Below the pieces are notes generated by a model, which was given only the letters and a program-made list of their open reading frames with translations, was not told the origin of the DNA and searched no databases. A stretch of DNA of 64,000 bases from Perna viridis (Eukaryota). The stretch is taken from contig CM074515.1 of the NCBI GenBank assembly GCA_037379345.1, positions 25,668,001-25,732,000 on the forward strand. Reading direction: 5' to 3'. Made by a program: the position numbers and the translations under genes. Positions 1-64,000 of this stretch are shown piece by piece (position 1 is the stretch's first letter; each line of letters opens with the position of its first letter).

Positions 1-509
1 AACTGAGTAACTCACTAAACAAACATTTTGCAGATAATGCACTATGTGCATTTGTTATTTGAAGTTATTTTTATTCAATGAAAAACAAAACACAGTGTAT
101 CATTTAAATTAAATAAAAAATATAAAACATTTCTTTAAATGTACTTCAGGAATATGTATGTACCTATTACAAAACCTGTATAAAACCGAGGTTGGACATT
201 TTAGCATTTTTAAAGAGGGTTTTAGTTGAAATTAACAAATTTTGAGAAAACAATGTGGACAATTAATGTCAGTTAAAACTCAATTTTCAAGTGAAATATT
301 TGGTACATGCTAGATTTAGCTAGAGGAGATACTTCTTTAATTCAATTCCTGATTAGTTTTTATAAAAGAGTTAAAGTAACAAGTGAAAAAAATGCTAAAT
401 GTCTTGTAAATTTTACAGGAAACTATCTTTACTCACAAAATACTCATTCACACCTTAAGATATTCCCCTAAATTGACATTGGCCCAATAAAACAACAAAT
501 AATACTTAC

Positions 510-3500
510 TGGTATTTGGAGGGAATGAAATCCATTCTATTAATTTGGCAACTTGTATAATTGTCTGGTCAGACCAACCCTGGAACCTTCCACAAGTGAG
601 TAATAAATTTTTCTTTTCTGCATTACCTCTAGTATCGATTTGCTAAAAAAGTGAAACAATTACTACAAATATTAATGTTTATTTAAAAAAAGAAAAATAC
701 AGGAAATTAGGTGCATTTCCCAATAAGTATTTTCCCAAATACTGTACAACAACAATGCATGTTTGTCTTAGGGAGGCATTTGATATTTCTAGGGGGCTAG
801 ATTAAAATTTTATCAGTACAATTTCTGGCCTGACTTTCTGTTTTTATCTCTATCCTGTCCTGGATTTACCCAGTTGTTCATCCTGGAATTTGTTTAACCA
901 TCAAAAACAATTTTATGAGATCATCAAACAAAACAGAAATTGGAAAAATCGAAAATAAATAAACAGTAAAAAAAAAGAAGGATAAATCAGGATTTCAATT
1001 AGCAGAATTCTGCTAAAAAGCAGAAAAAAATCATCAGTGGTTAATACTTGCAGGGACATTGGAATGGGAATGGTAGAAAGAGGAATGAATTATTGAACTT
1101 TTTATGCTGCACAAAAAATACTGAAATCTCAGTCAAATGTTTAAAATTTCTTATCAAGCCTAATATTGTAAACATAACTTACTGTTATAACTTTATGATA
1201 ATCTGTAGATAAAATTTTCAGGAATTCACAGTTGACCTCTCTTGTTTCAACACTAAATACTCTGCAAAGCATAAACCATCAAGTATTACTATTTTGCAAT
1301 GATAGAGATTAGACAAACATATGTCATAAAACTGCAAACAACCAAAATAGAGAAAGTTTAAGTTTAAAAGAAGAAGAAATTAAAACCAGAACTTACTTTG
1401 AACCTGGTTTTCTTTCAATTTTATCAAGTGTTCCAAAGAATTCTCCTGGTAGTAGCTGCAAAAAGAAAACAAAATATATTTTCTATAGTAAAAAGATATG
1501 TATGGAATAAATCATTATTTCAAGTTAGGGGTCAAAACTTACTCTTACTTCTAAGAAGAATGAGACACACAAGTTTTGGGGATAAAATCCAGATTTCATG
1601 CAAAAGTATACATTTTCTAAATTTAGGGAAAATCCTCTCCAAAACCCCTGTGAATCCACTGCTGATCACATAAAGCTTGAAATGACATGAATCTGTTTTT
1701 AAACTGACAGTATGATTGTCAACATGATGATAATAGGTATGATACTTACAACATCATCACTTTCTTCTGTCAGTAAAGGTGTTGGTGATCTGGAATCTAA
1801 AATATTGTCTTTGGTATTCAGATGTGGATAGGTCAGAGGTCGTACTGATCCCTTTAATACCATATATAAACCATTTCTACCATAAACTGCAAATAATTCA
1901 CAAGGTTAATTAAGACTGATGAACACAAACAGTAAATAATCCTACAGTTTCAATAGGAGTGCAGGTAATGACAGAATTACTGAACTGATAAAATCAAGGC
2001 AGTAATCAAAAGAAAGTCTGTACAACAAATAACGATACATGTATCAGGGTTAAACTGAGAAGTTAGAAACCAATGCAGTTATACCTTTCTTCTGAACACA
2101 ATGTATTTTACAGGCCATCAACCTATCAACAGGTTGAACACTATCATTATTTCACTATTAAAGATAAAATTATTACATCACAGTCATTGTGTTAATTTTT
2201 TTGTAAACAGCATACAATCTATTTATCTGATTTTCAGGGAACGTGAACTTATATGTCTTCAAAATATCAGTGAAAGTTGTCAGAGTTATTTATCATAAGT
2301 TATCTTATAAGAAGAATGGAATAATGGACAGATATGGAAAGTTGCCCTCTCAAAGTAACTATTGCTAAAATTGGAAGCATTAGTGCCCTCTTTTGTAGGT
2401 AAGTTTATGTTGGGGTTATTGTCTTCATAAACACATCTTTGTTTAACAAGTACAAACAGTATTTACCAGTAAAATTGGGTTCTTTCCATGTTTCCAATAA
2501 TGCAACCACACACAGTTCTTTTAATATGTGATCTGGAACATTATCATGGAAAAATTTGAAAGTTTTGAAAATAGAAAACATTTTATCATTGTCTGAAGCT
2601 GTCCTTTCAAAAGGCCTGAAAAAAGAAAGAAAAAATCTGTTAACATAAATTCAAACTTCAAGAATTCAAATTAAGAATGTTGTTATGAATGGACATATAT
2701 TAGCTTTGAAACTTTGATGACAGGGTTTATCAAAATGCATTAAAAGTGATGAAATTTTCAGTACTGGCATATTTAATTTCTTTTTTGAAGTACACCAGTA
2801 ATATAAAATAAGTGTAAACTCTAAATTAAATGTAAAATAAGTTTTTGTTGTTATGAATTGTTATTTACTGCTAAAAAGTTTGTTCTAAAATAACATACAC
2901 AAATTCAACAAGTGTTCCCTACTATAGAAAACTTCCAAACTACCCTACCAGTGCACCTGGTTGTGAGTGTGTTATTTTGGTTATTTCATGTTCTTCGTTG
3001 TGTGTATCTATTTTCTTTGTCCAGTTACTATCCCTGGATTACTGTTCAAATTCTATTTCCCTTGATTTCTCTAACACTACTTTTCATGATAACAAATTTT
3101 CACAGTTCGAAAATCCATGAACTGTATCATTTGAGTGAGGAATGATATTCAAAGTCATCACTTTTTCACCATAAGTTACCTTCTAGGAAACTTAATTCAC
3201 AGTGCATGTACTATAAAAAATGCTTACAGTTTTCTTAGAAGCTTTCTGAGCATACTCAGGTTTTCTGTTCTAACTGCAGCAGGATGCTCACTCTTTCTCT
3301 CTTTATGTAATAAGGGGAGGTAATCCCTGATATCATGTGTTATTTCATCTATAGGATATGTTTTCTTGTCTCGGGGAGCTCTTTGCTCATCTGTTTTCTT
3401 CCCTGTAAAAATGGAGGCAAATTCATTCAGTGTAATTATATGATATGGTTTCAAATAAGCAGTTGTGCTACAGCATTTGCCATCCTCCATCTTGTGTTTA

Positions 3501-6226
3501 AAGTCCTTTAAATCAAAATAGTAAAGTATATATGGTAGGCATCTAAATATTTTTATCGGAGTAAATTTTTAACAGTAAGTAGATGTACTAAGGATCTAAA
3601 GTGGTAAACATTGTATGGGACCCCTAATTTAAGTTGCATATTAAACAGAAATTAAGGAGGTAGACCTAGGGTAAGGGACAAAACTCTTGAAATTAGTGAT
3701 ATGCTTGTATCATATTCAATTTCATCAAAGCTTATCAAGCTTTCATTTGAAACAGAATGAAATTAGTCCAAGTTACTTTGACACTTACATGAGATTGATG
3801 TAAAATGCTGAATATAAACATTCCAATGATTTGTTTGAGTTGTGTCCCTTGCCCTAGGTCTACCTCCTCAAGCGATCAACTGTTTAAACCTAACAAATTT
3901 TAAAGTCAAAAATGGGTTTAGATACATGTAAGTCTCACTGTATATTCATTATATTGTACATTATTATAACAGCAGTATATCAAATGTTTTCACTTACCAG
4001 TAGCATTGTGTGTGATACTCATTTGTGATGGAATCTTGTCTATGCTGGAAGTAAACAATAAATTTATAATGACATTAAGATAAACATCAATTCACTATTG
4101 GGATAAAAAAATTCAAAATAAAAAAAAAAAGGTTGCAGCTGTATCATGCCATTTTGGCAACCAGGACTAGATCACAGCAGTTTTGGGGTAAAAGATAAAA
4201 ACAAAAAAAGGAATAATGAAAAACTACACCAAGTTTCATTCTATAAAGACCAACATTGTGCCAAAATGATTTTGAAAATTCCTCAAGATATTATTACTCT
4301 ACATACTTGCAATATAAGCATTCCGTTTTCAAATTGTATCATACAAACTTTAAAATACAAGTACGTGTAATTGAACTTCTTGGTCAGACACTATTTGTTA
4401 TGCATTTAGTATTTTTCAATTCCCCTACACAGGTTATGTAAATGCTTGGATTTGCCATTTATCCCTTTTTTTATTTGGTGACAACTCATCAAAAAACATA
4501 CATGACTCACTTTCATGTGTAGTTAAGAAAATCTGTGGTATAAATGTTATGCATACTTAAATTGTACATACACCCTTTTCAGATTTTTTTATATATATCT
4601 TTAAGAATACTACTACAAATCTTATATCTTACATGTATTAGTAATTAAAACATAGAATGTACTTGTAATTCCGCCTGAAAATGTTTTTGATGCCATTGAT
4701 GAGCTGATTTTAGATTATCAAAGAATGTATGAAATGAAAAAGAATTGTTAAGTGCTATTCTCTATAAGAAACAGGCAGTGGGTAAATCATGGTGGAAAAA
4801 AACACACAATTTTTTCCATGACAACTTTTTCAAAAGGTAATCTGAAATGCAGAAATGGCATTTACTTCTTTTTCAAGTGTCAGTAAATTGAGGCAAAAAT
4901 TACATGAAAATACATTGCAATTTCATCATCAAGGAGAGATAAATCACATTTCTCCTATCATTATATTGTAACTTCGAACTTACTTTACTGCATCCTCTGA
5001 CACTTCTAAGATGAACAAACTGTCAATTCATCTTCAAAAGACCATAATTTATCAGCCCACATTGTCAAATTAGAGTGGTTTTTTTTTTGGAGCATGATTC
5101 ATTATTTTCAATGTTGCCCGATTCTTACAGATTTCAGTACTTAAATTCAAGCCAAAGTCACCTTTTCTTCGATTGAAATACTCTTTTCCTGGGAGGTTTG
5201 GCAAATATTTCTTTGTAGTGTGTCATAAATGTCTCATGGGCTTCATCTGTACTTCTGTCTTCTTCACTGTACATAAATAAGACCTTGTATAACTTCAACA
5301 ATTTCACTATCAATGAGTGAAATATCACACATGTACATGTATATCCATTATTGAATGGCAAAGTTTCAAAGAAAAAGATTGTCCTATAATAAAGTTGTGT
5401 ATGCAAGAACCTTCCTCTAGTATGACATAAAATAGAAACAAAATACTATGTAATGATTGCAAAAAGTGTCTATTAGTTGTGAGTAAAATAAATTAAACTT
5501 TCATAATAGATATTGAAAAAATTAAAACTGACTTTAGTTCCATAATAACAACATTACAATTTTAAAAACATGTAAATTTCTTGCATTATTTCTAAGTTCA
5601 TTATAATATTACCTTCCTTTCAAGCCATCAATTTCACATAACCATCTTAATTTTTCATAATCAATTGTTGGAGTAGGAAGATCATCATTTTTCTGACCTA
5701 ATAATAAAAGAACTTAAAATTACAACTTTAAAAAGCTGGTCAAACAGGTATAATATGTTATATAAAATAGAACAAAGATGATTAAACAAGGAATTCTGAT
5801 CAAAATATACACAAATTTCCTTTCAAAGACCATATAATAATTAAATGCAGGCATCACCAAGAATTTCACCATTGTACCCAATTCAGGTTACATTATGGCA
5901 GCCGATGACTCTTGTCATTCACCCATTCCTTTAATAGGTAAACATTCACAATCATATTTTTTTCAATATTTAATTGAACAATATCTAGGCTTTGTGTATA
6001 GAAACAAAGCATGTCCATCAATTTTGTTGTTTTGAATTTTTATTGGAGGCTTATTATTTTGACCATCTTGAATGATGGGTTAATCTGAATAGCGAGTAGG
6101 AAAATAAATCAATTGAATGTTTTAATCAATAAGAAACAGCAAGATGGTACCATTTGATGTAGTTTTTCGAAAGTATGAATTCCATTCCGGTTTTGCAATG
6201 CTCTTATCGAGTTTAACTAGAGCCAT
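510..6226 (-). CDS. CNBD1: Cyclic nucleotide-binding domain-containing protein 1-like, 3'-incomplete (continues beyond base 1). Coding exons: 6226-6151, 5697-5613, 5266-5162, 4044-3998, 3402-3228, 2615-2467, 1886-1750, 1455-1397, 1261-1183, 642-510
   Basis: Ten exons joined by GT-AG introns with matching phases give about 348 open codons: MALVKLDK...PTIDYEKLRWLCEIDGLKG...EAHETFMTHYKEIF...LRKLPFERT...HILKELCVVALLETW...GLYMVLKGSVRP...EFFGTLDKI...VFSVETREVNCEFLKI...GWSDQTIIQVAKLIEWISFPPNT. This is colinear with vertebrate CNBD1 motifs as I recall them (INYGQLNALC, AHDTFM, KLPIHRT, GFYVILKG, TFGTLE, CEILKI, WKKFPP). The first-exon assignment is less certain than the rest. Confidence 0.82.
2941..3075 (+). 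mobile_element. Degenerate repeat family B copy
   Basis: taccctaccagtgcacctgg...tccctggattac...ttcccttgatttctct. Confidence 0.55.
3656..3867. mobile_element. MITE family A (TTAA-flanked, GGAGGTAGACCTAGGG TIR; Kolobok-like non-autonomous element)
   Basis: TIR of about 25 bp (GGAGGTAGACCTAGGGTAAGGGACA / TGTCCCTTGCCCTAGGTCTACCTCC), flanked by ttaa/tcaa. Four related copies occur in the window. The superfamily call is inferred from the TTAA flanks and purine termini. Confidence 0.8.
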
Positions 6227-6509
6227 GTCGAAAATTTCCAACAGTTTAATCGGCGATATCAAGCACCTGTCGTTGTTTACGTCGCCATATTGTTTACAAA
6301 AATTGTCTGAGCAACGAAATAAGTTTCGCATAAAATTCCAGGAAAATAAGCTAAATAATACAAGTTTATCATAACAATATTTTTTTTCAAACTTTAAATA
6401 TTCATTATATTGACATAAATAGGAATCCAATAACAGATTACAACAGATATTTGGAAAAACATGTTTGTTCGAAAATAATTTAGAAAATAAGCTTCCTTTT
6501 ATTTTCCCG
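6227..6509. promoter_or_regulatory. Putative bidirectional promoter between CNBD1-like (-) and ZFAND1-like (+)
   Basis: Divergent ATGs 283 bp apart and locally more CpG than the surrounding DNA. YY1-like AATATGGCG on - (6283-6291), two forkhead cores TGTTTAC (6274-6280, 6291-6297) and an RFX X-box-like ATTGTCTGAGCAAC (6302-6315). Confidence 0.65.
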
Positions 6510-9500
6510 ATGGCAGAATTTCCAAATCTAGGAAAACACTGTTCTGCAGATTTTTGCAAGCAGATTGGTAAATAAAATGTGTTTAGCTGACTGTAAATTC
6601 TAATAAAAAGTTTTTCTGTTAGTCGAATTTCATATGATACTGATTAACTTACGGTTCAAATGGTCAAATAATTTTAAAAAATACATTTTCATTCAGAACA
6701 AACCATAAATTTGAGAAAGGTCTTAGGGGCTAACAGCCCAGATGTCTGACCTATTTATCTATGGGAACAGGTGATCCGCAAAAACTGTCACTGCAAAATC
6801 GACAAAATGAGTATATTGAAAAGTCAATTACATGTAAATGTAATATAGGAGAATTCATAAATTATATAATATATCAGATAATATGTGTAGGTTACAGTGT
6901 CAGGTTGAATTAAACTTTCCTCATTCCAATTTTCTTCATTTAATTGACGTTTGAATATATTCATCAATTTTGTATTATCAAATTGAAGAATTTAAAGGTC
7001 AGTAACTTACTGACTCAGTGACTTCTTCCATGCTTACCAGAACTGTGTGACTTTCTATTAAGTCAAAGTATTTCTACTGTTGCCTTGATTATTTATACAA
7101 ATATGTAAAAAATTTTATTACCCTTGCACAGAAATTGTAAACTTAGTGTTCCTTATGTCAATATACATGTATGATGCCAACATAATAAAATATGAATCCA
7201 TATTGAATAGACGTGTTATACATGTATATAAAACAAGTATCTGTTTAGTTGTAAAAAAAAAAAACAGTTTGAAGATGAATATATTCTCCATTTATAATTG
7301 TCCACAAATATCCGGTTTATTTGAGTTCCCTAATTAAAGAGGAGAATTTTATAGGATTGTATGGAAATATACAGCAACCAGTTTTTATACATACATATAC
7401 TGGTATGTAGAAAATTCGATTTGATTGTAGATAAAAATTGATACTGTATATTATAGGAAATTGCACTCTTACTTAATACAGTTCAGCTCGCAGCATAGTC
7501 TTATAAATACCTGGCATACCTCATACATGGCATCCAATATGCCAGGTATTTATTGCTTATTGGCCCTTAATTAACTAGACCCCCATCCCCCAGCATCACC
7601 TTTATCCAGTATACATGTACAACAGGAAATGGCTAATTAACTAACAGGTACATGTGCCTGCTGGTAGTTTTACCTGTACAGTTAATTATCACACACATGT
7701 GCTCAACTCAGTATTTTAAAATTAGTATTTAAGTAGAATAAATTATAAATAATTTTTTTTATGTTATTTAGGGTTTGAAATTTTTAAGTATGCATAATTA
7801 AAATTTCAAAAATATTTAGTTCTTAGGGAATTCTTTGATGAAGTAGTGTATTTACCAGAGTTTTAATTAAACATATACAGGCTTTTAATTAAGAAGAAAT
7901 AACAGATACTTTTACCCTTCTAAGCAACTGAAAGGTACCTCCAGAATTTTAAAATTTCATACCATTTTACCAAAGAAAATGATGAAAAGTACCTTCTACA
8001 AAAGAAAATGTACCTGAATTGCAAAAAATTAATGAAACCCCTGAACATATACTCATATAATTATGTAGAACTCTTTTGTATTTGAAAAGTTTGGGTCTGT
8101 CTAAACACCGCTTAGCCCCTAACAGTGCACTTAGCCCGGGATGGGAACACTTATGTGTGCATATTAGTATCAATAGACAAAATTTGAATTATGAAGATGT
8201 TGTATTTCGATTTTTGTAAGTATCGCTGCAGCAATTATTGATTTAAACGTGTTTTAAGATATCATAATGACACGTGCCTGTATATCCAAGTTCAGTAGAC
8301 CGTGAAGGATTATCACACCTACACATTTTATTACTAATTATTAATTGGTGTAAATAACAAAGTAAATGTAAATTATTTTGAATGATTTATTGCAGCTCTA
8401 TATTGTATAATAACATGTAAAACATCAACAAAATAAAGACATTTGCAGAACTATTGTCATGTTAAAATCTTGGCTTTGTACGGCAGTTTCTAGGTCTTAT
8501 TCTTTGGTATGGTTTGGCAGCAAGTCTTTTTGGTTGTGGAACTTCAAAGTTTTTATATGAAGACTTAATGCTGGTATTCTTGGTGGTAACATCATTTAGA
8601 AGACTATGTAACAGGTTGTTCTGTTGTTCTTGTGTTTTGGTTTGCCAACTCTGGTAACTATGTAAGTGTTTTCTGTAACGGCCATACAATTAATAATTCC
8701 CACTACCGTAAAGTGAACGTTTTAAGTCTATGAAATACACAGTAACAATATCATGTAAGTCTTGTATCAAATTCGGAATTGACTTTGGTTGCCAGTTTAC
8801 TGCCTTCTTGAAGACGTGATTTATGGATTCGCAGTTGTTGTTTGTCCATAAACGATTGTAGTCCAGTTGCCAGTTTGGAATATTAACATAATGAAACAGT
8901 CTGTCTTTTAAACAGGTTTGAAAATACGAATCAAATTCAGGGTAGTTTCTGCTAATATCTCGAGCCTTGATATGAAAATCTGAGGGATCTATCGCCGATG
9001 TCAGTCCTTTGGGCCCAAATAGGTTATTTAGAATATTTGTTCGCAAAAGTGAACGTTTTAAGTCTATGAAATACACGGTAACAATATCATGTAAGTCTTG
9101 TATCAAATTCGGAATTGACTTTGGTTGCCAGTTTACTGCCTTCTTGAAGACGTGATTTATGGATTCGCAGTTGTTGTTTGTCCATAAACGATTGTAGTCC
9201 AGTTGCCAGTTTGGAATATTAACATAATGAAACAGTCTGTCTTTTAAACAGGTTTGAAAATACGAATCAAATTCAGGGTAGTTTCTGCTAATATCTCGAG
9301 CCTTGATATGAAAATCTGAGGGATCTATCGCCGATGTCAGTCCTTTGGGCCCAAATAGGTTATTTAGAATATTTGTTCGCAATTGGTCGTTGCATCCAAT
9401 TTTATTTCTAAGGTGATCGGAAACATTGTCTTTAATGTGTTTAGTGCACAAAAGTCGTTCTATGTTAGGAAAGACACTGTCAATTGCTTTTGTCAAACCA

Positions 9501-12500
9501 CTCTCATCGTCGCTTCCAATTCGTAAATCAATGCATTTCACACTTTCCTGAATGCGTGCTTTTACATGAGATAAAAATGTGTGGTACGAAAGGAACGAAC
9601 CTTCCCAGTGTAAGAACATAGGGCCTATGAAAATCGGATGATCACCAGTTTCTTTTGACACCACCTTCTTGTTTTTGTATACTAGATTTGTGACATAAAC
9701 GGCGCCAAGGTTAAAAGTTCTATCTATACCTAGAATGCAATCTTGATCGGTCATCAAAAATTGTTTCAAATCATCTAGTTGCTGTTTAGTGTAACAAATA
9801 ATGGACGGGGGTTTGTTGTTGCCGTGTGTATATACCACTTCTTGAACAAAGCTGTCATTGTTTACCATCGCCAAAACTTCAATAATTTCATCAGCAACGT
9901 TTCCAGTGGCAGAGGAAGACGATTTCTTTTTTTCGTTGTACTTCTTGTTTCTTATTTGGTGTCTGTCCCTTGGTGCGTTGTCTGAATCGGTTAGAACTAG
10001 ATTTTTGTATATCTCAGAAGAAGACTATCTCTGTTCAATGCCTGTTTTATCTTATCAAAAACCTCTGGTTTGGTTCTGATGTATTCTTGGGTCGTGTTTT
10101 TGGCATTGCCATGTGGCTGACCATGTCGTGGTGATGTGCCGATGTATTCTATTACGGCTACATGTATATTAAGTAATTGATGCTGTGGTAAGGTTTCGAA
10201 CCAACTCACTCGTCGTTTATATGAATTATCACGTTTTAGCGTTGAATAATACTGATGAATTGTCACAATGTTTTCAGGTTGAGGATTGTAAGGTGTTTTT
10301 TTACCGTTGGTTTTAGTTTGGAAGCAATAAACGCCGTCTCTCAGAAAAGTCCACTTTAAACTGTTGTCAGGTGAAACAATAAAATGTGTTTTTGTGGTTC
10401 TACCACTGTGCCGTATAAAAACCATTTTTTCCTAAAATATAATAACAATATCTCTAAAGAAAGTTCAAATATATAACCATATCTGACATATCTTTTCATC
10501 CCAACCTTCAAAAATATAGATATTAATCAATATTTGGGGCTAAGTGCACTTAGCCGGGGCTAAGCGGTATTTAGACGTACCGGAAAAGTTTTAGCGTTTT
10601 GATATAATACTGAGTTGTATTATTACATAAATGTGACAATTTATATATTTATTATTTATCATTTGGGAAAATTTGTTTACAGTTTAATTATTTTGAAAAT
10701 CATAATTAGGAAACTATATTTAGTTTTTTCAGTTGTACAAACACACATTTTTCTGCTTTATGATTTAATATCAAAATTTATTTGAGATGTGATTGAATTC
10801 AGATTTATTGAATTACAGACACAGGGGTATTTGTTTTCAAATACAAGTACAACAATAAAAAATTAAGTTGAAATTGATTCATCACAGTGGAAATATTCAT
10901 ATAGAACAGCACATAAAGATACCTGTCAAAGGACTCCTAAGGGAGATAATCAAAATCTACCAAAATGTTTCTACATTTAATAAAGGAACATTTATCATTG
11001 CATGAACCATTTATGATAAAACAGCTCTACAAAAATTTAAGTTGCTACATGTAATTACAATTTGATTTCAATTAAAATCAAACTTTTACTTTGAAATGAT
11101 ATGTGTTACAGAAAGTAAATATGGTATTGTTTATTTGTTAAAAATCTGATATGTGACATTACGATAAACAATTTATCATTTATTATTTATATTTTTAAAA
11201 GTTTTTTTACATTTATAAGCTATAATATGCATCTATCTTTTTCCCCCAAAAAATATAAAATAGTCCTGAGTGACATTGTTAGCAATATAACATAGTATTT
11301 GAAGTCAATCTACTGATTACACATATTAAATTTCTATGTACTGTGATGTTTCCATGGACATTTGATTTTAATGTTAACTGAAAAAAAGTCACAAAATTTG
11401 CTAAGAAAAAAGTCACAGAAAAAATATTGATGTGTTACAGTGCTTGAAATCATAAACAATCTTCAAAAACATTCTACATCCCAGTATGTATGGTTTAATG
11501 CACAGATCAATTTAAGCTGTATGTTCTCAGTTATTTTTATTGCTGTGTATAATGACCATTTATTAGTTGTTAACTAATCAAATTTCCTATGCAAATGGGG
11601 TCCTGGATATTGTCATCTTCTAGAAGATAAATAGATGTGGCCTCCCCCTGTTTCAATGCACATAATATGGAAATTAAGGAACAAAATAGTTCCCTTGCCA
11701 ATAAAAAAACTATTTTGTTATCATATTTCATATCTTTTATTAATTTTTTTCCCATATACTAACTTTCAACTTTTCAGACATGTATGCAAACAAAATATAA
11801 AATTTTTCAATTTCAGTATTAAATGATATAAAGTGAATGATAAAATACAAATTTTTATCTTTTACAGTTGATATTTTTCATAAAGTAAACTGTACATGTT
11901 ACTTTATAATATTTCCTGTGACTTTTTCCCTCATTTTAGTTTTACTAACACACATGTAATCCTACTGAAAAAAAAATAGTAATATTTAATTTTATTTTTT
12001 GGGGGGTCAATATAACTCAACTGAAACTCTCTTTTAAAATTAAATTTTAGTCTGATTTTTTAAAAAAATTAATACTATTGTCAGGATAAAACAGGTATTT
12101 ATCAGACTGCTGTGAGCTGTATTGTATTCCTGAACTATAAAATTTCTTTATTTCATTGTAGATTTTTTACCTTTCCAATGTGATGGATGCTCTAAGACAT
12201 ACTGGTTAGTACACTGTATGTTTGTTTTATCAAAGATAAGAGTTTGATATTCAATTGGACAACATTGATATTAATGTATACATTGTACACATATATTAAT
12301 GAAGTAGTGAAATTGTTCATGTTGGTGGTTATTCATTATGATTGCATTAAAATATTTTTGTTCATCAAAAGATAGAAATGGAAGTGTAATCAAGGGAACC
12401 AAGGTTATAGCGGTAATCAAAAGAATGTAATCCAGGGACAAAGACCAGACGTGGAAAACAGACATACACAACATAGAACATAAAGTAACTAAAATCATAC

Positions 12501-15500
12501 ATACAAAGTAACAAAAGCAAATGAGCAACTCGGACTCCACTAAAAACAGGGAGCATGGACCAGATGCACCGGTAGAGTAAGCGTCCTCTGCTTTTCTAGC
12601 AACACCCGCTGAGTTGCTCATAATAAGTCAAGTCCGGGGAAGACAAACGAGGACAGGAAAACTATGACATGTTGAATATATCAGTGAATGATTTAATTTT
12701 AAACTAGGAAACAATAAAATGAATGCAATAGGGGAATCACTTGGATAAAAGTAGGCATCAATGTATTTGATAAGAGGAAGATATGAGCTAATACATTCCT
12801 GATGAAATGTCCCATTAAAATCAGAATTTTTACAAAGAATGTTAAAATATGAAACATTGAAATTTTGATTGGGCTCAATTAAACATCTCTCACCACTGAT
12901 TTGTTAAAGTTTGTTTATTTGTAAAATAATTCTGTAGATGTATTTAGATAAAACAAACATATTTTGGTAAATATTTTGACCTTTTGTTATTGAACTGTAT
13001 GTCCCATAGCCTCAATCACTAAATAATTAATTGAATTTCAATATTCCTCTTTTGATGTTAATTTTCCGTCACTCATTTAATAAGACATAAGGCTAAGCAC
13101 TCGATCACATCTGGCCCTAAGTGTGAATGTTGAGGTTTACAGGAAATGTAATGTGTATTTGAGCTTATAATTTAGTTTTACAATGAAACAAATTTGAGAT
13201 TCATTTTAATGCAAGAAGATTACATGTAACAAGTCAAAATGATATTGATACATGTAATAATCAGATGTACTGCTGAAAAATATAATCAATGGCATTTTGG
13301 AGGAACTTGAACTTCAATGACTTGAAGTCTTACATGTATCAGTTGATGTAAAACACTCATAATGTCTTTTGTTTTTTTTTACCATATTTTCTTCTTTTTT
13401 TTTTCTCACAGTTTAGAACATAAATTTCCAGATAAACATTCCTGCACTTTTGTAAGTAGAAAAATGCTTTGTATAGTTTTATAGTTACACATAATTTATC
13501 TGAATGATCATTGTGGGAGGAGTGTATGACACACCACGTCAATTATCTTTGTCTATTTTATTGGTTAAGAATGAAGAAAAGTTTTTAAAGATGTTTCTGT
13601 TAAACAGCAGATTCAACTAGAAATGACAAAAAATAGCACTTAAGATACCAGTAATGCATGTACATTGTACATCAAATATATTTAGTGAAGTAAAATGTCC
13701 TCAATATCTGGTTTCCAAGGAATACATGTAGTCGAAAGTGATAGTTGGCAATTTTGAAAATTATTTTAATGTAAAGCAAACTTGTATTTAAAAGAGGCTT
13801 TGGTTTCATCAAAATAAACCCTCAAACTGAGATTTTTTATCAAATCCTTAAGTTTTCCTCTTCTTCAATTTTAAGCAATCTATTTGGCCATTGTTTGAGT
13901 TGAGGGAAATGTTTATGAAACTAGGCCTTGAAGCATTTGGTGGATTAAGTCCACGGTGGGCATGTGCCTTATGTGAAACTACACTTCTAGGTGCACCTTG
14001 TCCATGCTCCCAGTTTTTAGTAGAGTCTGAGTTGCTCATTTACTTTTGTTACTTTGTATGTATTATTTTAGTTACTTTATGTTCTGTGTTGTGTTTGCCT
14101 GATTTCTTTGTCTGGTCTTTGTCCCTGGATTACATTCTTTTGATTTCCGCTGGAATCTTGATTCCCTTGATTACTCTTTCTATCCACTTTGGTATGAGCT
14201 TTCTTTTACACATGGGAATTGGAAAAAAAACTTATTTGAGGTATAGTGATTTTATTCTGTTTTCAGGAATTCTGTGTTACAACTACAAAGACATATGATG
14301 GGGTGAAGAGTTATGACTGTAAATTTGAAAGCTGTGAAAAGAGGGAGCTAATGCCAGTTGTCTGTGAAAAATGTCAGCTTAATTTTTGTTTAAGGTAAAA
14401 ACTACTCCTAAATGCCTTCCATAACAGTCTTTGTTATATAGATAACAGTGATTTATTGAATGTTCCCAATGTAAATAATTTCAATATTTCCCCCTAAAAA
14501 TGAATTCTGTAATTTCACTCTTTGATTTTCTCCTACCAAAACACCTCTACACGAACATCAGTCTGCCAATAACAAAATTAAAAATTCATGTTGAAATGCC
14601 AACATACTACAGAGTAAATCTATACAGTGTATAATGAATAGGATAATCCATTTTTTTATCAAGAATGTCCTAAATATTAAACTTTATGCCATGATGGCTT
14701 GAAAATTTAAGTCCTTCAAGGAACTCCTCATACATCTTAAATCTTGGTGTTCTTTGGTGCTCATGATCATATTTTGGTTATTTATTCTTTCCAGTTAATT
14801 ATCGTATTAGTCATCATCCATGTTTTAAACCATCTGATATACAGATTTGATTTACTGGTATTTTCTCAATTTCTTTCTTTTTGGTTAACAGGTGATCATA
14901 GCCCAATACCAGTCAAAGTTAACCTATAAGAGTGACATTCTGCCAGTCTATTCATATATCTTCCACACCTCTGTTTTCTAGTTGATTACTTAAGAAAAGT
15001 TCCAAATAACTTCAAACTCAAGCAATGTTATGTGAACTGAACAATAATGATTAATTTGGAATACCTAACATTTTGCATATATATTCCAATAATAATGGCC
15101 CTTTTTCAAAATGGAAATTTTGAATTTGAGTGTATATAATCATAAGATCAACTTTCTTTTCTATGTTTATTTTGGTTGTTTGGTTGAATCGGTGAAATGC
15201 ATATTCACACATGCTAATGATTTATTTGTTGTTTTTTTTGGTTTGTAATTTTATTTGATACTCTTTTTTGTAGCCATAGACATCCACAAGAACACAACTG
15301 TGAAAAGCTAGAAGTTAAAGAAGAAAAAAACAAAACAGCTCTCCATGTACAGAAAATACTTGGTATTTTGATATTATCATATCTTCTTTTACTCAGTTTT
15401 GATGATAAAGTTTCAGAAGAAACTCTGAAAGATGCTCTTGGATTCTGTGCTTTTTAAATTATTTCAGCCAGTTTTTTTTTTCATTATAAAGGACATAGGA

Positions 15501-18500
15501 ATCTTTATATATCAATGATTGATAAATGTCACTTTTGTTACAGTTATACTACAAAATTTATCTATATTAAATTGTTTTGTTTCAATGCATTAACCATTTT
15601 GTTATACTTAGTGCAAAGTTCCACTGATTTTCTTTTTTGAAATCATGAAAATACAGTGAAACCTGTCCATACTGAACACCTGGACTTTAAATGTGGTTTG
15701 GTTTATGAGGTGAATTGATATGCAAGGACTGTAAAAAGTAACAGGTTAAGACAGGTTTTCCGTTTATTCAGGGTTTGGTTTAGATAGGTTTTCCATTTAT
15801 TCGGGGTTTGGTTTAGACAGGTTTTCTGTTTTCAGGGTTCGGTTTAGACAGGTTTTCAGTTTATTCAGGGTTTGGTTTAGACAGGTTTTCAGTTTATTCA
15901 TGATTTGGTTTAGACAAGTTTTACTGTATATTTTTTCCTTATATAATTTTTACTTTAGATTAGACAAGTAATATAGTATTAATGTATGGCCTTTTTCTTA
16001 TTGGCCCTGTAACATGCCCGAGGAATTAATAATGGCCAAGGATGACTGTAATGGACTGAGGCAATGCTGAGAAGCATTACAGCCATCCTAGGCCATTATA
16101 AATACCAAGGGCATGTTACAGGGCCAATATTGAAAAGGCCATGCATTGATACTTTTATAACCAACTTCATTTCAGGACCTAGCCAGAATCTGTTATCAAT
16201 ACATATGATTTCACATTAATTAAAAATAAGTTCATATCTCAATGAATCAAATACTTATGAAAATAAATCATGAAGGTTTTGTTGTCTTTCTCAATAACCC
16301 CCCCCCCAAATCTGGTTCCCTGGTCAATATCAGAAGCGACCCTAGAGAGAACCTTGTGGAATGAAAATATTACCTTGGCTTCCAGGTTATCCCCCTCCCA
16401 AAAAAAAAAAAAATTATAGACAAGTACAAGAATAAGATCATGAGCTAATTAATCCATGACCAGTTGCCCAATACTCAACATATCAAAAACCATGACTTTT
16501 CAGACATCCATAATTTATGGAATATTTGGGTTGTTTCCATCACCGTTCTTGGGTTTATTGATACAGACCTAGTATGTGACCCGGGAAATTAAGAAAAACA
16601 AACAAATAATTTTGCCATTTTTTACGTAAAAACTGTGTTTTTAAGTGCATTTTGATCTGGAATCAAGCTATTTACAAATGTTGTGGGAACTCTTTTGACA
16701 GAGTGCACAAGGTACGTGAGTAAAAAGGGAAAAGAAATGTACTTGGAAGATTAATTTCAACACCTGGATTCGTGCAAAATAATGAGATATGACTGCATAT
16801 TTCGTCTTTGAAAATTACTAAAACACAAAAGTCGCCTTTTTTCTTTAGGATTTCTGTATAGAAAAGTATGTGCTCCCACTTCGAGATTTCATTTTTGTTG
16901 TCTTTTTCCAATAATCCCCCTCCCAAATCTTAAATTTAAAACTCAAGATTAAACATACCTAATAATTCAGTATACTTAGTCCCAGTACCATCTTTCAGCA
17001 ACTGTAAATATCCTAATCTAATTAATTGAATTTTTAGGTCACCTTCAATTAAAGTTGTCACTTATTTTGTATGTACGCATTTTTTATTTAGTTCATAATG
17101 GCCCCGTATTAATGCCCTGTTTTGAAGTTTGTAATGCATGGCTGTGATTTCATAATGACCGGCTGTAGGAATTTCTGGTTCTTAATGACCAGTTGTCGAA
17201 ATTTTCGGTTCATAAAGGATGGGCATTTCTCTATATATTGTAGTAAGTTGGTTAATAAGTAGGAGGTATTCAACTTACGTGGTAGTTCATGCATGCTGTA
17301 TATAACTTTTACAATGTAATGTACATGTGTTATAAGTAAGTTTACTTTTAATAAATTTTTTTAGATTCTAGACAGCCTAAACCAGAGAGAAAACCAAAGA
17401 AAGCCAGTAAAACTGCAGCTAAAGTTGCTTTAATGAAGATGAAAATGAAAGCCATTGGAGAGAAGGGTACACCTGAAACAGAGAAAATCTACATGTTAAT
17501 CTACCTTCCTAGAGAGTTATCTCTCAATGCCAAACCTATGTATTTTTCTAAGGTAATGGGAACGAGTTTTACTAAAATGCTAAAATGCTAAAATACTGTA
17601 AATTCAGAAATAATTAATTATAAATAATGTGGTTTTGTCATTTTAGTAAAAAAATACTTTGAAAAATTTTTTGGGGTGAATTTATGAAAAGTTGGACACA
17701 ACTTTAATATGCTTTATTACAATATTGCAAGTTTTATTTTTGTGGTTTTAATTCATTTATATATATTTTTTTGCATTAATTAAATATCAGGATAAACAGT
17801 CGTATTTACTTTTCCATCATATCTGTCTGTCCATCTGTCCACATTTATTGTAAGCACAACTCCTAAACCGCTGAAGGGATTTTTAAGAAATTTTATAGGA
17901 AGGTTGGGTATCATATGTAGGTGTGCATGAAAGAATATAATTACTGTCAGAGGACTCCTAAGGGAGATAATCCAAATTTATGGTTTTACATGTTGAAACC
18001 TCGTAAGCACAACTTTTCCTAAACCGCTCAAGGGGTTTTGAAGAAATTTTATAAGAAGGTTAGGTGTTATACGTAGATGTGCATGAAGGCAATATAATTA
18101 CTGTCAAAGTACTTCTAAGGAAGATAATCTAAATTAAGGGTTTTACATGGCAATAACTTGTAAGTACAACAACTCCTAAACTGCTCAAAGGATTTTGAAA
18201 AAAAATTAAAGATATGAAGGAATATAATTATTGTTGGATGACTCCGAAAGGAGATAATCCTACATGCATTTTAAGTCCATTTAAAGGGGGTTGAGTATTC
18301 CCTTAGTGAGCTTGCTCACAGTATTTCTGCATTTTCATATACCCATTTTGCAATTTTTTGGCAGTATACAATTGTAATACACACAAAAATATTTTTACAC
18401 TCCCTTCCTTCTTCTAAATAGAAAGATACCAACACAATTAAATGAATCTGAAAATTTTTAACTGAAAAATTAAATTTGGTTATTTTAAATCTTACTCACT

Positions 18501-19445
18501 TAGTATATCCTATTGAACTAAAGTAAATAAAAGAGATGTCTCATTTATGTATGTTTGTATATATTCCATGTTTGATTTCTTTGTATATATTTGTTTTTTA
18601 AGATTTGAATAGTGAACAATCAACAATTTTTAAGGAATTTAGTAACAGTATTTCTATGAAAAAAGTTCTTTTTTTAGTAAAACGACTGAAGAAAGAAAAG
18701 AGATGTAAAGTTGCTAGTTTGCTTCTTACATTACTACCATATAAGTGTTAGTTTTTGTTATTTTTAAATTTTCATTATTCATCAAATACAAATATTTTAA
18801 AATATGTGTTATGTATATTGCAGACTTGGAGCATTGGACGCTGTATAGATTACATTGCGGATGCTACACGAATAAAAAATGAAAATAATACAGGAAGTGA
18901 AAAAGTAAGAGGATTTTCTTCTATGATTTGAAGACAAATATCTCATATTATTGCAGGTAGCAATATATAATATTTCCTACTGGTTAAAATGAAATGGTAC
19001 TTCAAAACACAAAAAAACTATAGTGGTGTTCAGAAGATTTGTAGTGTTTCAACTAAGGACCAAAAAATTATTATTTTTACAAATACCTTTAAATGTTTTT
19101 TTTTGTCTGTTTGTTTTTTTTTTTTTGAATTGGACAATTTTTAAAAAGTATTGAAAGATCTACCACAAGCAATTGAATTTGTAACTAAAAAGAACTTAGC
19201 TTTCACATACATGTACCATAACAAAAGATTAAAAAAGAAACAAATGTCTTCAACTATAGTTTACTGATTATTTTCTCTAGAAACTTCGCCTGTTTAGTCA
19301 TGACTCTGGTCAGCTTCTACCAATAGAAAAGTCATTAGAAACTTTGATGAGTGAAGAATTAATATTCAGTGGGTCATCTGTGATATTGGAATATGTTACC
19401 TTAGACTGTTGCCAGCTTGATAATACTGATGAATATAAAACATGA
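6510..19445 (+). CDS. ZFAND1: AN1-type zinc finger protein 1-like, 263 aa. Exons: 6510-6567, 12162-12204, 13412-13451, 14267-14394, 15274-15362, 17365-17552, 18824-18904, 19281-19445
   Basis: The spliced frame of 792 nt ends in TGA. Two AN1 fingers (MAEFPNLGKHCSADFCKQIDFLPFQCDGCSKTYCLEHKFPDKHSC; CKFESCEKRELMPVVCEKCQLNFCLSHRHPQEHNC), then KTAAKVALMKMKMKAIG and a C-terminal ubiquitin-like region (FSKTWSIGRCIDYIA...KNENN...KLRLF...FSGSSVILEYV) typical of ZFAND1/Cuz1. All introns are GT-AG and phase-consistent. Confidence 0.93.
8462..10425 (-). pseudogene. Disabled MULE-family DDE transposase
   Basis: Motifs ILGIDRTFNLG (D1), IGSDDESGLTKAIDSVFP..LLCTKH (D2 plus CxxH) and WTNNNCESINH (E). A frameshift near 10030 separates ORF 9997-10425 from the frame leading into ORF 8690-9874. 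An in-frame TAA at 8690-8692 is followed directly by same-frame ORF 8462-8689. There is also a 336-bp internal duplication. Confidence 0.85.
8710..9382. repeat. Two-copy 336-bp direct tandem duplication inside the transposase
   Basis: 8710-9046 matches 9046-9382. The only difference I spotted is a8741 vs g9077. The 112-aa block LRTNILNNLFG...IDLKRSL appears twice in the ORF track. Confidence 0.95.
12378..12660 (-). mobile_element. Interspersed repeat family B (probable 3' remnant of a retroelement), longest copy
   Basis: Reverse complement of the copies at 13990 and 42983. The copies share one end (ggttcccttgattacNct) and differ in length at the other, as expected for 5'-truncated retrocopies. 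It explains the spurious ORFs [16 protein letters not shown]. Confidence 0.75.
13990..14181 (+). mobile_element. Repeat family B copy
   Basis: ggtgcaccttgtccatgctcccagtttttagtagagtctgagttgctcatt...attcccttgattactctttc. Confidence 0.75.
15654..15926. mobile_element. TA-flanked Tc1/mariner/pogo-type MITE with internal 33-34-bp tandem units (cagggtttggtttagacaggtttt)
   Basis: ta-CAGTGAAACCTGTC ... GACAAGTTTTACTG-ta, with about 5 internal units. Related fragments occur at 19560-19610 and 47866. Confidence 0.75.
15975..17258. mobile_element. Unclassified element with a long terminal hairpin (15975-16153) and an inverted subterminal motif
   Basis: Inverted arms of about 79 bp around a 21-nt loop. 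ttataaccaactt just after the hairpin is mirrored by aagttggttaataa at about 17245-17258. The extent is inferred. Confidence 0.5.
17810..18330 (-). mobile_element. Helentron/Helitron-like non-autonomous element with about 3 tandem units of ~157 bp
   Basis: cctaaaccgc/ctgc recurs at about 17862, 18018 and 18175, with ggactcctaagggagataatcc-like blocks and a tctg/tcca microsatellite-like lead-in. Confidence 0.6.
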
Positions 19446-21883
19446 TGGAAATTGGAAGCCCCAGAAGACTTGGGATACTGAAATACGTTTGAAAGACAAT
19501 TTTATGTCCAGATCAAGTTTAAAACTGCAAGCTATAAAAGTAGACTCTGAATAGTGAATTACAGGTTTTCAGATTATTCAGGGTTTGGTTTAGACAGGTT
19601 TTACTGTATATTAGAAGACAATTTTGATTCTAGTCAAGATTTCTATGTATATCTACCAGAAGTAGAAGACTTGAATGGTTAAATTTGATGTCAGATGTGT
19701 ATGGTAATACAGATTAAAGACCATAGAAACTGAATTTCAAATTCTGTTTAAAATCAGATTCCTGCTATTAAATTTCAAGCACTCCAGTTTATGTTTTTAA
19801 ATTACCTGTAAATACCTGTATACAGTGAATATAGACCTGTAGGTTTCCAGTATGTAAACTGCAAGGCTCTTGAACTCTCATTTCTCATTTTATTTGGCAA
19901 GTAAAGTTTAGTCCAGGTTAACTTCTATTAAATAGAATGAGAAGCAGGGTATTCTTTACCTGAGGGCAAAGACTAGACCAGGAAATCATACAAATCACCT
20001 TAAATAACAAAGAATACACATACTGCATTAAAAGAGTAAATGAGCATTTCAGGCTCCTGTAAACTTGGAGTATAGACTAGGTGCACTGGTAGGGTAAGCA
20101 TTCCTTCAATGAACAGATTGAAAAACTGTATGGTATTCTGGGATAGCTAATCTTGACGTTCCTGATTGGTCAAGATCTATTTTACACGTATACTGTGACC
20201 GTGCAACTTTGTTTACAAAGACAAAAGTTGAATTTCTGAATGAGTCCATTCAATACGCGTAATCTAAGACTGTCCTCCATGTCAGTTGTGATTTTAAATC
20301 AACTCTATTCCTCAAATAACCTGCTTATCTTAGTACATGTACTTGAATTTCTTAAAACATCAATGCCTAATTGTTAATGGTTTTTTTTTTTTAATTTTAA
20401 TTTATACTGTTATCATAGTTTGTCATTTGGTAGATTCAACAATTTGTAAGAAAAGTGAAACAACATAGAGGATATCAGTATATACAATGATGGTCAGCGA
20501 AAACTGTAAAGTGAATCAAGAAAAAACAAGGACACCAAAAGAATCGAAAGTACTTGCTAAATTGATTCTGATCTTACATTTTCAATTACATAGGTTTCAT
20601 AATGAGAAGCTTTAAAAGTTGTGTAAATGGAGCAATTACCAGTTTTAAAGCTATAGATACCACTCATCACAATATTCATCTATCACATGTTTTCCATATG
20701 ACCACCAAAGCAATATTTACACAACACAATTATTATAATATGTTTATTGAACTGATTCAATAAATTGTACACCATATAAAATAAATAGCTACAAAAACTG
20801 CACAACACTTTAAAATACAAAAATATAGACTAGAGCATAAAAACCAAAACTAACATAGTAACAGACTAGGCCTACTTTGTGTATAATAGTCTTCTGAATC
20901 ACATTCATGTTTGAAAGCTACATAAAATAGGTTTTAGACACAATCACATAAAATAATATTTTTTTAGTATATATTTTCCTATATTTTAGAAAGGTTTCTA
21001 AAGCTAAAGTAGAGCATAAACTACAAATGAGCCAAATTCTGTATGTACCCTTTCGGATAATATTATTCATATGTATGTTAGGTTTGTGTCCAAGATATGA
21101 ATTTATATTTAAGGCAATTAAAGCGGAGAAATATTGATATGGATAATTAATTTGCAGATTAAAATAATTTCTACACTTAAATTCACAGAAAGGTGGTTTA
21201 GACAGGCAAGTGTTGACAATCTAAAAAGTAATTGTGTATGTTTTCAATGTTATCAAACCCTTCAGTGAAAATTAATTCAATCATATATCAACAGTTTGCA
21301 AAATAATTGCACAAATGACAAAACAAAAAAAAAACCTTTGACTGATGAAATTTATTAAAAATAAACTTCAATTAAAAAAAAAACACCTTAAAGCTAAGAG
21401 GTTTTTAAGTATACAGGAAAGAGGTAATTATAAACTTCTGTAGTCAATTTAATAATACTTGCAAGTAAAAACAATATTGTTAACTTTGAGAGAACAATGG
21501 AGAATTATTGTAATGACAAAACTTACCATAGATTTTATACTTACAGTTGTTCAAGAAATTGACTTCTGGTTCATAAACCATTGATTGATTTGAAGTCAGT
21601 TAACATATTTTGATGATTTCAATTAAGCATCAGTTAAAAATTTTGTATAACATTGGAGCATAGTTTAAGCAATGAGCAAGCAAGCACATTTTTATGAACA
21701 TACATATGAAGATCATTTATTCAATAACTATATGCATGTTCTAAATTCAAGGATAACAACTTGGAAGCAAGCAATATCAACATCTATGTCATAATGTCCC
21801 TTAATATGAAATGTCAAAATTTGATCCTTTCTCAGTAAACTTTGGTCCTATAGTCTATTTGGTAGTAAAATAAATGTTATTAA

Positions 21884-22124
21884 GAAGGTAGACCTAGGGT
21901 AAAGGACATAACTCATGAAATCAGTAAAATGTTTGTATTATATTCAATTTCACCAAAGCCTCTCAAGCTTTCATTTGAAGCAGAATATAATGAATCCAAA
22001 TTTAATTAGACGCTATAACGTTGGTTCCCTTAATTACTCTCTTACATATGATTGATGTAAAATGGTAACTACAAACGTTCCAATGATTTTGTTGTGTTGT
22101 GTCCCTTACCCTAGGTCAACCTCC
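21884..22124. mobile_element. MITE family A copy with an internal insertion of about 30 bp
   Basis: Same TIRs, with TTAA on both sides (21880-21883, 22125-22128). Confidence 0.82.
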
Positions 22125-24069
22125 TTAAATAAATCAAGAGAACTTAACACAATTATCTCTTTATTTATCTCATACAATACAGTGGGAAATCTTAGTTTTA
22201 ATTTTTGCTATTTTCATGCAGTTATAGGAAATGTGAAAACAAAGTCAGCAAATTTAACAGTTAAAAATGAAGTTACTTTCCTATCTTAAAATCTCAGAAA
22301 TGTGAAAATTAATGGAAGGCTTCTAGAAATTGTTATATCAACCTCAAATTATATCAATATATTGCCAAATTTAGCACCAGTAAAAATATCCATTGTACAG
22401 CAGTAACAATATTATGTTTCATTTCGTTCAGTTTTTTTAATTACTGAAGTTTAATACACAAATACGTGGAAAAGAGGTGTCAAGACCTTTTTATAGGTGC
22501 CTTGATAGAAGAATAAATTTACACATCATTAACACATGCAAGATGTAGACAAAATCACAACACTAACCATAATTTTCTTTTCTGGCCCTGACTATGAGTA
22601 CTGGTGCCAAAATATAGAACAATATAAAATCTAAAAAATTATACCAGTTTAAAATACAGATAAGACATTTCTATCTCCATAAGTAGTGAAAAAAAGACAT
22701 GGTCAATAAATTATAAAAATAATGTACTATTTTACCCTAAAACTGGCATTTTATTGTAAAACATTCACAAAAAAACCCTAAAAATATTCATATAATTCAT
22801 CATATTCTAATAGAACATTACTAATTACTAATTATTGGCGTTAGCAGTGTTTATTATTATTTTGATTTATAACTCTAAGATTTAAGGCTATTCTACTACT
22901 TTAAATTTGAAAATTTGGGAATGACGATACATGGAAAAGCAATTATTATTGCCAGGACAACAGGACATCACAAAACCTTGAAAGTACTTTTCTGAGAATA
23001 TTCTGAACTCTAATCAACATCCTGCAATTTTATGACAACTCAAATAGTTCATAATGTTATCAGGCTTTAGTAATTCATCATGTTTTGTGTCACTGTAGCC
23101 AGGATTGCCAAAAAGTCGTATTTGCTTAAACCAGTTTCTGGCCCTGTTGTGTGGTGAATATTTTTAATACATCCATATCCTTTTTGAAGCTAATAACTAT
23201 CCTTTAGTGCAAATTCAACATTACCTTTCGACAAATATAGGCTCTATTTCACCACAAACACCTGCATATCATTTGATAAGGTCCACTCACTTATACAATT
23301 AAAATCACCTAAAGTGTATAGGTGTCTAAGAGTCCTATTGACCAGCACATTAATTAAAATAGAGTTGGCCTTCAGTGTAAGTGTTTGTAAGAATAAGGCA
23401 AAATGGGAAAAATCAGAAACATGCATGTCAAAACCCCAGCAATCTGAAAATGTAATACCACTCTGGGATACTTTCTCTATTTGAAAAGACCATTATTTGA
23501 TCTCTGCATCACTGGCTTTGCTCAGAAATTTTTCAGTAGAATCTTAGAAAAATGAAGTTTTTGCCAGAGTTATCTGTCCCTGAAATGTTCATTTTCAGTG
23601 CATTTCAATGAAATTGTAACTCAATGGTCCAGCATAATATGGAAATTTTGTCATTTTCCTTGATTCTGATGGTGAAAATAGTCAAATGAAACTATCAAAA
23701 TGGTGTTTTTTCATACCATGTTTCACCCACAGCTAGATTCTTACAGATACTGACACTTAATATTTTACCTCGACTTAGTATAATTTGGCATTCTTAGCAG
23801 AATTGATACAGATTACACAGCCATATCAAGTTAGGATTTTAATATTTTAAAACAGAAAATGTATTTTCCAGCCATGCTTTATAGTCAGAGGGAAAATTGT
23901 GGTGAAATAAAGCCCATATTTGTCCAATGGTGATGAACTTTGAAGAAAAATCATTACATTGAATAATGTAAAATAAATAAAACATTGTCAGCATAAAAAT
24001 TCTTTGTTTCAACATGTGACACAAGGTGCCTATGGCATGATTTATATATATATGAATGAAATGAAAATG

Positions 24070-24620
24070 AATACAAGAATCCTAACATAAAATACAAATA
24101 TGGTCAAAAATTCAGCTTTCTTTGATGCACAGACATTTTTTCCAAGGGGATAGGGTCTGGAATTTTTTGGGTTTTTTTTGGATAAAAAAAACCCACTTCA
24201 ATTCTATGCCCCAAGGAACACTTATACCGAGTCTTGTTTCTATTGGTAAAATAGTGTCAGAGGAGAAGATTTTTGAAAGAAATAACACAAAAAATAGCAA
24301 AAAAACGTTGAAAAAGGTCAACAACTCCAACATGGCTTAATGGATTAAAATGAAAATTTGACCGCAGATAGATCTCATCATGCTAAACATTTTCATCCCA
24401 CCAAAATTTGGCTAAACCTGACCGTTTTAGAGATATATGCGAAAAACTATTGTGTTCTATTTTTAGTAACGGCAGCCATTTTTTTCAACGGATCAAAAAT
24501 CCCCTGGTCAGTTCTATGCAGGATACCCCAAGGAACATTCATACCAAGTTTGGTTCCAATTGGTCAAGTAGTTTCAGAGGAGAAGAGTTTTGAAAAATTA
24601 CCAGCCAGGTGAGCTAAAAA
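24070..24620 (+). mobile_element. Helentron-like non-autonomous element
   Basis: Repeated ccaaggaaca..atacc.ag...cagaggagaaga block (24211, 24528) and the 3' end CAGGTGAGCTAAAAA typical of bivalve Helentron-associated repeats (from recall, not searched). Confidence 0.6.
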
Positions 24621-25069
24621 ATTATTGGTATCTAACACATTCTGGCTTTCATGAAAAAACAGCAATACCATTGCTAGTATGTACAACTATTCTACTAGAT
24701 ATCTGTGCATGAAAGATGGACTTCTGCTGAAAAAGCATAAAATTTCCTCAGGATCAACATCTTGATACAAAAATCAATTCATTACAGCTATTGAAAAACA
24801 AATGAATATTAAAAACACAGAAAATAAAGTCTTTATTTCTAGAACAAAATTTCCTTTAGGTAATACTGCAATATTTCAAATTCTGATATAGTGGCAAAGT
24901 TTTCTTTTAATTGGAAATGATTGACTCAATATTTTAAATATTAAAATAGTAAAATAAAGCATTGTGAAATGTTTAAAAAATCTGAATTGATCTTCCCTTT
25001 CAATAATGTATAATTGAAACTTAATTAGCCAAAAATTACAAAATCATATTCATAAATGTATGCAATAAT

Positions 25070-25198
25070 TTCTGAAGTAACTTGGATAGATTTCATTTTG
25101 TTTAAAATGAAAGCTTGATAGGTTTTGGTAAAATTGAATATGATACAAACGTATCACTGATTTCAAGAGTTATGTCCCTTACCCTAGGTCTACCTCCA
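25070..25198. mobile_element. MITE family A half copy
   Basis: One TIR (tgtcccttaccctaggtctacctcc) plus internal sequence matching the 60074 copy. Confidence 0.72.
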
Positions 25199-26132
25199 TT
25201 AACTTCTAATGAATGACAGAAACCTTAAAGTAGAGACAATTCATATCAACATATCATCACTATCATAGCAAGCCGTATTGGGTGAGATGTGATGATGATG
25301 ATACATTTTGTCAAGATGTCCATAACTGATGTTATTCTGTATTTTGGTAAAATCATATTCGTTAAAAATTGTCTGTAAATGGAAATTGCTGAAATCTTTT
25401 ATCTAGTTATATTGCAATAGCCAAAGATAGAAGATATCAGGCAGTAAAACGATAGAAAAAGATAATGTTGCTGATAACAGATATAAGTTATGTCATAATG
25501 CCCTCCCTTCAGGAATATATTAAAAGCTACCATGTACAGCTCATCTGTATAAATATTCTAACTATTATCACATAAATATCACACTATTTTATTTGAGACA
25601 TTGAACACACTTCTATGGCAACATTTACTAACACTTGTCCATACCATAAACAGCAGCAACAAAAACTGATGGTCTATTTGTACACACAACACAGGAAATT
25701 TTTTTTTACACATAGCCCATGTGCATTTCTTATGATTTTAGTTCATGTGAAACTTAAATGTGAATTCAGCTTTCACCAAAAATTTCACAAGACGTTTTCA
25801 TGAAGTGAAATTAACATGTAACCCTGTTTACTTCATGTGAATTTCATGAAAGTTCTAATTTAAATAATTTCTTGTGACCAATTTAAGCCTGTATATAAAT
25901 ATCAGCCAGCAACAAAAATAGATGCAATATTCATTTACAAATTTGTCCTTTGACAAAAACATACATTGTTATTTTTGATAGTACATTTAAGCTGTATCAC
26001 ACAAGTAAAATCAGGCACAATTATCTATAAGAGTTGTACTCCTCAGAACTTTGGACTTTTCTCCTAACTATAATGGAAAAGAATCAGCCGCAAAGCACAC
26101 ATTTGATAATTCCTTGCACCAATAATCATATT

Positions 26133-29100
26133 TCAGGAATATATAGTGATAACTTCATGTCCACTTCCTCGTACCATTAGCACCCGATCAATTCCTTCAG
26201 TTAATACCTCTAAAAACTCCATATCTAACAGATAATTAAGGAAAAACCTTAAAATGCTGATAAAAATGGCACATTATCACCTGAAAGCAAATTTAATAAG
26301 ACATGTAGTTATTTTCAAATCTATGAGAAGGATATCTCCTTGACTACACAGTAGTCTAGAGTTTTAGAACATTTCTGCTTACCACGAGTGATCTGGCATG
26401 GAATATACTAGTATATTATATACAGTTTTCCCCAGGCTAAATTTCACATTCCGCAAAGTAACCAGAAAAGGGAGTTCAAGAACACTAACTACATATCATC
26501 TTTAAGCATTTACAGGTTGATACTATCATCAGTTTTACTGCCCCCAAAATGACCTACAAAAACAAAATTCTAACTTTCTTTCCTTTCATAATAGCAAAAC
26601 AGGGAACCTTTAATAATAACAAAACACACTTTTGGAAAAAATTGTCATATAGAAAGACAGAACATACAAAATATGTACAACAGATATATTTGCACATAAA
26701 AATAGACAGAAGAAAAAATTAATGCCCCTAGAAGCTTAAAAGCATTAATGTGTAATAATGATGAGATTTTTTATGAAGGATACAGTTTAGTTCTCCTGCT
26801 TGTGACTTGGGTGGAGCCGGGAGATTCAATATCACAAGTTGTGCTTCATGAGATTTCTCTAATATTACTTCATTCAGCCTTACAGCTGTATGCATTCTTC
26901 TCACATTCTTCTTATCTCTGAAAAACAAATGCAAAGTTACGAAATTAAGGATGAAAACCATTTGCATTTACTAGTGTAAAGCATGATTCATATGTATGAA
27001 GTTAGTTCTTGTTTGAACATTTACTAACAGTCTGATCAATGCAAATTCAATTTTTTGTAATGTTGAATTGAATAAAATGTATTACAGACTGTATACATAC
27101 TATAAAATAGTTGGTGTTTTTTTGTAACTTTCTGGTCAATTAAAGACAAATCATTTGCCATTGTTTTTTTGTTTTGTTATGTACATGTATTGTTACAGCT
27201 TCGTTTTTTTCAAATAATGGAGTGATGGAAAAGCTTTGACAAATACCTTATTTAGATGTATTCGAAGATGAGCATTTCTTATGGTTTGATATTGAATTGA
27301 TTGGTTTAACTAAGGCCAGCTATAATTGATTTCTTGGTTCTGAAATGCTCCCTCATCTAATGTGAGACAGCCTCAGAACCCATTTTAACCAAACCACCAT
27401 CATAGTTTTTCTTCCTATCAACAATGTTAAAAGTGTGCTTATCACTTTTATTAGGAAAAAAATGTTTCCCACCTTTTTTCTTGTTTTCATGAATAATGAC
27501 CTGAGAATCAGGAAATTTACTTTGAATGGCCTATTAAGAGATTTGTAAGAAATACTTACGGTTTGATACTTAGCAGATCATTTGAAGGATTGGTAAGAGA
27601 TGTGACTGACTTAGAATTATTTGATGGTGTAAAAGTGAATTGATTTTTATCAATTGTATCAGTATCTGTGGAACTCTCAGAAGGTCCATCCTCATCTACT
27701 GTCTCCAGTTTGGCTTTCAAATGCATTGGTGTCTTTAAATGTGAGGAATCTATGATTGTCTGTGGCTACAACATAAATTAATTTTACATGAAATGACAAA
27801 AATGTCCTAATATTATTCAAAAAATCAGTATGATTTCAAGTGACAGATAAAATAAAAAAAAACAAAGACAAGATGGAAGGATGGATACCCCTATCACTGT
27901 AAAAACACGAAAAAGGTTTCTTTTACATTGCTCTAATAAATATCTTTGGGTAAAACAGAACATTTCATTTTGTTATATTTCAGACTGACAGTGTATGAAA
28001 TGTCTTAATTAACTCTGAATCTCTATAATATAATCTAGATCACATCAAATTCTTACCTCCAGACCTGTTTTTGATCCTCTCCTCAGAACTTTCAACATTT
28101 CTGATCTTTGTTCCATCATTAATGTTCTCTCATAAGTATAGGCTGATATGTCACTGTTACTCTGCAGAAGAAAATGTTCTATATTTATATATATAGACCC
28201 AGGTGCAAAATGCTTCCCATAATATAATATAAACAGACCCACACGGTAAAAGCATTTTAAAGACTTCCACACTGTTAAATTGATATTGTATTTAACATGT
28301 CATCATGTTACCTTTTATAAGCTACGGGTTTGGTAATGCTAAATTGAATGTCAGAATCTGAATGACAGATATATTTAAAACCATTTTTTTAAATATTAAT
28401 GTTATAAAATAAAAATTAAAAAAATATATATATCATAATGGTGTAGCCTATAATGATACAACTTGCGAGACTGAGAGTGATGGAACCATAAACCTCCCCT
28501 TACTTGTTCGAGGGTGTCAAAAAGATTAATTTACTTACCATTTCAACTACTTCCACTTCGGCAGTGATTCTCAGCTGATACATAAACGTCTCTAAATCTT
28601 TCTTCATTTGTACTGTATTATCCTCAAGTTCTATTATTATGTTAAAGAAAAGTACTGATCTAAATCTATTCTGAAAGGTCTTGTACTGTATAAGTTATTG
28701 TGGTACTTATTGATTTCTTTACAAATGAAAGGAATTGACAGAGCTTGGTTCATGTGGTAATTAGGTTCTTCATATCTCAAACCCAAATTTGTCTATTTTT
28801 AAAAAATAGTGTGAATTTGTATTTTTGTTGGGAATGGGAATTATTAAAACATTTCAAACAAACAGATTCTACTGCTTCAATAATTGTGAACTTTTCATGG
28901 CTTTTTTTGCCATATTTGTAACAGATAATTTGCAATGAATTAACTCTTTAAAATTGTTATAATACTCTATACAAGGGGAAGAAACTATAACAATGACTAC
29001 AGCAAAGATTTCACAAACAATTGTAAACATACTAATTTTTGTGGTTTACCAAATTTCGCTGTTTACGTGGCAGACAGAAAGCCGCTAAAAATAGTACTCA

Positions 29101-32100
29101 CGAAATTGGTTTTTCACCCTATATAACGCTATTCATTGTTTGAATCCGCAAAACTTAATATGATTACTGTATTCCAGGACACAAATATGGAAAAAAACAA
29201 ACAATGCAACAAGAGAATATTAATCTGGTGATAACAGACACCTCCATTCGAAGTTCTCAAAAAAAGGAAGGGCCATAACTACAATTATACACCATAACTT
29301 ATCTTGACCAGTACTTTCTTGTCCACAATATTGGGTTAAAATTCACAAAGGTTTGGCCCAGCAGTACTTCAAATATTACCCAGAAATTAAAAATGATGGA
29401 TGAACAGACAAACAAACATGACGATCATCATATATCTTTGACTAATACAGAGAAAAAGTGAATACAACACAACATTTTTGTTTGCCAAAGGATACGAGCT
29501 ACAGTAAATATCCTCAGTCTACAATTTTTGAATGTTTTATGCTGTTTTAGTAAGAATGGCAGTAACATCAGCATGCCGCCATCATGTACTATCCACCAAA
29601 TATCTACAGTACCGGTCAACTTCTCCGATGTATCTGGGAACTGATTAATTCCTTTCACAGCTAACAAGGCCATCTGACCGGCATTTATGTTCTTAATGGC
29701 ATCTACAAAGATAAGGTTATACCTAATGAATATCAATTTTAGAACATGTAACAATGTAATATTTCTTTTAATTCCAGTAGATACAAAAGTAATGGTAAAT
29801 TCATGATCAGCACTTCCAGGGGACATTCTGTCTATTTAAAAACTTCAAAATAATAAAAACATTTTTCCCAGATAGCATAAGTTTAAAGATATTGAGAACT
29901 ATTACTTTTTCAACACACAAATGTAAATCTGAAGAAATATAAACAGACATATTTCAGTAGCATAGGAGTGTCAGATTATATTACATTGCATTTAAATGTA
30001 CTGATATAAGAGAATTTAGAGGGGTCCAATGAGATTCGATGGCAACAGTTATTGTTCATATTTTTTGCTGATATTTGGCCAGTTTCTGAAATTGCCACCA
30101 TCAAATTTCTAAATGACCTAAATCAAGGTAATCAAGTTGGACACATACCAACAAAAACTTTGTAACTTCTCTCCTCCCCACTATGTCTCCAACCATATGG
30201 CCAGCCTATCATAACTGTATTATGACGTAATCCTCCTAAACCAGAGTTTTGTATTCTGTAAAAACAGAAGCATATACTTCTAGTATGTATTAAACTACTT
30301 TATCATAATCTTAAAAAAAAAACAAAAAACAACAGAGTTCTGTATCTGTGCAGCCATTTTTATTATATGCCAATTCCAGTCCTAGAATTAGTTTAAAGGA
30401 TATCATATTCATTTGAACTTTTGGGAATATGATTAATTGCTTCTTTTTGAAAGGCAGACACTACATGGTATTGCACCTATTTTTTATAAATGTAAAATTG
30501 CACTTCTTCTTTGAAGAATAAATTTTTAGAACTTCCACAATAAAACTTACAAATGACAAAGTCCATCGGTGACATCTTTAGCAATGACAACATCGGCAAA
30601 TCCTTTGATACCAGTGGTTTCTATTAGTTTATTAAGAGACTGTTTAGCTGCCTGGGCATCAGCATACTTCTCACTATAGTCTCCTTGTAATGTTGAGTTG
30701 ATTAAGGTCAGTCCTTTACCTATGGGAAAAAGGAGAATTTGTATACGATCTGTCTTTCATCAAGTTTTTGTAGCACTAACATTGGTAACATGCTTTTGTC
30801 ATATATATACCAAAATGTAATTTCAAAACATGAAATTGCACTCGTTGTCATGCGAAGTATTCCTCCTCTGGAGAATACAAGTCCCATGAAACAAGGATAT
30901 GATATTGAAGATAATTGCTTGTAAGGTATTCCTTATCTAGTAAAGCACTATACCACATTTTGAAATCAATTTGTCTAGTGGCAGCTGAGATTTTTTGCGA
31001 CGAAAAATGGCCAAGTCCCACAAAACAGAGAGTTTATGTTGGACAGCAACCAAAACCATTTACAACATATGCCCCATTTACAATTATCAGCTGGAAGCTG
31101 AAATAATTGCAACTTAATTCCAACAGTTGGACGAACAAGGTGATTCCAATATACCACCCACACACGGAGTAGGAGTAAATTAAAAAGGAAATGAGAATAT
31201 CATGATTTAAGTTCCATATAACATACAGTGTAAATCAATTCATTCCACAAATGACCTTTTTACACTTTTCACATGAAGTTAGAAAAATTGCATTACTATT
31301 GTCTTAAATGCATGCTATATGAATGGGTACTGATACACATGTTTTTTTTTTCTTTCAGCTTCAAAATCCCATGTCTCAAATATGATTTTGAATATTGTAA
31401 TTTTGATATGAATGTTTTTTTAAAGTTGCAATGAGAAAACTTTTTTTCAACAAAGAAATCGTGATATATCAGGTAAGTTTGAGTTTTTGCCATCTTTTAC
31501 TTACCAGTAGCACTTAATTAAAATCATTATGATCAAAACAAATATATGCTTTATACATGATTCTTATTGACTTAATATTGTATTGGAATAAAGCATATAC
31601 TCATGAATATGAAAAAAGAAAAACATGAAGTTGCACAGGTTGTCGTGTGTATATACATATCACCACTCGTACAGGAAGTTAATATCACACAGCAACTCAC
31701 TGAGTGGGGGTAAAATAATGTAACAAACTTTCCAAGATATCATTCAGTGGTTGGTTCATCTTTTTTAAGACATTTGATTCAAAAGTTGTGTAAAAGCCAA
31801 TGAAAATTAATCTCTTTTTGGTTTATTGAACAAAAAAAGAAAACAATATAAGAAGTATTGAAATTTTTTACCTGCTTTCAGTTGACTGGCAAATGTGACC
31901 ATTTTAGGATACTTTGGTGTCAAATCGGTGTTCATCTTCATTAGCACCAGCAACTGAGGTCTAGAAAAACAATTACTCAATTATTAACTACAAATTAGTA
32001 CCAGTATTTATGGAACTGAGAGGTTTGCATGTGGGTATTTGATCGAAAAATATAGCCCACATGCTTAGACAACTAATATTTTGTCAAAATTTGTCTTAAT

Positions 32101-35100
32101 CAGCATTTATGGTAGAAATATTTAACTATATATATTAACAAAGAATGTAGCCAATATTTCCTTCATAGAAATGTCACAAAAGCAAGTTTTTTTTGTTAAT
32201 TTGATCAAATTTCATCCTAAAGAGTGGGAGTATAAAAACAATCCTTACAAAGAAGAAATACTTTCTCCTTAAAAATATTGAACAAAGGAAATCAACCTGT
32301 ACTCCAGGAAGTTTTAAAACAAAGACTACCAAAACAAGACTTACCTCCAATTCTTGGTGTGTGGAGGTCCTTGCTGTAGTCGTAAGAGAGAATATCTAGC
32401 TGCTGACATGGCCAAACCACGGATTCCATCACCCCATTCCTTTTCAGCACTGAAAAAATTTTTAAAACAGTACAAATGTTATAAGTATAGCTAAGAAACT
32501 AGTTTCACTAAATGTATATTAAATAAATTAAAAAATAATTGTGATCTTTTATATCTGTTATGTACTAAAAAAAATTCTGGTGGTACCTTTCAGTAGCTTA
32601 GAAGGGTAAAAGTACCTGGTAAGGCCTCTTAGTAAAAGGCCTGAAGTGGTATACTTATTGCATTTTAAGCAACAAATTTTGGGTCCAAATGTCACAAAGC
32701 TTGTAGCCCTACATATTGACAGAGATAGAAGTGAAAGCCTGTAATATAAATTCTACACTCACGGAACAAAATTGTGCGATTAAGTTTGGGACAAAGGCTT
32801 AAGACTTTAATCAAATATTATCCAGTTAAAAGCAGAAAAAAATATTATGAATATCAAAATTTATTTATACAAACCCTTTGTATTCAATATATTTGTATAT
32901 CAGAGCAGCAAGACAAATGGCAGTAAGAGCATAGTACCAACTAGATATAAACATCAGGGTTATACACAGGGCAAGCCCTAGTAATGATAGAGTCCTGAAA
33001 TATAAATGTCAGGGTTATACACAGGGCAAGTCCTACTAATGATAGAGTCCTGAAATATAAACATCAGGGTTATACACAGGGCAAGTCCTAGTAATGATTG
33101 AGTCCTGAAATATAAAAATATGGGTTACAGAATATACAGGTCAAGTCCTAGTAATGACACATTCCTGATGTAAACATCAGGGTTATACACAGGGCAAGTC
33201 CTAGTAATGATAGAGTCCTGAAATATAAACATCAGGGTTATACACAGGGCAAGTCCTAGTAATGATTGAGTCCTGAAACACAAACATCAGGGTTATACAC
33301 AGGACAATTTGAAATCCTGATAACATATTTTTCTACTTTATAACTCATATTCAAATAGGACACGAAAATTTGTGAATTAAAATGAGAGAGTGCTCCATTT
33401 TTAATTGCACATCTATATAATATTTGATAGAAACTACAATAATAACCTACTTAATAGTACTTACCAGTGATAAAACTGGAACCTCGGTCTCCAACTTGGT
33501 GTTCTTAGTAATGTCTGTAAAGCACAGGCCATGTTTACGAAACCATAGCACATCAAGAAAAACCTGTAATGAAGTTCAAAATAAGACATTCTAAAGTCAT
33601 TATTATATTTTCAAATACAGATTTAATTGTTTTTACTTATTTATACAATCTAACCTTCAATAAACTTAGTACAATAAAAAATTACTCAGCAGTCTATCTG
33701 CCTAAAACTTCCCAACAGGACATTACGAGGCTAACATTCTGTGTGTGAGTATTCAGTACCAAGCAAATGTAAAACTAGGCTTTGATTTAAAAGTTTTTCT
33801 GCTACATCAAATACTGTAAACACATTAATTTTCCTGGTGAACACATTTTTGTTATACTCGTGGCAGATAGGAAAGCACAAAAAATAGTACCTGTGAAATT
33901 GATTTTTAACACTATAACAACCATGAAAGTTGACACCAGTGAATATATTCACTTGACAGAATCTGTGAAAATCAACAACTGCTAAAATTAATACCTTTAC
34001 ATTTATTAATGAAAAATTCACTGCAAAAAAAATGAAAACAAACACAAAAGACTGAAGACACACAGTCTCTGAAGGACATATGGACAGGACAATAGATAGC
34101 AAGGAAAGAGGGGAGACAACTACAACAACCCATAAAAAAATACCTACATTGTTATGATAGGAGCAACATAATCCAGATTAGCTATACAGATGCCTATCTC
34201 TGATATCAGTACAGTCAGTAATAGGGCTCTAAATGGTTCTCCTCTCTTGGTAGTCACACTGAAGATGTTCAGGAACGGCAACACTCCATCACAGGCAATG
34301 GCTTGGAGTAAACGAGGGGCACCTATAAACGGAAGTTTTAACTGTAAAATAAGATTTAACCGCAAGGCAAGGAGTAACCTAAGGCCAGCTAGGATTAGTG
34401 GTAAAATGGACATTTACAGTAATAGAACTGTGTAATTTAAATGTTTGTTCCTGTAGTGCAAATGTATTTCATAGCTATAACTTATTCTGATGCCATTTAC
34501 AGGATTTCCCATAATATTTTAGTCCAGGAACTTGTCCATGCAATTGACGTCTTTCATGAGCGTTTCTTGTTTTGCCCAAGGATTTTGCTTGTCAGCAAGG
34601 TTAATACCAGAAAATTTTTGGGCTGTTTATTATTAATAACCCCTTATTATGCCTAATCTGCACTTCTGACAATATTCGTCTGCAACCCTAATATTTGTTG
34701 TCTTTCGTTATATCGGAAAGGGAACTATGTTACACAAAAGGATAACTCTAGCTTTTACCGTAAATGTTCCAGTAATTCGAAATCTGACGATCAGCAAACC
34801 AACAGTAATTTTTCATAGTTTCATAGTATTTTCACACTTCACTTGTCAATTGTAATTGAATTATAACATAACTTTATATACTTTAATCATATCTAAAGCT
34901 GATAATAAAAAGCTTTATTTACATTTTTATAATAGTTTTCATATGGTAATTTTCATTAGAATCACAGCCAGAAAACACTACACAACAGTTCCCATTATTA
35001 ATGAGTTTAAGACTTTCATATAACTATCTGTGGTTTCAATAGTAAATTCAATATAAAATTTGAGATTTAACAGACACCTACAAATTCAAGATATTTATTA

Positions 35101-38100
35101 TCCACAAAAATAAGTTACTTTATTTGTGGGGGCTATGAATGAACAAGTGCAAAACTAAGGTTTATGCAAAACTTAATGTAGCAGACACAACTTTGGTCTC
35201 CATTTATGACAAGACTTAAGTTTTCAATGAGGTCATCACTGTTTATCAAAGTACAGTTCTGTCTAAAAATCATGCTGAGTGTGATCTATAACTAATTGAT
35301 ATTCAACTTTCAGTAGCCTAATCTGTATTCAATAGACCACTTTATTAGTTCCAGCATTGTCCATTTTCTATATTAATGTTGTATACATGAGACTTTATAC
35401 TGATAAATGTTAATCTAAGTCCATTTTTAGTGGTCAATGTTCTCTACTCTTTTCATAATAGAAACCAACTACAATTTAGCTCTTAATATCTACTAAACCA
35501 CATTTAACTGACACTTTCTTTGTTGAAAACCCAGTCTTCTGAAGGAATTACAGTCAAAATGTTTTGGTGTACACTAATTATCAGCTTTTGCATGATTGCT
35601 AGATGAAGTTATACTCAAAAATTTTAAATGGATATGCAAACTGATTGATTGTTGGTGTTTTTTTATATTTTGTTACCTTATCATTTGTTGATGTTGAAGT
35701 CAGTATGTCATCTACTATTCAAAATGTAATACTGATCTAACCTGTTAAACTCTGTAATCCTGCTCCAAGAGTGGACAAAAATGAACCAATCAAAATCACC
35801 CATTCATTTGGCCAAGAAAGTTTGGCAACAACCAACCCAGCATTTATACTCTCTCCAAACCTGCAATAGTTTGGAAAATACAAGACTCATGAGAAAAAAA
35901 TGTCTTGACGATTAACATAACCAATATAAATTCTTCAAAAGAAATTCATTACCTATGATCATGGGCGAAAGATAATTGGCTACTTCTTTTGTAATTACAT
36001 GTAGTCCATTTTTCAATGTTCTGCTTGATCCTGATTAATTTATTCCTCACATTATTTTGATTATTATCATTCATTACAAATTAAAATGTTGAGCCATACT
36101 TGCTATGGCACAAAGCGTCATCAGTATTGCATCTCATTCTATCAGGGTCAATCTGATATTGATGGAACTTCAGAGCGGACTTAATTCTATATTTTCATCC
36201 ATGCACTTTTTAGTTCCTAGGTTATGTATGTGACTTTTTCTTCACACATTGTCTTCATGGTGTTCTCTTCTGTGTTTAATTCAATACACAATATATACAT
36301 GTATACAGGTATTATACATGTATTTCATACTGTTGTATAGGAGTGGTATCCTAATTGCAAACTATCACCATTGGACCATTACTCTGACATCACAGTATAC
36401 ATTTTCTTCAATGAGAATCATTGCATTTTATAATACAACTTCATGGAAAATTTCCTGATGATCTCTTCATCAATTCCCTCTTTCTAAACAATCTAAATAT
36501 GAAAATATATCTTACTTGTCTCTCATCAAATCTCCTTCAATCAAAGCAGCAAAAAATATAACACATGTAACATCTAGATTTGGTTAAGGATAAATACTAA
36601 ATTACTGGTAATGAAAAAAACAAGAAAAATCCTGATATTGTCACATATGAAGGTATTTTTGTAAGTGGGTATCATTTGTTTATTAGTCAAAATTTCATTA
36701 TTTGTAGTTTTTAACTTGTGGATTTTACTACCACTAGTTTTTGTAAGGGGTTTTACATATTGATCAAGTTTTAGTTTTCAAGGTAGACTGAAACCCCAAT
36801 TAAAGCAAAAAATCATTAATTTGACCATGAGAACAAAGTTCAAAGTCAAAGATCACCAATCATGGTATGCGACACATCGGCTGGAGCTGATGTACTCTAA
36901 TGCCAAATAACAAAAGCCTACACCAAAAGATAAAAAAAGTTACGGTCCAGACACAAAACTGCCATGCAAAAATCATTAATTTGATCTCGACCAAATATCA
37001 AGGTCAATCACCAACCAATGTACAAAACACATTGTCTTGAGCAGATCTATCCTCATGCCCAATGTCAAAAGCATATACCAAAATTCAGGACTGGCATGTC
37101 ACAATCAAACCATAGAAAACTGTGATAGGTAAAAGGATACAGACAAAAGATGTTGTGGTAATAGCTAGAATGGTTCCCACTGGTATAGATCTAGAGGCAT
37201 CAGCCAAATCTCCTGACCTGTTAGATCCTGCCATTATACCTGTCAAAAGAATATTGTTATTCAGCATATTCTGATTTATGATACACGACTACCATATACT
37301 TTATCCTTACAGTGCAACAGAAAGTTCCATATTGGATGTTACTACAAAAGTAGTTCCTCACAGTCCAGATCAACTATAAGCTTTTTTGTATTGGACACTC
37401 AAAAATTAAGTTCTACAAAAAACAGCTTCACCATCAATTACTACTTGCAAAAGAAAGACTGGTTGACTTTGGTATTTTTTTAGTACAATGAGAGTTATCT
37501 TTTGTGATATAATGAAACTCTTCAATTGAATAATGGAAAGTAGTCAAAATTCATCATTTTTATTTGATACAAATGTATAAAAATCTGAATGCATAACAAT
37601 TTTTTAATTTCTTAATGGGAGTATATATATATTTGTTGTGCTACATCTCATCAAAACTTCTAACAGTGCTTAACAGGAATAGATTGTAATTTGAAATTCA
37701 CGAGTTATTTTCAAATTTTGTCCAGTGAATAAGTTTATATTTAAATGGAATTATTAGAACAGTCTCAAGAGATATTAAAGGTGCTGGAAGCAATAAGATG
37801 TCTCATAACATAGATCATAAACTAAGGTGGATTGATGGCCAATCCCCAATTGACAACTTCTAGCAATGGATTTATTATTCAGCAGTACAATGCCATCAAG
37901 TCATGATACAGGGATATTATTTTCTTCTCTAAAAAAAAGAAAAAAAAACCACTTTAAATGCTTTGTTCTAAAGTTATTCTGATGTAAATCAGCATTTAAT
38001 TCCCAGACTTCATTTCTATTTAGGGGTTTTATTGTTAACATTATGTAACGAGTGGATATGAACATGTAGCCATATATGAAATTAAAACCAATATTCCAGT

Positions 38101-41100
38101 TGGAATCTTAGATGAATATTGTTGAGCAGATGCATAATCAAATCTCTATAGTGGAACAAAATATAATGAGCATTTTCCTGGTCTTTATTTACGTATCCCT
38201 ATAAATAAATTAAGATGAACTTCTACATATGCATGAAACAAACAATGGCATTGTAAAGTTTTTAAGAAAATGCTACCTAATTAGATTATGTGGGAATTCT
38301 CTTCTAAAATAGGAAACTGATGTGAGTAAAATGACAGTGAAAGTAGAAAATAGTTTAGTTTCAATTATTTTCATTACTAACTTCATTGATACTTCTGTTT
38401 TTCAAAGAAACAAAAACAACAGCAAAGCCCTCCACATTCCCCCATTAGTGATACAAAGCTGAATGTTTTCTTTGTTTTTTTTTCTTTTTAATCCAAAAAC
38501 ACATTTTTTATATTTAAAAAAATAAATTTGGTTGACTAAAAAAGTCTTTGGGGAAATCGATGTAAGCCTGATATCTTCTCTATGAAGAATGAAATTAATA
38601 TTATGTCATAATTTCCAGAAAAAATAAATTACCAGTAACCGACGGAAAGTAAATGGCTAAAAGCACCATGAAATTGGAAGTAATATCAGCTACGATTTCA
38701 CCGTGTTCTCTGTTGCCATGGGTTTCTTCACCTATAATTCTGTCCTTCATAGTATACCGACTGTGTAAATTAGCTGCAATACAATAAATAAAAGTGTTTA
38801 ACAATCTTAAAACCTTGAGTTGGTAATCCAGTACAAAAAACAAAAGCTGTGCTTAGGAGTTTTACCTACTAAAAGTCTGCGGCTATGTTGAAATAGTCCT
38901 TTGACCTATTAGGAGAACAAGTTAAAATGTCTTCTATATTTTGCTATTGTACTGATAACACATTGGGACAGTTTTACAAACGTATATATCACTACACACT
39001 AGCTAATTCATACATCATACTAATTTATTAAGAGATGCCAGTGACCTGCATTGTATTAAAAGATTTAGAGTTGTCAATTTTGGAATTGATGATTGCAAAA
39101 TGAGTTTGCTGTTGACACCTCAGTAACTACTTTTACAGGACCATCAGATCAGAATTGATGATGACAAATTATCAAATATGACACAACAATCTCCATACTT
39201 AAGTGGTACTTATGCAATTATCAAATAAATTAATTACAGTCACAATTAAAAATCTTAAAAACAATGTAAAAAAAGAATAAACTATGAAACTTGCATGAAA
39301 AATGTATCCTTATCTACATACCAGTATTTTTTAATGAAATTTGGTGCAGTGGTTTTCTGAGGAGTTACACTTACAAAAGTGTGACGGACATGGCAAAACA
39401 AAATGTCTCCCCACCAAAGTGGGAGAGACATCATTTATACCCTGAAATTCACATCTTGCATTGAGTTTAGATACAAACATCGGTCTACAACTGAAAAATA
39501 ATAAAATGGTATACTGGTCAGAGAGTAGATCTTTCCATTTTCAAGATCAAAGCAATTCTTGCCAATCTGCTCAACAAAATTTTATTCCTTGATGAAAATC
39601 GTTGTACCATACTCATTTTTGAGAGCAAAAATACCAGCAATCTGTTGGACATTTTTTCCTAATTTTTTTACATGAACTCATTTTTCACAGGAAAGAACGA
39701 AAAATTGGTTGGCGAGAATTACTTGCTACCAAGAACTACTCCTTAACCAGTAGAGTAGAATTTTTCTACTTACAATTGATAACACCACTAGCCAGTCCAG
39801 GTATCCCAGGTATAACTTTCGTTACTTGTTCATTAAAATAGTCAGTACACAAGGTTTCATTGACTCCAACTGTACAGTAATGAGCATATATACCGCTATC
39901 ATTGTTCTTACTACAGTACATAGATCCATTCACAAATGAAACTGCAGAGGTTAAAAGTCGTTCTCCAAGGTAACATATACTGAAATGAAGGTCAAATAGG
40001 ATACGGATAGTACAGAGGTTAAAAGTCAGTCTCCAACGTAACACATACTAAAATGAAGGTCAAATAGGATAAGGATAATTTAGAGGTTAAAAGTATGTCT
40101 CCAAGGTAACATATACTGAAAATGAAGGCCAAATAGGATGAGGATAGTTTAGAGGTTAAAATTTGGTCTCCCTGGTAACATTTACTAAAATAAAGGTCAA
40201 ACAGGATAAGGATAGTGCAAAGGTTAAAAGTCAGTCTCCAAGGTCACATATGCTGGAATGACGGCCAAAAAGGCTAAAGATACTGCAGAGGTTAAAAGTT
40301 GGTCTCCAATGAATATACCAGTACTAAAACAAAGTTCAAATAGGGTAAAAGACCAAATTCTGTATTAATAAATACTGTAAAATTATGATTTTTTTTCTGT
40401 CTCCTAACTTTTTTTTATGTTAGGTAAATAGTGAATAGTGAGTCTCAGTAGACACATATACTGAAAAAAAAGATCAAATAAGGTAAAATATCTAATACCT
40501 CATAAACAATGTTAAGTAAGGTTTTCTTTTTATCATAAGTGCTTAATCACATTTATCATGTTTATAACTTCAAGAACTGTTAAAGTAGTATTTAGATTTG
40601 GCATATAAGACTTAGGTATATCAGCCCAAGTAGAAGCAGATTGGCCTTGACTATCTAAATTTTTAAATTTTCTTGTTCTGAAATTATTAATATACTGTAC
40701 AGTCAACAACAAAAAATTCTACATTTCATTATCTTAGGCCTGAGAAAAATTTATGTTTTTTTTTTCAGCTGAAAGGAAGTACACACCTAGAAAACCCTCT
40801 TGAGAATAACAGTGATAAGTTTAAGTTTACAAAAATATATCCCCACTACACTTGGACTTCAAGAATGAAACATCTTTATATTGGAATATTTTCCCTTGCA
40901 GGTGTCTCATAATAACTTTTTATCCATATTTACACAGAACAGCAAAATGTCTGATGAAGTTTAATCCAAATCCATCAAATAATTTTGTAATGGTTACAAG
41001 CTTAGAACATGTAAAACCTTTAATTTGGATAATCTCCTCTAGCAAGGACCATGCAATAATTATGTTTGTATCTTCCATCATTCTATATATGATGCTTTAT

Positions 41101-44100
41101 CTTTTTATGAAGTTTAATTAAAATCTGTCCATCAGATTTGGAACAATTGAACAAATCCCCTCGCAGGAATACTTCAATAATTGTCTTCCTTTCTTAACGA
41201 GTGATTGTTTGATCCTAATTTTACATCTGAATCTATACTGTAAGGTGTAAGGGATTTTTTTCTATGGAAACTGAATGTGTATATCAAGTAGCACAATAAT
41301 GGTATATATCTTATCTGCCTGATCCTTACATGAATCTATAAATAACTTACCTTACACTGTTGTCTGAATTTGACACAAAAAATCCAATATATATACAGAA
41401 TATAGACAATATCACACAAGCTAATGATAGTGCTGCAAATTTACTGACGAATCGTACACCTATAAATACTATCACTCCCAACAGTAGTAATATCAATGTC
41501 CCATACACACGATAATTGTTCAAAGCATTGGCTTCTATTGTCACATCACCAAACAATGAAATCTGTGGAGCCATAAATTTCTACAAAAAAAATATAAAAA
41601 ATATCTATATCATATTAACCTTATTTATTGATTGATTATGGTTTAAAATTCTATGGCAGACATTTCTTGCATTTCAGGACAAATATGAATCACCAATAGA
41701 ACAGACTCTGCTTTGTACTAGTCCAACATGCTGAGCCAGATGTTTATTGTTTGAGCTCACAAAAACGACAGCCCAAAGGTAGTATGCCATCCAAGTCAGA
41801 CACATTAATCTGACTCCAAGCCAACCAGTGGTCACTCTTATCCCCTGAAATACTGTGTGCTTGGCTTTGAGTATTTGGTGTAACTTGGCCAGGGATATAA
41901 CCCTTGATCTCCCACACTCAAGCCAAGCATGCTACCAAGAGACAACCGAGGTGGTATATTAAACTTATTATCTATCTAACTATCAGTTCAGTAAATTCCG
42001 TATCACCCCTTACTTAATACTCTCAAAAAGGACTTTTACCTGTTAGTTTTATCAATATTTTATTTATTTTGTGCAAAGACGAATGTTTATTTGTTTTAGG
42101 ATTCTTTAAAATAAACAATATCATTTGCCTAATTACTTTTTTTCTACAGAAATTTTACATTGCATTAGAAACTTGTATTTGTGGTGGGATAATTAACTTC
42201 TAAAAATAAAAGCTTGTACCCAGTGAATGGTACCAAATAGCAGGCATTTTTATTTATTTTTTTTTGTGGGGGGGGAGGGGGTGAGTGTTATGAACAAATG
42301 ACCTAAGCAATTAAACCTGATTAATTAGTGTTTTTTTGCATTATAAATCAGGATTTAGTTTCGTGGATGAAAAAATAAACCTTATATGCTCATGCTCAGC
42401 TGTTAATAAAAAGATACCACTTGTCATTTCACAGACCCATTTTTTTATAGTCAGCGCAGGAGACAGCCTTGTTGAATTGTCTGACTCATTTCAGTCTTAG
42501 TAGCACCAAAGCCACATATCAGACAGATGACCACTAATTTCTTTTGAATCATAGAAAGGTTATGATAAGGCTATGCTTAAACAAGCCCATTACAAGTCTA
42601 CTGATTGTAGTGTCTTAAACAACAATGTAAAATAGATGTTGACACATAAACATTACCACCTATTTTACATAGAGACAGAGATAATTGTTTATGTCCACTT
42701 ATATCAACATCAGTGAAAGAGAAAATGGTCGGTTTGAGACAAGTTAGGATTGTATAATTTGTATGTTTTATGAGATCCATTCTTTATTGACTTCTTAATG
42801 ACAATGCACATATTATATTGAATTCATTTGAACTTGAGATAGAAGTACAATTATTGCTTATTTTGCACAAAATTGTAATAAATTATGTAACTCAGTAATG
42901 TAGACTCTTTTTGTAAACTTTTGAAATTTTTTGTAAATCAACCAAATCAAGTAAACCAAAGTGGTTTAAAAGGTAAATCACCCTACCGGTGCACCTGGTC
43001 CATGCTCCCAGTTTTTAGTGGAGTCCGAGTTGCTCATTTACTTTTGTTACTTTGTATGTATGATTTTAGTTACTTTATGTTCTTTGTTGTATGTATCTGA
43101 TTTCCATGTCTGGTCTTTGTCCCTGGATTATATTCTTTTAATTACCGCTATAACCTTGGTTCCCTTGATTACTCTTTCACAAGTACTGGTAGCAGATAGA
43201 ATTTTTTTTCATATTGGAAAAAGTTCTGTGTTTGTTCATACTTCAATTTTTTAAGCTGATAATAAAGGTACGGTACTGAAGATTTGTTTACCAAAATCTC
43301 TAAAATCCCATAATTTTGAATTTAATGCATCATACCTGTCCATAAAAATCTTGAAACCTTTGATTCTCCACACTGTATGTATGGTACTGCTTTCTTTGCA
43401 GAATAGTAATAAGTATTGCATGTTTCAAATTCAAAATCTGTACCAATTGGTGAGATTCTATAAACAATATCTCAAGATTGAGTTTTCCAAACCTTACTTA
43501 AATACCAGTCCATATAAAATTCAGACACTGCCAATGGTAAAGTGATTCATGGTTAAGAAAAACCCACCAAACAAACGATACTTTTTCAGTCAAAATATGC
43601 TAAACTTTCACATAACAACAATCTTTTCTGCATTCAAATCTGCACTTTATAGAAATTCATACATTCATTTCCAACATAAATCAACCAAATCAAGAACGAT
43701 AACTTTTGTGCAAATTTCATGTACAATCTATATAATTTTTATCTCAAAAGCGCAACATCCAAATGAAAAACTAAGACTTGTTACGTGATCAGAATCTGTC
43801 TCTGAACAAGAAATAAAACTGAATTCATTGTGTTTTTGACATGAATGAATCACCTTCTGTCTGATTTTTTAGAAAGACTGCTACTTTAGTAACCAAAATT
43901 TCTTACAACAAGTATGTCCCATCTATATAAAGCCTTGGAATTAATATATCCAATTGCAATTCAGACAAAAGAACGACAGACAAAAAGGCAGACAATAGGG
44001 ATATTCCAATATACCACCCATTTGCCCATTGGGAGTACAATAAAACATTCACCAATCACAGCTGTATAACAAAAACTTACCAATAAAATCTCCACAGAAC

Positions 44101-47100
44101 CAATGATATACATAGAAGAAGCCACTGTTGTTCCTAGATAGAATAATGCTCCTACAGCCCCACCAAACTCAGGGCCTAAAGCTCTAGATATCATAAAATA
44201 TGATCCACCAGCAGGGACCACTCCATTGGTGGCAATAGCACTCATTGATATAGCTGTTAACATAGTCTGAAATGGAAAATTAAATTAGATTGAATTCTTG
44301 AATAATTTAATGATACTTTAATTTTGATTGGCTGACTTTTTTAATTTATGAAGGTTTGTTATGTATTTAGGTAAAACTGATCATTTTTTTCAAATGAAAT
44401 TAACTGCTTCGAAGTTGGAAATAGTGAACTAGGTGTGAAATTATCAGAAATAGAAGGTATTTTGGAAGAGTTAACTGAAAATTGTTGGCATTTGGGTTTC
44501 ATTTAGTTTGGGAGTGAGCTGGTCATGTTCAAACACAGATGAACCCCAAAAAAACTTATATATTCCTATAATGACTCTAAATACTGCTCAGCTTACCAAC
44601 TGTTAACATGCACTTGATCAATACCAACAATGACAGTTTTGAAGACGAAAGTACTACAGCATGCTAGACATTACTGATAGCATCAAACTTAATACATTGT
44701 TATTTGAAATCTTTGATTTTTTTTTGGCTTAAAAGCAATAGCCAGAGATAGAAAGTGTTTTAGGCAGTAAGATGAATGGAAAAATTGGTAAAAGTTGAAT
44801 ATGAAAATAATCATTCCATCTGACAAAAGACCTTAAAATTGAGACAAACATTGTTATGTCTTGTACAGTTTTGTTGAATTGTATCAGGGGGCTAATAAGA
44901 GCTTGTTCTTCAATGCCTGTTTTGTTCCATATTGACAATTATTTTTACTTATTTGTTTTTGACCTATTTCAGACAGGATTTATAGTCAATGTTGTAGTCT
45001 TGGGAGTTGAGGTATTTTGAGAGAATTTTCCTAACATCTCATTTTCTCCCATGTTGCATAACATTCCTGAACAACATCATAGTCTAACACACAGTTTACA
45101 GATATTCAAATTAAATCCTAAAAGTTTCCATTCTGAGGAAAGACTACCACAAAGCAAATTTAAAAGACATTTCCAGTAACATGAATTAAGACATGTAGGC
45201 AAGAATAATAAAATCAGAAAGAAATAGTTGTTAGAATTAACCGATAAGAAAAATGCTCGCTGCATGGCATTCACAAGCAAGACATGACCCACAATTTTCA
45301 AATTAAACTTTATTTAATGTATAGAAGTTGAAATTTTCGGTACAGCAACAATTGCCATTCAGAAACTACCATCTAAATCTCATTTCATCTTTCACTGAAG
45401 GAAAATCAGATTACACAAGCGAAATATTCCACATGCTTTTCACATGAACTTAACAGGGTTTTTATCTGAACTGAGAACATAAATTTATATGCATCAAATC
45501 ATTATAAATTTTCACATGAAACTCACATAAATATATAAAAACAGGACATATGGTATGATTGCCAGTGAGACAGTAATACACCTAAAGCCAAGCAACAAAC
45601 AATTAAACTTTTACAGGTCACCACACAGTCTTAAATGGTGGGCAAAAACCCATACCATAGAGCGAGCTGTTAATCACCTCAAACAAATGAAGTAAAACTA
45701 CTCATATTTAGGACAAAAATCAACATAATCTACAGAAAAAGCCTGAAATAAATATCAATGAATATAAAAAACAATGAAAACCAATGGACTACAGGTTCCT
45801 GGCACGGGACAGGCACATAAAGCATGAGGCAGGGTTAAACATGTTCGTGAGTCCTCAACCCTTCCCTAACCTGAGACAGTGGTGGGAAAATACAATAATA
45901 AAACAAACTGTAAAAATCTGTTGAATCATGTTTTCATGCCAAATTGTATTTATGTGAATTTCATGTGAATTTCATGTAAACTTCATGTGAACTATTTTTG
46001 CCAGTGTTAACATCTCAGCAACATCTTAAGTTATGCAAGGGAAATCAAAGGATTCAAACTATATCAAAAGAATATACTGACTACATGAAGCAGATGGCCT
46101 ATAAAGGGGAGACAAGTCATTATGTGTTAGCCATATACCAAAATAACTAATCACTCCTTCCAATGGGTACTGAGAAATCTGTGATGGAAAATTTCCAAAT
46201 ACCTCTAATGTAAAAATTCTAAGTCACTCGGAAAGCAGGAAGTTGATGACCTAGAAAGGGGAGACAAGTCATTATGTGTTAGCCATTTACCAAAAATCTA
46301 ATCATTTCCTTCATTAGAAGCCAAGAAATCTGCTATGGAAATATTTGTTACCATAAACTGTCTAAACTGAATTCTTGATACACCAGAAACCTGTCCAAAC
46401 AAAACTCTTGATATACCAGTAACCTGTCTAAACTGATCTGATACTCTAGAAACCTGTCTAAACCAAACTATTGATACCAGACACCTGTCCAAACCAAACT
46501 CTTGATACACCAAACACCTGTCTAAACTGATCTCTTGATACCAGACACCTGTCCAAACCAAACTCTTGATACACCAGACACCTGTCTAAACCGAAGTCTT
46601 GATACCAGACACCTGTCCAACCAAACTCTTGATATACCAGTAACCTGTCTAAACTGATCTGATACATCAGACACCTGTCCAACTGAACTCTTGATACACC
46701 AGAAACCTGCATAAACCGAACTCTTGATACCAGACACCTGTCCCACCGAACTCTTGATACACCCAGACACATGTCTAAACCAAACTCTAGATACACCTGA
46801 TACCTGTCTAAACCAAACTCTAGATACACCTGATACCTGTCTAAACCAAACTCTAGATATACCCAACACCTGTCTAAACCAAACTCTTGATACACCTGAC
46901 ACCTGTCTAAACCAAACTATTGATATACTAGAAACCTGTCTAAACCAATCTTAGCTTATTCATGTAAATTTTAAAGGCACTTTAAACCTGTATATATCTT
47001 AAACCCCAAAAAGTTCACTTAGGACAGTTTTAAGTGTATGCTAAAAATCATCTTCAAAATATTTACAATTTATTTGATCTATGAATGAATACAATATATC

Positions 47101-50100
47101 TCTACAAAATAACCAATCCAAACTGATAAAAAGAAACTCAAAATTCAAAATCAAATCAAATAGAAGTAAAATGCAAAATTAATCTCAAACTGGCAATCAT
47201 TCTGTAATGTACTTCAAGTATATATTCTATATATCATTTTAAATTCAATTAGGTTTATATTAGTTCCATCATTCTCGAGTAAAATTACAAGAAATCAGGC
47301 ATTTAACCAGTAATGTATAGATATATATGAAAATTTAATATAAGATGCATGACAAATGTATTTGAAGGTTGAACGGATTGAAACAAAGTCAAGGATTTAT
47401 TGCAAGGTTTCTATTGGTAGTAAAAAGTGATGTTTTAAAAATGGGTCAAAGAAAGAAATGGTTCGGTTGCCATAAACAAATATTCTGGTCTATGATTAAT
47501 TAGAAATGCTACCCTACAAAGTATTTTGTAACCTTAACACTGACTGATTAGTAGTAGTGCCCTACAAATTAAACTGTATTCTTCACACCATAACAAGACC
47601 ACAAGGTGAAAACACTTAATCTAAAACCATGTTACATTACTGTCAAAACAATGCAACTTAAAGATCATATTTATTTTTATAGCTTATAAAAGTACTAGAA
47701 TTACTAATCTATGCAGTGATAGAGTAAACTTTAAAACTGTTAAGAACCTCACAAAGGCTTCTTAGATCATGCTATTAAAGTCATAAAATACATGAAATAA
47801 CATTATTTGGAAACATGATCTTAAATGCAGAAGATCAAAAACTGCCTCAACAAATCTATTTGTATACAGTAGAACCTATCTAAATGAAACCTTGAACAAG
47901 AAGTGAGACATGTTGTCAGGCTAGGTATACTGCAACTCATACAAAAAAACACCCTGTACGCTCCATCTATATAAAGCTACCAAATTTAAAATCAATCCAT
48001 CCATTGGGAGCAAAGATTTTCTCTATCATTCCATAGAATGAAAAATGGCAAAGTCCAAACAAAACAAGAAGTTGATATAGTACAGCACCCAAAATTGCTT
48101 ACAAGATATGCCCCATCTATATTAAGCCAAACAACAAATTTGAAATAAATCCATCCATTGGGAGCCCAGATAACTGCAGTGTGCACCAAGAAATGCTACT
48201 CTCATATACATGTACCAACCTTTCATTGAGTGCAGGTATAAATTAATTGAAAACCTGTCTAAAGTCTCTTCACATCATTGTTGATAATTTTAAACCTTAG
48301 TAAACAGAACACCTGTATAAACCATACAAAGCCTTCAGTCTGTAAGTGGAGTTCAAAAGAGCTCACTGTAACTTACCGTAAGACAGCATATAAAGACAAT
48401 TCCCAGACTCTCAAACAACCCTGCATTTCCTACAATCCATGTCATACGGATGAACAACAGGACACCAAAGATGTTCTGTATTGTTGGTAGGTAGACACCA
48501 AATAATGTACCAAGCTTGGCCTGAAAAAATATAAAAAGAAGAAACTCTAACACTATCATTTTTCTGAACAAACCACAGTTATAGTAAAATACAATGTGAT
48601 AAATGCTTGGGAATCACATGACAGCATTAACGATACTGAAAAAGTTTATTAAATAGCTGATATCAAATTATATTACTCAATGATTAAATAATTTTAAAGT
48701 ATTCTCTCATCATTCACCTCTTTAATATGAGTTTTCTTTAGCTACCTTCACCTGAATTTGTGTGTGATCAATCTTCAATATTTTTTTTTCAAAAATCAGA
48801 TTCTGCCACCTTGATCAATGATTGATTATGATACTGATCATACTTTGTTAAAATATGTCAAAATATATAAATACTGTGAAAGTACTATAGTTCATGGGGT
48901 ACCAATTTTCATGGTTTTCCTGGGTTTTGTAAACCACAGAAATTGGTCCCCAACAAAAAGGAACTTTTCCATTAGTTTGTATGATTGTTGAACCCACTAG
49001 TTCAAGAATCTACAATCTCATAAACTTTCCCTAAACGACGAAAATTGGTACCCACAAATAAAAGTACTTTCACAGTATTACAATACTGGTACATGTACAT
49101 AGTCATGTGTCGTCTATAACAATTTTGATTTTGCCTTACTACTATCAATCCTACACAATTGTTAAATTAAAAATGTGGTGTAATTGGGGTTATCTATACT
49201 TCATTAAAATAATGATGAAACACTCTGCAAAGTGGTTCGAGGTTATTATGGATTGACAGACAGACTGACAGAGGGACATTTACCATAACTATGCCCCTCT
49301 TTGACCTTGGAATACCATCAGAATAGTGTAGTAAGTGATCTATTTTTTTCATCCAAACACTTATTTAAAATTTCATCGCATCAGTTTTGAATTTGAAAGT
49401 GGAGATGAAAATAAAATGTTCATTACAACAGTGACCAGTCAGAAAGGTGAGATGTGATAAAGTTATCATCAAAACTGATCCAGTTGGTTCAATTGCAATG
49501 ACAGTATGATTTAATGTTCATGTCTGAAATAAAGAGATATCTGATTTTTCAGTTCCACAGAGACTGGAAAATACCAATCAGTAAAAACAAAAGAAAAATG
49601 TTCCAGTTGCTGATAAAAGAGGTGATTTATAATAACAAGGAATATATCATAAACCTCCATCAGTGGATGGTTAATTAACTTTTATGTGCAGTTTCCAGAC
49701 TTAGATTTGAGTGCAACTTCTTGGCAGAGAAAATTTATATAAGTTCCTCCTTCAGTGTCTTTTTTCTGTCAATAATAATAGTTTTTTTTCTCCAAACTTA
49801 ATGGTTACACAGTAAAAACCAAGATTTTATCCTCATACTGAATGTGCAACCTGTATTTAAAAAAAATTTGTACAATTTTGTGTTTTGTTGACCACTCATG
49901 ATTGAATTAAACTGTTCACCCAAATAACCAAAGCTGCAATATGCAATGAAGATGATAAATAGAAAATCCATCCGCAATTGATGAAAATGTTTGAATGAAC
50001 AATGTGCAAATGACCATAAAGGAAAATTCATCCACCATAATTGATAATAGCTGCAGAATCAGTCAATTATATAATAATTTCACAATGACGCTGAAGACAA

Positions 50101-53100
50101 AAATAGCTCAATAAAGAAACTATGCACACTAAGTGTGCACATTCAAACAATGTGACCTGCATTATGTGACAAAGATGGTTAAATCATGCCACCGGCCAGT
50201 GTGTACATTTCAATAATCTGACCTTGACCCCAAGACAAAAATAGATTTTACCAAGTAATCACCGAATGATTTACTAAAGACTTCCAAGAAATATAGTACA
50301 ATGCAATGATTAAATTATCTCCCCATAATATAGATCAGCAAAATCGTACAAAAAATTTATAAGCTCCCATTACTGTCTATGACTATTTAGACACCCAGTA
50401 GATCTGTTGGAGAGATTCGGCTAATGTCTCACCCTCCAACAGAATCTACTGACTGTCTAAATAACCATAGATGGTCATCTGGGAGATTATAACTTATTAT
50501 AGTCCTCTAAAGGAAGGACGTATTTATTTTATACACAATGGACTCACTGACTGTTACCCTGTGACTTTTAACCTTGAATTGAACTGAAGAAATATCATTA
50601 CCGATCCACTGAAGGAGAATCTGTTTCATAACATTTAGAAAAAAAAACTTTATAAAATTGTAGATCAAACATCAAATGGATCAAGAGTGAACATACCATA
50701 TTCACACAATAAAAAATAAAACTGTTATTATATTCAGTATTGGTTATGAACAATTTGCAACTTGTTAGTAAGTAACTCAAACTTACTCTCATATCACATA
50801 CTGCTGAAAAAAGAGTTTTTATTTCATTCTTGATACTAATATTTCATAAAACCTACCAAAAATACATTTTCAGGTTATTATTTATTGATAATTATGGATT
50901 ACTTGTCAATTTTTCTCCCCAAGCAGGTACAACAAGAACACATAGAAAGAATAAAAATAAAAAGGTTGAGCAAAACAAGAAACATGTGAGCGACAGATCA
51001 CTAGTGATACCCTGCTTTCAATCACAATATAAGGAAAATAAATAAAGTCCTCCATAAACAGGAAGTTGTCAAATTTTTCCAAATATTGCATACCTACATA
51101 AAGAATGTGTTAAAATTTCAAACTGCCGTGATGAGTAGTTGCTGAGAAAACTGACAGAAAAAAGTGGATGGAAACAGGCAACAGTATAACCCCCTCTCCT
51201 TCAGAGACTTCAGAGAGAGGGAGTTCTAGGAATAGTTCCTCTTCTTATTTTCCTTACTACAAGAGGGCATTATGAGTCCTCATTTTCACAATAGCATTGT
51301 GGCTCATCAACCTCAACTGCCTTTTAGATGTTATTATGAGTAACCTACATGTATGCAATAAAATAATTATATTGAAGACCAATGGTTGGATAAGTAAATA
51401 CAAGTTTTAATTGGCCAAAAAATTCTATTTTGACCTCAGTCTTTGACTCAAGTTAGTATTTATTTCAGCCAATAAATGTTAACAATGACCTTTGTGAAAG
51501 ACTTACCACTTAACTGTAAAATAAACAACTATTTTTCAGTCTGATATAAAATCTATTTACTATAAATAATTCAAAGGTTGTAAAATTATAACTAAGGATA
51601 CAAAACAAGCATAAAGGTAGAATAAAAAAACCCTAAAGAACTAGCCTGCACACTGGCCAAAAAAGCATAGTTAATTAGGAAACTTCTGGGTTGGCAAGGA
51701 GGAAAACAAAAACAAAAGAAAGGTTACACATATTGCTGAGCAAAAAGAATTTCCCAGTCAGACAGTCTTACCAATTGGGCCAATTAGACAGTCTTTACCA
51801 CTGGGCCAATTAGACAGTCTTTACCATTGGGCCATTTATACTGGCTTTACCATTGGGCCATTTATACTGGCTTTACCAATGGGCAAGTTAAAGATAAGCA
51901 AAGATAACTGATAGATCTTTCCATCCACTTGAAAAGTCATCCTTTATCAGAAGTGACCATTTCATGATTTAATTTATTATTTTCATGCAGTAGAAGTAAA
52001 GGAAAGGATAAACTTATAAGGATAAATCTAACAACTATATTTGGTTGACTTAAAGCCAGGCAAATCATCCCTCATGACTTATTTATTTATGAAAAATAAC
52101 CATTTCATGACATTGACTGCCAATACAACAGACTAAGATTTCTCCATTTCATTTTTTTAAAAAAGCAATCCCAAGCAATGCAAAAAAAGAAAACAATGCA
52201 AAAATTGTATTTCATGCTTTTAAACCATATTTGCAGAAATCTCCTCTATACCTTAGTACTATCCTGTAATTTGAAAAAAAAGAGAATCAAAAAGTAAATT
52301 GAATTAATAAAGGTTAATAAAATAAAATCTTGTGATCTGAATAGAAGTCAATGCTTCAAATACAAAAATCTTGTGATCTGAATAGAAGTCAATGCTTCAA
52401 ATACAAAAATCTTGTGATCTGAATAGAAGTCAATACTTCAAATACAAAAATCTTCTGATCTGAATAGAAGTCAATGCTTCAAATACAGTGATAATACAGC
52501 ATTAAATGAAAAATGTCAAAACAATATCAAAATTGTTAGATATAGCATTTCACAAATTTTTGTGCAAATGTTACACACCAATTTGGATGCCCATAAAAAG
52601 AAGTAAAACATGGTTTTTCTTTGGCAACACTCTTATCAACAAAATCACCATGATAATAACTTTGAATTACTGATTTCCTTGCAACAAAAAAAATTTAAAA
52701 ATGTTTATACTTAAATTCTCTTTTAGATGTCAATTCAACATGATTTTATTTTTTTTTATATAAATTGAAACATGATTTTCAGTTATTGAAATTGTTTGTC
52801 CTTGCTGTCACGACCAAACTATTACTATCATCACCATTAAAATGTCCCCAATGTTACTTCATCATATCCTTACAAAGAAATGTCCCTACTCTTACACAGA
52901 AATGCCACTACTGTTATGTAGTGTCCTTACTGTTTACATGAGCAATCCTCTCTGTAACTGTAACATTACCTGTTTATCTTTGTCACTGTATTCTTTGGTC
53001 ATGTTTGGTTCAATTCCTGCCTGATAATTGGCAATCCTGTTGAGGATCTGAGAAATTTTTCCTCTGGCCTGCAAATCATCCTGAAATACAATCAAGGCGT

Positions 53101-56100
53101 GGTTAAAAATTTTCAGTGTAATTCAATCGGTACAAAAATGGACTGTAGAGAAATATGTGTTGTTAATACTACTGGCATTAAAAAAAAACAACCCTCATAA
53201 TATATCAAAAATATAAATTCACCAAACTACTTGGCAATTCCCCCTTACCACCCAACTCCCCACCCCCCCCCCAAAAAAAAACAAAAAAAAAAATTACTAA
53301 ACAAAACAAAACAAATTAGGCCATCACACAATTACAACTAGAGACAGTTTAAAAACAGAGCAAGTTGAGACAGGGAATCTGTCAAAGAGACAAATATATC
53401 ATCAGACTGCAGAAAAAAATAAATAGAAAAGGCAGACATTGTATTGGCCATCAATGAATGTTTAGAAATTACCTACACCAATAGTCTGTCTTCAAATCGG
53501 CCCTGAAACAATTATGTCTGTTCAACAATAAGACTAATAAGAAAATTGAAAAATTAAGCAACTCTATCGAAAAAAGCAATATATTAGAAGCACATATCTA
53601 CACTTCATGAGTACCATAATTATATTAGGAAAGTATAATTTGTGTTTAGCTTAATGCTTAAAATGTAGCCTTAATCTAGAAATGATATTAAATTAAGATC
53701 CTAGTTATCAGATAAATAATGAAGTAGGAGAGGGACAGTGATGAGGGAGCTAATGGACTTAAATACCATTCCATTTAACTCTCCTTAGTTTGTTGATCAT
53801 TTTAATGAGAAATTTATACTGATGGCATCTTAGAACTGCAAATGCCAATCTATTTCAAAACTTTGCTGACGGGAATAAAACAGGAAAAAAATCTACTGCA
53901 GCTGACTTTCAAGAATGACATAATTGTTGATAATTTTTTAAATAATTGGATGTTTCATTTTTGATGATTCTTGATTTTTTGATGTAAAATCGTAGCACAT
54001 AAGCTAGCTATTCATGTCAAAATGTGTGACTGGTCAATGCTTCTACACATGGATGAAACATCAAAAATGAAACATATAATTCTTTTAATTACATTTGATA
54101 CATCACTCTTATTTAATTTCAGAAATACATAGAAAATATGCAATACACAGTGATCAATAAAAGTAGTCCACTTAACTGAGGCATGGCCTTTATAAACTGC
54201 TGGATGTGTTTCCGACTCATGAAACATCATCTATAAAGCCAATTAGTCAATGAGATAAGCATATTTTAATGACATGCACAGTAAATGTCGTTATGTATAT
54301 GGCAATCATTAATATAAAGAAAAGGCCTATTAAAACATAGATGAATGTAAGGGTGTTGTTGAAAAATCAGTAAACTTTAATGAGATGTACATTCTGTGAA
54401 CAAGAGGCTCTTATTGGAGCTTAATTGTATTGACATTCTATCAATGTTCTTATAATTTTTATTTTTTTTTGTGTGTGTGGTTCTCACCCTAATGCAAATA
54501 CACGTATAGAATGTTAATTCTCCTTTTTTTGGAGGTAAATTAAACTACTGTCAACCTGCTTAATCCAATACCTTTAAATTCCATAATCCTGTATAATTAG
54601 ACACTTCATGACGGTTAAAAATTAATCAACATAATTCATCATTTTCACAAGAATAGGAATCATGATTAATAGTCAACAGCCAACCTACTCTCAAAAGGAC
54701 AGACTGTGAATCTTATTTAGGATAAACAAAGCAAGAATTCTTGATAAATAAATCAAATGGCCATTACCCCTATCCCTCAAGACTTAATGGGAGAAACTAT
54801 ACTGGTGATTTGTCTCACATCAATTATTGTCTTTGATTTCAAAACCATATGTAGTCAATCACAAACTCCATAGAGTTGATGGCACTGATCATTTATCAAT
54901 TCCAGTAACTGATGTTGACACTTCAATGTCTACTGGTGCATTTCTCTTTTTTCAGTAAATGTGAAAAATATATGATTTTACACAAAGTATTACGTCCCCA
55001 GCCACAGTTGTCTGCATGGAAATTTAAAGTTGACAAAGTCCCATAACTACTGTAAAGTTTAACAACAAAATGGAGTGTTACAGGATCAAGTATACATAGG
55101 GCAAGCCACCCTATATAATTTCAGCAAAATCTGATCACCAATAGCATTTGAGGAGTAGATTCAAATAGCACAATAATGGACACCCAGACCTCCATATACA
55201 CTGACATATTGTTAAAGTACTTATTTTTGCTGTTTTCACGGTAGACTGAAAATCACTAAAAATAGTGCCTGCGAAAATGATTTTAAACATTATATAATGC
55301 TTATCTTTTTTTTTTAAATTGCAAAATTGGTACCCATAAATATGTTCACCTAACAAAATCTGCAAAAAATAATATGTTTACAGTATGCAACAAGCATACA
55401 TTTGTACTTGTTACTAAAAAAATTGGCTTGTTTTATGAAATAACTAATAGCATTATAATGATCATTGATTGGTAGATATCACATTCATTTCAAGATGAGA
55501 GCATTCCTTAATATCAAACTAGGAAACTCAGCTTCAAATTTGACCAACATGTAGATAAGTAACTTTTTAACCGGCTAAAAGCAGTTCACATACACTACAG
55601 GCTACAGTTCTTGGGAAGAACAATCACCATTTTATTTGTCTCCCACCTATCGCAAAAGCAGGGGAGTATGGAATTTGTTTTTCCATCCTTACGTCCATCT
55701 GAAAATGGTTTCCAGAGCCTAACTTTTGAACGCCTTCATAGAATTTCACCAAACTTGGACAGTTGAAGGCTTAAAAGGTAAGGAAGACAGTATTTATGTT
55801 GAGGTCAGTAGGTTAAATGTCAAGGTCACAGACATAACAATATAATTTTGCATTTTGCAATATTCCATGACATTTTACTTTGGTTGCGAGGTGGGAGACC
55901 TTGAGCACTGCTCTTATTTTACTTGTAGTCAACCAGTTATAACCTTACTTTCAAAATACCAGTGAAAAGCAGCAACTATTTTCATATGACTTGGACAGTG
56001 ATCAACCAATCAACTGTATACACTGAAGAAGAGGGTGCTACCAGTGAATAGTTGTTTTTATAAAATACATCATCAAAATAATAAATTTAATTAATTCACC

Positions 56101-59100
56101 CATGTAAGGTCTTACTTAACACCCACTGCTGGAACAAATGCCCCCTTTATGTAATACCAAAAATACACTGAACCTAGATCTATGCATTGTAAGAGCATGA
56201 TCAGTGTGTACATGTATGTTGATCAAAAGTAGTCGAAATAAAGATTAGGATGTGTAGTTTAAAATCATATTTGTAATTTACTACTAAAATGTATGAATAT
56301 TGTTTATATGTGTGAGTAATTTGCCTCCATGCTGTCAGTTAGCAGAAAAGGTTAAAATGTAGATTTTCAGTATTATTTATTCAAGTCAATTTTGTAAAAA
56401 TGTGCCATTAGCATAATGACTTTGAAAGCCTTATTTTCCAAGCTTTGCAATGGTACGTAATATAAAGATGTCTTTTGTCCTAAGAATTCACAGTGAAACT
56501 TTGAAAATTATTTTTTTGACATGCAAAGTAAAAGGAACATTAGAAGTGGTAAGTAAGACCAAATTCATTAAAATGGGTTATCTCCCCTTCGCATGCAACT
56601 GACAATAAATATTTCTCTTCATGTATATCTACATCCAATACACAATCTTAATACAGAGCTTAATCAATATCAATAATGTGGTTTATTAGCATTTGTACTT
56701 CAAAATACAAGGAAAATTGGATGGACAGAGATTTCTGTTTACTCCCAAAAAATAACCTTTATGTCTAAATATTGTGATAAGCTTAGAGACCATTTCGTAA
56801 GTATACCTCATAAAGTGCCATTTGGTGTTCGAATGGACTTTCCAGCTCATCATGCACAGCCAATGGTTCACTATCTCGATTCTTGCTTGTATCATCACCT
56901 ATAGAAAATAAAGATCAATATTTGTGAAAATCGAAATAAAGGATAGTTAAAATGTAAACATAATACAAAATTTATGAGTACGTACATGTATGTATCTGGT
57001 ACCAACCCAGTACACTAGGAAGTGGTTTGTGTGACATTGTAATCTTTAATGCTTGGAAGATGACCATACCATGATGAATTTCAAATTTCCAGTGATTTTC
57101 GCCAAAAACATCAATTGCTAAAGACATAATACAAAACTAGAATTTATACTGTAAGCCAAAAATATGTCAAGTAAAAACATTTTTTTTTTGTTCAGGCCTT
57201 TTAAATAGTAATAAATGGCATCATTTGAATTTGGAACATTTTTTCAAATTTTTACAAAAAATATCATTAGTTTCCATGACTACAGAATACAAAATGCCAA
57301 TTAAAAGTGTGCATTCAAGTGAAGCAAAGTTAGGAATTAAAAAATAAACGATTTCATGCCAAAATGATTAAATAATGATTTATAAATATAAGAACTAAAT
57401 TCAAAAGAACTACACAAATTACTTCTTCTGATAAACAAACACAGAAAGATAAGACAAATAACTATTTTGAAATTATTCCAGTATTACACATCATCTTGAA
57501 GGAGAACTAAATTTGATCAACAAGTAAAATCTTCAGAAGTCAATTTTCTAGGGAATACTATCACATAAGCTATCCATCATACTTGCTTTATTTCTGACAA
57601 TGAAAAAGTTTTTCTATTAAATAATATTTGACAATAACAAGTTTTCCTCCTATAATAAAACATCTTGCCAAAAACAAGAGATGAAATCAATTCAAATCAT
57701 GCTTCATACCAAATTGAACACTCTTTTCAAATCAATAGCTAAATTTACAGTTGTTGTTATGATCACAAAGGAGCGAAAAACAAACAAGTTGTTAATGATA
57801 CAAGGAACATGGAATTACTCAATTTTGACAACCCAAACCACCAATTCAGTTTTATTTAAAGTTGTTGTAATTATTTTTACGCAATAACACAATTTAACAG
57901 TATAAACCATGCACAGAAATAACAAATAATTATCACATAAATCTATTTATAGCTATTGTTAAAGTTTTGGTTTGACTTGCATGTATTTTCACTGAACTAG
58001 CTGTCAAGTGCATTAAGTCAAGCTGTGTCAGTAGGAATAAAATGGGTGAAAAAAAAACCCTTTTAATTAAAAACCGAATTAAAGTGGCGAAGACTAGACC
58101 CGTTTGTGCTAACTGTGGGCTAGTTGATGAGCTCAATACACACTACCACGAGGAAAGTTCATTTGTTCTACCCAAGCCCTACCTCATGGAAGTGTTAATT
58201 GAGCATGCTCATCAACTTACCACAAAAGGGTCAATTTCTTGTATTTTGTTATATGTATTTTCAAAAGATTGTTTGTAAAAAACATTAGTCACACCCCTAG
58301 AACCTTCTCCTAAGGCACTTCAATGGAACCATTGCTTTTTCCTTGTGCAACATTGTATACTATTTCTGAAGTCCTGGTTATACCTTATACCTTAAGTCAC
58401 AATCAAATTCTGACCTAAATCAACATAATTGTAACAACAAAGTCAGGAAGACGCACTTCTTCTGGTTAAAGCAAAAAAACAAAAAGAATTTCCTATTTTC
58501 TTTGAAAACTGACCCAATACAGTAACAATATCTTACAACAATGTTTTCTCAAACTTCAAGAAATGGTTAACCATAAACAGCAAGTCATTTCATCTTCATT
58601 AAATTACAGACCTAAATAATACATTAACTGAAACAATGATAATGAAAGTGAAATAAAATAGGCTCAATTCATGCCTGAGTTTGATTAATTTTCTCCTATG
58701 TTACCTCCAGGAAGCAATCAAATCACTGCATTGTCAATTATCAAGTTTTATTTTAGTACACTATTCTCCTCTTCATCTTGACATTTTTACAAACTTTTAA
58801 GCCAATGAGAATATCATACTAAAAAAATATTTCAAGAAAAAACTAGAAATCTATTGTAATCCTGATAACACTGTATTACAGAGTGTATCATTAGTGTAAG
58901 TCTGAAGGTCGAGGACTGTCTATTTCTGACATTGGACTTTTAACATTTCATAAGCATAGGTCCTGGGCCTTTAAATAAATAACATTGAATCTCTAATAAG
59001 GACCTTTGGTTTACATAAGGTGGACTTTTGATTTGAAATCTACAAAGGTCCAGGAACTTCCATCTTCATAAGAATATTTGAATCCCTGGATTCTTTCAAA

Positions 59101-62100
59101 GTACAAAGATTTAACAGGCAAACTTAAATGATATCGTCTGAACTAGGTAACATAAAACTTTGAAAAAAAATATGTCTGAGGATATCTATGTGTTTTTTCT
59201 TTAATCAGTTATGTGTTTTATGATGTGGCACACTTAAGAATATTCACACACTTAATTCAAAAAGTAGTTCACAAAGTTTTGCAGTGCTGGGGCTTAAATG
59301 GTTTCTACATTATATGTTACTTCTTAAATTTTCCTGGTACAGATGGACCATTGAAAGTACTATCATTTTTAGATTAAGAAGTGAGTATTACTAGTAGCAA
59401 CCAGAATTTGGAATCATGGGAGTTAGTAAACTATAAATATGGCATTTCTTTCTTACCCATGAAAATATGCATAATAAACTTATACTAACAAGTACCAGTA
59501 GTATTACAAAAGTTTGAGAGTCACCATATGCACATTTTTCGGCCTGAAATTATCCATTAATACATGTAACAATATGATATATAGCTGGGCACTAGAATTC
59601 CAATTTCTATCTGACATCCTTGACAAGGGTAATTTAGCACAGCGAAACATACACTTGTTCATTTTCAGGTTAATCTCAATTGTGGAGTTTTCTCATAGAA
59701 GGCCAAAAAAAATCAAAAATTCTAGAACACTGTAAAACATCTGCAAATCTATACAAGATGAACAACAAAAATTCCATACCAACCATTTCTACTTATCATT
59801 TTCTGGGTGACCAAATTCTGAGATTGATATCAATATTATGTAAGAGCAAAAAAGCCATACCTATAAGTCAAGCATCATGGCCAGAGGAGCAATAAACCTC
59901 TCTTGATAGAACAAATTAGATTATTTGTCATCCAATATGATCACAAGATGACATCAAGTTAACACTATATTTAGAAAATTGCTTGATTGAATTGTAGTTC
60001 AATTTGCAAATACATGTTTGTTAAATTGAACTACAGGCTTAAGAATAAAAACTGTTATGTTCCAGTCAATTAAGGAGGTAGACCTAGGGTATGGAACATA
60101 ACTCTTACAAATCATTGGAATGTTTGGGTAAAGCATTTTACATCAATTTTATATACGCATTAAAGTAACTTGGAATAATTTCATTCTATTTCAAATGAAA
60201 GCTTGATAGGCTTTGGTGAAATTGAATATGTTGCAAACATATCACCGATTTCAAGAGTTATGTCCCTTACCCCAGTCTACCTCCTTCAAGAGTTGGAAAT
60301 TCACTGAAAATAAGTAACAAGTGCTAAATGCAAATGTTTTATAATTTTGCTATATAAATATTTAAAATTTTCATAATTCTTGCCAGTCCTGGGCAAAAGT
60401 TATTAGTCTCACACTTACACTATCAGAATATCATAATATAGCGCATCATGTGAAAAACTACTCTTTAAAGTGTTGATATTCAATAAACTGAAATTATTCA
60501 GACCTTCGAACAATTATAACAAACAATTGTGTTAAGTAAATTTAACTAGACTTTTTTGAGTTATTGCCCATAATGTAAGTATGACGTAAATTAATCACAT
60601 TGCCCAACATGGAAAACATTTACCCTTCCCCCTCTGTAAAAAAAAAACATTCTCTACACCCTGAAACTGAAATTCAATATTTTTTCAACAAGTATACACA
60701 CTATTATTAGACCATCATCATAATAAAAATTTGGGTAGAGTTTGAAGTATACTGAACAACAAATTCTCAAGTTATGGAAGGTCTGTATTATGACAGACAG
60801 ACAGACTAACAATTCATGGCAGGGACATTATTATACAAGTATATCAAAATATGTCCATTCTTTGATGTGCATATAAAAATGAAATGTGGCTTCTCTTCGT
60901 AAAAACTAACATTGTGACAATAAATTTTCAAAACCCCTTTTAGCATTTTTGATTTCTATATATAACAAGAATGGATATGATGAATACGTCAAAGAGACAA
61001 CAACCTCAACTAAATGTCAGCTCAAGGCCAACCATGAGTCTTTTATGTCAATGATGAGGTTACCCTCATACTACAGGGGAAGTGCAGCTTGCCCTAAGAC
61101 AACATTACATACAGGTACAGTGAAACAGTTGCCTCTAGATACTCAAGCAACATAAAAGTGACAAAGAAATGCATATGGATGGAGAGCGGTAACCCCAAAA
61201 ATATTCTCTGAGAGACTGACATACAATAAAACCATGCTTATAGAGTCTGTGCCTCAATAAGCCTTGAGGAACATATCAAATACCTGCTTTCATCAATAGT
61301 TTAAAAACATCAAAAGCTTTTTATAAACCATGAACTATTTGTTTCGTCATTAATGCACAATTCTTTTAAATCACATTGGATTGGTTCCAAATATTAGCTT
61401 TTCTAGTATTAAGTGTAACAAATATTGTTTAAAATTTCCTAGGTCTTGCAAAGAACCTTCAACATCAAGGAAAGTGAATAATAGGTAATTTTTTGCCATT
61501 ACCCAAGTGTGCCATATCTAAATCAAGTAAAAACTGATAAATTGTCTACACAAGTAGAAATTCAGCTAACTTACAAAATAAAAATGTTAACATACATAAT
61601 ATATGGTTCAGAAAATAGTTTAAGAAGGTTTTGGCAAAGAATGACAGGTTTAAATGTTGGAAGATAATTTCTTAATAAGAGAACTAAATGACCTACTTAA
61701 AATGATCAGTATATATTCACTAATTAAAATTTAGGGCATAAAAAATGTTAGTTTCAAAGCATTTGGATCCTTATTGACTGAATGCCTTTAAAGTATTAAG
61801 TCTCCATTCAGTGATACCCCACCATGTATACAGGCAAAATTATTTCACATAATTTTCACATGAATTTCACATGATTTTCATCTGAATTGAGCAAATAAAC
61901 TAAGTGACAGAGTTCACATGAAATTCGGGTGAATGGAACCTTCACGTGAAATTCACATGAAAAGTTCACATGAAATTCGTGTTTAGTGAATTTCACATTA
62001 AAATCATGTTAATTTCATGTGACTTTCACATGCATTTCATGTGAAGCTCAATTAACATGAATTTCACGTGAAAAATATTTGCCTGTGTAATGGTGAAAAA

Positions 62101-63891
62101 AGGAGGATGGATAAATGTTCAGTATGGCCTAACTCGAAAAATACATTTTTGATTTTGCTGAGATTAAACTGTACTGAACAATTTTGCCTCATAAAAAAAA
62201 AAAATTCACTGATATGCTCTCAAGATATCACTGAAACCTGTTGGGAGATGACAGACAAACAGACAAACAGACACACAATCTTTTGGAGAGTATCACAGAT
62301 ACCTTGCCACTACGAGAGGTGGGGTGTAAAAATCAAAATCATAAATCAAAATTAGCAAGAAGAGTGTGGATGTACCTAACTCAAAATACTTTTGCTGGAA
62401 GCAACTTCACACCACTTTCGACATTTTCATTACAAGAAATCAAACAATTGACATTATAATCCTAAAACTTTATCGACCAGGCTAATGCAACACCTATCTG
62501 GACACTTATACTCACTGATAAATGTTGTTTAATAAGAAATAACCATAACATTGTGAGGTTTCTTCTCGTTGTCATCAATATTTTACCAAACAGACACTTA
62601 GCAGAATGAGTTGTGTAAAAATTACGTCAGTTACTAATTAAAGCCTATTAACTTGACAATACTCTAAAATAGACTAAATATCAATCATATAAATCAAGAT
62701 TTATGGAACAGCAATAAAAGGTTTCTCTTAAAGTGAAAATGTCTGTAAAAGGGATGGATATAGGTCTGTAAAACTGAGGTGCTAAAAGGACTCCAAGAAG
62801 AGGATGGAAAAATAATATTGGTGATAAAAGGACTCTAAGAACAGGATAGGAAAAAAAAACAATGACATTTTAAAGTCATGAATTATGACCAAGTTACTTA
62901 TCTTCAGGGGGATATAATGGAATGAGCAGAAGCTTAAGGCATTTGGACACAACTGAGTAAAATTGAAGTACTTAAAGCACTTGTATTAAAGCAAGAAAGG
63001 GGGCCATAATAACACCCATAACAATTTACACCCCTGGCTCCACTGGGTTGGTCAAAAATGTAACCCACTCTCTTTCAACTAAAATCATGGATCCATCCAT
63101 CAAAAGGTATAAAGTTTGAAAGAGCTTTTTAACTTTTTCCAAGTTATTATAATTTATGAGAGTTTCCTATCTCCATGGAAACGAGTAGACAACCTTTCAT
63201 ACTCTGACTACACTTTAACGAATACATGTACTTATATGGATGAGTTCAGGTGGGATTGAAATCAAGCCTTTTAGGAGTATTTTACTTTATAAAAAAAATT
63301 TGAATTACATTCAAGGCATTAACAGCACAAAACAAGGGTTGGTCTATATTAAGGCTGTATGAACAGAACCAACAATGAATGGTATAGCAGTAAGCTAAAA
63401 TTAAAATCAAGATTTCAGACTGCAATATTGTGGAACAAGAAGGTTTTCAATTATATGAATATATATTTTTCATGGATTCAATGAGTTTTAAGTTTGTAAT
63501 TGTCATTTGATTTACCACCAAAAAATATTGATAACAAATTTGAATGAGTAATCAACAAATATCACAAAAATCAGTCCCAAATGAACAATAAATTATTTCA
63601 GTTTTCCAAAATCAAACTTTTGTAGCATATGAAGGTGCCCTTTGCACATCATCATGTTTTTCATATTCATATTTATATACCTGAAAAGATCAACAACAAA
63701 ATTTTGTTCAAGCAAATTTTAATCAAGCAATCATAAAGACAAGTTACTTTAATACTGAAAGTTTTTTTTATGAAAAAAAGATTAAAAAGCCATTTAACAG
63801 CATTTTTGCCATCAAAAAAAGAATGCTAAGGACTCTTACCAAAGTCTGGATTAACATATGCCACTTGAAACCTATGAATCTGCCTAGCCAT
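26133..63891 (-). CDS. kcc (SLC12A4/5/6/7): K-Cl cotransporter (solute carrier family 12, co-orthologue of vertebrate SLC12A4/5/6/7), 1045 aa (1049 with the candidate microexon). Exons: 63891-63840, 56898-56807, 53080-52970, [52263-52252], 48520-48377, 44266-44081, 41580-41351, 39979-39774, 38773-38633, 37239-37141, 36573-36516, 35860-35742, 34322-34148, 33563-33465, 32994-32875, 32449-32345, 31960-31872, 30719-30551, 30255-30149, 29702-29496, 28630-28539, 28161-28057, 27765-27560, 26917-26784, 26224-26133
   Basis: Phase-consistent spliced frame of 3138 nt. Hallmarks: [59 protein letters not shown], a Cys/N-glycan loop between TM5 and TM6, [141 protein letters not shown]. Confidence 0.95.
26225..26783 (-). 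other. U12-type (minor spliceosome) GT-AG intron, last KCC intron
   Basis: Donor GTATCCTTCA. Branch site TTCCTTAAT about 10 nt before the AG, with no long polypyrimidine tract. Confidence 0.9.
28631..29495 (-). other. U12-type GT-AG intron in KCC
   Basis: Donor GTATCCTTTG. Branch site TTCTTTAAC followed by ATAATAATAG, with no polypyrimidine tract. Confidence 0.88.
32946..33322. repeat. About 7 copies of a 55-bp tandem unit spanning the acceptor and first ~49 nt of KCC exon 32994-32875
   Basis: Unit tataaacatcagggttatacacagggcaagtcctagtaatgatagagtcctgaaa. The lowest-coordinate copy is the coding exon itself. Confidence 0.93.
36574..37140 (-). other. U12-type GT-AG intron in KCC
   Basis: Donor GTATCCTTTT. 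Canonical branch site ATCCTTAAC followed by CAAATCTAG. Confidence 0.92.
36805..37085 (+). repeat. Two ~160-bp tandem units, Helentron-like internal repeat, inside a U12 intron
   Basis: gcaaaaaatcattaatttga at about 36805 and 36966, with parallel downstream sequence. Confidence 0.6.
39943..40350. repeat. About 6 copies of a 68-bp tandem unit spanning the acceptor and first ~36 nt of KCC exon 39979-39774, plus a decayed copy near 40440-40490
   Basis: (g)aggttaaaa recurs at 39947, 40015, 40083, 40152, 40220 and 40288. The unit includes catatac-tgaaatgaaggtcaaatagg, the reverse complement of the polypyrimidine tract, AG and exon start. Confidence 0.9.
41627..41955 (-). mobile_element. Degenerate tRNA-headed SINE (MetaSINE-like)
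   Basis: On -: head accacctcggttgtctcttggtagcatgcttgg...caagggttatatccctgg with decayed A/B boxes, central gagtcagattaatgtgtctgacttgg, and an (aatc)n-like tail. Confidence 0.55.
42983..43178 (+). mobile_element. Repeat family B copy
   Basis: ccggtgcacctggtccatgctcccagtttttagtggagtccgagttgctc...ggttcccttgattactctttc. Confidence 0.78.
45412..46007. mobile_element. TTCACATGAA-rich MITE split by a nested repeat of about 390 bp (~45535-45925)
   Basis: The two halves match the intact copy at 61827-62089. The insert begins ggacatatggtatgattgccagtgagaca. Confidence 0.62.
46085..46345. repeat. Two-copy direct repeat, period about 152 bp
   Basis: aaaggggagacaagtcattatgtgttagccatWtaccaaaa at 46103 and 46255. 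Confidence 0.8.
46355..46950. repeat. Minisatellite, about 19 units of 30-33 bp (acacctgtctaaaccaaactcttgatac)
   Basis: Directly visible. The core cctgtctaaacc is shared with the internal unit of the 15654 MITE. Confidence 0.92.
48874..49075. mobile_element. TA-flanked MITE (CTGTGAAAGTACT TIR)
   Basis: ta-CTGTGAAAGTACT...AGTACTTTCACAG-ta with internal inverted gggtaccaatttt / aaaattggtaccc. Looser relatives occur near 29025-29170, 33811-34025 and 55205-55385. Confidence 0.8.
50359..50490. repeat. Long imperfect inverted repeat (arms of about 57 bp)
   Basis: ataagctccca...tatttagacacccagtagatctgttggag pairs with ctccaacagaatctactgactgtctaaata...tgggagattat. Confidence 0.85.
51760..51885. repeat. 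About 5 x 26-bp tandem repeat
   Basis: gacagtctttaccattgggccaatta-type units with two sub-variants. Confidence 0.85.
52252..52263 (-). CDS. Candidate 12-nt symmetric microexon (DSTK) in the KCC N-terminal tail
   Basis: On -: T-rich tract...caaattacag|GATAGTACTAAG|gtatag. It lies in a phase-0 intron and preserves the frame. Confidence 0.5.
52324..52487. repeat. 4 x 41-bp near-perfect tandem repeat
   Basis: aaaatcttgtgatctgaatagaagtcaatgcttcaaataca x4. Confidence 0.92.
56108..56560. mobile_element. Possible old MITE
   Basis: 14/15-bp inverted termini ggtcttacttaacac / gtggtaagtaagacc. No clear TSD. Confidence 0.4.
60074..60284. mobile_element. MITE family A copy, inverted relative to the 3656 copy
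   Basis: ttaa-GGAGGTAGACCTAGGG ... CAGTCTACCTCC-ttca. Confidence 0.8.
61827..62089. mobile_element. MITE with TIRs and internal quasi-palindromic TTCACATGAA repeats
   Basis: tatacaggcaaaattatttcac ... gtgaaaaatatttgcctgtgta. A related copy lies at about 25689-25895. Confidence 0.7.
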
Positions 63892-64000
63892 CAATTACAA
63901 TAATCATAAGTTTCATTATTTATATTAGATCAGTATTCGATAACAACAGATTATCACTCTGAAGTTATCAGGTACTTGTTTGATAACATGATAGACCATA

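Follow-up and report, generated by a model that had tools for sequence, protein, structure and literature searches.

Minisatellites of the kind called 'mirage', whose tandem unit spans an intron-exon boundary, have already been described in amphioxus. They occur in the globin genes BflGb6 and BflGb9 (PMC3087553), in PGBD5 and troponin C (PMC3902484), and in Adh3, where the units measure 10–72 bp (Canestro et al., 2002, as cited in PMC3087553). In the portions of these reports that were available, no effect on the splicing of BflGb6 is described and its copy number varies between haplotypes (PMC3087553), and amphioxus mirages are said to give no aberrant mRNA (PMC3087553; PMC3902484). Two human loci are also relevant. 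In the accessible parts of the respective papers, the downstream site of the 68-bp duplication CBS 844ins68 is strongly favoured (PMC2630376), and the pseudo-sites of the 37-bp VNTR F7 IVS7 are functional in principle but silent, with position deciding between them (PMC1557585). We found no description of mollusc mirages in the literature that we searched by titles and the starts of abstracts, most subscription papers being outside reach.

Here, we analysed a 64,000-nt stretch of DNA from the mussel Perna viridis (hereafter the window), which holds a potassium-chloride cotransporter (KCC) gene (Table 1). An array in this gene is a mirage minisatellite. Its tandem unit spans an intron-exon boundary. 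The authentic exon edge forms the copy at one end, and the other copies are intronic and retain splice dinucleotides. A preliminary description, made from the sequence alone, had placed the array in front of a KCC exon. This is confirmed by tblastn and by a search of one exon against a protein collection, which returned SLC12A4-7-like KCC proteins with a Mytilus protein as best match (95%). A 23-residue span is kept in 58 of the 59 homologues matched in the array region, and the remaining one is a pattern artefact.

Table 1. Splice-boundary arrays and associated features. Positions refer to the window, or to contigs of the genome assembly G000 where a contig is named.
Feature	Position	Strand	Basis and remarks
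SLC12A4-7-like KCC gene	26136..56899	-	23 exons matched by tblastn with M. californianus protein P0003; first coding exon(s) unmapped
Upstream exon (FFLMCYG...FQFYHW) with donor	33465..33563	-	tblastn, read joints
Host intron, 470 nt, phase 2	32995..33464	-	Read joints; position common to other animals
True KCC exon, 120 nt (W/TLSLLG...YIEYKG), spliced at last AG	32875..32994	-	tblastn with P0003; read joints
55-nt splice-acceptor-spanning minisatellite (mirage)	32945..33316	-	6 intronic copies plus the exon's first 50 nt; TRF, alignment
Six intronic copies with decoy AGs	32995..33316	-	AGs before 33316 (weak), 33272, 33217, 33164 (weak), 33104, 33049
Second acceptor mirage, 68-nt unit (~31 intron + ~37 exon nt)	39943..40348	-	TRF, alignment, boundary test
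Exon behind second array, 206 nt	39774..39979	-	Last-AG use inferred from protein homology only
Donor-side mirages	G000 C1:16830623, C13:1422175, C5:985550, C8:17259244, C11:4420735, and others		
Further donor-side mirages	G000 C15:4037845, C10:8137384, C10:6903864, C9:687405		

TRF places the array at 32945-33307 on the minus strand, with a period of 55, 6.5 copies, 85% matches and a score of 541. This is in line with the earlier account of a 55-bp unit that combines the intron end (~6 bases) with ~49 coding bases and is repeated about seven times. In the alignment, the unit consists of 50 exon nt plus TTCAG; a 49+6 split fits equally well, because one T is common to both ends. As the unit holds only 5 intron nt, the working polypyrimidine region is exon-derived, which agrees with what had been stated for the pyrimidine and branch region of the real acceptor. 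With the split at CAG/GA, the decoy positions in Table 1 are the first bases past the CAG acceptors, and the corresponding base of the true acceptor is 32994. The decoys lie 322, 278, 223, 170, 110 and 55 nt from the true AG, and none of the six offsets is divisible by 3, exactly as described earlier. Translated in the phase that the upstream exon sets, each of them leads to a stop after 13–49 codons, and only the most downstream copy continues the reading frame, as the preliminary description had it. The probability that all six are out of frame is (2/3)^6 = 0.09 for independent offsets, and the first two (55 and 110) are out of frame because the 55-nt unit forces them to be. The out-of-frame offsets are not beyond chance. 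The outermost copy is degenerate and aligns to the exon with 11 nt of gaps; the copy at 33164 carries a 5-nt insertion.

In the available text of the amphioxus reports, the array of BflGb6 has the same anatomy as ours: the 3' end of the intron, together with the 5' part of the exon that follows, is repeated head to tail, and most AGs are intact. The 55-nt unit falls inside the 10–72 bp range of Adh3, and copy likeness is similar (81–100% in amphioxus, ~85% in the mussel KCC array). Both amphioxus, as far as those texts go, and this mussel make normal mRNA, and both have 5' as well as 3' boundaries affected in the genome. However, the present host is a mytilid mussel, and its unit, with so few intron nucleotides, differs in having an exon-derived polypyrimidine region. 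Length instability is reported for amphioxus, whereas in the mussel only the depth of two DNA runs (X3 and X4) differs and no contig spans the array. Furthermore, the amphioxus reports, in their available portions, are single-gene cases, whereas we estimated a frequency per splice site.

The mussel array also resembles the human loci, as far as the accessible text describes them. In CBS 844ins68, too, the intron/exon junction of an acceptor is duplicated, splicing takes the downstream site, and the exon-like copy upstream of it leaves with the intron. Yet the insertion at that locus adds a single copy, is polymorphic and rescues a point mutation, whereas the mussel KCC gene has six extra, diverged copies. 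In F7 IVS7, the terminal unit likewise spans an exon boundary, but on the donor side, and the mechanism was shown there by 50 constructs in mammalian cells, whereas our KCC case is read from sequence and RNA joints.

Reads were mapped to positions 31800-35900, with the raw RNA run X21 sampled at ~19 in 100 reads; X11 is a run of unrecorded kind whose contig is spliced. The preliminary description had proposed following the RNA joints from the donor at 33464. The sole joint found at this intron is 32993-33464, at the last AG, with 2 reads in X21 (exon depth 1–3) and one spliced contig of depth 20.2 in X11; power for minor products is low, as joints with fewer than 3 reads are listed only if they occur in a contig, and contigs drop rare forms. 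The next joint (32449-32875) was seen in both runs. Our results show that the main spliced product uses the last AG and that the normal mRNA continues to be produced. Over the array bins (33033-33306), RNA depth was 0 in both X21 and X11, at an exon depth of 1–3 in X21, and no aberrant transcripts from decoys were observed at this exon depth in RNA prepared without NMD block.

The preliminary description had suggested that the array serves as a dosage control, in which a share of the transcripts is spliced at decoy AGs and destroyed by NMD, and copy number tunes the KCC level. Premature stops follow from all six decoys, and NMD would hide decoy products. The zero RNA depth in the array speaks against this explanation, and so do the amphioxus mirages, for which the available text reports no aberrant mRNA (PMC3087553; PMC3902484). 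We return to this explanation after the survey of other genes.

Why, then, is the last AG used? It might win by small sequence differences between near-identical acceptors, as was also proposed in the preliminary description. Candidate differences exist. The motif CTGACAT is private to the copy adjoining the exon, as had been noted; that copy also carries a C-to-G change, and position 19 of the exon is a G that is missing from every intronic copy. Enhancer sequence beyond exon nt 50 would lie only behind the last copy. Scores from an acceptor matrix nevertheless give the true AG no advantage. The matrix was built from 608 acceptors of the genome, with the KCC sites outside the training set, and leans to T-rich sites because the acceptor calls are heuristic. 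It scores the true AG at 10.9 and the decoys, going outward, at 11.2, 11.9, 4.2, 11.2, 9.4 and 4.0, so that three decoys (11.2–11.9) do as well as the true AG or better. The claim that CTGACAT is a better branch-point match than CTGATGT did not hold in this genome. With the A at -40 to -15, CTGAC is found in 5 of the 608 acceptors versus 11 in a control zone, whereas CTGAT is found in 21 versus 10. Moreover, the A of CTGACAT would lie only 15 nt before the exon. The idea that the adjoining copy offers a better branch point was rejected on the CTGAC counts, and an RNA structure that hides the decoys was rejected as well, since predicted accessibility from local folding showed no pattern and no advantage for the true AG. 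Since some decoys score no lower than the true AG, acceptor choice is best put down to position rather than to sequence. This is further supported by the other arrays inspected (see below), every one of which continues into coding sequence through the copy adjoining the exon body. Discrimination by local sequence is therefore an unlikely explanation.

Position could act through exon definition, which we propose because the flanking introns are 470 nt (upstream) and 425 nt (downstream) long. The exon would be recognised across its length, and the AG nearest the downstream donor would win whatever its local score; the exon measures 120 nt from the true AG and 175–442 nt from the decoys. This rule is taken from human data and may apply to the mussel by analogy. 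In the available text of the human study, sites closest across the exon are preferred when the flanking introns are long, and with short introns the upstream 3' site is preferred, over a range that covers 148, 192 and 247 nt (PMC9225289). These three lengths are those of the introns that the three outer decoys would leave. As far as that text goes, a minor leak is therefore possible, a point that also favours a dosage role. The 5' 148 nt of the host intron are not repeat-derived. Without the array, the intron measures only ~148 nt, so that exon definition does not readily account for the founding duplication. The sequence that now serves the last AG as polypyrimidine and branch region would be exon-derived. 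Rare use of a decoy would lead to a premature stop and clearance by NMD, which may lower the cost of the array and so act as a safety net rather than a design. Our preferred explanation, to which we assign a probability of about 0.78, is that this is a mirage in a mussel KCC gene, of which the last copy is spliced in the RNA seen, while the extra copies are probably tolerated and serve no regulatory purpose.

DNA from other individuals bears on the reality of the array. The contigs of X3 and X4, which are runs of two further studies, stop at either edge of the array (32974 and 33280/33274), and in neither run does a contig span the array. Depth in two array bins is 248 and 359 in X3, versus 61 and 78 in the flanking bins, and 0 and 19 in X4, values that do not give the copy number. 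The pile-up in X3 indicates that the repeat is present in other animals. The empty bin in X4, where X3 is deep, could represent a shorter allele and would then favour a dosage role, but a hole in a contig proves nothing. Both X3 and X4 have another base in place of the G at 33317, so that the outermost decoy AG is missing there, which speaks against a dosage role. Alternatively, the array might be an assembly artefact produced by duplicated reads, which would fit with the lack of a single spanning contig. Yet the copies are only 85% alike and have private indels, the contigs of both other studies break at the array edges where X3 depth piles up, and many similar arrays occur elsewhere in the genome. 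The mutual differences between copies, the contig breaks and the X3 depth show that the array is not an assembly artefact, an explanation with next to no probability.

The mirage may go back to a local event, slippage or unequal exchange, that duplicated 55 nt spanning the acceptor, and later turnover would have added copies. Going through the copies, the shared variants run CAAT/CTAT/diverged and then CAAT/CTAT/exon, a pattern that suggests one duplication of a three-unit block. The host intron itself is older than the array. Among 80 metagenome loci with a KCC exon, 40 hold both exons, and these have an intron at this position in 19 cases, are contiguous in 19 and unclear in 2. It is this presence in 19 of 40 loci that shows the greater age of the intron. 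The metagenome loci are distant (39–84% identity, no mussel among the introns compared), and within this sample TRF found no array on the orthologous acceptor in any of the 19 introns, which is a further point against a dosage role.

Three other origins were considered and rejected. Intron gain by tandem duplication (the Rogers model) conflicts with the intron at the same position in those 19 of 40 loci and with the 5' 148 nt that are not repeat-derived. Derivation from an AG inside the exon itself, at +54, with no contribution of the intron, is less parsimonious, as the unit ends in TTCAG and the exon has CTAG. A dispersed or mobile origin was discarded because a 711-nt query gave one match in the genome assembly, in a search that skips very common words. 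KCC genes of other animals in the metagenomes have short boundary duplications, one on a donor (L311:2407-2521, 48 nt x 2.4) and one on an acceptor (L325:4958-5079, 63 nt x 1.9).

The mussel KCC gene contains a second acceptor mirage (Table 1). It has five intronic copies at offsets of 68, 136, 205, 273 and 344, and a possible remnant at 481; the possible decayed outermost copy, at 40460, lies behind a strong T tract. The offset of 273 is in frame, but a stop follows after 6 codons. Here, the matrix scores the true AG at 6.9 and the five repeat decoys at 4.1–6.4, and this slight lead is a point in favour of discrimination by local sequence. Our boundary test detected both arrays and none on the gene's other 21 acceptors and 22 donors, a few positions being approximate and one donor 5 nt off. 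Two arrays in the 23 acceptors of one gene exceed the survey rate given below (~14% for a second, given the first). The gene also has a candidate 12-nt microexon (DSTK) at 52252-52263 (minus strand), preceded by a 41-nt array and a long T-rich tract. It sits at the DKDKQ/AKLG junction, at which KCC proteins of other molluscs differ by 2–3 residues.

Other repeats in the window are of a different kind. Two 33-nt arrays (15744-15927 and 46358-46948) have a common GGTTTAGACAGG core, which is present in several other stretches of the genome. They are a dispersed minisatellite family and are not exon-derived. Two long open frames at 8690-10431 (minus strand) resemble a Mutator-type transposase in their motifs; the 444-aa frame among them holds a 336-nt (112-codon) tandem duplication at 8710-9382, 99% identical.

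How common are boundary arrays in this genome (assembly G000; 723 Mb, 46 contigs)? We surveyed 644 exons of five gene families in 1,679,136 bases, using Pfam searches for myosin, SNF transporter, kinesin, kinase and ALDH domains and tblastn among paralogues. The survey left out 13 AMP-binding matches (long single frames), a tandem kinase cluster on C6 and 50 of the 130 stretches planned for the second round, and one Pfam and five tblastn matches were discarded as decoys because they fell inside arrays. At C6:22858000-22920000, a partial kinase frame is repeated in tandem in about 20 near-identical copies. The lag test scored tandem copies that span the boundary, on the intron side only, and was positive for 4 of 609 acceptors (0.66%) and 13 of 619 donors; in the opposite direction, it scored 1 of 1,228 sites. 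Mirage-like structures are thus found on about 1–2% of the sampled splice sites. The rates are rough, because the test misses some arrays visible by eye, the controls include arrays on unannotated exons, and only five families were sampled.

Control frequencies were 105 of 12,000 (0.88%) for random positions, 0.33–1.08% for positions shifted 60–800 nt into the intron, and 180 of 19,326 (0.93%; bootstrap over segments 0.75–1.13) for a grid. The grid value falls to 130 of 19,326 (0.67%; 0.51–0.85) once units dispersed in at least two other segments are removed. Acceptors were at background (one-sided p 0.82 and 0.59), whereas donors reached 2–3 times background (p 0.006 and 0.0004); jointly, they gave p 0.083 against the random control. 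In the first, smaller round, 2 of 269 acceptors and 8 of 272 donors scored versus 40 of 6,000 control positions. An annotation-free check of 157 arrays found 18 donor-type and 6 acceptor-type arrays in 314 strand tests, versus 7 and 12 in 314 random windows. The excess at donors indicates that the repeats are not placed purely at random. Donor-side mirages occur in kinesin, myosin, SNF and kinase genes, with up to ~52 copies.

Nine acceptor arrays were inspected, and in three of them the exon was assigned by reading the translation against family motifs. Their units are 55, 68, 32, 60, 65, 35, 39, 32 and 33 nt long, 3 of the 9 being divisible by 3, and in 2 of the 9 the closest decoy keeps the frame and meets no stop. 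Throughout the inspected arrays, it is the copy adjoining the exon body that leads into coding sequence. The in-frame, stop-free arrays at C15:4034525 and C1:66347710 would add 20 and 11 residues, respectively, and are candidates for real alternative acceptors. One myosin gene (C15:4034525-4042577) has at least four boundary arrays in 8 kb, with acceptors at 4034525 and 4042476 and donors at 4037845 and 4039064, which suggests local clustering.

A dosage control finds no support in these data. Acceptor arrays are at background frequency and without frame bias, and, together with the zero RNA depth in the KCC array, this makes such a role very unlikely. The possibility that out-of-frame offsets are a design was likewise rejected: three 55-nt units read through meet a TAG in the third frame anyway, the in-frame decoy of the sister array is stopped as well, and two further acceptor arrays keep the frame without meeting a stop. 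In an extended form, length-variable mirages on 1–2% of splice sites, with donors above chance, would include acceptor arrays that leak copy-number-dependent transcripts to NMD and so act as heritable expression dials, here for the KCC of an osmoconforming animal. We hold this to be a most improbable speculation.

The single KCC array is ordinary for this genome, and the useful part of our results lies in the rough survey frequency and the donor excess. Boundary arrays can mislead gene annotation, as both Pfam and tblastn matched decoy copies. If the survey rates apply genome-wide, there would be ~1,300 acceptor and ~4,000 donor arrays (with an assumed figure of 200,000 introns), and the mussel would provide thousands of natural constructs in which near-identical splice sites compete. 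The donor excess would then point to a duplication bias or to unequal purging at the two exon edges, and such constructs would offer a direct test of exon versus intron definition in a mollusc.
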